This document shows, in pieces, positions 1 through 64,000 of a DNA stretch of 64,000 bases. The notes beneath the pieces were generated by a model. It was not told the origin of the DNA and did not search any database. It saw only the letters and a list, made by a program, of their open reading frames with translations. The position numbers and the translations under genes were made by a program. The stretch is taken from positions 5,022,001 to 5,086,000 of the forward strand of contig CATNEN010000005.1 of NCBI GenBank assembly GCA_950097015.1, written 5' to 3'. The stretch's first letter is position 1; every line of letters starts with the position of its first letter. The stretch is from Macrostomum hystrix. Taxonomy: Eukaryota > Animalia > Platyhelminthes.

Positions 1-160
1 AATCAAAATCAAATCATGAAAAAAAAGTTTTAGCAAAAGCAACCGCAAAGAATATTAGCAAAAGCTCGAAAAAAGAGACTAAATCTAACATAAACGCACT
101 GCAAATAATAGTCTTTAAACGGCCAAAAAACAGTCACTAAACAGTCCATCACAATCATAC

Positions 161-3100
161 TCAGTCATCAGATCGGTAGCGGGCAGGCAACACGCCCTTT
201 GTGGTCCTGGCCGACCGCCGCGGAAGCTCGCCAGCCTTAGCAGGTGCTCGATCTGCTGCCGTTGCTTCCGGACTGGTTGTGCCCTCTTGTCTCGCTGCGA
301 CGACGTCCTCAGCCTCTGGAGTGGCTTGCTGCGGAACCAGGTGAAGGTCCCGACGGTTCCGAACGAGCTCACGGCCGTGTTGCGTCTGCACCCGGTAGGA
401 GCGCAGAGCCGGATCAGCTTCCACGACGACTGCTGGCTCCCATTTGAAATCTTGACGGTAGCGGACAGCATCACCGACATGCAGTTCTGGTAGAGTTCGG
501 CTATGCTCGTCGTAGTAACGCTGTTGAACCGCCTGCAGCGGAGCCTTGGAGAACTCGGTTGTCCTGTTCTGGACCAATGCTCTGCTGTCTGCTGGCAGCT
601 TCGTCCGAATCAGCCGACCGAACATTAGCTCACTCGGACTAGTTTTGGTTCCACTGATCGGTGACGCCCGATATTCCATCAGCGCTACCTCCGGCTGGTC
701 CGATTTCCGCAGAATGCTCTTTGCCACTTTGACTGCCTTCTCAGCCATTCCATTAGACTGCGCATGACCTGGAGACGATCGCGTGTGTCGGAAACCGAAC
801 TCAGCAGCAAACTCTTGAAACTTGAATGAGCTAAACGGGGGTCCATTGTCGCTGACCAGCTCCTTGACGATTCCGAACCTGGCAAACATAGACTTTATTC
901 TAGAAATTACCAGAGCAGCTCCTGACTGCTGGCCCAGTTTTGCCAACTCAATCCAATTGCTGTAGTAACATGTAACGACCAGCCACTTGTCACCCTTAAA
1001 GTCGAGCAAATCGCAGGCAACCTTTGTCCATGGTGAATCTGGAACCTGATGGCTCATCAGCGGCTCCCTTGGATTGGCAGGCTGAAATGCCTGGCACGTA
1101 GTGCAGCGACTCACGAACCGTTTGATATCGCCTGACATTCCAGGCCAGTACAGAATCTGACGCGCACGCGCTTCGGTCTTGCCCATTCCAGCATGGCCTT
1201 CGTGCAGAATCTCCAGGATCTTCTGACGCAGTGAGACAGGCACAATGACACGGTTCACCTTCAGCAGTACGCCTTCGTGATAGACCAGTTCTTCCTTGAA
1301 GCTCCAGTAAGAACGGATAGATGAACAAACACGGCGGTAATCTGTTGGCCAACCATCCTGAACGAACTGTGCCACAAGAGACAAATCGCGATCCTTGCTA
1401 GTCTCGTCACGAATTTCTTGCATCCGAACGGCAGATATCGGTAGACTCCTGCACAGCTGGTGGACCTCCACCTCGATTTCATCATCCAAAGCTGCCTCGG
1501 TCTCTGGCAAGTACGCTCTTGACAACGTGTCGGCAATCTGCATCTTGGATCCTGGTGACCACGAGACCTTCAGATTGTACCTTTTGAGCTGGTACAGCAT
1601 TCGAGCAATTCTCGGTGGGGCGTGAACCAAATCTCGTTTGAAAATTATCCCCAGCGGCTTGTGATCAGTCGTGACTCGAACCACTGGTAGGCCATAGACG
1701 TAGTCATGAAACTTTTTGCAAGCAATCACGACAGCCAGCGTCTCCTTCTCAATCTGGGCATAATTTTTCTGCGTCGAAGTCAAAGCTGCGGAACCATACG
1801 CGACAGGCTGTCCATTCTGTAGCAGCGCACAACCAACTCCAACAGATGAACTGTCAACTTGCAACTCGACATCTACTGTAGGATCAAACAGCCTTAATAC
1901 GGGTGCTTGCGTCAATACTTCTTTCAGCTTCTCAAAAGCTTTTTGCTGCCTTTCCTGCCAGTCGAACAGCACATCCTTCTTTAAAAGCGAGCGAAGTGGA
2001 TCCGTTAGGTCTGACGCTTTCGGAATAAATTTGCCGAGGTAGGTGGCCATGCCCAGCAGCCGCATCACCGCCTGCTTGTCCTCGGGCACTGGAAGCTCCT
2101 GGATTGCTTTCACCTTAACAGGGTCTGGCATCACTCCATCAGAAGAGATCACATGACCGACATAGTTGACAGACGAGACGCCAACCCTCAACTTCCTGCG
2201 ATTAAGCTTCAAATTCACTCTTCGAGCCTCGTTGAGGACCTTCAATAGCTTCTGGTCGTGCTCCTCGCGCGTCTTTCCCCAGACCAGCATGTCGTCAACA
2301 ATGACCTCAGCCCAGCTGCTGAAGATCTTGCTAAGCTCACGCTGATAAACTTCGGGAGCATCGATTGTTCCAGGGGGCAGTCGCACAAACTTGTACCTGC
2401 CCCATGGGGTGTTGAAGGTACACAGTTCCGAGCATTTTTCATGGAGTCTGATTTGCCAAAAGCCAGTCTTTGCATCTAGAACCGTGAAAAACTTGGCTCC
2501 TGGGATTCGCGCTATAACTTGCTCCACCGTCGTCATTGGGTAGTGAGCGCGCTTAATGGCCTTATTAAGATGCGTTGGATCTATGCAGAGCCGCAGACTA
2601 CCATCGGGCTTGTGAACCGTGACCAGAGAATTAACCCAGTCAGTAGGCTCAGCAACTTTCACTATGACTCCAAGCGATTCCATACGCTGCAACTCCTCTT
2701 GAACCTTCTCTTGCAAGGCAAACGGGATCTTTCGAGGCGCGTTGACTACCGGCATGACACGATCATCCAGGGTGAAAGAGTGTACGTACGGCAGGCAGCC
2801 TAACTTTTCATCGAATAGGTCAGCGAACTCCTTAAGTACAAAGTTCTCATCGATACATGGTTGCCGACAGACAACCTCAACACGTCGGACAAGGTCCAAT
2901 GCACTCAGCGCTGGAAGGCCCAGGATGCCTTGCTTCACATCTGACACCATGAACTCCAGCTCAGATGACTTGCCCTGCACCTTTACCATCAGCCTGCACT
3001 TCCCAAGAACCGGAATGCGCGCCCCGCCAAAGGCAGTCAGAACTGTTCGAGTGGCGCACAGCTGCTCCCCAGCCGGAAGCAGGTGAGCAGGCAACACGTT

Positions 3101-4093
3101 CACCTCTGCTCCAGTGTCCATCTTACATTTCAGCCTCTCACCATTTGGCAGCTGGACTTCGGCTAACCAAGCTGATTCACCATCAGACTGCAGTGTTCCG
3201 ATGAAGCAAACCTCATCCCCGTCCGGACGGGGCTCAGCAGCTTCCGCGACACCCACAGTCATGACTTTCTGGCTTTTACTCTGGCACTGACTACGGAAGT
3301 GATTCATGCGGCCACAACTCAAGCATCGCTTACCGAAAGCAGGACACTTGCCTTCACGATGACCGTATCCGCAGTGGTTGCAGCGTGCAAACTGCTGAGT
3401 CGGAGCTGTGCGAGCGGCGTTCGCTCCAAACTGACTTCGAGTGTCTGCTTGTGCGCTGGGTGCTGAGTTGCCATGGCTACCGCTTGAATGCTGTCGTGTG
3501 GTCACTTGACTTAACGAAGATGACGCTCTTACGGAGTTCAGGCCTTTCTCGACTTCCTTCATCTGATGCTTGGCGGATTCAGCAGCTCGGCACATGTCGA
3601 TCGCCGTTCTCAGATCGAGCTCCGGCTCTCGGAGTAGCCGCTCTCGCATTCGAGAGTCATTGCAGCCCAAGACGATCTTGTCCCGGATCATTTTTTCTTT
3701 TTGAGTGTCGAAGTTGCACGTTGTGGCAAGGCGCTTCAAATCGGTCACAAATAGGTCCACAGGCTCCGCTTCTTTCTGGTCTCGCTCCCAGAACTTGAAT
3801 CGTTCGAACACTTCGCTAGTGCGCGGGCTAAAATGCTCATCGAAACGTCCCAAAACATCTTCTAGAGTTCGGCGTTTATCAGCGGTGCTTTTCTCCTCCT
3901 CTTCACCGTCTTCAAATTCTAGCGTGTTGTAGATGTCCAGCCCGGTGTCACCGATGAGGTGCAGGAACAAATTGATTCGGCGCTCTTCTTCAACAATGCC
4001 TGTGGCCCTGAGGTAGATCATGAATTTCTGACGCCATCGTTTCCAAGTCTCGTTGGAGTCGGTCTCCAACTCTCCGGGCGGTTTCAGGTCCAT
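161..4093 (-). CDS. gag-pol: Ty3/Gypsy gag-pol polyprotein, single uninterrupted 1310-aa ORF (Gypsy-1)
   Basis: Two Cys/His knuckles (CNHCGYGHREGKC, CLSCGRMNHFRSQC); protease DTGAEV; RT (LCIDP, LDAKTGFWQI, IVDD); RNase H (VDSS, EKE, TDHKPL, ADTLSR); integrase HHCC and D-D-E motifs (DLL, SDNGPPF, NGMAE). Domain order PR-RT-RH-IN. Confidence 0.97.
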   Translation of the reverse strand: MDLKPPGELETDSNETWKRWRQKFMIYLRATGIVEEERRINLFLHLIGDTGLDIYNTLEFEDGEEEEKSTADKRRTLEDVLGRFDEHFSPRTSEVFERFKFWERDQKEAEPVDLFVTDLKRLATTCNFDTQKEKMIRDKIVLGCNDSRMRERLLREPELDLRTAIDMCRAAESAKHQMKEVEKGLNSVRASSSLSQVTTRQHSSGSHGNSAPSAQADTRSQFGANAARTAPTQQFARCNHCGYGHREGKCPAFGKRCLSCGRMNHFRSQCQSKSQKVMTVGVAEAAEPRPDGDEVCFIGTLQSDGESAWLAEVQLPNGERLKCKMDTGAEVNVLPAHLLPAGEQLCATRTVLTAFGGARIPVLGKCRLMVKVQGKSSELEFMVSDVKQGILGLPALSALDLVRRVEVVCRQPCIDENFVLKEFADLFDEKLGCLPYVHSFTLDDRVMPVVNAPRKIPFALQEKVQEELQRMESLGVIVKVAEPTDWVNSLVTVHKPDGSLRLCIDPTHLNKAIKRAHYPMTTVEQVIARIPGAKFFTVLDAKTGFWQIRLHEKCSELCTFNTPWGRYKFVRLPPGTIDAPEVYQRELSKIFSSWAEVIVDDMLVWGKTREEHDQKLLKVLNEARRVNLKLNRRKLRVGVSSVNYVGHVISSDGVMPDPVKVKAIQELPVPEDKQAVMRLLGMATYLGKFIPKASDLTDPLRSLLKKDVLFDWQERQQKAFEKLKEVLTQAPVLRLFDPTVDVELQVDSSSVGVGCALLQNGQPVAYGSAALTSTQKNYAQIEKETLAVVIACKKFHDYVYGLPVVRVTTDHKPLGIIFKRDLVHAPPRIARMLYQLKRYNLKVSWSPGSKMQIADTLSRAYLPETEAALDDEIEVEVHQLCRSLPISAVRMQEIRDETSKDRDLSLVAQFVQDGWPTDYRRVCSSIRSYWSFKEELVYHEGVLLKVNRVIVPVSLRQKILEILHEGHAGMGKTEARARQILYWPGMSGDIKRFVSRCTTCQAFQPANPREPLMSHQVPDSPWTKVACDLLDFKGDKWLVVTCYYSNWIELAKLGQQSGAALVISRIKSMFARFGIVKELVSDNGPPFSSFKFQEFAAEFGFRHTRSSPGHAQSNGMAEKAVKVAKSILRKSDQPEVALMEYRASPISGTKTSPSELMFGRLIRTKLPADSRALVQNRTTEFSKAPLQAVQQRYYDEHSRTLPELHVGDAVRYRQDFKWEPAVVVEADPALRSYRVQTQHGRELVRNRRDLHLVPQQATPEAEDVVAARQEGTTSPEATAADRAPAKAGELPRRSARTTKGVLPARYRSDD

Positions 4094-4125
4094 GCACTAT
4101 TAAATTACTGTAGCTTGCGATGCCA

Positions 4126-4302
4126 TGTGATGAGCGCGGACGAGAGCAAAGCTCCAACCAATCTATTTGGCTTCAGCCGATATATAAGTAGCTCACGCAG
4201 AGCCAGACGCGATTACATAATATGGTAGCATGAGAGAGAGAACGCTAGCATGTACACCTAGACGGGTGTACAAACTTGTGCACAGACGCTATACTCATGA
4301 CA
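4126..4302 (-). repeat. 5' LTR of Gypsy-1 (about 177 bp)
   Basis: TG...CA ends with imperfect terminal inverted repeat (tgtgatgag / ctcatgaca). On the minus strand it is followed directly by a PBS-like TGGCATC and then the gag ATG. The 3' LTR is not visible in the window. Confidence 0.75.
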
Positions 4303-4352
4303 GCGGTCAGCGGTCGGCGACTGACGTCGGTCAGACCAAGGACCACACTGTA
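4303..4352. mobile_element. Possible terminal inverted repeat of a Tc1/mariner-like element into which Gypsy-1 inserted
   Basis: Ends ...GGACCACACTG|TA, which is CAGTGTGGTCC on the minus strand with a flanking TA. Only one end is seen. Confidence 0.25.
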
Positions 4353-6276
4353 GTATAACTACAATAAAACGAATCGGACTTACTTAGCTGTATCTTATTT
4401 TGAGGTGTGAAAAATTCCGATGGTAAATAACTATCTTGCAGCATCGGCTTATTTTACAGACATATTAACTACTATAATAGTGTTCTAAATCAGCCACCAG
4501 CTATAAGCTTCGTTGTATAATTTTAAGTTGGTCACGCGCTTTTAATTTTCTTTTTGTCAAGTGGATATTTGCGCGTTTAATATTATTCTCTGAGAAGCGG
4601 TAGATTTATTAATTGTAGATCAAGATCATTCTGCTGTGATCGTTTGTTTTTTAATAGCATTTTTAATATAGGAGTATAGTATCAAAAAGTTACGGCTGCA
4701 TGCAAATATTATTCACCTGAAAAAAGAGTCGATGACAATTGGAGGGGTACAAAAGAGGGGCAGAAAGAAGTCCAAATTACGGGGGTCCTATTTCAATAGT
4801 TCCATATGGGATTCCTGTATATCAAAAGTTTATTTTGAAGGTTCAGCTAGCTTTCTTCACGGCTGAGTATGATTCATCGAATCACGCGCTTTGTCCTCCA
4901 GGGCTGCCTCAATTGACACACAATTATATGGGGGAAACTGGCAATTTTTGGAGGGTTATAAGAATAAATATTTAAATCGAAGCCCATAATTGGACACATC
5001 GCGACATCACACAAAGCATTTCTTCCGAATTGCTTGGGAAGAGGAAAATAAATGCGTAGAGCAATTAATGCTGGTTGTCTGGACTGGCTTTTAATTCACC
5101 GCCCGAGTTTTCTACCCTGCTGTGGCCTCCTGGCCAGTATTTTTACTGGCATATAATAATATTTATAAGCATTGCATGTCGACGCACAAGTGATCTATTA
5201 GTGGACCGTTTAATCCAATCTGTCAGTAAGTTTTGCCTTTCTGCTGGTTTCTTAATAATAAGCGTGTGAAACTACAGCTTTTGTCGGAGAAAGCTTTTGT
5301 AATGTCTCCAAGTCTCAGAAAGTGAACTTTTTTTGTTAAAATGTATGATGAAGTAAAAATTTGAAGTTAGAAGCGAACGCTTTCAATCAAGGCAGGCTCT
5401 GCGTGGGTTAGCCTACTATCATTGATGTTAATATTAATATCTATATTAACTTGAATATAATTAAAATCAGTCTAACAAAACGAGATCTTAGCGTAAGAAC
5501 TTTTGTACAAGATAATTCCTCTTAACTTCTCTGGCAGCTCTTTACGAGATACGACAGCATTGGATTACAACTTTACCAGACTACCACTACCAGTAAGTTT
5601 TGTTAGTTTTATTTTTATGCTGTTAGATATTTTAACGTTTCTAATAGCCTTAGGGTTATTAATTTTTTGTAGCACATTAAGAAGTGTAGGGTCTATTTGT
5701 TGTAAAGTTCTATCTTAATTTTTTTCTCAAATCTATTAATAATTTTCAACATTGCCATTTTTGGTTTTTAAACCAAATTTTTTATTATTTAGAGCTTTGC
5801 ATGCTTGTTTGCAAGATGGCCACACCAACCTTTTTTCTAATTATATTCATTGCAGCTGTGATCTTTAAACAATCTTCTTGAATTTTAATCTTTTAAAGTA
5901 GTTCCTGTAGTTCACTGTAGTTAAAGTAGGGCCTAGTTCCTGTTTTAGTAGGTTAATTAATCTGTGTCTACAGACAGGTTTTTATGTTAAGTTCAAAGAG
6001 AAACTTAATTTTCCATATATAAACCACAGGCCCATTCAGTGAGCTCTGATATAGATTATTGGTCAGAAAAGTAGTTTTAGTTCTAAATATTTGGCTTCCC
6101 TTTTGAAATTCTGAAAGAATAGTCATTTTGAATATAACATCATATATCCCTCAACGATATACATATCCATTTACACCATAGTCCGGATCATGCTGGACTT
6201 ACGCCGGAGGAAAAATCCAACATTTTTGGCACTTACGCCAGACTTACGCCAACCAAAAAAAGGTCCCTCTGACTTA

Positions 6277-6550
6277 TGTAGCAGCCGTCCTTGCTTATTA
6301 TTATTATTATTATTAGCTGTCCTCGCTGTGCAGTTTTATTTATCCTAGTTTCTAATATTTGTCTATTAGTATCACGTGAATGACGTGTTACTATGGTAGC
6401 TGAATGTGCCCGAGCGGTAAGGCACTCCCTAAAATTCTATTTCCAGTCTTCCGGGGCTTTACGCGGTGGATTGAAGTTGCCCGGTAGTCACGATCAGGAC
6501 TGACCATACACTACGTATGATCTCACTATATTTATCTGTCCAGGATAACA
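6277..6550 (-). repeat. Probable 3' LTR of the Gypsy remnant inside the TIR element
   Basis: TG...CA boundaries, AATAAA on the minus strand, position downstream of the integrase and accessory ORF. No second LTR is available to confirm it. Confidence 0.35.
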
Positions 6551-6567
6551 CACCCTAAATAGTAAGG

Positions 6568-6770
6568 CAATACGTCGTAATTTGATCAACAATACGTCGA
6601 TATATCCTAACTAATAAGACAATACGACTTATTTAGATCAACAATACGTTGATATACCCTAACTAATAAGACAATACGTCTTATTTAGATCAACAATACG
6701 TTGATTTAACCTAAGTAATAAAGACAATACGTCTTTATTTAGATCAACAATACGTTGATATACCCTAGAT
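6568..6770. repeat. Tandem repeat, about 52-bp unit, nearly 4 copies
   Basis: GATCAACAATACG recurs at 6584, 6636, 6688 and 6742. Confidence 0.9.
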
Positions 6771-7335
6771 AATAGTATAGAACTAGTACAGTTCAACACT
6801 ATGATCACCGTATACTTCCTCGTTACCAGAACTTATACAGTTCTAGAACCTTTAAATAAATAACACTAAGTTATAATGGCTTCTTTTACTTTTTGAATAA
6901 ATTTTATAGCCAACAGTGAAGGAAGTTATATTTCAAGGACGTAAAACTGCTGCTATATATACCAAAAGGTTGGGGTGGTGGAGAAAATAAAAACAAATAT
7001 CGTAACTAAATTCCTTTTTAAACGAGAAGACTAATTATTACAAAAGAATAAAAGCATTTACTATACTAATAAAATACATTTTATAATACAATTTATTGAC
7101 AATATTTGTTTACACAAAAAAATTTAAAATAATAATAAAATTCTAAAACGATAAACTTCTAACTACCTCAACTGGCTTCCCTTTACAATAATTTTTAAAA
7201 AGAAGTGAAAAAATTATAAAAAGAAACATAAAAGCATAAGAGCATAATATATACACAAGGGATAGGCACAAAGGATAAAAAAGGGAAAATATGAAAGTAT
7301 AAAACATATATATGAAAGTCCGAACATGTAATAAT

Positions 7336-8394
7336 TCAATCCTCGTCCAGGGCAAACTCTTCAGGCAGCTGGTCCTTAAAGGGCCAGCCGACTTCCTGGC
7401 CGATCCAGGCGACTTCAATACGCATTTTCGTGACGTTGTAGCCATTGGCGATCAAATCCAGCGAGTGTAGCGCATACTGGGTGGCTCGCCGCCATGCGGC
7501 CACAGCATGCTCTGGTGAGAAGTTGCGTTTTAACTTATGGATAACCGGCATAATTTCTTCTCGTCTTGGTGGTGGCCGTTTATCTTCATACCGCCCAGTC
7601 TTTAAATAATATTGTTTTAGTAGTGCGACCTGGCGTTTTAACTGTTGTTGTTGGTTGCCTTCTAAGGTATGCAGTAGCACACTATACTCTTCACCCATAT
7701 TATTAGACAGTATTTGTGATGATTTTGCCTTGATTTCTTGTCTTAAATCCTGTTGTGGTGGCTTCCTCGGGTCACGAGGAGGTGAAACAGATTTGCCTGT
7801 TGGCACCGGCTGTGCTGGTTTTCTTGTTGGTGGTGGTAACTCTAATGGCTGCGGTTTCTGCCATTTTCGAGTTGCCTTTGGTGGTGCCCGCCAGATTGAC
7901 TGGGTTAACAACGTGCTAGGCTTGGCGCCTTCAGGGTGACGTTTTATCACTTCTTCAGATATTACTACGGGGGTGTTTGCTTGTAAGCGTAGTAATTTAT
8001 GCTTGTCAGCTGTTGGTTTCGTCACCACGGATGCCAGTCTTTTTCTTCCTTGCTGTGGCATCGCTGCCGGCTTCTGTGTGGGTAGGTTGTTGTTCTCCTT
8101 TACCACTTGAAGGACCGTGGGCAGTATTTGTGGCTTCTGTAAGGCGGTTGGCACAGCAGGCGCAGTACGCACCTCTGGCCCATCCTTCTTGGCTGGTTTT
8201 CTTGTCGTACCTACGGACTTAGGCCAAGTCGGCTGCTTCTCGGGTGCCTCATTTTCAGCTTCTTTCTCCCAATCTTTAGCGACAAGATCACTATCGGTTA
8301 ATAATAGCTGATCCTCGATGTTCATTTCTTCACTCTCGCTATCGCTTAAGAATAACTGCTTGGCGAGGTCCTCCTGCGATGCTGTCCTAATCAT
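7336..8394 (-). CDS. Gypsy 3' accessory ORF (352 aa), function unknown
   Basis: Intact ORF downstream of integrase on the same strand, with its own CCAAT/TATA promoter. Acidic N-terminus, motif EAPEKQPTWPK, Pro/Lys-rich middle, ordered C-terminal domain. Confidence 0.75.
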   Translation of the reverse strand: MIRTASQEDLAKQLFLSDSESEEMNIEDQLLLTDSDLVAKDWEKEAENEAPEKQPTWPKSVGTTRKPAKKDGPEVRTAPAVPTALQKPQILPTVLQVVKENNNLPTQKPAAMPQQGRKRLASVVTKPTADKHKLLRLQANTPVVISEEVIKRHPEGAKPSTLLTQSIWRAPPKATRKWQKPQPLELPPPTRKPAQPVPTGKSVSPPRDPRKPPQQDLRQEIKAKSSQILSNNMGEEYSVLLHTLEGNQQQQLKRQVALLKQYYLKTGRYEDKRPPPRREEIMPVIHKLKRNFSPEHAVAAWRRATQYALHSLDLIANGYNVTKMRIEVAWIGQEVGWPFKDQLPEEFALDED

Positions 8395-8501
8395 TCTCAG
8401 TACGAGAGTGACTTGGTTGCTTCAGAATTCAATACGAATTTAGAAGCTGAGATTTCTCAATACGAGAAAACAATTGACTTCTTTACGCCACAGGGGCTCT
8501 G

Positions 8502-8574
8502 TTTATATAGAGTTCTGAAGAGGGGGGTTACGTAATAGTTCCTTCCTTTTCAATAGCTACTGGGTTTCCATTGG
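8502..8574 (-). promoter_or_regulatory. Internal Pol II promoter (CCAAT + TATA) of the accessory ORF
   Basis: Minus-strand GCCAAT at about 8570-8575 and TATATAAA at 8502-8509, about 60 nt apart and about 108 nt upstream of the ATG at 8394. Confidence 0.6.
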
Positions 8575-8730
8575 CCGCAACAACCCCTTCTCTTTCTCTC
8601 CCTTATGTACATAGACCCCCTCTTTCTTTGTTTAGCTTAGATTTTAATGCTCCCTAGGAAGGTGAGAGTGGACAACAACCTCTTTAGGTGACAACCACAC
8701 TGTGCCGTACCCCTTGGTTGTTGTCGTAAA

Positions 8731-9765
8731 TTATATTGTTGAGTGGGGTGGGCAGCCTCTTTCTTGTTCTGTGTGTGCTGGCTCCTTATCGATTATTTCG
8801 CCCTCTCTTTCAATCTCGGAATTGTCTGACTCAGCCTCTGCAATTACTGCCGGCTCAATTTCACTAGATAATTCTTCTCCTACTTCTATTTCAGCTCCAA
8901 CTTCGATGTCTTCTTCGTTAATAAGCTCTTCTTCATTGTCCGTCTCTTCAGATTCTTCTTCAATCGCGGATTCCTCTGTTTCTTCATTTATTTCTTCTGT
9001 GGCTTCGCTGCGGATATCGCAATGCCAATTAATTTCATCCTCCGATGATGACTCTTCTGATTCAATGCAAATTATTTGTTTCTGTGCTCTGGGGTGGCTT
9101 CCCTTAATTTTCTGTCCTTTCTTGCTGGCTGAGGAGCCCTCCTGGCTTCCCTTATTTGTTACATCTGTGGTTGAATTAGGAATGGGCATTAGATTGTCTC
9201 GGTGGACCAACATTACGTTGCCACTACGAATTCCATTTTCTTCTTTCTGCACTCGGAAAACTACCTCTGAAATCTTGTTGAGCACTCGAAAGGCGGATCT
9301 TTTCTTCCGATGAAACTTGTGTGATTCTTCACTGTTCAGTTGTGGATTATTAATTAATACTAGGCATCCGATGGGAACTTCTTTCGGTGGTTTGTTAATT
9401 TCTGCTGCTATCTGCCTTTTGCTGACTACTCCCTCTAGTTTTCTTTTCACAATCTCCTGAGCTTCGACTAACCTTTCAGCATGTTTGGCGATGTACGATG
9501 GATAATCGGCATGTTCGACTGCTTCTTTGATTTGGCTGTCTAACGGCATTACAGCTTCTCTGCCAAACAACAGGAAGTGGGGTGTAAAACCAGTTGTTTT
9601 GTTGACACTAGTGCGGACAGCAACTAGGGCGGCAGGAATCATCAAATCCCAGTTACTGTGATCTTTCTCGATCAAACAAGTAATAATGGACTTGATCTGC
9701 TTATTAAACCTTTCCACAAGACCATTGCTCTGCGCATGATACGGCGTGGTGCATGTGTGTTTCAA
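8731..9765 (-). pseudogene. pol: 5'-truncated Gypsy integrase C-terminal half with long acidic tail
   Basis: TPYHAQSNGLVERFNK, WDLMIPAALVAVRT, GFTPHFLLFGRE, VHRDNLMPIP; clearly related to the integrase at 29029-30816. Confidence 0.92.
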
Positions 9766-10410
9766 GTTGTAAAGGTTGTTAGAATTCTAAAACGATAAAC
9801 TTCTAACTACCTCACTTACGCCACCCAAAAAAGGTCCTTCACAATTCTTGTTAATCGGTGATTAATTAAATTCAGAAGTTGCAGCTGTTTAAAAATCTCA
9901 CAAGTTGCAAATTCTGAATCAAGTATCAAAGTAAGCATCTTAAAGCTAAAAAAACTTTTGCTATCCTACAATAGATATTCTGCTATCTCATTTATACGAA
10001 CTGCAATATTTTAATGAACTTAGTTTTAATGCTGCTCCTTAACATCATAATTAACGCAAATGTGTTATGTTCTATAGTGATACATTTGATCGTGAATGAT
10101 CTCATTTGTGCTAACATTTACGCCACTTGATTTATGCCATGTACTTACGCCAAGCACTTACGCCAAGGCACATTTTGGCCTATACTTACGCCAAGCACTT
10201 ACGCCAGCCTCCGATCCCAAACCAGATTTACGCCGGAGATCTCCGGCGTAAACGACATGATCTGGACTATGGCATTTACATGACTTACTTACTCATTGCT
10301 ACCTACTTCCTACTTTCCACTTTCTTTGGCATATTTGGCTTAAAAAATATGCAACTCTCTTGCTTATCTGGTCTTATATGTCTTGGTTTTGTATAGAAAA
10401 ACAATAACTA

Positions 10411-13400
10411 GGGTCATTCCATATAATAACAGTCGTAACATTTATACATTGTGACTTATCAATCAATACTTTAACGATGTTTATTGGCTTCAAACTTTCG
10501 CCTATTTTAAAGCAAAAAGTGTATTGTATACCTAGAAAATGACAATTCTATGATTGCAAGTGATAAAAAGCAAATAATTGAAGGCTAAATGATCATAACA
10601 GTCGTAACAATAGAAAATGAAAAAGTTTAATGAGGAAACTTTTTTCACGAATTTACTTGATTTACAACAACTAGAGGCACAAATTTGAAAAAAATAGTGC
10701 AAAAATTCCAATATGAATAGAATAACTAGTTTAATACAGTGACACTATATGAACAATTTCTTATATTTTGTTTGTTTTGAATGTCACGGTCGTAACATTC
10801 TGGTCGTAACAATTTTTTGATACTCAATGAACCTATCTTTTTTATTCTAGACCAATGTTATTTTCCTTTATTCAATTATTTTATTATTACATTGCATCTT
10901 ATGAGTCTAAAAAATGTTTTCTGTAACATTTTTAAGATTTTTAAATTCATGACAGTCCTGGAACAAGACAGGCTCATGGGAGGCCATCAAAGCGGAAGTG
11001 ACCACGTCGATCAACTGGTACAGGTGGGCTGATAACTTTATGAATGTCAGAATGATAGTAATAAATTTCGTCCTTCTTTGCAGGCCACATAAACTGATGA
11101 TCACCAAACTTGGCCATCACATTGATTCGGTATTCAATGGTACCATCAGTTTTCTTAATTTTGGTGACTTCGCCAGGATAGTTTGAATTGTTGTAAGCGA
11201 CAAGCACCCATGTACCAATTGATATCGTGTTTAGGTCGGTCAATCCTGTTGGAGGATTCACTGATGCTGACTGCACTAGTGGCTTAGGTGGAGCAGCCAC
11301 AGCAGCAGCAGCAGCTTGTGTCTCGGCAGGATCTTTGTCGAGTACGTGCATCGTCGTTAAAGGCGACCTGTAAGTAGCTCCTGACAAGCTTGTAGACCAG
11401 AAGTGGTCCTTTTTGATATTGGCGATATACAGGGCATAAATTTTATATGTATAATAAATTAAAATGAGATTGATTTAGATATATGATATATGAATTGAGA
11501 TTGTATAATATGTTAAATTCCTACCGCTGGTGCAGCCGTCAGGATATTCGCAAATTTCTGATCATAGACAGCTTGAATCTCATCCTGGCTGATAAAATGG
11601 CATTCAATCTTACATTCCTCAACCGCTTTCATAAATTCATGCGCATTTCGCACAAGCATGCGACTTGACCGCACTTTAATACGCGCTGCACGCTTTAGAG
11701 TGCCACCAAGGCCATCAATGGCCCCTTTGCCGTGGCTGGTCGTGAAGAAGCTCCAAGTCATGCGCGATAGCTCGAATTTCTGGCGGAGCACCGAGAGCAT
11801 GAAGTGCATGTATCTGTTTTTAAATTGCGATGCAGGCCCATCGCTCCAGATGTGCACTTTCATGCCTGGTACACAGACTTTCTGTAAGTTTAAATTAGAA
11901 TGACAAATTTTCTAATCGGCAATGGAATGAATTTTCGTAAATTATGGCTGCTAAAGTTTTTTCATTTACGCTGAGCAGATGATCGATAAAGACAGATACT
12001 GTCTCTTTGCCGTGATTAGTGGTGTCGCTGATAATTGCCAACATCTTTTGACTCTCCTTCCGGTACACAGCAACCGTAAAAATGGTTACCTGTTGCTGGC
12101 ACCAGTATGCACTCTGCGTAGCGTTTTGACTAACACACGAGTAATTTTCGGAAAAATCGAAGTGGATTAGACACTCATTTTCGGCTAAATTATCCTTGTG
12201 CCACCGGTTGAAATCGGCCTGCTGACGATTGGTGAGAAAGTGCAGCAAAAAGGAAGGAAGCATGCTCAGAAGCGTTAGCAGGCCATCTTGCAGGGTACAG
12301 GTTTTTTTGTTTGGCTGCATGCGCCCTGTGTCCCGATCCACTTCCCATGCCAGATACTCAATCTGCACACCTGCTTGATCTTGAGTCGGAGCAGGAATCC
12401 GATGCCGAAGACCGGACGAGCAGTTCTCGCACGCAGCCAACCTGCAGTTCTCTGTGACAGGGCTGCACAGGACGAATTTGTCGATCCATTCGCGCGAATA
12501 CTCGTGTGCGCCTGCCATCTTTTTAGCAATGGCGTTACACAGGCTGGAATAAAATAGTGATTAAATAATTCTTATTTAGTATTTATTTTATTTTATTTGA
12601 TACAAACATATTTCAGGTATGTTCAAGTTATAGAATTAACCGACTATAGTAGCAATAAAGAATCTTACTTCTGGAAGTTGCTGTGGTACGTGCAGCAGCA
12701 TGCCTCCATCGGGGTCTGCTCCAACGTGATGACGTTGAGAGGCCGCAGGGCACAGAACTTAGATAATGAAATTCTCATGCCCTTTTCGTCTAGGAAAAGG
12801 CGATGGCCCTCCTTAAGGTTGACCAGCAAGTACCGCTTTTGTACTTTCTGGCCGTCAATTTTAATAAAATATTTTAGGCCTGGTGACCATCGGGAAATGT
12901 CGTCACGGTTATAAAATTCGAGCACGGCCTCGCGGATGACGGGATCCAGCTTTGCTCGGGTGACGGTCGCCGAATCCACAATTGTGAGGCCTAACTCGGC
13001 AGCCAGCTGGCGCACAACCGCGATGCGCCTCACAGGAGTCTCCGGCAGGGCTGCCTTACACCTAAATTTGAGGAGAATTACTTTAACGACTATTATTTAA
13101 CTTCCTCCACAAAAAAATAGAGTTCGTCATATATGTGTTATAGATAATTCGAAGATTGTATATTAGTAAAAACTGATAGTTAGGGCTATAGAATCCTGCA
13201 TTTTGTCTAGGTTACGACCAGAGCCTTCTGGTCGTAACATGCTTGTTTTAGCATGAAAGGTGATAATATGCACTATCAAAGTTTTGGAAAATGCTGGCAC
13301 AATGTAAAATGACATTTTTAAGTGCGCCCAATGTGAAATTTTAAATTCCAATTCAGAGAATAAAACTGAATGCAATAGAAACATTATGGTCGTAACATGA

Positions 13401-13759
13401 TTATTGCAACAACTTTAAAATACCGTAAAATAAGTGTTAGCTTTAAAGTATATGCATTGAATGTAAAGAGATCAGAATAGAACTTTATATACAACAAAAA
13501 CCTTAATCAAATATGAATCTAATTGCACACATGGCTTATGTAATATGCAAAATTAATTATTGTGTTTAAAATAACTTATATTAGTATAATAAGTGTGTAA
13601 TCTTTGGCAACATAATTAATGATGTTTTCTATCTCTAAAAGAACTGAGGACTATAGAATCTTGAAGTCTGAAATATTTGCTTTGATTTAAAACATATCTA
13701 AAAACACAAAAACAAAAATAATATTTTGCCTTTTTTGTCCAAGTTATATGGAATGACCC
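10411..13759. mobile_element. Sola2-like DNA transposon
   Basis: TIR GGGTCATTCCATATAA at both ends; 4-bp TSD ACTA (10407-10410, 13760-13763); subterminal GTCGTAACA repeats. Subfamily name inferred from GRG termini, 4-bp TSD and transposase motifs. Confidence 0.75.
10974..13072 (-). CDS. Multi-exon Sola2-like transposase, N-terminal exon(s) apparently missing
   Basis: ORF pieces 12665-13033, 11895-12518, 11513-11863 and 10974-11387 are separated by AT-rich GT-AG introns. Motifs CCCTYHSNF, DFSENY, WSDGPASQFKN, SHGKGAIDGLGGTLKR. Confidence 0.75.
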
Positions 13760-13835
13760 ACTAAATTTCTTCACATTCCTCTTGGTAATATAGGCTACTT
13801 TGGAATAATATACTTGCCACCATATAGATAGTATA

Positions 13836-14110
13836 TTATGAGCTTATTTGCAACTGCTTGAAAGAAGGGTACACAAACTGGATCAGCTTGGAAAGTGGCA
13901 CCTTCGCCGAAATGACAATCTCGGCAGGAAGGCAGACGGTGTCGTCCGACTGATCAGCCAACCCAGAGCCGATCTGTGTAGAATGGGCAGGAAAATGAAA
14001 GAGAATAATGCAAGCAATAGCAAAACTTACCTGCATGAGCAGATCTGCATATAGTGATAGTACAGCTCAGCATCAGCACAACATTATAGCAAACACAAAG
14101 AGGCCATCTT
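13836..14110 (-). pseudogene. Helitron PIF1-type helicase fragment (two exon remnants)
   Basis: Spliced reading YADLLMQ|IGSGLADQSDDTVCLPAEIVISAKVPLSKLIQFVYPSF resembles the LLxIGxG...LIxxVYP segment of Helitron helicases; CAG|GTAAGT donor and TACACAG acceptor present. Confidence 0.55.
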
Positions 14111-14737
14111 CCACATCAGGAGTCAATGGCCGCATCCACCATAGTCAGGAAGGTGTCCAGTGTATGCAGGAACTAATTCTGGGCAAAATTAAGCAGCCTG
14201 TATGCCAATGTACGCCAATTTTTTTAGCTTCATTTCGAACATTACGCTGTACGCTGAAGTCCTTTTTCCGCATCATTTTTGTAACAGGGCTTCTCACTCT
14301 ACTTTTTCTCTCTCTTGGTAGCGTATCTTTCGGCCTCTTCCGCTCTTTTATCTCTTTCTCTACTATTCGCACTCTCCGTACATCTTTAACTCGGTGGCCC
14401 TGAAAAGGGCCGTTTTAACTTCACAACTCTTACATTGTGAGCTTCTCCTAGGTAGCGCTTCTGCACTGGCATGAGCGGTTTATCCCTCTAAGACACTAGG
14501 TCTCCTTATTCTCCAGTCTCAACTGGGCGTTTCTCCAGGATCAGAGGGTCACAGCCTCAATCCTCGACTTATCTCCGTACTCAAATGTATCACTTTAGTA
14601 AATAACACAACCAGTTAGATTTTTCAAAGTTTTAACTCAGTTTTGCCTTCTTGGCTCACTGGCGGGTTGTATTTCTAGCCACAAATTTCTTTCACTTATA
14701 TAGTGTTCCTTAAGATTTGTTTTAATACCGTATTTTA

Positions 14738-15058
14738 CTAGAATATAAAAAATTTATAGAATATGCATATATAATATGTATCACGTAGAAAATATATTGA
14801 AGATATACCGTATAGCGAAAAAAATATAGCGCTGCTTTTGCCGCTGCCGCCGCTGCCGCTGCCGCCGCTGCCGCTGCCGCCGCTGCTGCTGTTGCTGCTT
14901 TTGCCGCCAGAAGGCAACCTTGGCCTTGTCGGTTGTCTTTCTGGGGCCTCTGCAGGCATGTTTTCATCCTCGAAGAATTCGTAGTCCTCTTGAATGGCCT
15001 TTAGGAAGGCTTCAATTTCGTCGGGCTCCTGCTGGCTATCTTCTTCGCCTTTGTTCAT
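14738..15058 (-). CDS. Small acidic ORF (106 aa) sharing the PERQPTRPRL motif with the Gypsy accessory ORFs
   Basis: TATAAATA at 15120-15127 about 62 nt upstream; same gagaATG start context as ORF 7336-8394; GSG repeat. The AT-rich C-terminus may be degenerate. Confidence 0.5.
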   Translation of the reverse strand: MNKGEEDSQQEPDEIEAFLKAIQEDYEFFEDENMPAEAPERQPTRPRLPSGGKSSNSSSGGSGSGGSGSGGSGKSSAIFFSLYGISSIYFLRDTYYICIFYKFFIF

Positions 15059-15589
15059 TCTCTTATAGTGATTTCATTGCTTGTTAACACATATCTCTCC
15101 AGGGGTCCAATTAATCCGTTATTTATACCCACCTGGGCCAAAAACTGGACCTATTCAAAGGTCTCTCGCGCCCCACCTCTTACTTTTGACACTTGAATTT
15201 TAGCCTTTGACCTGAGACTTATAATTTTACGAGCAATTCTCAACCTTTTCTAACCAGGTTGGTGTCCTTTTAAAGATTTCTTTCCGTAGATTATTGCTGA
15301 TTTTGAATCACTTTTCTAGCTTCATTATTTCATGAGATAATCGCTTTTTAATGCTTTTAATCCGCAATTAGAAACTAATTAGCACTGATCCTTATGGGAA
15401 AGTAGTTACGTCATCACTCTCACCTTTCCTAATGGCGAGGATATTGAGCTTAAATGTGCTCCCACGTTTACTCACAGTAGCACGCATAACTTATTTCTTT
15501 CAGTTTATACAACAGAAATATTCAAAGACAACACTTAATACTATTTAGTATTAATACTATTTTGATACTATTTATCAACTATTTACACA

Positions 15590-16244
15590 TGTTGTACCTG
15601 TGGTAGCGTGGCACACACAATTGGCAAAAATAACCAAGACAGGAACTAGATTCCGAGAGGAGATTTTACCGGCCTCACACGCAGATGCTTCCTAGCAGAG
15701 GAACAATCCGGTAGTCAGGCTAGATTACCTAGTTTCCTCGGTCCTATTTAGGCTCTAGCAGTAATTTCTATTACTTTGGTTCCCTGCTCTGAAGCCTGGC
15801 GATGTGCTATGCTTCTAAATGCAACACACGGCCTTGCTTCACAATAATGTTAGCAGACAAGATGTAAAGATTGCAAGAGAACACAATCGGTACCCAAAGG
15901 CATGAAGACTGAAGGACAGAAACGTGCCATATTCATACAGAAATCGTGCTACCATGATAACAATACCATCTCAAGGATTCGTCGGACTGTGCTCTACTTA
16001 TAGTAGGAGCATTTGAGCGTTGTTCTGCCAGTCTTCTTCCGAACTCAAGCGATTGCACCATGGTGTGCAATGTGACTCAGTGCGCAGACAGAGCTGGAAA
16101 GAGAGAGAGAGAGAGCGGAGGGGGTGGCGAGCGGATGTGACAGTGCACGGGCAACACTAACCACCAACCCTAGCCCTCCCACAGACCTAGAACAGCCTGA
16201 CTCACAGATTGCCTGGAGGCTGCTCAGCAGTCTACAGCACATCA
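15590..16244 (-). repeat. 3' LTR of Gypsy-2
   Basis: TG...CA; I could find only one difference from 21047-21701 by eye (taggagCat vs taggagTat). Confidence 0.95.
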
Positions 16245-16603
16245 TTCTCCTCCAGCTAAAGGATGACGGTCAACACCGGCTGGCCGTCAGCCGCACTTAA
16301 ACCAAAAACAGGTAAGCACCTTTTTATTTCTTCTCCAAATGATGGCGCACAAAACTACGAAAACAAATAACGACAACCAACTGAACCAAAAACGAGCATG
16401 ACAACTGGATAAACAAAAGAGCAGACGAACAGAGCGCAAACAGAAAGGGGACATACTACAACATCAAGAACAATAATGAAAACGGAGGGGCAGCAGTAGA
16501 AATAAACTGGGAGACACAATGGCGGCGCAAAACATAGCTTATGGCGTGCTGTGCACATTTGTAGAAACCCTACTTACACGCGACATGGACGGGACCCGGC
16601 GGG

Positions 16604-17515
16604 TTACATAGCGGCTGCTCGCATCAGTGACTCGGGCAGCCACCAACCCTCCACTAATTCAATTATGGCCTGTCCATACCTGGCCACCATGTGCTGCGGC
16701 GCCGCGGCCATACCTCCGACCATGACCTCCGCTCGGTCAGCGGCCTCGTGTGCCATTTCTCGCCTCGTGGCCCGGTCTTCAGCAGCGAAGCCCTGCTGAA
16801 CCGCGATCGGCCAGCCCTCGTCCTTCTCCTGTCGCGCCGCTCGAGCCAAGGATTCGGCCATACCCATGATGGCCACCTTTCGCGCCGGCTCCCTTAAACT
16901 CCACTGCGCCCGCCTTTGTCGGCGCCGCTGGGCACCGCCCCTTCGCCGCCTGGGCCTAGCCACGGCTGCGTCCAGTTCCTCAGGGCTGTCTTCTGATGAC
17001 GTGCTCTGTGACAGCGGGGGTTCGAGCACCGGCGGTGCCGCTGGCCCCTCCGGCTCCTCCTCGTGTCCACTAGAGCTATCTTCTAGCATTCCCTCGTCCT
17101 CAGAGGGCATGTCGAATTGCAGCTGTGCCCATATATCTTCATTCATGTCTACCTGGGCATCCATTGAGCCGCTGCTGCTACTGCTCTGAGCTGGTCGGCG
17201 CACCTGTATACCGGCCTCAGCCGTATCAGGTGCTGCCTGCACCGCCATGTTCCTTCTCTTCCCTGCTGGCCCGGCCGGCATTACAGCCGGACGTTTATTC
17301 GCCTGCTGCAAACGGGGAAGCGACGGCATGAAGTGTTTGTGCCAATTCGGTGAGCGCTGACCCAAAGGAAAGGGCGCACTATTACCGAATTGACTCCTTA
17401 GCAACTCCACCCGTCTACTTACCTCCATAGTCCCATCTAGTCTTCGCACCATGCCCATCAACCTTGGGCGCGTCGGCACTCGCTCCTGTGGTTCACAGTT
17501 CTCCTTATTTTCCAT
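16604..17515 (-). CDS. Gypsy-2 3' accessory ORF (303 aa), non-env, function unknown
   Basis: Intact ORF about 60 nt after the pol stop. KEN motif, PTRPRL, acidic tract, Arg-rich NLS-like RRRRGGAQRRRQRR, and a C-terminal domain conserved with 28144-28944. Confidence 0.85.
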   Translation of the reverse strand: MENKENCEPQERVPTRPRLMGMVRRLDGTMEVSRRVELLRSQFGNSAPFPLGQRSPNWHKHFMPSLPRLQQANKRPAVMPAGPAGKRRNMAVQAAPDTAEAGIQVRRPAQSSSSSGSMDAQVDMNEDIWAQLQFDMPSEDEGMLEDSSSGHEEEPEGPAAPPVLEPPLSQSTSSEDSPEELDAAVARPRRRRGGAQRRRQRRAQWSLREPARKVAIMGMAESLARAARQEKDEGWPIAVQQGFAAEDRATRREMAHEAADRAEVMVGGMAAAPQHMVARYGQAIIELVEGWWLPESLMRAAAM

Positions 17516-17577
17516 GCTTTATTTTTCTTCTTTTCTTTCTTTAGTGGGAACTTCCACGCCTTGATTCGGACAGGATG

Positions 17578-19593
17578 TCACTGAAACATTTTAGGTAGGC
17601 GGCGCATCATTCTGACGAAATAGGATTTTCTCCTGGGATCGACCTGCAGCCTTTCCGGCTCTCGCCTAACTCTTTGCGGCCTCTGCTGCGGCTCCTGATC
17701 CCTAGCTTCACCTATCTGAGCAGCCTCACCTACACCTTCGGCCCTAACACTTTCTGCAACTTCCCCGTGCACAGAGGATGGGATAGGGGACAGGGTTGGA
17801 GAGGGCAACGGACTGTCCGACGGCAGGACAACCACATCACCAGACGCCTCCCCCGCCTCTTCTCCGTTGCAGATCTTCTGGCCGACCGACTCGTGGAGAC
17901 TCGACCCAGAGGCAGCCCGCAAGTGCCACCTGCGTGCGCCCCTTAGGCCAATCTCGTCGCTGTCTTCTCCGTCGTTGCTGTCGTCTGGTTCGCCGGCTGC
18001 GTCAGCTATCGGAGGGCTACCCTGAGGCTGCCTTCCGCGCTTCCGCCGTGCCGTGCTCACCTCCTTTATCACCTGAAGTTGTTGACGGAGATGATGTTCT
18101 GACAACCTCAGCTCTTCCATCGGGTGTCGGGTTGCCGGGTCTTGGCGCTGAGCTTCCAGCAACTCAACCTGGCTAACCGGCACCTTCAGGACCGCTGCTC
18201 TTACCGGAGGCAGCCCTCCGCTGTACTCGTCCTCCTTGTCCTTGGACCCAGGAGCCCTGGCAGCAGGGGGTATCCTTGACAGGCGAGACTGGTCGCAACG
18301 AGTCTGACAACACCCCTCCACCTCTGCTCCCTGTCCCACGGAGAGACCAGCAGTCGGCAGGCAGGACTGGCTGCAACGAGCTAACTGCTGATCCTCCTGA
18401 CCCGAGGACCCTGACACAGCGGGATCAGTCGCTCGCAGGCAGGACTGGCTGCAACGAGCCAGCGACTTCTCCCCTGTTTCCGAGAACTCCTCGACAGCAG
18501 GATTCGGTGTCTGCAGGCAGGACTGGCTGCAACGAGCGGACACCTCCTCCTCTGTCTCCGGACACACCAGAGGCTCTGGATCCGGCGCCTGCAGGCAGGA
18601 CTGGCTGCAACGAGCGGGCACCTTCTCCTTTACCTCTGAGCCTTCAGCCACCACTTGAGTCTGCACCTGCGCCTTGGCATCACAGCCCCGCACCCAGTGC
18701 TCCTCCCTCGTGGCTCCCTGGCTCCAGCTACCTTCCGTAGCTACCGTCTGCACGGCGGCGTCCACAGTCTGCAGGCAGAACTGGCTGCGACGAGCTGACT
18801 GCGGGGCCCCGTAGACAGGTGCTTCCTGCCTCAAAGGCTGGCCTGCGGTCGTGTCTTCCTGACACCCTTGCAGCACCGCCTTGTCTTGGCGCACCTCGAC
18901 AGGCTCCAGGACTGGCGTCTCTTCCAACTCTGGCAGATGCTCAAGCTCATCTGCCTTCAAGGACCTTGCCAGCCCTACCAGTTTATTCCGACGAATGACA
19001 GCCGGAAAGCAAGAGGTGTTGATGACCTCAACACATCCTGTACCGTCAGCCATCGTCATCAATTTCGGAGTCATCCCTACCTGAGACGCTCCCGGCTTTA
19101 GTCCTGACTTCAAGGACTTGACAAACAGCGGCGTGCCGTGACAGTCTGTCCGGCCACCCGCTAGCTTCACCGCCACGAGCCTCGAAGAGCGCGCTGGCAC
19201 TGTGGTCCGCTCAAGTGAGTAGACCCGGCTGGCCCTCGCCTCTCGCCTCGTGTACCTCAGCGGTACTCTGGTTCCTGATTTCATGGTCAGCATCCCCTTC
19301 GGAAAATCAATCTTCTGGGTGTGCTGGCGCATGAAATCAATTCCTAAGATGTTCTCGTGCTCGCCCTTTGTCACGCAGAACTCGACGTCTACTGCGTAGT
19401 CGCCGAGCCTGACCTCAAAGGCGACTCGCCCTAAGACTGGCAACCGAGAACCATCGAAGTTGCACAGGGCACTCTCTCCTTTCAGCACAGCGTGCGGCAC
19501 TACATGCCGCAGAGATGCCCACGTCTCACTCCCAATCAGACAGCGCCTACTCCCTGAATCTAGGAGAAAGGGCACTGTCTTCTTGGAGACCAT
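17578..19593 (-). CDS. pol: Deleted pol: aspartic protease + Cys-repeat linker + integrase tail, in frame (671 aa)
   Basis: LLDSGS protease motif and ILGIDF. Collinear with Gypsy-3 pol except that RT/RH and the integrase core are missing. Confidence 0.9.
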   Translation of the reverse strand: MVSKKTVPFLLDSGSRRCLIGSETWASLRHVVPHAVLKGESALCNFDGSRLPVLGRVAFEVRLGDYAVDVEFCVTKGEHENILGIDFMRQHTQKIDFPKGMLTMKSGTRVPLRYTRREARASRVYSLERTTVPARSSRLVAVKLAGGRTDCHGTPLFVKSLKSGLKPGASQVGMTPKLMTMADGTGCVEVINTSCFPAVIRRNKLVGLARSLKADELEHLPELEETPVLEPVEVRQDKAVLQGCQEDTTAGQPLRQEAPVYGAPQSARRSQFCLQTVDAAVQTVATEGSWSQGATREEHWVRGCDAKAQVQTQVVAEGSEVKEKVPARCSQSCLQAPDPEPLVCPETEEEVSARCSQSCLQTPNPAVEEFSETGEKSLARCSQSCLRATDPAVSGSSGQEDQQLARCSQSCLPTAGLSVGQGAEVEGCCQTRCDQSRLSRIPPAARAPGSKDKEDEYSGGLPPVRAAVLKVPVSQVELLEAQRQDPATRHPMEELRLSEHHLRQQLQVIKEVSTARRKRGRQPQGSPPIADAAGEPDDSNDGEDSDEIGLRGARRWHLRAASGSSLHESVGQKICNGEEAGEASGDVVVLPSDSPLPSPTLSPIPSSVHGEVAESVRAEGVGEAAQIGEARDQEPQQRPQRVRREPERLQVDPRRKSYFVRMMRRLPKMFQ
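18355..18620 (-). repeat. 78-bp coding repeat (ARCSQSCL motif every 26 aa)
   Basis: GCAGGACTGGCTGCAACGAG at 18361, 18439, 18517 and 18595 with divergent in-frame intervening sequence; related units at about 18775 and in Gypsy-3 at 30880-31165. Confidence 0.92.
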
Positions 19594-19694
19594 CGCCGTT
19601 ACATAGGGGTCAGCGTTGGAGGCATACCAACGCTCGAGGAAGCTGGTGCTAGGAGAGCCCCTACCCTCTCCTCCAGCTTGCTCCTCAGTTCCCC

Positions 19695-20984
19695 TCAGGC
19701 CCGTCCAGGAACTGGACTGCGAGGGGCATCGCCTTCCATGCTCCTCGCCGTCCCGTTTCCCGACGTCTGAGTGCCTTGGGCCTGCAGCTCGGACTGCTGC
19801 CTGGGCTCTTGCCGTTGCTCTCTCAGGTACCCCTGTGCGTGGTGCTCATAACGCGGCTTAGGTGGCCTCGTCGGGCAATCACGCCTCAGGTGTCCAAACT
19901 TTCCGCAACCAAAGCATGCCCCTCTTGGCGGCGCCGGTCCTTCCTGCTGCACGGCTCCCTGTGGTCGACTGAGTGCCTGGACCAGCATCTCCTGCATCTC
20001 TTGCTGATGCTGAAGCTGCTGTCCCTGCACTTCGACCATCTTGGTCATCAGCGATTCGAGTCCCTTCAGCGCAGCGGTAACACCTTGCGGTGGCGGCCGC
20101 GCATTCAGGTCCTCGTCGTCGCCGTGCACCATCCGAGCCGGCCCATCCTTCGCCCTCTGGACTGCATCGTCGACCACCTCTAGGCGCTTTAGCTCTCGCC
20201 TAGCCTCCAGGAGTGTCCTAGGGCGAGTCCGCAGTAGGTGCTTGCGGTTCTCAACCGAAGTGCAAGCTCCCTTAATAAACTGGTCGACCAACTCATAGTC
20301 CAGGTCTCTCTGGCGAAGGTTGGTATAGGCCTGCTCACCGAGTCCCTGCAACACATCAGCATAGTCATCAAGCGTTTCCGCTTTCTTCTGATAGCGATTG
20401 CGGAACTCGTCTCGGTACTCCTCAGGGCTACTCAGCTGCGCGAATCGCTCCACAATACGCTCCTTGAATTGGGCATACGTGAGCTCTTCGGGCAGCCTCA
20501 TCCTGAGGACGGCATTCAGGCACTGTACATCGAGGTGGTCGAGTAGAAGGGCCTTGCGTGTCTCCGAACTGCGAATCGCAGCCCGGGCGCAATACGCTTC
20601 AAACGCCTCCACCCACAGATGTACGTCCTGGCCCCGAGAAAACTTGGCAATCTTCGCCGTCCTACCTTGTTGTTGTTCCACCTGCTTCTCCATCAGGTTG
20701 AGCATCCGGTACACCAGGTCAGCCGTCGCCCTGTCGTCCAGCCTCGGTCGTCGTCGCCTTGCTGCCGCTGCCGCTGCGCCCCGGTCGTCGTCCTCGCCGC
20801 CGGACTGGTCGTCGTCGCCGAAGTCGCTCTCGCCGTCCTCGCCGTCGCCGACACAGTCGTTGCCGCGGCCGTTCCACCGACTCCTGCCCGCAGCTTCCTG
20901 CAGCGCACAGCCACCGCGAGACTCCTTGCTCCGGGCTACCTGCTGCCTCTCCTCCCTCTCCGAATCCAATTCCTCTTGGGACAT
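19695..20984 (-). CDS. gag: Gypsy-2 gag (429 aa)
   Basis: Directly after PBS; capsid-like region (DVHLWVEAFE...) and CCHC knuckle CFGCGKFGHLRRDC. Confidence 0.93.
   Translation of the reverse strand: MSQEELDSEREERQQVARSKESRGGCALQEAAGRSRWNGRGNDCVGDGEDGESDFGDDDQSGGEDDDRGAAAAAARRRRPRLDDRATADLVYRMLNLMEKQVEQQQGRTAKIAKFSRGQDVHLWVEAFEAYCARAAIRSSETRKALLLDHLDVQCLNAVLRMRLPEELTYAQFKERIVERFAQLSSPEEYRDEFRNRYQKKAETLDDYADVLQGLGEQAYTNLRQRDLDYELVDQFIKGACTSVENRKHLLRTRPRTLLEARRELKRLEVVDDAVQRAKDGPARMVHGDDEDLNARPPPQGVTAALKGLESLMTKMVEVQGQQLQHQQEMQEMLVQALSRPQGAVQQEGPAPPRGACFGCGKFGHLRRDCPTRPPKPRYEHHAQGYLREQRQEPRQQSELQAQGTQTSGNGTARSMEGDAPRSPVPGRA
19719..19761 (-). promoter_or_regulatory. -1 programmed ribosomal frameshift signal (gag/pol)
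   Basis: G GGA AAC slippery heptamer in the gag frame, 6-nt spacer, GC-rich hairpin; the -1 frame is open into the protease. Confidence 0.8.
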
Positions 20985-21046
20985 GGCGTTCGTATCCGCA
21001 GTGAATGAGTAAAAGGCTAACTCGAATCACACCGCTTTGCCACCAA

Positions 21047-21701
21047 TGTTGTACCTGTGGTAGCGTGGCACACACAATTGGCAAAAATAACCAAGACAGG
21101 AACTAGATTCCGAGAGGAGATTTTACCGGCCTCACACGCAGATGCTTCCTAGCAGAGGAACAATCCGGTAGTCAGGCTAGATTACCTAGTTTCCTCGGTC
21201 CTATTTAGGCTCTAGCAGTAATTTCTATTACTTTGGTTCCCTGCTCTGAAGCCTGGCGATGTGCTATGCTTCTAAATGCAACACACGGCCTTGCTTCACA
21301 ATAATGTTAGCAGACAAGATGTAAAGATTGCAAGAGAACACAATCGGTACCCAAAGGCATGAAGACTGAAGGACAGAAACGTGCCATATTCATACAGAAA
21401 TCGTGCTACCATGATAACAATACCATCTCAAGGATTCGTCGGACTGTGCTCTACTTATAGTAGGAGTATTTGAGCGTTGTTCTGCCAGTCTTCTTCCGAA
21501 CTCAAGCGATTGCACCATGGTGTGCAATGTGACTCAGTGCGCAGACAGAGCTGGAAAGAGAGAGAGAGAGAGCGGAGGGGGTGGCGAGCGGATGTGACAG
21601 TGCACGGGCAACACTAACCACCAACCCTAGCCCTCCCACAGACCTAGAACAGCCTGACTCACAGATTGCCTGGAGGCTGCTCAGCAGTCTACAGCACATC
21701 A
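21047..21701 (-). repeat. 5' LTR of Gypsy-2
   Basis: Near-identical to 15590-16244; followed on the minus strand by PBS TGGTGGCA; TSD CACA outside. Confidence 0.95.
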
Positions 21702-21924
21702 CACAATATGTCGCACAGTTGTCACATATTCTTCTTCATCACCTCGCTCTTTTTAATCAATTCTCACAACTAGGAAGGTGCTCATTAATATTTACTTATC
21801 GACCATCTGTCACTTAAATTAACTGACATGCGGGCAATATCCAATTTCCTAATTTATTCCTGTTGACTCATCTGCCTTCTCTAATCTATTTACTCTGTTT
21901 ACATAATTTCTTATTTGATTATCC

Positions 21925-22280
21925 TGATTCTGCTGGTTCTGCTGCGGAATCTGAATCCGCCACGGCTGTGCAACGGCACCCGGCTGATCATCCGGAGCTG
22001 GGCGAGAATGTGCTGCGCTGCAAAGTCGCTGCCGGCCAGTTCACTGGAGATGAAATCCTGCTGCCGCGGATTTCCCTACAGCCCAACAATGCTGACCTGC
22101 CAGTCTGCTTCAAGCGGCTGCAGTTCCCGGTGAAGCCCAGCTTTTGCCTGACGATTCACAAGTCTCAGGGGCAGAGCCTGGAGACAGTCGGCATCGACCT
22201 GGCAGTTGGATGCTTTGCGCACGGCCAGTTATATACTGCGCTGTCTCGAGCGAAAAATGTAGCAAATGTCCGGGTCCGGT
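21925..22280 (+). pseudogene. Helitron PIF1-like helicase C-terminal fragment with one frameshift
   Basis: LLRNLNPPRLCNGTRL then LLPRI...FKRLQFPVKPSFCLTIHKSQGQSL...HGQLYTALSR. Confidence 0.92.
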
Positions 22281-23455
22281 TTATCAATCTGTCTAGCAGT
22301 CTAGCAGCCTGTCAATGTATCTTTCAACTAACTGTCATACAAATCTGTCATACTGTCATGCAGATCAGTCATCTGTCATACAAACTGATTTAGACACAGC
22401 TGCGAAGCTGATTTAGGCACAGCTGATTTAGGCATAGCTGCGAAACTTATTTGAATCAAACTGGTTGAATCAGCCATTGATATTAGCTATTACACATAGC
22501 AAACTATCAAGATGTGATCTGATTTGAAATGTACTCGTATTCAAAAAGGGGTTTGATTTAAAGTGGGATTTGACAATGCGAATGAGGCATGTGAGAAAAG
22601 AGAAGTTCGCTGAGGAGTGACTAGAAAGGAGAAGGGGAAATAATGTGAAAATGGAGCAATGAAACTATAGAATATAAAATCAAAGGAGAAAAGGCAGAAC
22701 TGAGCTTCTGAGATTGGATTTAAACTGGAACAGCATAGGACAACAATTTATTGCCGTAGATATTGTTTGATATATCTACAAGCAGAATGGGATCTGATTG
22801 AAAATGGGATCTGATTGAAAATAGGATATGATTCAAATTGGAATTTGATGAAAATGAGTACCTCTGAGTTCTGCAAATGTATGAAATTTCAGATCAGCAG
22901 ATCTGTAAGTCTTTAAGACTGATTATCGCTAGCTGACAAACTGACAGTTTGTGACAATACCGAGTATCCTCAATTCTTGAAATTCGCTTTCTCTGTTCTA
23001 TACAGTGTATTTTAAATGGCATGAAAGTTTGCAACGAAATGGTTGCCCTGGCATGAATCAATTTTCCCTTCCTGTACTTTTATTGTAATACTTCTCAGTT
23101 CAACAAATAATTACTGTGGGATCTGCAAATAGTGGACTATTTTCACTCTGAGATTAGCCAATATCTCCCAGTTTAGCAAGTAATCGTCAGTTCTTGACAC
23201 GCACCTTCTCTGTTCTATGCAGTGTATTTTAAATCGCATGAAAGTTTGCAACGAAATGGTTCCCCTTGCATGAATCGATTTTCCCTTCCTGTACTTTGAT
23301 TATAATACTGTGTTGATCCAAGCGAAAAAATGAGTCTGTAGTAATCGTAAATGTAAGCAAATAATCAAATTATAATAAATTTATTTTTCAAGGCAGTTTC
23401 ATTCTTATTTCAGCGCTAAAGTTTGCGTTGAACCGCTAAAGTTCGCATCGCACTT

Positions 23456-23921
23456 TCATTTGGTGCTGTTGCTGCCGTTGTTGCTGCTGCTACTGCTGGA
23501 GCTGCTGATCCGCTCGTGCTCCTGCTGCTGCTGCTGCTGCTTCCGCTCCTGCAGCAGGCGCAAATTTCGCAGCTTTTCATTTAGCCTTTGTTCTTGTTGC
23601 TGTTGTTGTTCCTGCTGCTGCCGGTGCTCGGCGACGGCGGGGCAGCGTGCTATGCGGTGAGGCCCACCGCAGAGGTAACACGAGACTGTATGAATTGAGT
23701 GTTAAGAATGTTGCAATGAGTGTTAGAATTGTACCAAGTTTTTATTGTCTAACTGAATGCCTGACGGAAGGACTTAGTGAAAATAAATGACCAAGTAAGG
23801 CAGATGTATAGAATTATAGGCAGACACAATGTTACTTACTGGGTCCTCTGCGGTGGCCTCCCCGACCGCGACGTCCGCCGCCGCCGCCGCCGCCGGCATA
23901 GTAGTTGTGGTTGATTTTCAT
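23456..23921 (-). CDS. Two-exon gene (103 aa): Gly/RGG tract + CCHC-like knuckle + poly-Q helix
   Basis: Exon 1 23921-23840 (A|GTAAGT), exon 2 23685-23456 (TACAG|). Splices in frame to MKINHNYYAGGGGGGGRRGRGGHRRGPISCYLCGGPHRIARCP...QQQ. Absent from the supplied ORF track. Confidence 0.68.
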
Positions 23922-23944
23922 GGTTGTGGGCCATTCAGTGTTGT

Positions 23945-24500
23945 ACGTCATATAAATATACTCCACCGTAAGGGCTGGATTTCAACCAGTGCTCAAAACC
24001 CTGCAGATTAGCTTGGTCCATTCTGATTGGCTTTGAGCTTTTAGGCAGTCCAAAGTTGTCTCAGCCAGTTTGCGTCTAGAAGTTTTTTTGTATCGTCTAG
24101 ACGTTACGTTGTAGTTGAGGTAGGACAGCTTAATGCTGTGTGATTTGAGATTGGTGTATACAGTGGGTGGTGTTCTGCCATTTTGACTGGCTTAGCTTTA
24201 TCAGCTCATTAGGGTTTGGAATTGTACCATGGTTAATATCAAAGCTGTTTCTGATTGGTCAGCAGCTTTTGGGCCCACTCCTCACTTATGTTATTGGGGG
24301 TGGTGGATTTGAGGGGTCTGGTGGTTGCCACACCCAATTGAAAGTGGCGTGAGTCATCGCACTTTTAAGTGCACGGTGGGTTGTTATTTTGAAATGAATA
24401 TAGAGATAATATAAGCGACAGCGACTTTTATATCAAACTAAACAGCCCTATCTAAGTGCAAAATGTTTGTTCTGTCATTTTCTAGACTTTTCTGTTTACT
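23945..24500. promoter_or_regulatory. Putative bidirectional promoter between the knuckle gene and the RPA-like gene
   Basis: TATA-like TATAAATATA at 23951-23960, ATTGG/CCAAT at about 24026, 24150 and 24254; head-to-head gene arrangement. Confidence 0.4.
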
Positions 24501-24516
24501 TAATAGCAAACGAACG

Positions 24517-26013
24517 ATGGAGTCGCCTGCCGGACAAGCCAAGAAGAGCAAAATGTGCGTATCTGCTCTGCGAAGTCTCTGATGCTTCCAACTGGTACAG
24601 ACAGGCTGTGACTAGCCAACAGTGCTTCGAGGCGGTGCGCATCACCCGAAGTGTTCAACAGGAGAACAAGGCGTCACGAGATGAAGAAATGGTGATGCAA
24701 TTCCGGGCCTGATGGAGGTTGCTGTCGTCGGCCTGGTGACGATGCTGACGACCATCAAGGACTTTGTCGGCAAGGACGAACCGGGCCAAGTGTTCTCCTT
24801 CGTCCTAAGTGATGACACGGGGGACATTCGAGTGAGCGTGTTTGGCACAGATCTGAGGCCACTTCTGGACGTCTGCCAAGCCGACGAGGCCGTGCGCATA
24901 ACCGGAGGTTGGGTGAAGAAGGCAAATTCGGCGTACAACCGTACGGTTAACCAATACGAGATGACCGTATCTGTTGACAAATCTGGTGTTATTGTGAAGA
25001 CAAACGAGACGGTTTCTCGACGTGCATCTATGTACAGGAAAATTAATGAGATTTCCGGAAGCCAGATTAACACGTGAGTAATATTGTTGACAGGTTATTA
25101 TAGTCGTTTTACTCTGGGATCTTTGTGGCTTATTAGACTGCAGTTTATAGATACTACAAGCTTGGCAGCCTTCGTGCAGTCGCTTTTAGTCATTTGTTTT
25201 CCATTTCCATACAACGCAGGAATGTCGACGTTCGTGGAACAATCTCTGCAGTCGAGAAACCGCGGGAAGTGAAAACCGGTGCCGGAAAGCTGGTGAACCT
25301 AGCGAAAGTGACGCTCGTGGATCAGTCTGGGTGCCAAGTATCGTGTACCTTCTGGGCTACCTCTGCCACCAAGGTGACTAACTGGTCCGTGGGCGACGTT
25401 CTGGCCATTCGAGGTGCGCAAGTCCAGGAGTTCGCCGAAGCGGTTAGTCTCGGTTGTTCCAAAGCGGAGGTGCAGCATTGGCCAGAAGACTCTGCCGAAG
25501 TCTCTGATGCTTCCGACTGGTACAGACAGGCTGTGACTAGCCAACAGTGCTTCGAGGCGGTGCGCATCACCCGAAGTGTTCAACAGGAGAACAAGGCGTC
25601 ACGAGATGACGAAATGGTGATGCAATACCCCGAGCGAATGTATAGCCAATTCAACGGTGTACAACGAATCCGACTGCGTTTCGGAGACAAGGAGGTGAGT
25701 TTATTTGACGGAACTAACGCGAATTTTCTGCTTCGCGACTCTACCCTTTAACTGAGGGACTGAATAATGCTGCTGACCACACCCCTATATTATGCATTTT
25801 CCATTGTCTAAAAGGATGGAAATGGGGCACGCACACGTATGCAACAGTATTATATTAAGACTTCCTAATTAAAGAGATTTTATCCCCCATTTCATTTCGC
25901 AGATTACATTCTCCCGAGACGGGCAATACAGGAGCCAGCAGGTCCTCACTTCTACGCCTAGAGCTGATGTGGCTGAGCATTACGGCGACTCGCGAATGTC
26001 TATGGACGAGTAA
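24517..26013 (+). CDS. Helitron-borne RPA70-like OB-fold ssDNA-binding protein, multi-exon, 5' part disrupted by a duplication
   Basis: DBD-A-like (FSFVLSDDTGDIRVSVF...VKKAN...NQYEM) and DBD-B-like (VDVRG...TLVDQSG...CTFW...LAIRGAQV). Introns 25074-25219 and 25695-25902 with GTGAGT donors; last exon ends at TAA 26013. Confidence 0.75.
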
Positions 26014-28143
26014 TTGGTTCGGACAAGGATTTCAACCTGAACTACTCAGATTGAGTGTAGCATGGGTGAGACAGTTGCTGTGTAATTGCGTCTGTGAGAT
26101 GTTGCAGTGAGTCGCCATCACAAGTTGAGCCGCCTGATGTGTAAATGGTGCATGATAGTTGAGCTCTGCCCATTGGCCCAATGAGTCACATCAGCGTAAA
26201 TCCTGTTCCTTTTGGAGCAGGTTGACTGCATATCAATGGGCCTTGAGAGACGTGGTTGAAATACGTGTTCGCTGCTTATCACGATTCAGAGGTTCTTCCA
26301 CGCTAAAATGGAGGGTATGCAGCCATGGTCTGAAGCAGCCTAATCGCAGACCTTAAATCTTGTGATGGCCGACTAAGCATGTTGAGCTGTGCTGTGGCAA
26401 GAGTGAATGAACTTGCTTAATGCCGACCCCGGCTGTGAATGCTTTCCAAGCAGTACAAAGCGTTTTGTGTGATGTTGAGTGCGTGAACTTAACTTGCCCC
26501 AGTGAATGCCTCTGACCAGCAGTGCAGAGTAAAGCAAGCCAACAAGCAGTATGATTGACACCATTATTCTTGCAGTCAAATGCAATGAACTGTGCAATGA
26601 TACTGTCTTGTTGGCGGAGCCTTCTGCAAGTTCATCATCATGTTTACTGTTTGTGTAAATATTTTTAGGTGCAATGCAGTTTTTTCTTTTTTAATTGAAT
26701 TGAATTCTCTACATTTGCAGTTTGTTTTCTTATAACGTCATAATGATATGTATTTGTATAATAATAATTTTGCCGAATGCTCACTCAATTGTTGTTTTGT
26801 TGTTTTCAATGTGTTTTGTAATTGAAGAAATACAAATAAATGTTTTAGTGGACAAAGACCAGTCCCATGATTAATGAATCTACTACACTCCTGGTACCTG
26901 CCTTATTCTATTTTAAAAGACATTGTCAGGCATGCATTTGTAATGAAGAATGATACATAATGGATTACTAAGAAAATAGGTCAGATGAGAAATAGGATCT
27001 GATGAGAACTGGAATCATTAAGAAAAAGAAAGGAGATTAGAAATTGATCCATTGATATTTAATTAGCCATTGATATTAGCTATCCATTATGAACTATCAA
27101 AATGGGATCTAATTTGAAATATACTTTTATGTAAAATGGGATTTGATTCAAAATAAGATTTGACAATGTGAATGAGGCATATAAGAAAAGAGAAGTCTGC
27201 TGAGGAGTGTGACTAGAAAAGAGAGTGGGAATTTAGTATGATACTGATATATCATATATCATAGCTATATATAGCCAGTGTTAGCTTTATTAAAAGCGTC
27301 AAACCAAAGGTCGAAGGATGTAGCTCCAGTTGCTTTTGCAAAGTCCATTCACAATGAGATAGCTGCATTGAACTGACTCTTTAAGTTATTTATTATAATA
27401 AGAGGGCCTCATTCAAGGGCAATAGTTGCAATGCGGAGCTACTTATTGTTCGGAACGTTGCAGTCGCAGTTAGTACGATGAGCAGGGCTTAGAAATTCAC
27501 TTACAAATGAAGAAAGTAAAAAATTTGTCTGAATGTGTATAAATCTGTAGTACACATGAGCAATACAAGCAACAAGAAAATCGGAATAAAGCAAATCATT
27601 TCTCTGATAGTCGGAATTTCTTGGAATAAAATTAAATTTCATTTTCAGTAACAACTACAAAAGTGCTCTGAACAATTTTATGTATAAAATGAGTAAGATA
27701 ATTTTATTAAAAGCGTTGACATATAAAAGCTCCAAACAAAGAAACCGTAAAAAAGTTGATAGTTTTGTTTTACCTAAAATTGCGTTATTAACGATCTCCC
27801 AAAAATTCCTATTTTCAATAGAGAAAATTATCGTATTATTTTCACTTTTAAGTACTGAATATGGCTCCCCGAAGGGGGGCAAAAACTTGCTAGTTCGTAC
27901 TAAAAACAAACAGAAGGAGAACACACCACATAGGGTCCAGTAAAACAAACTAATAACTTAACGAACTAGCAAATAAGCGAGCATGGCACATGAAAACTGG
28001 ATAATAGACAGGCATAAACAACATATCATTAAGCATTAAGTACGAAAAACATGCAATTTTTAAGTCCGCGCTATTACCAGCGCCATGCCTCATGTCCTGG
28101 ATAAACAAATTAAAACATCGCCCTTTACCATTCACCTTGGCCC

Positions 28144-28944
28144 TCAGAAGCTGGCCATGCGGACCAGGGCCTCTGGGTACCACGTACCCTCTACCAGCTC
28201 GACTACCGCTTGCCCGTACCGAGCCACGAGGTGGTAGGGCGTACGAGCTGGACCTCCGAGCGTTGCTTCAGCACGGGCGGCTGCCTCGTGCAACATCTCT
28301 AGCCTTGTGGCTCGTTGCTCTTCAGTAAACGCTCTTTGTGCAGCGGCCGGCCACCCCTCGTCTAGCTGTCCACGAGCAGCGCGCATCAACGATTCGGCTA
28401 CTGCCTGCGTTGCAGCCTCCCGGTCGGCTGCCCGCATGCCCCAGCGAGCTCGCTTCTGACGGCGCCGCTGGGCGCCTCCTCGTCGGCGTCGCCTCTGTTG
28501 TTCGGGCTCCGCTGCATCGTCGCTAGATGACGACGAGCTCGGTGGCCGTGGTGCCTCTAGCAACCCTATTTGTGGGGGTGCCGCAGGGCCTTCCGCCTCC
28601 ACGAATTCGTCTGGGTCCGAATCCGGATCGGCCATGCCCTCATCATCTGAGGGCATCCCAACCTGCAGTTCGGCCCACAAATCCTCTTCTGGGTCAAACT
28701 GGGCCTCCACCGACCCACTGCTGCTGCTACTGGAAGCCGGCCTTCTAGCCTGCACTCCCACTTCAGCCGTGGTGGGTACTGATTGCGTGGCTTTACAAAG
28801 CCTCTTTGATCGAGGTCCCGATGCTTTGCTGGCCGGGCGCTTGTGGATCTGCTCTACTGGCTCTCCGACTTTGCGCACAACTCCCATCAATCGAGGGCGT
28901 GTCGGCAACCTATCTTCGGGTCCAAGATTTTCCTTATCTTCCAT
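28144..28944 (-). CDS. Gypsy-3 3' accessory ORF (266 aa), homolog of 16604-17515
   Basis: MEDKENLGPEDRLPTRPRL, RRRRRGGAQRRRQKR, DEGWP, RATRxEM, HxVARYGQA, ELVEG shared with the Gypsy-2 ORF. Confidence 0.85.
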   Translation of the reverse strand: MEDKENLGPEDRLPTRPRLMGVVRKVGEPVEQIHKRPASKASGPRSKRLCKATQSVPTTAEVGVQARRPASSSSSSGSVEAQFDPEEDLWAELQVGMPSDDEGMADPDSDPDEFVEAEGPAAPPQIGLLEAPRPPSSSSSSDDAAEPEQQRRRRRGGAQRRRQKRARWGMRAADREAATQAVAESLMRAARGQLDEGWPAAAQRAFTEEQRATRLEMLHEAAARAEATLGGPARTPYHLVARYGQAVVELVEGTWYPEALVRMASF

Positions 28945-29028
28945 GATATCGCTTCCTTCTTCTTTCAGTCTTCTAAAGAGTATTCCTTTTCTTTAGGGAA
29001 GCTTCGGCGCTTTGATTCGGAATGGGAG

Positions 29029-32000
29029 TCACTGAAACATTGTAGGTAGGCCATACATCGCTCTGATAAAATAGGATTTCTTGCTAGGATCTATTTTTAG
29101 CCTTTCCGGCTCTCGCCTTTCTCTCTGCGGCCTCTGCCGCGGCTCTAGATCCCTAGCCTCACCTACTTGAGCAGCCTCACCTACTTCCTCGGCCCTAACA
29201 CCATCTGCAACTTCCCCGTGCACAGAGGATGGGATAGGGGGCAGGGTTGGAGAGGGCAACGGACTGTCCGACGGCAGGACAACCACATCACCAGACGCCT
29301 CCCCCGCCTCTTCTCCGTTGCAGATTTCCTGGCCGACCGGTTCTTCGAGATTCGACCTGGAGGCAGCTCGTGATCGCAGGTGCCACCTACGAGCGCCCCA
29401 CAGGCCGATCTCATCGTCGTCGTCGTTATCGCTGTCTTCTGGCTCGCCGGACGCGTCAGCTGTCGGAGGGCTACCCTTGGATGGCCTCTCGAGCTTTCGC
29501 CTTGCCGTGCTCGCCTCCTCCGTCCTGTCGCACATCGAGGCCGGTACAGGGAGCAAGTTGGGCCGATGGACTACCAGCACCTGCTTCCTGGCCTTCTTGG
29601 TGCTGCCGTGTCGCCGGATCTTGTAAACTGTCTCGCCTTTGCTCTCGAGCACTACGTAGACCGACTGTCTGGGCCGATGAAATTTACTGATCTCGCCGGC
29701 CTCGATCACCGGATTGTTGAGTAGGACCAGCTGGCCCGGGCGGAGTGGTCTCGCCTGCGGTCTTTCCTGATAATGCTCTTCCCGCAGCACCTGATACCTT
29801 TCGAGCTTGTCCCGGGCGCAATTGACAGCCTGGTCTATGCGCTCCTGGAACTGTCGGAGATAATCTGGCAGGTCTGCGTACTCAGCCAGTGCGGTCAGCG
29901 TGTTGTCGACAGGCAGCCGGTACTCCCGTCCGAAGACCAGGAAGTACGGCGTGTACCCGGTCACAGGGTGGACACTGGTGCGCAACGCGATTAAGCACGC
30001 GGGCAGCATAAGGTCCCAATCCCTGTGATCCTTTTCCAACAAGCACGTGAGCACTGACTTAATCTGGCGATTCAGATTTTCGACCTGGCCATTGCTGGCC
30101 GGGTTATAGGGACACGTGTGCGTGTGACGGATGCCGTACAGCTTACAGAAGTCCTCAAACTCTGCACTCATAAAGTTCGTCCCCTGGTCAGTGTGCAGCC
30201 AGGCTGGTGCACCGTACTCGGGAATGAACCTATCTAGCAGCAGTTTGATCACTGTCTTAGTCTTCTGGTTTCGCATCGGATAGGCAAACGGGTACTTCGA
30301 AGTTGCATCACACAGGGTGAGGATGTACCGATGTCCTCGGGCACTTGGTTGTGACAAAGGCCCGATCACGTCGGCGTGCACCCTTCCTAAGACCTCACAC
30401 ACTGGAAAGCTCTGCGGTGGAACCATCTCCTTCCGCCTTGTCTTGCTTTCCAGGCATGTCCTGCAACGCGCCACGTACCCCGTCGCCTCCGACCAGAGAC
30501 CGGGTCTCCAGAACCTGTCTCTAACTCTCTGCACTGTCTTGGACTGGCCGAGATGACCCGCCAAAGGTGAGTCGTGCAAGGCCTCAAAGACGCGCGAGTC
30601 TAATGCTTTCGGTAGCACCGGTCGCGGCGGCCGGTTGTCATCAAAGTCAATGACGAGCAACCCGTCGCGCACCTCCAGCTCCTCAAATGCACCCAGGAGG
30701 TCTCTGACCTCTTTCGGCATCTGGAGTCGCTGATCGAACCTGGGATTTTGCCTTCCTGACAGCTTGAGTTCCGTCAGATACCTGATTGCTGGGTCTTGGT
30801 GCTGAGCTTCTAGCAACTCGACGCGACTCTAGCGACTTCTCCCCTGTTTTTGAGAACTCCTCAACAGCAGGACTCGGTGTCTGCAGGCAGGACTGGCTGC
30901 AACGAGCGGACACTTCCTCCTCTGTCTCCGGACACACCAGAGGCTCTGGATCCGGCGCCTGCAGGCAGAACTGGCTGCAACAAGCGGGCACTTTTTCCTT
31001 TACCTCTGAGCCTTCCGCCACCACCTGAGTCTGCACCTGTGCCTTGGCATCACAGCCCCGCACCCAGTGCTCCTCCCTTGTAGCTCCCTGGCTCCAGCTA
31101 CCTTCAGTAGCTACCGTCTGTACGGCGGCGTCCACAGTCTGCAGGCAGAACTGGCTGCAACGAGCTGACTGCGGAGCCCCGTAGACAGGTGCTTCCCGCC
31201 TCAAAAGCTGGCCTGCGGTCGTGTTTTCCTTACACTCTTGCAGCACCGCCTTATCGTGGCGCACCTGGACAGGCTCCAGGACCGGCTCTTCCACCAGTCC
31301 TTCAGACACAGCTGCTTTCCTTCCTGATCGGCCGTCCATGACCTCCTGGGCCTTGGGTTTCACAGCTCGCAGTGGTTCTGCGGCCTCATTGGTTTCACCC
31401 TATTTATTGATCCCTTCCTGTCCCTCCTCCAGCTGACTCGAAAATTGGCGGGTCCAAGCACTCGCACCGAACTGGTTGTGGGGTGTTAATACTTCAAAAG
31501 AACAATTGACCGGATTATCTGGTTTTCTCGACATCGAGTCAGCATTTTGGTGAGACTTTCCAGGACGATGAACAATGGTGAAATCAAACTCACTCATCCT
31601 CTCAACCCAACGGCCCAAGATGCCTGTCGCCTCAGTCTGATGCATGAGCCACAGCAGGGCCTTGTGATCAGACCGGACCACAAACTTCTTGCCAACCAGG
31701 AAGTACCGGAAATGCCGCATCGCATCTACGACTGCCAACAGTTCCTTGCGGGTCGTAGTGTAGCGGGTCTCCGGCCCTCGCAGCTTCCGGCTGTAGTAGC
31801 CAACAGGCCTCTCTACTCCATCAGACTGCAGCTGATTCAGACAAGCTCCTATGCGGTCATCAGAGGCATCTGTGTCGAGGATGAAAGTGACTTTCGGGTC
31901 AGAGGTGTACTCCGGGTACGCCAGTACCTCCGTAGAGCACAACGCATCCTTCAATACCTGGAAAGCCCTCTCATGCTCTGTCTTCCACAGACCCTTCAAG

Positions 32001-33848
32001 CTGGTAACGTCCCGCTTAGTGAGCTCATGCAATGATGCTGCAATCCCTGAGTAGTTGCGGACGAACTTTTTGTAGTACTGTGCCAACCCCAAGAAGCTGC
32101 GCAGTTCCTTGGCGCTTCGAGGTGTCGGCCAGCCTCTGAGCTCGGCGATCTTGTCCTCGTTCGTCAGGATGCCTTCAGGTGTCACCACATGGCCTAAATA
32201 GTGCAGCTCCCTCTTAAACAGGTGGCACTTCTTTGGCTTCAGTTTGAACTGGGCTTCACGGATTCGCGTCAGCATCATCCTCAGATGCTCCAAGTGATCG
32301 TCAAAGGTAGGCGAGTGGACGAGTATATCATCCATATACCCCAACGCTACCTTTGGCGTCAGCCCCTCCAGCAGCTTGTTGATACAGCGCTGAAAGGACC
32401 CTGCCGAATCCGTCATGCCCATCGGCAACACTGTAAATTCAAACTGACCTCTGTGGTGAACCGAGAACGCGGTCAGGTGTCTGTCCTGCTCTCTCAGCGG
32501 GATCAGCCAGAAACCCTGAGCAAGATCGAGGGCGGAATAATACTGCGCCCCCCTCAAGTGCTCGAAGGACTGCTGAATGTCTGGCAGCGGATAGACATGT
32601 TTCAGGCAGCGACTGTTTAACTCGCGATAATCCAAAGACAATCCTGATCGTCTTGTCTTTCTTAGGGACGATCAGGAGAGGCGTGTTGTAGCTAGAGAAT
32701 GTCGGCTTGATGATGCCTTTTGCCAACATCTCATCCAGCATCTTGTCCAGCTGTTCCATCAAGTGAGGTGGGATCCTCCTCGGTGGAATGCGGACTGGGG
32801 TGGGATCTGTCACAATGATCTCATGAGTGACCAGGTCAGTAACACCATGGTCCAGGGGATGCATTGCGAATGCCTCGCGGCACTCTCTCAACATCTCTCT
32901 AACCCGATGTCTCTGCTCCTCGGTCAATCTCTCACAGATCTCCACGTCATCTAGCCATGCCTCATCGCTCTCCAGCCCTTCTGCCTGAACCTGCCTGACT
33001 GGCGTCTCCTCTAGCTCTGGCAGATATTCAAGTTCGTCTGCCTTCAACGGCCTTGCCAGCCCTACTAGTCCATTGCGCCGTATGACAGCCGGGAAGCAAG
33101 AGGTGTTGATGACCTCTACACATCCTGTCCCGTCAGCCATCGTCAGCAATGTCGGAGCCATCTCGACCTGAGACGCCCCTGGCTTCAGCCCTGACTTCAA
33201 GGACTCAACAAGCAGCGGCGTGCCGTGACAGTCAGTCCGGCCACCCGCTAGCTTCACCGCTACGAGCATCGAAGAGCGCGCTGGCACAGTGGTCTGCTCG
33301 AGTGAGTAAACCCGACTGGCCCTCGCCTCTCGCCTCGTGAACCTCAGCGGCACACTGGTTCCTGATTTCATGGTCAGCATCCCCTTCGGAAAGTCAATCT
33401 TCTGGGTGTGCTGGCGCATGAAATCAATTCCTAAGATGTTCTCGTGTTCGCCCTTTGTCACGCAGAACTCGACGTCTACTGCGTAGTCGCCGAGCCTGAC
33501 CTCAAAGGCGACTCGCCCTAAGACTGGCAACCGAGAACCATCGAAGTTGCACAGGGCACTCTCTCCTGTCAGCACAGCGTGCGGCACTACATGCCTCAGA
33601 GATGCCCACGTCTCACTTCCAATTAGACAGCGCCTGCTCCCTGAGTCTAGGAGAAAGGGCACCGTCTTCTTGGAAACCATCGCCGTCACGTAGGGGTCAG
33701 CGTTGGAGGCATACCAACGCTCGAGGAAGCTGGTACTAGGAGAGCCCCCACCCTCTCCTCCAGCTAGCTCCTCAGTTCCCCTCAGGCCCGTCCAGGAACT
33801 GGACCGCGAGGGGCACTGCCGTCCGTGCTCCTCGCCATCCCGTTTCCC
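29029..33848 (-). pseudogene. pol: Gypsy-3 pol in four frames (PR 32439-33689, RT/RH 31400-32641, linker 30683-31363, IN 29029-30816)
   Basis: LLDSGS; LDYRELN; YMDD; DTDAS/ELLAVV/SDHKAL/NADSMSR; HHCC and DVIGP/TDQGTNF/NGQVE. Breaks are small indels, so they could be decay or assembly errors. Confidence 0.93.
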
Positions 33849-34933
33849 GACGTCTGAGTGCCTTGGGCCTGCAGCTCGGACTGCTGCCTGGGCTCTTGCT
33901 GTTGCGCTCTCGGGTACCCCTGAGCGTGGTGCTCGTAACGCGGCTTAGATGGCCTCGTCGGGCAATCACGCCTCAGGTGTCCGAACTTTCCGCAACCAAA
34001 GCATGCCCCTCTTGGCGGCGCCGGTCCTTCCTGCTGCACGGCTCCCTGTGGTCGACTGAGTGCCTGGACCAGCATCTCCTGCATCTTTTGCTGATGCTGC
34101 AGCTGCTGTCCCTGACATTCGACCATCTTGGTCATCAGCGCTTCGAGTCCCAGCGCTAGGAGTGTCCTAGGGCGAGTCCGCAGCAGGTGCTTGCGGTTCT
34201 CAGCCGAAGTCCGAACCCCTTTCACAAACTGGTCGACCAACTCATAGTCCAGGTCTCTCTGGCGAAGGTTGGTGTAGGCCTGCTCTCCGAGTCCCTGCAA
34301 CGCATCAGCATAGTCATCAAGCGTTTCCGCTTTCTTCTGATAGCGATTGCGGAACTCGTCTCGGTACTCCTCAGGGCTGCTCAGCTGCGCGAATCGCTCC
34401 ACAATACGCTCCTTGAACTGGGCATACGTGAGATTTTCAGGCAGCTTCATCCTGAGGACGGCATTCAGGCACTGTACATCGAGGTGGTCGAGTAGAAGGG
34501 CCTTGCGTGTCTCCGAACTGCGAATCGCAGCCCGGGCGCAATTCGCTTCAAACGCCTCCACCCACAGATGTACGTCCTGGCCCCGAGAAAACTTGGCAAT
34601 CTTCGCCGTCCTACCTTGTTGTTGTTCCACCTGCTTCTCCATCAGGTTGAGCATCCGGTACACCAGGTCAGCCGTCGCCCTGTCGTCCAGCCTTGGTCGT
34701 CGTCGCCTTGCTGCCGCTGCTGCTGCGCCTCGGTCGTCGTCCTCGCCGCCGGTCTGGTCGTCGTCGCCGAAGTCGCTCTCGCTGTCCTCGCCGTCGCCGA
34801 CACAGCCGTTTCCACGGCCATTCCACCGACTCCTGCCAGCAGTTTCCTGCAGCGCACAGCCACCACGAGACTCTATGCTCCGGGCTACCTGCTGCCTCTC
34901 TTCCCTCTCAGAATCCAGCTCCTCTTGGGACAT
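33782..34933 (-). CDS. gag: Gypsy-3 gag (383 aa), with an in-frame deletion of about 46 aa relative to Gypsy-2
   Basis: Nearly identical to 19695-20984 outside the deletion; CCHC knuckle retained. Confidence 0.92.
   Translation of the reverse strand: MSQEELDSEREERQQVARSIESRGGCALQETAGRSRWNGRGNGCVGDGEDSESDFGDDDQTGGEDDDRGAAAAAARRRRPRLDDRATADLVYRMLNLMEKQVEQQQGRTAKIAKFSRGQDVHLWVEAFEANCARAAIRSSETRKALLLDHLDVQCLNAVLRMKLPENLTYAQFKERIVERFAQLSSPEEYRDEFRNRYQKKAETLDDYADALQGLGEQAYTNLRQRDLDYELVDQFVKGVRTSAENRKHLLRTRPRTLLALGLEALMTKMVECQGQQLQHQQKMQEMLVQALSRPQGAVQQEGPAPPRGACFGCGKFGHLRRDCPTRPSKPRYEHHAQGYPRAQQQEPRQQSELQAQGTQTSGNGMARSTDGSAPRGPVPGRA
33806..33848 (-). promoter_or_regulatory. -1 frameshift signal of Gypsy-3
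   Basis: Same GGGAAAC, 6-nt spacer and hairpin as in Gypsy-2, with a compensatory base-pair change. Confidence 0.8.
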
Positions 34934-34971
34934 GGCGTTCGTTTCCGCAGTGAATGAGTAAAAAGGCTAAC

Positions 34972-34993
34972 TCGAATCCCACCGCTGCCACCA
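34972..34993 (-). other. Primer-binding site complementary to the 3' end of tRNA-Leu
   Basis: Plus strand reads TCGAATCCCACCGCTGCCACCA, the familiar 3' end of metazoan tRNA-Leu(AAG/UAG) plus CCA; located 1 nt from the LTR. Confidence 0.85.
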
Positions 34994-34994
34994 A

Positions 34995-35659
34995 TGTTGT
35001 ACCTGTGGTAGCGTGGCACACATAATTGGTAAAATGACCAAGACCGGACGCTGGATTCAGAGAGGATTTTATACCGGCCTCAACACTGATGCTTCCTAGC
35101 AGTGGAGCAACCCGGTAGTCAGGCTAGATTACTTTGTTTCCTCGGGATCTTCCTGAATCACTCTAAGACTCCCTCGTCTTTGAACCGTGCTCTGAATTTG
35201 ACGGTATACCTTGCTTTTAAATGCGATATACGGCCAAGCTTCTCAATAAGTTGCAGAAGTTGCAAGTTTGGATTCTACTCAGTTGCAATAGGAGGCAAAC
35301 GTGAGTGAACACGGAACGCATGAAGATAGGAAGACAGAATCGTGCCATCAATATAAAGAAATAGTGCTACCACGATACTGACACCATCTCATGGATTCGT
35401 CGGACTGTGCTCTACTTATAGTAGGAGCATTTGAGCGTTGTTCTGCCAGTCTTCTTCCGAACTTAAGCGATTGCACCATGGTGTGCCATGTGACTCAGTG
35501 CGCAGACAGAGCTGGAACGAGAGAGAGAAAGCGAAGGGGGTGGCGAGCGGTGACAGTGCACGGGAAACACTAACTACCTACACCCCAGCCCTCCCACAGA
35601 CCTAGAACAGCCTGACTCACAGATTGCCTGGAGGCTGCTCAGCAGTCAACAGCACATCA
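34995..35659 (-). repeat. 5' LTR of Gypsy-3 (665 bp)
   Basis: TGTTGTACCTGTGGTAGCG...CAGCACATCA; same ends as the Gypsy-2 LTRs but visibly diverged internally. Confidence 0.93.
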
Positions 35660-35859
35660 CATACTTTATAAGTACTTGATTGCAACATGCTATGTACTTG
35701 GTAAACTTTATAAGTCAACCATGTCATTAAAGTACCATGATTGACTTACAAAGTTTAGCATGTTTTTTTCTAGGGAGGCCTTGAAGAATTTTTTAGGGTC
35801 AACGATGAACTCCAGACGGCTTTCGAAACAAGAAATCCATTTTTTATCATGACAAGTCA

Positions 35860-36063
35860 GCCGCCCGAGCGACCTTAATGGCGACCGTGAGGCGACCGAA
35901 TGAAAGTGCATAAGAGCTTAGGAAAAACATCCAAAGTAACAATTTTTTTGCTGAAAATGCTCTCCAGATTGCAATTAAAGTACTCTAAGAACAAACTCCA
36001 AAATATTTGGGCGACCGTTTGGGCGGCGCCGCCCGCAGTCACCCCCAGTTTTTTTCCATTGGG
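35860..36063. mobile_element. Possible CCC-type (En/Spm-like) transposon end
   Basis: Clustered GGCGACC subterminal repeats ending in ...TTTTTTTCCATTGGG. Single end only. Confidence 0.25.
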
Positions 36064-37007
36064 CAAGATTGATATTAGTACTTTCTTACAAATTCACCAA
36101 GTGTTTTAGTCCCTAGCCTCTTCGTCAGTAATAGTACAAAAAGATAATAAGATATTATTAGATATTGGATACCCTCGATAATAAAAATACAGTCAACTCA
36201 CTAAAAACTAGACTGGGCTTGCTTGGCTTCCTTTATCTCCTGCGCGCCTCTTCAAAAAGGCAATGCCACCTGATCAACATGCGCGGCGCCAATCGAATGG
36301 CTTGTTGCTTTAAAATCGCCCGAACTTGCAGCCGTTGACAGTAAAGAGTCGATAGTTTTTTTGAGTTGGGTATATAACATTTCCGCGTCCAGGACCATTA
36401 AAAAATCAAGCGCTGGATTTTTTCCTTTATAATTTTATGAACTTGTTTCCATTAAAAATTAAATGAATGAAAAGCTGTGCTGATACTTTATTTAGCGTCT
36501 TTAAATCATTATAAATAACGGTCGCGAATTGCGTGTACTCATATCCAGACACAAAGAGGGGGTGCAGAACGGGTATTAGGCAGATCCAATAAAACTTACT
36601 CGTTGGTTTAAGCACCCTATTTATTGGTTAAAGTGAAAATCGCATTCCAAGAAATGCGGAGTCGAAAGATTGAATCGAGTTTTTACGAAGCCAAACTACC
36701 AGCTGTTCAATAATTCATACCAGGTTAGAACTACTCGTACTTTGCACATTAATCTTCAAAGCTCGTGCAATATGGAAGGGTGTAAAGCTGATTTGAAAGC
36801 TTTCATGGGCTTGATACTTACTTATGAATATCTTTACTTACTTATGAAGTCCTAGATCGGTTCACGTCTTCGCAGTAATGGTATTATTCTATAAATGACT
36901 GGTGGCTAGATTACCAAGGTGCTGCTGTCAGTAAGCATGCCAATATACCCATATACCAATTCCTTAACCAAGTTTGCTCAGCCCTCTGTGGGCGATTGAA
37001 ATTTATG

Positions 37008-38908
37008 TTAATAAATATTAAGAAAGTCTTCGGGAACACCTGCCCCGATAGCCGACAATCGTTTGACGATATCCTTGAGCTGATTAATATGCTCCTGCAT
37101 GGATGCACCTTCCTCCATCTTGAGCGCCTGTAGTTTCCGATTTAGGAATAATTTATTTGCCAATGTACTTCGCTCGAAATGTGTTTTAAGCTTATTCCAG
37201 GCTTCCTTTGGAGTTTCTGCATCCTCAATGAGATGAATTTGACTATCTGCAACAGCCAATACGATAGTTGCTAGGGCTTTATTCGCACGCCGATTGAAAT
37301 GAACTTTGACCTCGTTAGTCGCGTCCTCAGCAAGTGTCTCGGTACCATTAACAACTTCCCAAAGTTCTCGCTCCATCAGAACGTTCTTCATCTTGAACTT
37401 CCAGATATTGTAGTTGGAACTATCCAACTTCTCAACCAGTAGCTTGGCATCGAAGGACAGTGTCGATCCACCAACACAGCTGGTTGTTGAGCTGAACTTT
37501 CTAAGAGACGGTAGATGAGAACAATCACGCCGACTGACGCACTGCCACTAGAGCAGCTTTAGTGCTCAAACTGCAGCAGATCGCAGTGGAAGCGTGCTGG
37601 GCCCATAACCTATTAAGAAAGTCTTCGGGAACACCTGCCCCGATAGCCGACAATCGTTTGACGATATCCTTGAGCTGATTAATATGCTCCTGCATGGATG
37701 CATAAAGTTTTCCTTCTATACATGCCTTGCAGAAACTGATGCTTCCAACTTTTGCGTCAATGCCGTCAACTTGCTTTTTATGAATTAGAGATTTTAGATC
37801 TTGCTCTCCTAGGTGACCATATCGCTGATGCCATAAATCTAAACTGTTGGTTTTCGCGATTGTTGCTGATTCAGTAGTAACAGAAATACCTTTGAGTTTG
37901 TACAATCTCCCAACTTTCAAAGCTTCTCCAGCAACTGTGCCTTTATTATCTACAATCTGACACTTGTCATCGCTAAACTTGACACTGAACCCTTTTCTGG
38001 TGACAGCGGATACTGAAAACAGGTTTTGCTCCATGAGTGGGACGTACAGAACATCAGTCAAACTATTGGCTGTAAATGGGTATTTCGTGTCAAGTACAAG
38101 TCAGACAACTTAGTAGATAGATTTAAAGCAAGATTGGTTGTTAAAGGATACTCTCAAGAACATGGTGTAGATTATGAGGAGACTTACGCACCAGTAGCTC
38201 GATTTACATCAATCAGAACTCTACTAGCTCTTGGAATTCAACGAGATTGGAAAATTCACCAGATGGATGTCGTAACAGCATTTCTAAACGGCAAACTAGA
38301 CGAGGAAATCTATATGGAACAACCGGAAGGATTTGTGGTTGAAGGCAAGGAAACGCTAGTATGCAAACTTGAAAGAAGTCTATACGGACTAAAACAGGCA
38401 CCTCGATGTTGGAATCAAACGCTCCATGATGAACTCTTAATGTCTTAACCTCACGCAGGCAAAGTCAGAACCATGCATTTATGCTAACTCTCAATCTGCG
38501 ATCGGTGTGTACGTGGACGACATTTTGCTAACCGCTTCTGATGATTACATGTTTGTGTTGAAGCAAGAACTGCAATCGAAATTTAAAATGAAAGACTTAG
38601 GCGAATTTCACTACTTTCTTGGAGTTCAAGCTACGTGGAATAATGGCTCTTTGTTTCTGAACCAAGAACGCTATTTAAATAGTGTCCTATCAAAATTCAA
38701 CATGATTAACTGTAAACCGGTATCAACACCAATGGATACAAGTGTCAAGTTCTACACTGCACAAGACTGCGATGCTAAGGTGGACAAAACTATGTATCAG
38801 GCCGCAGTAGGAAGTCTAAACTATGCAGCATTAGCTACACGACCAGATATTTCAGCTGCAGTGGGAGTTCTCGCGCGTTACTGCTCAGACCCAACTGAAC
38901 AACATTAA
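37008..38908. mobile_element. Rearranged Ty1/Copia remnant
   Basis: Minus strand: gag (NYNIWKFKMKNVL, 37008-about 37500), PBS GGTTATGGGCCCAG (37597-37610), pre-integrase region (WHQRYGHLG...CKACIEGK, 37703-38061). Plus strand: RT (IGCKWVF, KARLV, MDVVTAFLNG, YVDD; 38062-38908). Confidence 0.92.
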
Positions 38909-39699
38909 GTGGGAGTGTTAATATGTAATCGTTTATCTTAAAAATAGCTGCATCTATTAATAGTAAGTAAATCCTAAAGTTTTCCTTCTAGAATTTTCTA
39001 GAATCTAAGTAAGCTTTATATCTATGGTAGATTGCTTAATTTCCAAACTGTACCTGTAACTTCTGTTGAGCTACGCCAGAGCTACCTAATTGTCTCACCC
39101 CTTTATCCTTCTCTAAATCCGTTCTAAATAAACGCTGAGTCTGCTATTCTTAAATAAGACTTTCTTAATAATAAAAATGTCTAAGGCTGCAGTAATTAGC
39201 TTGCGGTAGTTCCTAATTAGGTCCTAATACGCTATTAAATGAATAATGACTATGTATAAAACAGTTTTCACTATGTATATAGCATATTTTCCTTTGTATC
39301 TAACAGTTTTCACTATTTATCTAAGAATATTTTTTAAGAACAATAAGCCCCAGAAAAGGTATTGTTTCACCGTTAATTTTAGAACAATCAGGGTTACGCG
39401 TTCGGTTACCAACGCATGTGCATTTTTAATACAAATTTGGCCTTTAAAATTTTAACTATCTTATATACTAAAAATGAAATGGTTGCTTGGTTGGTTGTAA
39501 TTGATATTCTCTATTCTATGTATTATTCTATTCTATCATAAAAAAATTGAATGAGACTTTTTATTTAGCCATGATTTTGAAGAAATGATGGTAGTGTAAT
39601 TTCATTATTGTTCGGCAGCTGTAGCATGTTCAAATATGCTGCTACCCCTACACTGTAATGCATAAAGGTACGAGAAAAGGGTCATCGAAGGTCCCAAAT

Positions 39700-39990
39700 G
39701 CAAGGTCCGCAGCGTGCTTATATACGGACCTTTGTGATTCGAAGGTCCGCAATTAGACGTCCGAATTAAGGTCCAGTCGAGTTCCGTTCGCACTGCAGCT
39801 AGAGGTCAGTAATAAGGTCCGCAGCGTGTTTATATACGGACCTTTGTGATTCGAAGGTCCGCAATTAGAGGTCCAGTCGAGGTCTGTTCGCGCTGCAGCT
39901 AGAGGTCCGTAATTAGGTCCGCAGCGTGCTTATATACGGACCTTTAAGCACGTGGAAAACGTCCGGTTTTCCAAAAAGGTCCGTATGTCA
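39700..39990. repeat. Hairpin-rich tandem repeat (about 115-bp unit, 2-3 copies)
   Basis: AAGGTCCGCAGCGTG(C/T)TTATATACGGACCTT occurs three times; many GGTCC/GGACC motifs. Confidence 0.85.
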
Positions 39991-40217
39991 TGTTGAGCGC
40001 AAATGAATAATGAAAGCAAAATATTTGTGTATCTGTTATTTGGATATGTTAAGCGCATAGTGTTTTTTTAACATAGCCTCGAATTTTTACGTTTATTACA
40101 TGATCTGCTTTAATGCACCGGCAGTACTGCCACGTGAAATAAAATGTAAACAGCACATGAAATTGTTTAAAAAACATTTAAGCATAATCCCGGTGTAAAG
40201 AACATCGTCCGCCGGCA

Positions 40218-40574
40218 ACCGGCTGACCATCCCGGCTGGGCGAGAATGTGCTGCGCTGCAATGTTGCTGCCGGCCAGTTCACTGGAGATGAAATCCTGCT
40301 GCCGCGGATTCCCCTACAGCCCAACAATGCTGACCTGCCAGTCTGCTTCAAGCGGCTGCAGTTCCCGGTAAAGCCCAGCTTTTGCCTGACGATTCACAAG
40401 TCTCAGGGGCAGAGCCTGGAGACAGTCGGCATCGATCTGGCGGTTGGATGCTTTGCGCACGGCCAGTTATATACTGCGCTGTCTCGAGCGAAAAATGTAG
40501 CAAATATCCGGGTCCGGTTGTCTGGAACCACGACCAGGAACGTTGTCTACCCAGAGGTGCTCACTGGAGACTAG
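40218..40574 (+). pseudogene. Helitron PIF1-like helicase C-terminus
   Basis: QFPVKPSFCLTIHKSQGQSL...GQLYTALSR...TRNVVYPEVL, ending at its stop; 5' truncated. Confidence 0.92.
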
Positions 40575-43500
40575 AAGATTGTTCACTGGACATTCGTGAG
40601 TTTATCGAACTTCAATTGAGTTCCCGTGACTTGTGAGTCTGTGAGATGTTGCAGTGAGTCGCCATCACAAGTTGAGCCGCCTGATGTGTAAATGGTGCAT
40701 GATAGTTGAGCTCTGCCCATTGGCCCAATGAGTCACAGCGTAAATCCTGTTCCTTTTGGAGCAGGTTGACTGCATATCAATGGACCTTGAGAGACGTGGT
40801 TGAAATACGTGTTCGCTGCTTATCACGATTCAGAGGTTCTTCCACGCTAAAATGGAGGGTATGCAGCCATGGTCTGAAGCAGCCTAATCGCAGACCTTAA
40901 ATCTTGTGATGGCCGACTAAGCATGTTGAGCTGTGCTGTGGCTGTGCTGCTGTGCTGCAGTGACATCAAAGAAAGTGGATATTATATAGTAGGAGTAGCG
41001 GAATTTGTGTCACAGTAGGGCGATTGTCCAGAGTGGATTGTCGATGAGTATATTAAAAATGCCAGAGTGGATTGTCCAACAAAGCAGGATTATCCTGCTG
41101 AAAAGCCATGGGTCGATTGAATAATAGCGCCTATAACGAAGGGAAATCCCCATTAAACACTAAAAAGTCTCCACGGGCGCCAGAGTCGAGAAATCAATTC
41201 TGCTCACCACTTTCGCTTCCCATGAGAAGATATTCTCATCGATTTCGCACTCTATTGCCAAAATGTTCAAGCAGGGGAAGTGAACTTTCTTGAAGTGAAG
41301 CTGCCCCGTGGGAATCATACTAGCGAAGATAATTGATGATTATTTGTGATTATTATTGAATCATCAGAAATGCTGAACCTGTTGGATGCCCCGCACTTTC
41401 CAGGGCACCTTTTTAAGTTGGAAGTTGGGTATGCCGGTTGTGCATGATTTGAATGGCACATCAGACTCATTCATGAGAACTGCGCTGTCCGAATTGTATG
41501 GCTGTTGCTGAGAGGATTAAATATGAGCAAATTAGTCAGTATGATAGAACTGGCATCTTTTTGCAGCTGGCTCCAAGAACTGGGAAAGTGCATGTTATAT
41601 GAATTCCACAACCTTTTACTGGGCTAACTATGGGTGTATAAGCGAATACTTCTGTAAAATGTGTGGAATAAGCGATGTGCTTTTGATGACCAATGTTTTA
41701 GGTGTCTAGCTGGGACACAGTAATCAAACAGGTGAATTCTTTGATGTCATTGCAGATAGCAGGCAGGCTGCATAGTAATGGTCCTCGAGAGAGATGTTTG
41801 AAATGGACATTTCGCTGCTATTTATTTATTTATTGCATACCCCAGTGAATGCGCTCTGTGAAACAGGGCAGAATAATTTTGCTGCGGACAGTAGGATTGA
41901 CATAAAAGATTCTAATGAATCATGCAATAATGCTGTTCCGCTTGCGAAAGACACTGCCAAACCAGCAAACCCTTTTTAATAGCAGAATTGATGCTACTTT
42001 CTGATGAGATGGTGAATCATCTGTGCTAAAATGTTTTGTGTCTATAGTTTTTTTTCTTCGCTATTTCAGCTCTGCGGGCCACGGCATGGCGAAGACACCT
42101 GACTAATAAACTGATTTATGATTGACTAATAACTGCATTATGATTGACTAATGACTGCATTATGATTGTGCACTTTTGTTTGACAATGCTATGCTTTGTG
42201 AAATATTTACTATAATTAATGATAACAGCCTTACCTAACAGACTCATGTAAATAAATTGTGAAAAAGAGGCACATGTTTCAGTAAAGCCAATACCGTAAA
42301 AAATTCTGACGCGTGAATATTTCTACTGACAGTAGAGTAACGGACATCAGGATGTAAATGTGTTATTATAATAAGTCCACACGGTGGAGAGTGTAGACAT
42401 ATAAGTTTCTTTTATGTATTTATCTACGTGTCTATCAATCTGTCTATCAGTCAGCAGTCTGTAAATGTATCTGTCAACTATCTGTCATATAAATCTGTCA
42501 TACAGATCTGTCATCTGTCATCTGTCATACAAACTGATTTAGACAGAGCTGCGAAACTGACTTAGGCACAGCTGATTTAGGCATAGCTGCGAAACTTATT
42601 TGAATCAAACTGGTTGAATCAGCCATTGATATTAGCTAATACATTGCAAACTACCAAGATGGGATCTTATTTGAAATGCACTCGTATTCAAAAAGGGATT
42701 TTATTTAAAGTGTGTTTGACAATGCGAATGAGGCATGTGAGAAAAAAGAAGTTTGCTGAGGAGTGTGACTAGAAAGGAGAAGGGGAAATAATGTGAAAAT
42801 TGAGCAATGAAACTATAGAATATAATCAATGGAGAAAAGGTAGAACTGAGCTGCTGAGATTGGATTTAAACTGGAACGGCATAGGACAACAATTTATTAC
42901 CGTAGATATTATTTGATATATCTACAAGCAGAATGGGATCTGATTTAAAATAGGATATGATTCAAATTGGGATTTGATGAAAATGAGTACCTCTGAGTTT
43001 TGCAAATGTATGAAGTTTCAGATTAGCAGATTTGTAAGTCTTTAAGACTGATTATCGCTATTTGACAAACTGACAATCCTCAGTTTGTGACAATACCGAG
43101 TATCCTCAGTTCTTGAATGCGCCTTCTCTGTTCTATGCAGTGTATTTTAAATGGCATGAAAGTTTGCAAAAGAAAAGAGAAGTCTGCTGATCAGTGTGAC
43201 TAGAAAAGAGAGGGGGAATTTAGTATGATAATCTGATATATAATATATCATAGCTATATATAGCCAGTGTTAGCTTTATTAAAAGCGTCAAACCAAAGGT
43301 CGAAGGATGTAGCTCCAGTTGCTTTTGCAAAGTCCATTCACAATGAGATAGCTGCATTGAACTGACTCTTTAAGTCATTTATTATAATAAGAGGGCCTCT
43401 TTCAAGGGCAATAGTTGCGATGCTGAGCTACTTATTGTTCGGAACGTTGCAGTCGCAGATAGTACGAGCAGGGCTAAGAAATTGACTTACAAATGAAGAA

Positions 43501-43877
43501 AGTCCATAATTTGTCTAAATGTGTATAAAACTGTACTACACATGAGCAATACAAGCATCAAGAAAATCGGAATAAGGCAAGTCATTTCTCTGATAGTCGG
43601 AATTTCTTGGAATAGAATTTAATTAAATTTTCAGTAACAACTAAAGAGTGCTCTGAACAATTTTATGTATGAAATGAGTAAGATAATTTTATCAAAAACG
43701 TTGACATATAAAAGCTCCAAACAAAGAAACCGTAAGAAAGTTGATAGTTTTGTTTTACCTAAAATTGCGTTATTAACGATCTCCCAAAATTCCTATTTTT
43801 AATAGAGAACATTATCGTATTATTTTCACTTTAAAGTACTGAATATGGCTCCCCGAAGGGGGGCAAAAACTTGCTAG

Positions 43878-43930
43878 TCTACTATACTAAAAATGAAATG
43901 CTTGCTTGGTTGCTTGTAATTGATTTTCAC
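43878..43930 (+). mobile_element. Second Helitron 5' end fused directly to the 3' end of copy B
   Basis: CTAG|TCTACTATACTAAAAATGAAATG...; same head sequence as at 39459 and 63941. Confidence 0.85.
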
Positions 43931-44894
43931 TGACGTAAACCTAGCCTCATGCCATCCTCACGATATTTGAAAACAATGTGCGATGGCTGCGATACTGCCT
44001 AAAATTAGCAGATACGATGAAGACAAATATGCATTGCCTGTTTTTGCATCGATATATGCCATGGTCGTGCGTGTGAATGGCTCTAAAATATGAAAGCGTG
44101 AGGATGGCGTGAGGATGGCGTGAGGATGGCTTCCCAAAGATGCACATACGCTCGTATCAACTAATTCGTGCGATGATTTCTAAATCCTACATAGGCACGT
44201 GCCAGTAATAACTGTGTGAAATTTCAAATCAAGGCATCAAATTCTTTGCCTTTTAGGCACGTCGGAGAAACTAAATCGGCTGAAGTATGTGGTGTCTTGC
44301 TGCGATAAAAGAACGTATTATAGGGTACATTGAGAAAGCACACATATCGCATAGCTACTCTCCTGAACTACAAAAATTCGAAAACCGCAACTTTGCGATG
44401 GCCCTAGTTGCTGAGATCGACGTCATTATGCATGAACATAAAATGGCACAAATTTGTCCCCGGCGTTATCAAAATTATTTCAAGCAAACTAACAAAACAT
44501 TTGTCGCTGGAGACAACAATGTCGACAAACAACAAAGTCTAACTTAGAGTTAAAACCAAAATTAACATTAAAGATATTCGAGTATATCCGAGAAGACTAC
44601 ACTCAGTCTGTTGTTATTTATTGCATCAGTTACTTCTCCCACTTTGAATGTAAGCAAGACTTTCAATAGAATAGAAAGATTTAGATTTTCTTATTTCAAA
44701 AAGAAATGTTATCGCATGTTTTTTATTTTTAGTTGCAAATAAATTAGTCATAGCATAAATTCATAATAAATTACATTTGCAAGTTATAAAAAAGGAACAA
44801 TTTGGAATAGAAATAAGCAAGACAGAACTTGCTACAAAGTTAGGAGTATAGAAAAATTACATGCAAAAATATAGAATGCAAAGTATAAAATACA

Positions 44895-47235
44895 GATAAA
44901 GTATTAATAATAATAAATGATGTGGAGTGTGCTGCTGGAATCGAGTGGGAATGTGAGCCAGCATAATTTTTCAAATTTTTAAGTAACTAATAATTGCGAC
45001 CCACATAGCAGCTGGCCACAAAACAAGATCATTAATCTTAGGGCCGGGTTTGATGCGGCGGTGAATCAAGTAGCTGTCGAATCCTCTCTCTCCGGAGTTG
45101 TCTAGACTCCCCGTAGGAATGACTGATCGCGGCCATAATGCTACTGTATGAACTAGTTTAGGTCATAATTCCCCTCCAAACCGCGATCAGATATAGGGGC
45201 TCACTCACGCGTTATGAGTGATCATAAAATTCTTCATGTCCCCGCTTCTTTACAGTATTCGAGCCCAGCTCGGCTTCATGACCTCCTTCCTTTAGATACA
45301 TGTAAACATCACTGTAGGCAGGTCGGCGCCTGCGCTTCCATTGTCCCGGCGGAGTAACAATTGTTGGCCGTCTGCCGATGGCTGCTCTCGATGAGCACCT
45401 GTCGTTTCCCGCCGCCGGTTCATTGGGCAATTGGGGCAGCCTGTCGTCGCTTCGATTCCCCGTTGACAGGCGGGCGTGAATGTGGGTTGCTTTGATGGAT
45501 GTCGGGGTTGGCGTGCTGCAAGGCCTATTTAAGCAAGCGCGCGGCGCTGCTTCCTGGAGGACCTTTTTCCCCGACCGGCTTTTCCCCTTCTTCCCTGCCG
45601 GGCTTACTTTTGCCGGGCCGGACTCCCACCGGACCCAGAGCACCTTCCCGGACCCACTTAGGGCATAGACCCTAGAGCTCATAGCTCCACAGTTAGCGCA
45701 GGCCCATTGCCTGTCCCCATTCCCCCTGAGCGCGAGCCACCTCTTTAGGTGAGCTGTTAAATTGAGCCTTGAGCTCCAAGCGTGTTGGCCCCCTTGCCGA
45801 CTCGCAGCATCTTTCCCTTCCCGGCTTTTGCTATCTTACCCCATCCTCTTCCCCGAGAACAACGGGGTTGCAGCACGCGGCCGAAGCGACTCCAGATAAG
45901 TAATCCGCGCAGCGGTTTGCAATTATTGCTCCTAAGGGGCTTTCTATTAGTCAGGCGGCATTTAGTGGGAGGGAAGCTAGGAATTGTTTCGCCTAATAAA
46001 CTATCCAATCTAAGCACCTTTAACTTATTGGGCTTAACTTTATAACAATTTAATTTCTTTTATTATGTCTCCTTTCCACCTTTATTTTAACCTTAGACAG
46101 CCCTCTACCATGAGTGGCTAATCTATTAGGGGAATGGGCTCTGGCACGGCCGAGCTGAAAGCTGCGGCTGGAAGGCAATTGTAAGCGCGCATGAGAGTAA
46201 TATGGAGCTAGGGATTTGTAAGTAAATGCGGAGGGTAGCATGTGCATTTCCTTTCCAGGGGGTTGGGGGAATCCTTGGCCGGTTTTCCTTCTCCCTCTTG
46301 GGCGGGTTCAAGGTACGTGTCGAGCTCCCTTTCCAATGGAGTTTTCCCGCTGTCCCCCTTTCGCACCTGCGGCCACGGGAACGAGAGTGATGTTCATTTA
46401 AGCACGCTTGCATAATCACTCAGCCAGTGTTCAGCTTAACCTCTCCTGCCTCTGTTTTCCTCAGCTCACACAGACTCGGTTTGCTAGCTATCTAATGTGT
46501 AGGCTGTAGTCTAATGTACAGAATGTGTCCGATGTCCCATGAGTAGGATTCTGGCTATGGGTTTCTCTTTCAGGTTCTGAGTACCACCTTTCTAGACCAC
46601 TGTAGCGCAATTTCAGGAATCCCCTGGTGAGGCGTGTCTCGATCCATTCTGGGGTCTTCACCCTAGTCTAAAACGGAAGTTACAGAAGGCCCTATTTTTT
46701 CGGCTTGTCTAAGATCTGTGTGACAAACTAGGAGCCGCGAGCTCCGGGGACCCAAGTTCCCAAATGTCTGCGGTGGCAACGTAGGCGCATTGGGTGGTGG
46801 CGCTACCCTAGATCATTTTTCCGCTTGCCGATAGCCTTTCCACATTTCTAAGACAAGAGCCTAGGCCGAGTCGACCACTGCTACCGAGTTTAGGGGTCAG
46901 TTACGAACATGCTACTGATGACAGTAGGCTGCATAGCCCTGTCCTATCCGTTTGCGGGTAGTCCGACATCTATTTAGACTTTTAGCCGGTTTCGAGCACT
47001 GCTTGGGGTAGGCACGGCAGTCATGCCTGTGGCCTATGGGTTGAGTGGGACTGGCCAGCCTGAGGCCGAGAGGACCACTCCCTGCATCCACTGTCTCTCC
47101 CTTCATCTCTCCCTTCATCCCTCTTTCCGCGGCAACTCGCGAGACTTTGCGGTACGACTTCTGACTCTATCGCCATCCCCACACTCCTTTCCTTCACGAG
47201 GACAGATCATCGGATTGCAAACCCGCAGCTATTTC
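44895..47235 (-). mobile_element. 2.3-kb retroposon-like insertion without recognisable RT
   Basis: 10-bp TSD ATAAAATACA (44885-44894, 47236-47245); (TTA)n near the minus-strand 3' end; flanks are contiguous in the paralogous region 62290-62600. Confidence 0.6.
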
Positions 47236-47419
47236 ATAAAATACAACGCAAACAGGCAGCATAGACATGGGGTCAAAATATTACAAATTTAAATACATAG
47301 CAAGAAATATCTTTGTGTACTATACTCAACGTAAATAACTTAGCGCGTTTCTAAAGCATGCACGAAAATAATTGAAAGGAAGACGAATGAGTTTTATACG
47401 TCACAAACACTACAAAATT

Positions 47420-48730
47420 TAATAAGTAAAGCTATTTCAAAAAAATTTAGACCACTGTACACATTATACTACCAATACACTAAATCAATCTCAAACAGGC
47501 CGACTGCCTCCGTAGCTGTCGGGGAAGCTGCCACGATACATGCAAGCGCATGCTGAACAAGTGCTTTGCTAGCAACATGCAGTGCGTTGTCAATTGGTCA
47601 GGACGACAGAGTCGGCGAGACTGCGCGAGGCCGAAACAGGCGTGGAGTTGTCGGACAACGAGCTGGGATTCTGCAATTTCATCAGTATTTTCTTAGGTAA
47701 GATATTCATCTTATATTGATATTTAGGCAACATGAAATTGTTATGGGCAAATTAGGCAATCATGTCATGAGCATTTCGTCATTGAGACTCTGAACACATT
47801 TTCAGACGCTGTCGCCGTGCTTTACCACCAGCAAAGTCGACCATCGGAGTTCGACGTGGAGAAGGAGATTAAAAACCTCCTAAAACACGCAGCCGAGAGG
47901 CTGGCGGCAAAGGAGCGGCGAGTCAGTGCCGGGCAGCGCAACGCGGCGGCGGCTAAAAATACGGCATCTGGAGGTGCGGCGGTCGGATCTGCGGAGGCCG
48001 GAGCTTCAGCGGCCTTAGCTGCGGAGGCCGGAGCTGCGGCATCTGGAGGTGCGGCGGTCGGAGCTGCGGCATCTGGAGTTACGGCGGCTCGAAAGCGCCC
48101 TCGAGTTCCGAGCAGCAGCTCAGAAGATGAATATTTATAAATTGTCTCTCACTCATAAGTCCCACCTTTCGTTTATATTTCGGAACTATAATTAGTATGC
48201 TGCTACTAACGACTTGCTAGTGAGTAGCTAAAATGGGACATGAGTGGCACAATTTATACTCCAAATTGTATTTATGTCTTGATGTATACATATAAAATTT
48301 TGTGAATACTACTATTAGTAGTGTAGCTCTGTATAAAAAATCGTGCAAGACAAAAATAATACTCACCAAACGCTCTTGCTCCACTCGGGAATTCCGGAAA
48401 TTCACGTAGGCACTCCAACTCGAAATCGGAGAGAAATCCGGTTGCCCAGCATTGTTAGACCGCTGACCGAGCTGCTGCACACCGAGCTGCCGCTGCTGCA
48501 TAAATTCAGTCAGTCTAGCCGAGATAGCATCAACTGACGAATTCATGTCTCTCCGGAGAGCTTCGACAGCGGCCTGTGTCTCATAGCATCTCCTAGCAGT
48601 CAGAGTCGCCAAATAGATGGCCGTCTGCAGGGATGCAGGGTCCAGGCCGCTTCTTCGCAGCCGGTTCTGCGTTCCGGCCATAGAGGAGCCCGGTTGGCCT
48701 AGGAAGCTGCCATTGTCTGTTGACAACGTT
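47420..48730. pseudogene. BEN/DUF4806-like gene, copy 1, broken by an internal inversion
   Basis: Exon A on minus (48720-48365, ends EQERL|gtgagt); exons B (about 47510-47698) and C (47806-48140) on plus. Motifs NWSGR and DVEKEIKNLLKHAAERL. Confidence 0.6.
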
Positions 48731-48934
48731 AATTGAACGGACGGGTTGATATGTAAGTTTGTAACTAAGCAAGTCTATTTGCGAATAACCAATCAATAAG
48801 ATTGTGAATGGATCAGTGAGTCTCAATGATTCAATAGTGAGTCTACAAATGAGTGAATGCAGAAATATTATTTTGAAACCTTACCATCAGCTACTTCCTG
48901 ATGGACCGCTGTTGATAATGATAAAGATAAAGAT

Positions 48935-49450
48935 AATGACCATGATCCCCAAGTTGACAAAGATTCCTAGTTGACAGTGATCCACAAGTTGACAATGATC
49001 ACTCAGTTGATTATGATCACTCAGTTGATTATGATCACCCAGTTGACAATTATCCCCCAGTTGACAATGATCACCCAGTTGAAAATGATCCCCCAGTTGA
49101 CCATGATCCCGAAGTTGACAAAGATTCCCAGTTGACAATGATCTACAAGTTGACAATGACCACTCAGTTGATTATGATCCCCCAGTTGACAATGATCACT
49201 CAGTTGAAAATGATCCCCCAGTTGACCATGATCCCGAAGTTGACAAAGATTCCCAGTTGACAATGATCTACAAGTTGACAATGATCACTCAGTTGATTAT
49301 GATCACCCAGTTGACAATGATCCTCCAGTTGACAATGATCCCCCAGTTGACAATGATCCCCCAGTTGACAATGTACCTCCCCTGTTGACCATGATCCCCC
49401 AGTTAACAAAGATCCCCAAGTTGATCATGATACCCCAGTTAACAATGATC
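48935..49450. repeat. 18-bp minisatellite (CAGTTGACAATGATCCCC-type), close to 30 units
   Basis: Periodic (C/A)AGTTGA core; explains the overlapping DHCQLG / MIPQLT ORFs. Confidence 0.95.
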
Positions 49451-49656
49451 CCTGAATTGCTTCAGTTCAACCAGCTGTTAAATTGGTACCAGCATCAGCT
49501 GAGATACTTGAAAGGTGGGTGTGGCATCCCCCCAGTCCATGGACTGAACAGCTATACGCAACCTTCAGATGCGCCGCGCCATAGCTGCTGCTGTGCTGTC
49601 GGCTGCACATTTGGCCCAATTGGGGCAGGTGTAATCAATTATTATTATTATTATGG
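49450..49656 (+). mobile_element. 5'-truncated SINE (family 2) with (ATT)n tail
   Basis: Homologous to 54300-54535, 54760-55046 and 55075-55265; core CAGCTGTTAAATTGGTACC. Confidence 0.65.
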
Positions 49657-49896
49657 TGGTATGTAATTCTATGGTAATGTGTTTACATAATGGCGAAGTG
49701 ATTTGGAGAGTCGTCGATTTACGCTCGTAAAGCAGGTCGCTCAATTGTGAGGGCGACCGGCATTATGCATTTTGGCGCTGATTCATTTCTTAAATTCTAA
49801 CAGCAACTGCGCACTTGGTGTGGCCTCTGATGCGCAAGTTGACAAGATTTTTTGGCTCAGTTGTGCCAGCTCAGTATTATTTACTTATTAAGTATT

Positions 49897-52800
49897 TTAG
49901 ACAGATGAGCCGCCTTCAGGAAAACGATCCCAAAAGATTCGATCGCAGGTGATAGCACTAGCTGTGTCAGCATTATGTTTTGCTGCATAACGTTTAAATT
50001 TCGAAATTAAAGAAGTAAGAGTCAATGAAAATAAATATAAATTTCTAACGCAGTTCAGTATAAAGAATAATTCTGACTGTGGCTGCTTAATTGCTGCACA
50101 AAGAACGTTAAATTTTCTGTATAAATAGTAAAAGGATGCATAGCGGGAGAAAAAAGTAAACACCAAGTATCTGTATACATATGGGATAGGCCTGGGATAG
50201 GATTTGGATTGCACTCAAACCGGAAAGTTTTGTAGAATTAAATATCTGCAGGGTACTAAATGCAAAGCAACTGAAGAAGAGTGAAATTGAACAGACCACA
50301 GTAAATTACAGAAATAAAAATGGGAAAGCTTAAAGAGCAATAATAAAAGAGCCCGCTTTTACCTGATAAAGGCACTTTGAGTTTTTCTTTCGTACAAAAT
50401 GCCTGTTGTGACTATTAATTAGTAAAAACTTATTTTCGAATTTATTTCTCACGCCGAACAGTTATATTGCAGTGATTATGCCGCTAAACAGTACGGCAAC
50501 AGTTTCATGACGCTCGAACTTCCGAGGAGCAATCTTAGAATAGACACTAATATCAATGTCATCCGCAGCTTCCATTTCTCGACGCACCTGACCGTGTACC
50601 GGGCGTCAGGTGTTCATGGAGAATATCTGGAAGAAATTCGGAATGTTTTAAACCCAATTTACATACGAGTATTTATCTTTGTCTAGAATGATTGTCCTTA
50701 ATCAAAATTATAAACGTATATTACCAAATTTGTAAAGGGATCAGTGTCATTGACAATACAACAACAACAACAACAACGAACAACTGTCATTGAAAATGGC
50801 AATTAGAAATATAATTACTGATTATTGTCTACAACCGTAATTGTAGACAATACAATAGCCTGGGGAATTTCATGGTCTACCCCAACTAAATTTTGAGAGA
50901 TCCAGAGGGGAAGTAAAATACAATGTGCAGCCACCAGGCGTCATAAAAAGAACAAGGAAGAAGCGTGCTGGCATCGGTTAGTGTGTTTGAGCTGCGAAAA
51001 TTTGGGATTTGGGAATCTTTAGTATTTAGGATCTTTAGTGTATTGGGGATTACGGGATATAACCTAGCCCAGATTCAGGGGCGGTTTACAGATTTATGGA
51101 AACGGCATGTGATTCTGTGGCTTGGGATTCAGTGTTAACTATTCCATGGAAAATTTTTGCATTTTCGGAACAATTAGCTATCAAAACTTAGCATTGCCCA
51201 ACCTCAGACAGGAATTTTTGGCTGTGGGAGTTTCTGTACCAGTTACTCGAAACTCCGTCTGTCGCTGACCTGTCGCCACCCTACTTGCGCTGGGAGAACA
51301 AGCTGGATGGCATTTTCCAAATTCTAAACCCAACCGGCCTAGCAGAGGCCTGGGGCAGTCACAAGCGGTGGGACATGAGCTTTGAAACGATGAAGCGAGC
51401 GCTGAGGCATTACTACGAGGACAAGCTTATCACCAAGACCCCCCCGAAGAGACAAGCACTTTTACAAATTTCACTTCGACCACGAGAAAGTAAAACTTTT
51501 TTTAGAAAATGACTGAGACAAAATGACACCCAAATCAGAAATCCCATAATTTAATTAATACCTCAGAAATCCCTACATTGCCCTAGAAATCACATGATCC
51601 GGACAATGACTCAGAATTACATCACGGATTGTCTGATTGTCAGTTGCGCTACTTCACTCATGTAAACTATTGTTTCTTACGGCCATGTTTTGTTCTGTTT
51701 TCTTGTGTTTTCTCATATTGTCCATGCATGACTTATCATCAGTAATTAAGCCTTAATTTCGAAGACATGTAATTGAGACCGACTGTTTCCTATAAAAGTA
51801 TGAGATCTACGAGTACTTATAAGTGCTATACTATAAATAAACTAATAGTTGCTGCACATTATTTCATAAACTAAAAAACAAAAAAGCACACTTAACGTTG
51901 TTGCGAGTGCAGCCGTGGAACTCTATTGACATGACAAGGAGTTCGTGAAGGTCGCTGTCGTTCTCTAACCTGCTAAACTCGGCCAGATGCAGCTAGCCGG
52001 GACGCTGGGCAAACTTGTGCTCGACGCTGACTGAAATTCCCATGCTGCAGAGGGTTAGATCAATTCATTTATCTCATTTTGAATTCCTAATGTGAATTTA
52101 AACTCAAACTGCTTAAGAAGAAAGTAACTGCATACCTGTACATCCGAGGTAAAAGCTAAGAGCAAAGTCGATCGTCGGTACATTTTCTGCCGACCACCTT
52201 GCAACACACGTCTCAGGATTTTCTGGAACGGGGAAAACTAAAATTGGAATTTGACAGTATACAGTTTTTGCTTTCGGTTGAAATTTGATCCCTGTCAACT
52301 ATGAATTTCAGCTACATTTCAGCAAGCCTTTAAGGGACAGATGCGATTATAGCCAGCTATTATATTAAGTCATTCTGAGAAGCTAAGCATGCATGCATGT
52401 TAAGTGCAGAAACACAGAGCAAGGTGCAATAGCTCAATAAATATGTTTGTTGTCGTTCAAAGCTAAATCACTTTATAAATACTTATGCATGCAGTGCATG
52501 TAATAAATAAATAAGTGTGAAATAAATAAAGACACGAAGGCATAGATATCCAAAAATGCAGAGCTGCTATAGCCTATAAATTGGCGCTATATCCATATAA
52601 TCCATGGATCGACGATTGATCTATCTGCGTACATGCATGCTCTGAAAGGCGAAAAGGAGTTTTAAGGCGCAAAAATGTTATTATTTAAATACGTAATTAA
52701 TATTTGGCATGCAACGCAAATATCATTATTTAGTAAAAATATGCAACTTTAATAAATGCTTTATCCAATGGCAACAAGGGCATGCATCCAACTCTAAGCG

Positions 52801-53495
52801 AATGCTTGAAGTTGGCTTATGGAATGAGCTGCATGGTTAAACACGAAGTGCGGCACGTACGACAAAAAGACTAACGTTATAGCATTTAGTTACTGTCATA
52901 TTAAAGGTGAGTGCATTTTGCTTTATTGTAATATTGTGTTAGCATTTGTTGTGTGAATTGCAGCATGTTAAACTACGTGTAGCTAATGGCTAGAAAGAGA
53001 TTTAGTTTTACCACCTAGCACCAATATGAAGTTTTTAAAGGAAAGTAAAACCTGCAAAACCGGGTATATCTTTTTAGGATGTTTAAAAGCATATTTTAAG
53101 AATTGTTAAAAAACTGTCAAGAATAGAGAAGAACTATAAAATAGCAAAGTGGTTTAACAAACCTTTTTATTTCGTTCCACCGGAAGGTAGGTGCCGGGGC
53201 GGGGTGAAGTTGGTTGATGCCCCGGCACCAAGTTGGGTTTGGTTCCCAACTCTACTAGTACAATTTATGCCCTCTGGCATGACGCCTAACTTATTTGCTT
53301 CAGTAGGTGCCGGGGCGGGGTGAAGTTGGTTGATGCCCCGGCACCTACCTTCACCTTCCACACGACACGTTTGCCCTGGCCCACCGTGTGTGGCTCAAGA
53401 AGCCACGGTGAGCCAGGGCCCTGCTGCTGCCCCTGCTGCTGCTGGGGCTGCTGCTGCTGCTGCAGCTGCTGCTGCTCATTTTCCATATTTCGCAT
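49897..53495 (-). other. Tentative multi-exon gene of unknown function starting with a poly-Q exon
   Basis: Poly-Q ORF 53286-53495 and short open segments bounded by AG/GT (about 52224-52139, 52047-51972, 50120-50060, 49985-49897). Exon chaining is not verified. Confidence 0.25.
51210..51512 (+). CDS. ETS DNA-binding domain exon (ELF/E74-like), with an apparent 1-nt frameshift near the end
   Basis: WLWEFLYQLL...YLRWENKLDGIFQIL...AEAWG...MSFETMKRALRHYY. Removing one C from the C7 run restores a terminal HFYKF. Confidence 0.85.
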   Translation, partial: RNFWLWEFLYQLLETPSVADLSPPYLRWENKLDGIFQILNPTGLAEAWGSHKRWDMSFETMKRALRHYYEDKLITKTPPKRQALLQISLRPRESKTFFRK

Positions 53496-54299
53496 GGAAA
53501 ATGCGAACGATGAATTTGAACGATGAACGATGAACGATGAATCTTTATCCGACAGTAGATAGACCTAACTGGCAATCTATCTGAAATTAAGTGGTTTCAG
53601 TCAAATTCGTATCTTTTTAATCAAGATCGTATGAACAGATCTTTGTATGATTATCGATTTTTAAGAACACTCAGCACTGAAATCTCAGAGGAATCAAATG
53701 AGAAGCAATCAAAAGAATTTCGAAGGAATTAAACAAATAAAAGAAATTCAAAGACAGACGAAACAATTCTAGGTTTCGGCAAGAGTGTTCTATTAAATAA
53801 ATTCTGCTGACTGGTAAGTTACTAGTTTCAATTGTAGCTCGAACATTTTTTATCAGACTAATTTAAATGGCTAATAGTAATAAGTTTTTCAGCTATTAAA
53901 ATATTCAACATTATTGAACAGGTACTTATCACACTAGCTGGAATGGTGGCATTGTTGACTGGCTTAAGGCAGTACTACCTAGCAACTGCTTTCCTTACAT
54001 CAGTGCATCTGAGAACTGGTCACATTGTAAGTGCTTGACTAATCATGATCCTTTTGTGAAATACTTGGCACCTAACCCACAATTGATAGCTACTAGCTTT
54101 TTGAGCCATTGGTTTCGATTATAAATGTGTACAGGTTCAGTTTGTCTAAAAAGGTGCTATGCATGCATATTTGAACTAAAAGGCTTACTAAACATAGACC
54201 ACCTTTGTATGTCAGACCCTAAAGTGTCATAAAAATTATAGCCATTCATTGGCTATTGACAGCTGTTGGTACTAGCTAGGGTTATTTGGTCTGCTGCAT

Positions 54300-54535
54300 T
54301 CATGTGAGACAATTTGTGTCCTTTAGCAAGACACTAATTTAACTCTGCATTGCTTCAGTTCACCCAGCTGTTAAATGGTACCAGCATTCGCTGGGATATT
54401 TGAAGGTGGGTGTGGCGTCCCCCCAGACCATGGACTGTACAGCTGTACGCAGTCTTCAGATGCGCCGTGCAATAGCTCCGACTGTGCTGTCGGCTGCACA
54501 TCTGGCCCAATTGGTGTAATCAATTATTAGTTATT
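54300..54535 (+). mobile_element. SINE family 2 body
   Basis: GTGTCCTTTAGCAAGACACT...CCCAGCTGTTAAATGGTACC core; homologous to the other copies. Confidence 0.65.
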
Positions 54536-54759
54536 TGCATCCATGTACAAGGTTGGTTTAAAAACACCTTTGTTCATTTATTAGTAGCTCTGATAACTTT
54601 AGAGATGGATGTGTAGTAGATCTTGAAACAGCAGCAAGTTAATGCAAGATAAATTACTTGTACTGGTATCTAGTATTTTGTCCTACCATAGCCAGTGATC
54701 CCAGTGTATACATGAGTTATTTGGTCTGGTTCAATAGTATTTAGCAGCTAAGTGTCGTC

Positions 54760-55046
54760 AAACTTATTAGCCTGTGGGCCACGTACAGAACTATTGTGCA
54801 GCGCATCTGAAGACTGTGTACGGCTATGGACTACAGCCAGTACACTCCATTGACTGGGGGGAGGCTACACCCACCATAAGTTACCACAGCTAATACCGGT
54901 ACCCATCCATTTAATAGCTAGCTAGGTGAACTGAAGCAATTCAGAGTTAGTGCCTTTCTTAGAGACACAAATTGAAATAGGAGTCAGGAATCGAACCATC
55001 AAGCTTTAAGATGCGAGTCCAACGCTCTAACTGCTGGCTACAACCC
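54760..55046 (-). mobile_element. SINE family 2, full length with tRNA-derived head
   Basis: Head at 55046-54981 with A-box-like TAGCCAGCAGTTAG and B-box GGTTCGATTCC; body inverted relative to 54300-54535. Confidence 0.72.
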
Positions 55047-55074
55047 AGCTCTGACATGTTTTAACTTAAGAATT

Positions 55075-55265
55075 TTACGGCTGTAAAATGGGTACCAATA
55101 TTAACTAGGGGAACTGAATGTGGGTCTGGCATCCCTCAGTCCATGGACTGAACAGCCATGTGCAGCCTTTAGATACGAGCGTATGCTGCACAATAGCTGT
55201 GGCCGTGCTGTTGACCATACTGCACAATTGGCCGGATAGGTATAATAAATTATATTAATTACTTA
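55075..55265 (+). mobile_element. SINE family 2 partial copy
   Basis: GGCTGTAAAATGGGTACC...CAGTCCATGGACTGAACAGC homology to the other copies. Confidence 0.6.
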
Positions 55266-56339
55266 GCCTGTATATAATATATGTGCTATGTTATTTATTT
55301 TTCTGCTCTGTTTAATACATTTAAAACCAACAAGCTAACCAACAACTCTCTTAACCACCTTATCCTTTTCAAACAGGTTAAGGAATGGCAAGATTCTCAA
55401 TCTGCATGTACGAGAGCTTACTGGAACTTCTACTGTATCTGGTGCTTGGCCAACAAGAGCTAGCCTGAATGCTGCTGCCATCCAAGATTATGAAAGGCAT
55501 GATTGACTATAGCTCACTGTTAACTGACAGATCTTTGCTTCTTAATGCCTAAGCATGACCAAAACTGCATGCCACATACCTAAACCAGCTAATAAGTAAT
55601 AATACGACATTTTTCATGACAATTAGTTCTCATATCATAGCTATATAACAGTTTCTTTCTTTCACTGTTTCAATAAAATAGGCACTTGTGAAAGCCCAAG
55701 AATAAACAGAAGTTAGACTTGAAGTATCTAGAGCAGAAAATAGGAATTGTAACCTAGCTATATAGTATATAGGCATTTAAGCCTCACATGGTACAATTCA
55801 TTATAGTTGCAAAAATATGTATTTTTTGCTAAATAAAAATAAATATACACTATGCGCTTTAAAATAACACTCTTTTTGTAAAAAATATTCCTGTAGCTTC
55901 ATAATATATCCTAACTATGCTACACTGACATTGCTGATCAAATAGACTTTCACTTAATAATTAACTTATATAGATAAACCACAAAGTAATGGCGAGTTTG
56001 ATATCGGTGTTTATATTCACTTTGTCTTGTCTAATGAATTTTAGTGTCTTACTGTGAATAAGTTTTTGAGAATCGAATCGATCGAATCGAGAATTCTCAC
56101 GTACATAATAGCTAATTAATTGAGGATCCGATCAGGTCAAAGTGAAAGTTTGCAGTGCATGCGCTTTCAAAAACTTTGCTCAGGCCATTCTTTCGTTTTT
56201 AAGCTGCAATTTGAAACTAAAAAAATTGATTCTGACTTCTTATTAAGTTTAGTGCAACTGGCTTCTTCTGAGACAAAACTTTTTATTGCCTGCGGTCAAA
56301 ATACATGTGTTTGTTAAATTTTACATTCACATCGCATTT

Positions 56340-57354
56340 TTACGGACTCAAATCGGACGGAAAACGGACCATCACAATTATGCGATTTCTACCTATTCTA
56401 TATACTCCTAAATACATAGCTATTCGAGATGTAATGCAATTAGAGCAGTTGTCGCAGTATCAATCATTTTATACGGCTATTGAGCGGTTTACTGCAGACG
56501 GCCGGAATATGCATGGCCGACCAGAAGATCGAATTGTATACACGCTCAGAATATTTTGATGATTCCACTATATACTCGTAAATTGTTTCACTGATGCACA
56601 CAAATTTTATTTCCTAGCTCTCACTGATCAGTAAAACAGTAAGTATATGTATAGTAAATAATTTATATCTAAAAACTAAATATTACGATTATACAAACCG
56701 AACATTTAACTTGCTGCACTACTAACGTTTAAATACGAGTAGTATTTCAAGCATGTTAGGTTCTGTACAGTAGATCAAAAAATGACCTTTTGCGGACTGG
56801 AATCGGACTGTTATAATTACACATTTTTTCATCTTTTAAATGCATAAGTAACAGAAAATAAAGCCTTTTATGACGTTTTCAGCAGCTAACTCAAGAATTT
56901 TTTTATGGAACATCGTCCTCCTCGTCGCCCTATTGAGGACTCAAAACGGACCGCGGACGCGTCGGCCTTTTGTGGACTAATTTCGGACTGTACGAATTAC
57001 ACATTTTTTCATCTTTTAAATGCATTTAGAACTGAAATCAAAGCCTTTTAAGACGTTTTTAGCAGCTAACTCACGAGTAATTTTTTTTTGGAACATCGTC
57101 CTTCTCGTCGGCCTTTTTCGGACTCAAATCGGACCATTTTGGAGCCGGTCGACGCGTCGGCCATTTTCGGACTAAAATCGGACTGTACGAAGTACACCTT
57201 TTTTCATCTTTTAAATGCATTTATAACTGAAATCAAGACCTCTTAAGACGTTTTCAGCAGCTAACTCGATTTTTTTTTAGCTGAGCTGTCATAGGGTTAG
57301 ATCGAACCGTAGGCGTCGAAAAGACGTCTTTTCGACGATGCTTTTTACACCGGG
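56340..57354. mobile_element. CCC-terminated TIR element end with about 170-bp subterminal tandem repeats
   Basis: Three repeat units at about 56790-57270; terminus GACGATGCTTTTTACACCGGG matches CCCGGTGTAAA(A/G)AACATCGTC at 61918 and 40189. Left boundary approximate. Confidence 0.5.
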
Positions 57355-57418
57355 TAGATTAAACATATATTTTCTATGAAGAACATGAACTATATGCTAC
57401 GTTTTCAATTTTTCCAGC

Positions 57419-58013
57419 TTTCATCAAGGACCCATATTACAAATTTGAGCCCAACGGGCCATTGCCGGATTTCATTCCGAAAGATATTGTTGTCGGCATT
57501 GAACTGTCTGCTGCCTGTGTCCGTGGTGCTGCTAGTATCCTTGGCATAAAATTTGCTAATAGCAAAATTCGAACTGTGAAAGGTACTTCATTTCAATACC
57601 TGACTGAAGATGGTAATGCACTTGCATACAGTAATGGTATAGCTATCTTTCGCACTCGAAGTATGGAAGCTGATTGCTGTCAGGATTTTTCAAAGCGGTG
57701 CAAGGCTGCAGAAGCGGGTAAGGTGTGGCTCGAAAGCAATGGATGGAAGGTTGTGGACAAGGAAATGTGTCGCCCGTCTGTTGCGGAGCACATATCAGAG
57801 GCGTTGAGGCATCTCGAATTGGCCGCATCGTTTTCGCCAGTGGAATTAATTTCTGTATTGAACATTTCTATCGCCTGCATTTGGCAGTTGCAAGCCGAAG
57901 TTCGTGTAGCTGCAGCAGTTGGGAGTGTGGACATGCCGGCGACAGCGGTAGAACGAAAGGCGGCGGCAGCGAGGGAGCGAGAGGCGGTGGAAGAGCGAGA
58001 GCAGGCGGCATAG
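57419..58013 (+). CDS. Probable coding exon of an unknown protein
   Basis: Strong acceptor TTTTTCCAG at 57418, about 195 open codons with ordinary composition, charged helical end; further candidate small exons up to about 58483. Confidence 0.4.
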
Positions 58014-59243
58014 GAGAGAGGGAGATGAAAAGAAGAAGCGACGAAAGAGGAAGGCTGATCTGAGTGATATTACTGGTGGGACAGGTCGTAAGACTTATTT
58101 TACCAGAAGAATGGTCCAGATGTAAATTAATGCTCTTGGGTGTGCTATTATTTTCTCCTTTACCGCTTTTTGGTATTTGGCGGAACAGTTTTGAGCAGCA
58201 ATCGCTATGCGCAGAACCACTTGAGCACGTCGCCAATAAGGATGATTATTGCTTTGCAGACAAGACTGCTAAGCAATAATCATCCTTATTGGCGAATAAG
58301 CGAGCGAGTAAGTTTTACACCTGGTGCCCGAGAGAGTTTTGGATTGTTTTTTGTGTGTGCTGTCGACAAATGTGCTGGTTGACATTGTCGTTTTCTAATG
58401 TTAAGATGTTTGCTGTCTGTAGTAATGTTGAAGGACCACAGCTAATACGAAAATATATAACTGCAATTGACATCACCTCTTAGTACGCTTGCAATTCCGT
58501 CTTCTATGGAAATGCATTTTAATTTTTTCTATCGTACTCCGTTACTTATGCTGCATGGCAAGAAGAATACAACTTTTTCATCGCATGGCATAAAAAGTCT
58601 GCTGTTATAACACGTATTCTGCAAGTTGGTCTTGCAACTTTTTTAGCTCGGCAAAAGCCTTGAAGGGAAATATGAATTTAAACTTAATTTTTTCTTATTT
58701 TGACAGCTTTAACTCGACAAAATGCAGCTCGTCGCACAAAATAGAAGACTTTAACCCTCCGAAACTGTACATGTAGCACACAAAAATTAAAACGAAACTC
58801 GTTCATGAGTAAACTGAAAGCGAAAATAAAAAGTATATTTTTTGAGTATACTAAAAGGGCAAAATGAAAACAACGAATTGCGCGACCAAAAAGTTACATA
58901 AACGCTCAATTCTGCTGTCTGCTGGGCTGGGCGTCATTGCCCACATAAAAGTATAGAAGCGTAGAAGACATGCATTGCCGAGCACTTTTTGAAAGGCAAA
59001 AATTTGAAAGAGACCTAAAAATCTGCAGATCGTCGAGATCTGAAAATTGGCGACAAACAAAATAATATCTGCAATCATTTGCCAACTCTTCTCGTCGTGC
59101 ATTTGTGCGCTCTGTCGCTCTACACATCACCCCACACAAAAATGGTTGGTACTATATACTCGTAACATGAAATATTATGTTGCACTAAACTACTGCAAAC
59201 TACAAGCAGAAAATTTAGCACCATGTCCTTGAGGCAAAGACCA

Positions 59244-60651
59244 TCAGCAACGGCACGTTCCGACGATGTAGACTAAAAGAGTCGGTCTGCCACTGTTCCG
59301 CTGCCGACCCTCCTTATAAAATGGCAGTTTGCCTTGAGCACTAGATGCTGCGTCATCGTAGATGTAATGGGTGTTTCCACGAACGATGCGGCCGTAGAAA
59401 TGACCGGGCACAGCAATCGTTGTGCAACAGAGATTGTTACTCAAATTAGTGAATAAAATTCCATACTTTCGAAGCTTGCACCCAAGATACTAGTGTCCCA
59501 ATTTGCTTGAGATTCGTGTTTCGTGTAGCTGACAAGTTTATAAATAAACTTATTTTCGTGTGTCATTATTATAAGTGATTCAAATTATTTTAAGTGCCCG
59601 CTGACTTCATCATTTACAGCAAATGCAAGCTGGAAAATTCAGTGCCTGTTGCCTAACGCAACAAGGTATTCAGATTAACGAGAACAACGAAAAGTAGCAA
59701 GTATTGGTCATTAACTAGTTAAACTGTTAACTTTCTGTTAACGAAGTCAAGTTTTTTATTAACGATGCCCAACACATGCTGAAAGTAGCTAGCCTGAATC
59801 TGTAAGAATCACAAACGGCGCATTGAACCAGTCAATCGGTAGCATACATTGTAGTCCCATCATGAAGAAACTACGCGGATGACATCGCAGTCCTTCCACA
59901 GCTGCCTGTGAACTTCCCCATCGAAGTCTTTCTAAAGCCCTCTCAGTCCATGCTTTAATCTCCAAATATTATCAAGCACCCGAAGTTGATATTCAAGAGA
60001 AATGTCAAAGGCAGCGTGCACTTACTGAATGGATCCGTCCTCCGGGAAAGGATGCATGACTGAGTGAGGTGGGAGAGTCTCCCGACCCGATGCCGAATCT
60101 GGAATGCCCACAACCACAACTGGCGGTGGAAAGTTGGCAAAGAGGGGATGGTGTAAGTAGCGCGAGTCGAGGTTACAGTCGAGGCATTCCACACAGCGGT
60201 CGCCAGAAGTAAATACTTCCCGAAGATAGGCCTCGGGAGACATTAAGATCCGGCGGCTGTCACCAGAGGGCGCTTGCTCCGGAGTTGGAAGCACAAGTTG
60301 GTAGAAGCGCCGTGTCTCCTATTTGCGGCAGAAGGGGCAACCCACACGCTGAGTTATAGCATGAAACTCTCCGAGCACCCAGGTAGTAACATCCAGCGCT
60401 CCCTGGAATAGGCTTATATCGATTTCCTTGGAAGTGCTGGACCGGCGCCTCACGACAGCGCCACGCCGGTGCAATTCAGGACAACGCAGGAGCAGCCGAG
60501 CTCGAGCGAAATGGATACTCTCATGAGTAAAAGCCTGGACGGCTGCATGCAGAAAGTCAGTCAGGGGAGCACAATCATGGGGAAGTCGCTGGACTGCCGA
60601 AGTGAGCGGGGTGGTATGTTGGGCACTTCTATGTTTGTGGAGGGCAGTCAT
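59244..60651 (-). pseudogene. Ubiquitin-specific protease (peptidase C19)-like relic
   Basis: FLHAAVQAF (Cys-box-like), CPFC...FYQLVLP, CLDC, FPPPVVVVGI, CA|GTAAGT donor, then PGHFYG...YIYDD (His-box-like). One frameshift near 60320. Confidence 0.45.
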
Positions 60652-61917
60652 AAAACAAGGAACCGATCGGGCATACGATAGGACTTAAGGGAAGCGTTCT
60701 CATTGGCTCAGAGGGTTAGCGAGTTGTCAAATGGTGGTCTTTTTCTCACGGGAATGCAGGAAGAATGAAAGGGCACTTAGTCAGGGGACATGGATGTTTA
60801 CAGCTAGAATGAGTCAATGGAACTGCGGGCACCTAAGTAAGGACGATATTATATGCTTTCGGGCCAGCTTAAAACTTACTATTAGTAAGGAGGTGAACTT
60901 TAGTGGGCAAGCTCGGGGTGACGTGTCGTTTCTTTTCCTTTAGAATTTTCAAAAATTGAGCAGCAACGCAGAAATGATTCAATGAAAGCCAACGAGGAAG
61001 TTAAACCAAAACTTGGTGACTCGGGATAAAGGAAAATGCACGCGGAGGCTGGATATATTTGTTTCGCAGTTACACAAGAACGTATGTACAAGAAATGAGC
61101 GATGAAGGTCAGGCTCAGGACTCCGTCTTTCTCATTCGCGGGCCCGGGCGATTGCCATGGCCAGCGCAGCGGCGGCCAGCCCAATTGTTATCACGAAAAA
61201 GCCACGGCTGCTGACACCAACACACGGCGACACCAAATACGTTGGTGTCGTATTTTTAGGTGTCGTGTCTTGTATTAATGTTGTAATTTTTCTTTTTGTA
61301 TTTCTGTGCTGCTGAAGAACATGTTATCTCACAACAGCCAAACAGTAGGATAGTCCATCTTTTTCCTAGATAGACTAGACTGCAAATTGTTAAATAAAAC
61401 AGTCAGTATATTGCACTTTATAGATGTGCTATTAAAATCAATGAGGATAATGTACATTGCACTCTTTAGAAGTGCTGTAAGCCTCAGTAGAAAGCTTTTT
61501 AATGTAGATTGATATAGCTATTATGTGCTGTATTCATTTTAACCACTTGCATTTAAAATAGTGCTGTGAAGCTAAAGTCTTAAAAATTGACCAAAGCTCT
61601 GAATACCTTGCACTCAAAATCTATGGGCACTTCTGGAAACCTTCTCGCTTGGCAAAAATAGATAAAAATATAGGTAGGGTCAGCTGTCAACTCACTATTT
61701 AAATCTGAGATCCATATTTGCCATCTGGTGTGCCTGATAATCTTTTGTATACAGCTATTTTGCTACTATACAAGGTGAGATCCTTGCGTTTTAGCATTAT
61801 AAAATGTTTACAATAGAGAGCCAATTCCAGTTAAAAAATTAACAATATCTTTTATATTTTACATGTAAATCAAAAGCACACACTCCATTACAAAAAATAT
61901 TTTCATGTGTTCAATGT

Positions 61918-62060
61918 CCCGGTGTAAAAAACATCGTCCGGCGGACGATGATTTTTTGGGTCCGCCTGACTTTGACTTTTGGTCTATTGTACGCAGAAAT
62001 TTAGTCCGGCGGACGTCCGCCGTCGGCCGACGGAGGACCAATTTCGGACCATTGTAAAAT
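61918..62060 (+). mobile_element. Left end of a CCC-terminated TIR element
   Basis: CCCGGTGTAAAAAACATCGTCC followed by CGGAC/GTCCG subterminal repeats. Confidence 0.5.
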
Positions 62061-62628
62061 GTTGTGAATACTACTATTAGTAGTGTAGCTCTGAATGAAA
62101 AATCGTATTAATTATTCTCTCGTATTCCTTTAAATAACTTATTAAACATGAACAAAAATATTTTAATTTTCTTATTGAAAAAATGAATGTTATCGTATAT
62201 TCTTATTAATTTTAATTTGCAAATACGTTACTCATTTCTTTATTTCACAGATACAATATAACAGAAAGAGACAATTAAACAAACATTTGCAAGTTATAAA
62301 AGAAGAACAACTTGGAATAGAAGTAAGCAAGACAGAACTTGCTAAAAAATTAGGATTATTAAAAAATTACATACAAAAATACAGAAAGCAAAGTATAAAA
62401 TGCCTTTGCAGTAATACAACGCACAACAGGCAGCATAGACATGGGGTAAAAAATACTAATTTGAATACATAGCAAGAAATATCATTGTGTACTATACTTA
62501 CTATACTCAACGTAAATAACGAAGCGCGTTTCTAAAGCATGTAGGAAAATAATAGAAAGGAAGACGAATAATTTTTATACCTCACAAAAACTACAAAATT
62601 TTGTGTATAAATCAAGACACATAAATAC

Positions 62629-63035
62629 GCTCGTACAATAATAATAATAATTAGACACTAGACTCAAGGGCCAGTGCAGGTGTTGTGTGTCAAGCACACT
62701 AGCAGGAGGGGACTGCACACCTAATGTAAATCCCCGGCTCTCTCGGACACCGGAATTGACAGCCTCATGTCAGCAATGTAATTAATTTTTCGATACATAT
62801 CGGCAGCATTCAAACCCCACTGAATTGCCGCACAGAGCAGCATTTTTCCACGCTGCCGGAATTATCATTACCCGACAAAATGTCGGTACTCATTTGCAGC
62901 TGAGTAGACTGTGGGCACATCAGGGCAAAGCAGCTTGCCAAAGACTGCACGAATAGTTCTAGACTAGGTCGGGAATCGAACCCAGGACCATCTGATCCAG
63001 AGTCCGACACCTTACTGACTGAGCTATCCGCCTTT
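62629..63035 (-). mobile_element. SINE family 1, full length
   Basis: tRNA-like head GGCGGATAGCTCAG...GGTTCGATTCCC, core CTCAGCTGCAAATGAGTACC, (ATT)n tail, 10-bp TSD ACATAAATAC (62619-62628, 63036-63045). Confidence 0.88.
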
Positions 63036-63194
63036 ACATAAATACAATTTAGAGTATAAATTGTGCCACATATGTCCCATTTTAGCTACTCACTAGCAAG
63101 TCGTTAGTAGTAGCATACGAATTATTAGAAGCATACGAATTATAGTTCCGAAAAATAAACGAAAGTTGGGATTTATGAGTGAGAGACACTTAAT

Positions 63195-63874
63195 TTATAA
63201 ATATTCATCTTCTGAGCTGGTGCTCAGAACTCGAGCGCGCTTTCGAGCCGTCGTAGCTCCAGATGCCGCAGCTCCGACCGCCGCACCTCCAGATGCCGCA
63301 GCTCCGGCCTCCGCAGCTAAGGCCGCCGAAGCTCCGGCCTCCGCAGCTAAGGCCGCCGAAGCTCCGGCCTCCGCAGATCCGACCGCCGCACGTCCAGATG
63401 CCGCATTTTCAGCCGCCGCCGCGTAGCGCTGCCCGGCACTGACTCCTCGCTCCTTTGCCACCAGCCTGTCGGAGGCGTGTTTTAGGATGTTTCTAATCTC
63501 TCTCTCTACGTCGAACTCCGATGGTCGACCTTGGGGGTAGAGCATGGTGACTGCCTCTGGAAAAGAGTGTTTAAAGTCTCAATGACGAAATGCTCTCGAC
63601 ATGAGTGCCTATTTTGCCTATACCAATTTCATGTTGCCTAAATATGAATGAATATGATGAATATCTTAACAAAGAAAATACTGCTGAAATTACTGAATGC
63701 CAGCTCTTTGTCCGACAACTCCTGGAGGCCTGGTTCGGCCGCGCGCAGTCTCGCCGACATGTTGCGTCCTGACCAATTGATGACGCACTGCATGTTGGTC
63801 GCAAGGCACTTGCTCAGCATGCGCTTGCATGTGTCGTGGACTGTGCTTCCCCGACAGCTACGGAGGCATTCGGC
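63195..63874 (-). pseudogene. BEN/DUF4806-like gene, copy 2, exons B and C in original orientation
   Basis: AECLRSCRGSTVHDTCKRMLSKCLATNMQCVINWSGRN...KELAF and DVEREIRNILKHASDRL; exon-B donor reads TTAAG where copy 1 has GTAAG. Confidence 0.6.
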
Positions 63875-63940
63875 CTGTTTGAGATTGATTTAGTGTATTT
63901 TTAATGTATTTAGTGTAGTTTATTGGTAGTATAATGTGTA

Positions 63941-64000
63941 TCCACTATACTAAAAATGAAATGGTTGCTTGGTTGCTTGGTTGCTTGTAATTGATTTTCT
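63941..64000 (+). mobile_element. Helitron 5' end (element continues beyond the window)
   Basis: A|TCCACTATACTAAAAATGAAATGGTTGCTTGG, matching the heads at 39459 and 43878. Confidence 0.8.

Follow-up and report, generated by a model that had tools for sequence, protein, structure and literature searches.

An intact, selectively maintained accessory ORF beyond pol in a metazoan Ty3/Gypsy family, with candidate nuclear-targeting and degron motifs

Two related Ty3/Gypsy elements lie on the minus strand of the window (the whole 64-kb stretch of DNA analysed), and each carries an intact accessory ORF with an ATG start (Table 1). Element 1 is bounded by LTRs that are 99.8-100% identical and have TG..CA ends, and a 4-bp target-site duplication, CACA, can be read directly in its flanks (15586-15589 and 21702-21705). 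A PBS-like TGGTGGC... starts one base past the end of its 5' LTR. The pol frame of this element is open, but two internal stretches kept in element 2, 2,636 nt in total, are deleted from it. The domains for RT, RNase H and the integrase core are missing with those deletions, and only gag and PR are retained in Pfam searches. In element 2 an in-frame stop and two frame changes break pol into four ORF pieces. The Pfam domains of this element follow the order zf-CCHC, Asp_protease_2, RVT_1, RT_RNaseH, Integrase_H2C2, rve. The pol ORF pieces were searched separately in Pfam, and all alignments are of natural sequences, with nothing repaired or frame-joined. No 3' LTR of element 2 occurs anywhere in the 64-kb window. 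Its 5' LTR is about 80% identical overall to that of element 1, rising to 98% over the first ~78 nt of U3. The features expected of Ty3/Gypsy (Metaviridae) elements are present: direct LTRs, TG..CA ends and a short duplication in element 1, and a CCHC gag followed by the order PR-RT-RNase H-IN in element 2.

Table 1. Features of the two elements, with coordinates given as positions in the window
Feature	Coordinates	Strand	Basis
Element 1, complete non-autonomous Ty3/Gypsy insertion	15590..21701	-	LTR pair and target-site duplication
Element 1 3' LTR, 655 bp	15590..16244	-	
Element 1 accessory 3' UTR, 359 nt, short purine run before LTR	16245..16603	-	
Accessory ORF copy 1, 303 aa	16604..17515	-	
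Element 1 pol-accessory spacer, 62 nt, purine-rich, no ATG	17516..17577	-	
Element 1 pol-frame ORF, 671 aa, internally deleted	17578..19593	-	Pfam: protease domain only
Element 1 gag, 429 aa, CCHC zinc knuckle	19695..20984	-	
Element 1 5' LTR, 655 bp	21047..21701	-	
Element 2, minimum extent (accessory stop codon to 5' LTR)	28144..35659	-	
Accessory ORF copy 2, 266 aa, architecture of copy 1	28144..28944	-	
Element 2 pol-accessory spacer, 84 nt, purine-rich, no ATG	28945..29028	-	
Element 2 pol, broken (PR, RT, RNase H, integrase H2C2 and core)	29029..33689	-	Pfam
Element 2 gag, 383 aa, CCHC zinc knuckle	33782..34933	-	
Element 2 5' LTR	34995..35659	-	

The initial annotation had described both pol genes as broken, which they are, in element 2 by the frame changes and the stop and in element 1 by internal deletion; it did not recognise element 1 as a non-autonomous insertion that is complete and very young. 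A third element of the same window, Gypsy-1 (161-4093), belongs to another family, its RT being 29% identical, and the 160 nt remaining after its pol contain no accessory-like sequence.

The accessory gene occurs in two copies only in the window, in each case separated from the pol-frame stop by the spacer listed in Table 1. [quoted passage not shown] The two proteins are clearly homologous (BLASTP E 3e-66 with 48% identity across 310 columns; MAFFT gives 58% over the residues it aligns) and share an N-terminal KEN block, a PTRPRL motif, a Ser/acidic tract and an Arg cluster, all four of which the initial annotation had listed. Its manual estimate of 55-60% identity for a C-terminal domain of ~100 aa agrees with the measured 57/100 residues (61% over 117 columns). 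The probability that such frames stay open by composition alone is 2e-5 and 2e-4 for the two copies. The accessory ORFs resemble gag in composition (GC 0.61-0.62, GC3 0.58-0.64), with the surrounding DNA at 37-42% GC. Antisense ORFs of 107-120 aa also occur here. Both accessory ORFs are best read as representing a lineage-specific ORF3 that belongs to a single Ty3/Gypsy retrotransposon family of a metazoan host.

A check on selective constraint had been proposed with the initial annotation. Run between the two copies of the window, it shows pN (0.29) well below a saturated pS (0.80; Fisher p 5e-36), not neutral evolution. All sub-regions of the gene show the same pattern, with pN/pS between 0.16 and 0.40 and the lowest value, 0.16, in the Arg cluster. 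Purifying selection has therefore acted on the accessory protein throughout a period long enough for synonymous changes to reach saturation. The remainder of the elements has a different history, which had been overlooked: divergence there is far smaller than in the accessory genes. Gag of the two elements is 95% identical (dS 0.11). Where a fourfold-degenerate codon encodes the same residue in both elements, its third base agrees in 99 of 107 cases in gag and in only 19 of 57 in the accessory ORF. Identity between the elements is 0.95-0.97 across gag and protease, and drops from 0.97 to 0.79 over the final 300 nt of pol; the spacer stands at 0.66, the accessory ORF at ~0.6 and the 3' UTR at ~0.4-0.5, before 98% is regained at the start of U3. 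Given the saturated synonymous sites of the accessory gene and the dS of gag, the accessory gene with its 3' UTR is an old, diverged cassette on a young, near-identical gag-protease backbone, and a mosaic of this kind points to exchange by recombination between element lineages. Editing or hypermutation as the source of the divergence is ruled out by the substitution spectrum, as ts/tv in the accessory region is low (0.5-0.9, against 1.7-3.3 in gag) and the directions are symmetric. Near-identical backbones carry the gene as an exchangeable cassette, which has also been kept in a very young non-autonomous copy.

The protein shows no resemblance to env. It has neither a signal-like nor a TM or hydrophobic segment (the maximal Kyte-Doolittle mean over 19 residues is 0.65) and is soluble; with no env family in Pfam and no such fold matched in PDB or BFVD, an env identity is ruled out, as the initial annotation had argued. 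The accessory protein differs in all these respects from the env of errantiviruses and retroviruses. It is the product of a genuine protein-coding, selectively maintained gene of a non-env type. AF2 models of copy 1 predict disorder over residues 1-190 (pLDDT <50) and helices between residues 194 and 302 (pLDDT 60-87), and copy 2, modelled independently, gives the same helix order at lower confidence. The predicted layout consists of ~190 disordered residues, the Arg cluster and a helical domain of ~100 residues.

An exhaustive HMMER search of 1.84 billion proteins returned one relative, the fragmentary P0001, and word-indexed searches queried with the complete protein, with P0001 or with an alignment of the C-terminal domain found nothing beyond it. 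Searches of Pfam and of PDB sequences at E up to 10, with the whole protein and each half, yielded noise alone (Phage_ASH, E 0.18, and a transketolase, E 0.23). Foldseek matches of the copy 1 model were generic and helical, both in PDB (best E 1.1) and in BFVD (best E 0.064, TM at most 0.16); because the models are of moderate confidence (mean pLDDT 54.8), these negative fold searches are not strong. The orphan status assigned to the conserved domain withstood the profile and structure searches, which gave no known env or host-gene match in Pfam, PDB, BFVD or the 1.84 billion proteins. Recent capture of a host gene is disfavoured by the element-like composition and by the missing host homologue. 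The family sample comprises three sequences, one of them a fragment, and motif conservation is correspondingly weakly sampled.

Several features suggest where the protein acts. Both copies contain a bipartite NLS pattern (KR-x10-KRxxx), and all three family proteins have an Arg cluster with 10-11 K/R in 17 residues, almost all of them Arg. These motifs back the earlier proposal of a nuclear protein, and the accessory protein is probably nuclear. Arg clusters are also known in nucleolar, chaperone and capsid-type proteins, and RNA regulation is one reading only. The ATG of the accessory ORF has A at -3 and G at +4 in both elements, and the spacer contains no upstream ATG; given this strong context, translation of the protein would begin at that ATG. 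A subgenomic mRNA produced by splicing is the probable message, as suggested by a pyrimidine-rich, acceptor-like ...CAG at the very end of pol, judged by eye, and the purine-rich tract that follows it. Reinitiation after pol would be an alternative route.

The whole is tentatively explained, with slightly less than even confidence, by an ORF3 product that acts as a nuclear or nucleolar RNA-binding regulator of its own element and is perhaps tied to the cell cycle. With the bipartite NLS and the Arg cluster as targeting signals, the protein would reach the nucleus or nucleolus and may there regulate transcript handling, export or activation of its own element by binding RNA, as CERV does for Cer1. 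Its abundance may, in addition, be linked to the cell cycle by the conserved N-terminal motifs [D/N]KENxxP and RxxLxx[LIVM]. Its compact arrangement of N-terminal motif block, Arg cluster and 100-residue helical domain makes it a candidate for nuclear self-regulation by a retroelement.

Complex retroviruses encode small regulators 3' of pol (Rev, Rex, Rec, Tat and foamy-virus Tas), which are made from spliced mRNA. In these proteins an Arg-rich stretch serves both as NLS and as RNA-binding element and is joined to a helical region. An Arg-rich motif of this type is present here; neither a conserved NES-like pattern nor, in the 3' UTR, a structured element was detected. NES-like patterns share one start position in the two copies but fall into different NES classes there, and none is convincingly conserved between them. 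The 3' UTR of element 1 is pyrimidine-rich and less structured than its shuffles (z +2.03), with no excess structure that would suggest a response element. None of Rev, Rex, Rec, Tat and Tas came up as a match in Pfam, in PDB sequence searches or in Foldseek searches of PDB and BFVD. The likeness is a resemblance only, and membership of this group of regulators is unsupported.

The closest system in kind is CERV, encoded by the Ty3/Gypsy element Cer1 of Caenorhabditis elegans, which is nuclear by experiment and needed for export of unspliced genomic RNA (PMC10309623). Both proteins are lineage-restricted, without outside homologues, equipped with NLS-type motifs and highly divergent between related elements. 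They differ in construction: CERV has 517 aa encoded by five exons, the first three in the gag frame, and H, M (Cys loop) and G (GTPase-like) domains (PMC10309623), whereas the accessory protein has 266-303 aa, its own ATG, and an Arg cluster with a small helical bundle. There is no sign of homology, as the exhaustive HMMER search gave P0001 only and the models contain neither a Cys loop nor a G-like domain. The ORF3s of LTR retrotransposons are diverse, have a modular make-up and are in most cases expressed from spliced mRNA (PMC5408684). Those of bdelloid rotifers resemble the accessory gene in being family-specific, located after pol, free of the TM and coiled-coil features of env and subject to modular shuffling, and one is likewise kept in a non-autonomous derivative (PMC5408684). 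Rotifer ORF3s with an assigned function are, however, GDSL esterases or DEDDy exonucleases, whereas the protein described here has no recognisable domain. Non-env accessory genes are widespread in LTR retrotransposons, and almost none has a known function, CERV being a rare tested case. The present gene adds a clean orphan example from another animal lineage, constrained after synonymous similarity has been erased.

The N-terminal motifs allow a second reading, in which the accessory protein is a cell-cycle-gated substrate of the APC/C or a pseudosubstrate that occupies its co-activators in dividing cells. Both copies have [D/N]KENxxP at residues 3-9, a match that arises in at most 1 of 40,000 composition-preserving shuffles, and N or D at -1 and P at +3 are informative in the context of KEN boxes (PMC3315528). 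At residue 16 both have RPRLMG[M/V] (RPRLMGM in copy 1), which fits the ELM D-box RxxLxx[LIVM] and follows the KEN motif by 12 residues; both motifs fall within the region modelled as disordered. The first 30 residues are constrained, with a pN/pS of 0.29 despite saturated synonymous sites. The initial annotation had proposed KEN and RxxL degrons. That proposal stands as far as the extended KEN context and the ELM D-box are concerned, and the case for degron motifs appears somewhat stronger than was stated; it does not extend to the strict D-box RxxLxxxxN, which is absent from both copies, or to P0001, which as called has no KEN and no D-box, only an RKRLMKS-like stretch. The KENxxx[N/D] context is likewise not satisfied in either copy. 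At 17/30 identical residues, against an average of 58% for the protein, the N-terminal block is no more than average in conservation. KEN and RxxL are permissive motifs and give frequent false positives (PMC3315528), and a literature search found no paper connecting a retroelement protein with KEN or D-box degrons. Known APC/C substrates and pseudosubstrates with tandem KEN and D-box (PMC3315528) are similar in the motif pair, which lies here in a disordered N-terminus, but the accessory protein departs from them in the strict D-box and in P0001, and the likeness is one of motifs alone.

On these data the reading of the protein as a cell-cycle-gated APC/C substrate, or as a pseudosubstrate, is plausible but unlikely. 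If the degrons are genuine and read by the host, for which the expectation is similarly low, the protein would accumulate only in cycling cells such as those of the germline or early embryo, or would occupy the co-activators as a pseudosubstrate. The expression programme of a mobile element would in either case be coupled directly to the ubiquitin machinery of the cell cycle. The same reading also has the gene moving between element lineages as an exchangeable cassette. Real KEN and D-box motifs would also bear on whether mobile elements read the host cell cycle via the APC/C.

A transcriptional transactivator of the LTR is a distinctly less probable identity. The acidic/Ser tract, which includes hydrophobic residues and contains D[IL]WA[QE]LQ and DEGM blocks in both copies (DEGM also in P0001), would be the activation domain, with the Arg cluster and the helices binding nucleic acid; the NLS, the Arg cluster and the 98% conservation of the start of U3 between the elements are consistent with this. 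The resemblance is at the level of motifs, however, and no known activator was matched by sequence or fold. Rather improbable is a particle-associated nucleic-acid chaperone or structural accessory packaged with genomic RNA. Such a role would suit an Arg cluster that is the most constrained segment of the protein, and chaperones typically have disordered regions of basic and acidic character, but gag already supplies a CCHC nucleocapsid knuckle, the bipartite NLS indicates the nucleus, and no capsid-like fold was matched in PDB or BFVD. Very improbable is an antagonist of host small-RNA silencing acting through a GW 'Ago-hook'-like motif: all three proteins have a GW with acidic or polar flanks in a loop between helices, but this is a single dipeptide within a folded domain, Ago hooks are usually repeated and disordered, and nothing else speaks in its favour. 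The idea of a non-functional sequence (a chance open frame, a decayed env or a passive host fragment) appeals to the missing database homologues, to the absence of the exact sequences from a 15-billion-protein collection and to the long spurious ORFs that GC-rich DNA yields, such as the antisense ones here, and is hardly credible in the face of the pN/pS result, the low chance of an open frame, conservation across saturated synonymous divergence, the lack of a TM remnant and a composition like that of the element and unlike that of the surrounding host DNA.

The two related Ty3/Gypsy elements of the window, element 1 and element 2, each contain an extra open reading frame between pol and the 3' end, located on the minus strand where the initial annotation had placed it. 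All of the sequence blocks quoted there occur in both copies, which are clearly homologous (BLASTP E 3e-66, 48% identity over 310 columns; 58% of aligned residues identical in MAFFT). No third copy was found in the window by tblastn with both proteins as queries. The accessory ORF is a true gene, because synonymous and nonsynonymous differences contrast strongly between the copies (pS 0.80, saturated; pN 0.29; Fisher p 5e-36), the pattern is uniform over sub-regions (pN/pS of 0.29 in the N-terminal 30 residues, 0.40 in the middle, 0.16 in the Arg cluster and 0.36 in the C-terminal domain), third bases have turned over under identical residues (matches at 19/57 fourfold-degenerate sites, ~28% being expected by composition), and the frames would rarely stay open by chance (2e-5 and 2e-4 for the two ORFs). 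The ratio is thus not the dN/dS near 1 that had been named as evidence against the initial proposal. The product is not env-like in that it has no hydrophobic stretch (maximum KD(19) 0.65), in agreement with the reported lack of a TM segment. The gene is a lineage-specific non-env ORF3 (an extra gene 3' of pol), a kind already known, and its added interest lies in a cassette mosaic and a degron-like block.

Coordinates of the accessory ORFs, their carrier elements and neighbouring features
Feature	Position	Strand	Description
Accessory ORF copy 1	16604-17515	minus	303 aa
Accessory ORF copy 2	28144-28944	minus	266 aa
Element 1	15590-21701	minus	complete insertion: LTRs, target-site duplication, PBS-like site, purine run
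Element 1 3' UTR	16245-16603	minus	359 nt past accessory stop
Element 2	at least 28144-35659	minus	5' LTR, gag, PR, RT, RNase H, integrase, accessory ORF
Integrase-bearing ORF piece, element 2	29029-30816	minus
Small ORF	14738-15058	minus	just outside element 1
ER.PTRPRL in small ORF	14916-14932
Histone 3' UTR stem-loop	14371-14416	minus	Rfam
Gypsy pol of different family	161-4093	minus	1,310 aa; RT, RNase H, integrase
Copia-type fragment	37525-38061	minus	gag_pre-integrs, Pol_BBD
Direct repeat at Copia-type fragment	37016-37107 / 37611-37702		92 nt
Direct repeat between Gypsy elements	22966-23309		127 nt
Direct repeat between Gypsy elements	24571-25629		134 nt

The mosaic structure of the two elements was missed by the initial annotation. 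Their gag genes share 94.8% nucleotide identity (358/383 residues, dS 0.108; agreement at 99/107 fourfold sites), and the protease ORF begins with an identity of 0.97 between the elements. Across the final 300 nt of pol, identity falls from 0.97 through 0.89 to 0.79; the values are 0.66 for the spacer, ~0.6 for the accessory ORF and 0.4-0.5 for the 3' UTR, and the first ~78 nt of U3 are back up to 98%. The accessory ORF and 3' UTR thus form a cassette of ancient divergence, set on a backbone that the elements have shared recently, because gag and protease are near-identical, the cassette itself is diverged, and its substitution spectrum is saturated (ts/tv 0.5-0.9 in the accessory pair, with symmetric directions, versus 1.7-3.3 in gag). 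The low ts/tv and the symmetric directions also led us to reject editing as the source of the divergence. Recombination between lineages is the simplest cause, and ORF3 modules of other retroelements are known to recombine in this way (PMC5408684). The accessory ORF resembles gag in GC and GC3 and differs from the DNA around it, evidence against recent capture of a host gene.

The carriers are GC-rich (52-61%) elements inserted in a transposon-rich window of 37-45% GC. Element 1 has 655-bp LTRs with TG..CA ends, a PBS-like TGGTGGC one base past the 5' LTR and, just ahead of the 3' LTR, a short run of purines; its insertion is very recent, because the LTRs are 99.8-100% identical and the 4-bp target-site duplication (CACA) is intact. 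It encodes gag (429 aa, CCHC), a pol-frame ORF of 671 aa with protease as its sole Pfam domain, and the accessory ORF. Its pol is open and lacks two stretches present in element 2 (2,636 nt together), so that RT, RNase H and the integrase core are gone, while its gag contains one in-frame 138-nt stretch absent from element 2. By these features it is a very young non-autonomous derivative, and the enzymes for its insertion presumably came from another copy. Gag, protease and the accessory ORF are all kept open. The pol of element 2 is broken into four ORF pieces by two frame changes and one in-frame stop, and no 3' LTR of this element was found anywhere in the window. The broken pol was searched piece by piece. 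Past the integrase core, the piece that bears it has a long uncharacterised region (~355 residues) that matches no Pfam family, and identity to element 1 begins to drop in the last 100 codons of this region.

Both pol frames close on an identical pyrimidine-rich ...tttcag followed by tga. The spacers to the accessory ORFs (62 and 84 nt) contain no ATG and have a purine fraction of 0.68-0.78 in the final 40 nt, and each accessory start codon is flanked by A at -3 and G at +4. A candidate acceptor at ...tttcag, with a downstream purine-rich enhancer, could therefore yield a subgenomic mRNA in which the accessory ATG comes first; the same signals would also fit reinitiation after pol. The accessory frame relative to pol differs between the elements, which makes it unlikely that pol is extended by conserved read-through. 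Read on the sense strand, the 3' UTR of element 1 is pyrimidine/T-rich; it is also unusually unstructured, folding more poorly than 100/100 shuffles (z +2.03).

Relatives of the protein are scarce. There were no Pfam families or PDB sequence matches, no significant fold match in PDB or BFVD (Foldseek), and no hits in word-indexed searches with the whole protein or the C-terminal domain separately. When 1.84 billion representatives were searched exhaustively with HMMER, without a length filter, a single match was returned: P0001 (248 aa, E 3.3e-7, ~30% identical), which is the only member of its cluster and derives from a Logan contig of 1,336 nt. This fragmentary relative keeps the order of the AVQ..AP..AE block, DEGM, Arg cluster and GW; its N-terminus differs, and it ends within the C-terminal domain. 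The window's two ORFs are absent from a 15-billion-protein collection.

In AlphaFold2 models (three-sequence alignment), residues 1-190 are disordered (pLDDT below 50) and helices are predicted at 194-207, 209-227, 237-244, 248-266, 273-290 and 294-302 (pLDDT 60-87). An independent model of the C-terminal 117 residues of the other copy gave an identical helix order at lower confidence. Both copies contain [D/N]KENxxP at residues 3-9, RPRLMG[M/V] at residue 16, a run of Ser leading into an acidic tract (6-7 CK2-type sites), a bipartite KR-x10-KRxxx pattern, an Arg cluster (10-11 K/R per 17 residues) and GW within a loop. The initial annotation, confirmed in its observation, is partly supported in its interpretation: the best-supported reading is that the element's ORF3 encodes a nuclear, Arg-rich regulator. 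In position and kind the gene is analogous to that of CERV, the accessory protein of C. elegans Cer1, which is nuclear, produced from a spliced mRNA and needed for genomic RNA export (PMC10309623). However, neither homology nor domain content matches, which rules out membership in the CERV family. Rev, Rex, Rec, Tat and Tas were not returned as named matches, and neither an NES conserved in the two copies nor a structured element in the 3' UTR was found. Coupling to APC/C through KEN and D-box degrons, also proposed initially, is a motif-level hypothesis that we consider unlikely. Some support comes from the KEN context, which is extended, and from the D-box, which is of the ELM type, both in sequence modelled as disordered. 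However, the strict D-box does not match, P0001 as called has neither motif, such motifs are loose (PMC3315528), and we found no literature precedent tying a retroelement protein to these degrons.

The small ORF just outside element 1 matches the accessory N-terminus at 8/9 positions of ER.PTRPRL (pairwise E 0.006), and the window contains 3 occurrences of back-translated PTRPRL versus 0.04 expected. The remainder, acidic at the N-terminus and with a Gly/Ser repeat, has no Pfam match and lacks collinearity with the accessory protein; the ORF may be what is left of a different cassette type, or the match a coincidence. Downstream on the same strand lies a histone 3' UTR stem-loop (34.9 bits, gathering score 34), with no histone-fold ORF nearby. 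On the strength of this stem-loop we regard the host as a metazoan, and the presence of young Ty3/Gypsy and Copia elements speaks against human. The unbroken Gypsy pol at the low-coordinate end of the window (stop 160 nt from it) belongs to a different family, its RT being 29% identical to that of element 2. The repeat adjoining the Copia-type fragment is 100% identical at 595-nt spacing. The direct repeats that lie between elements 1 and 2 (127 nt, 217-nt spacing, 89% identical; 134 nt, 925-nt spacing, 98% identical) probably represent other repeats or the remains of transposons.
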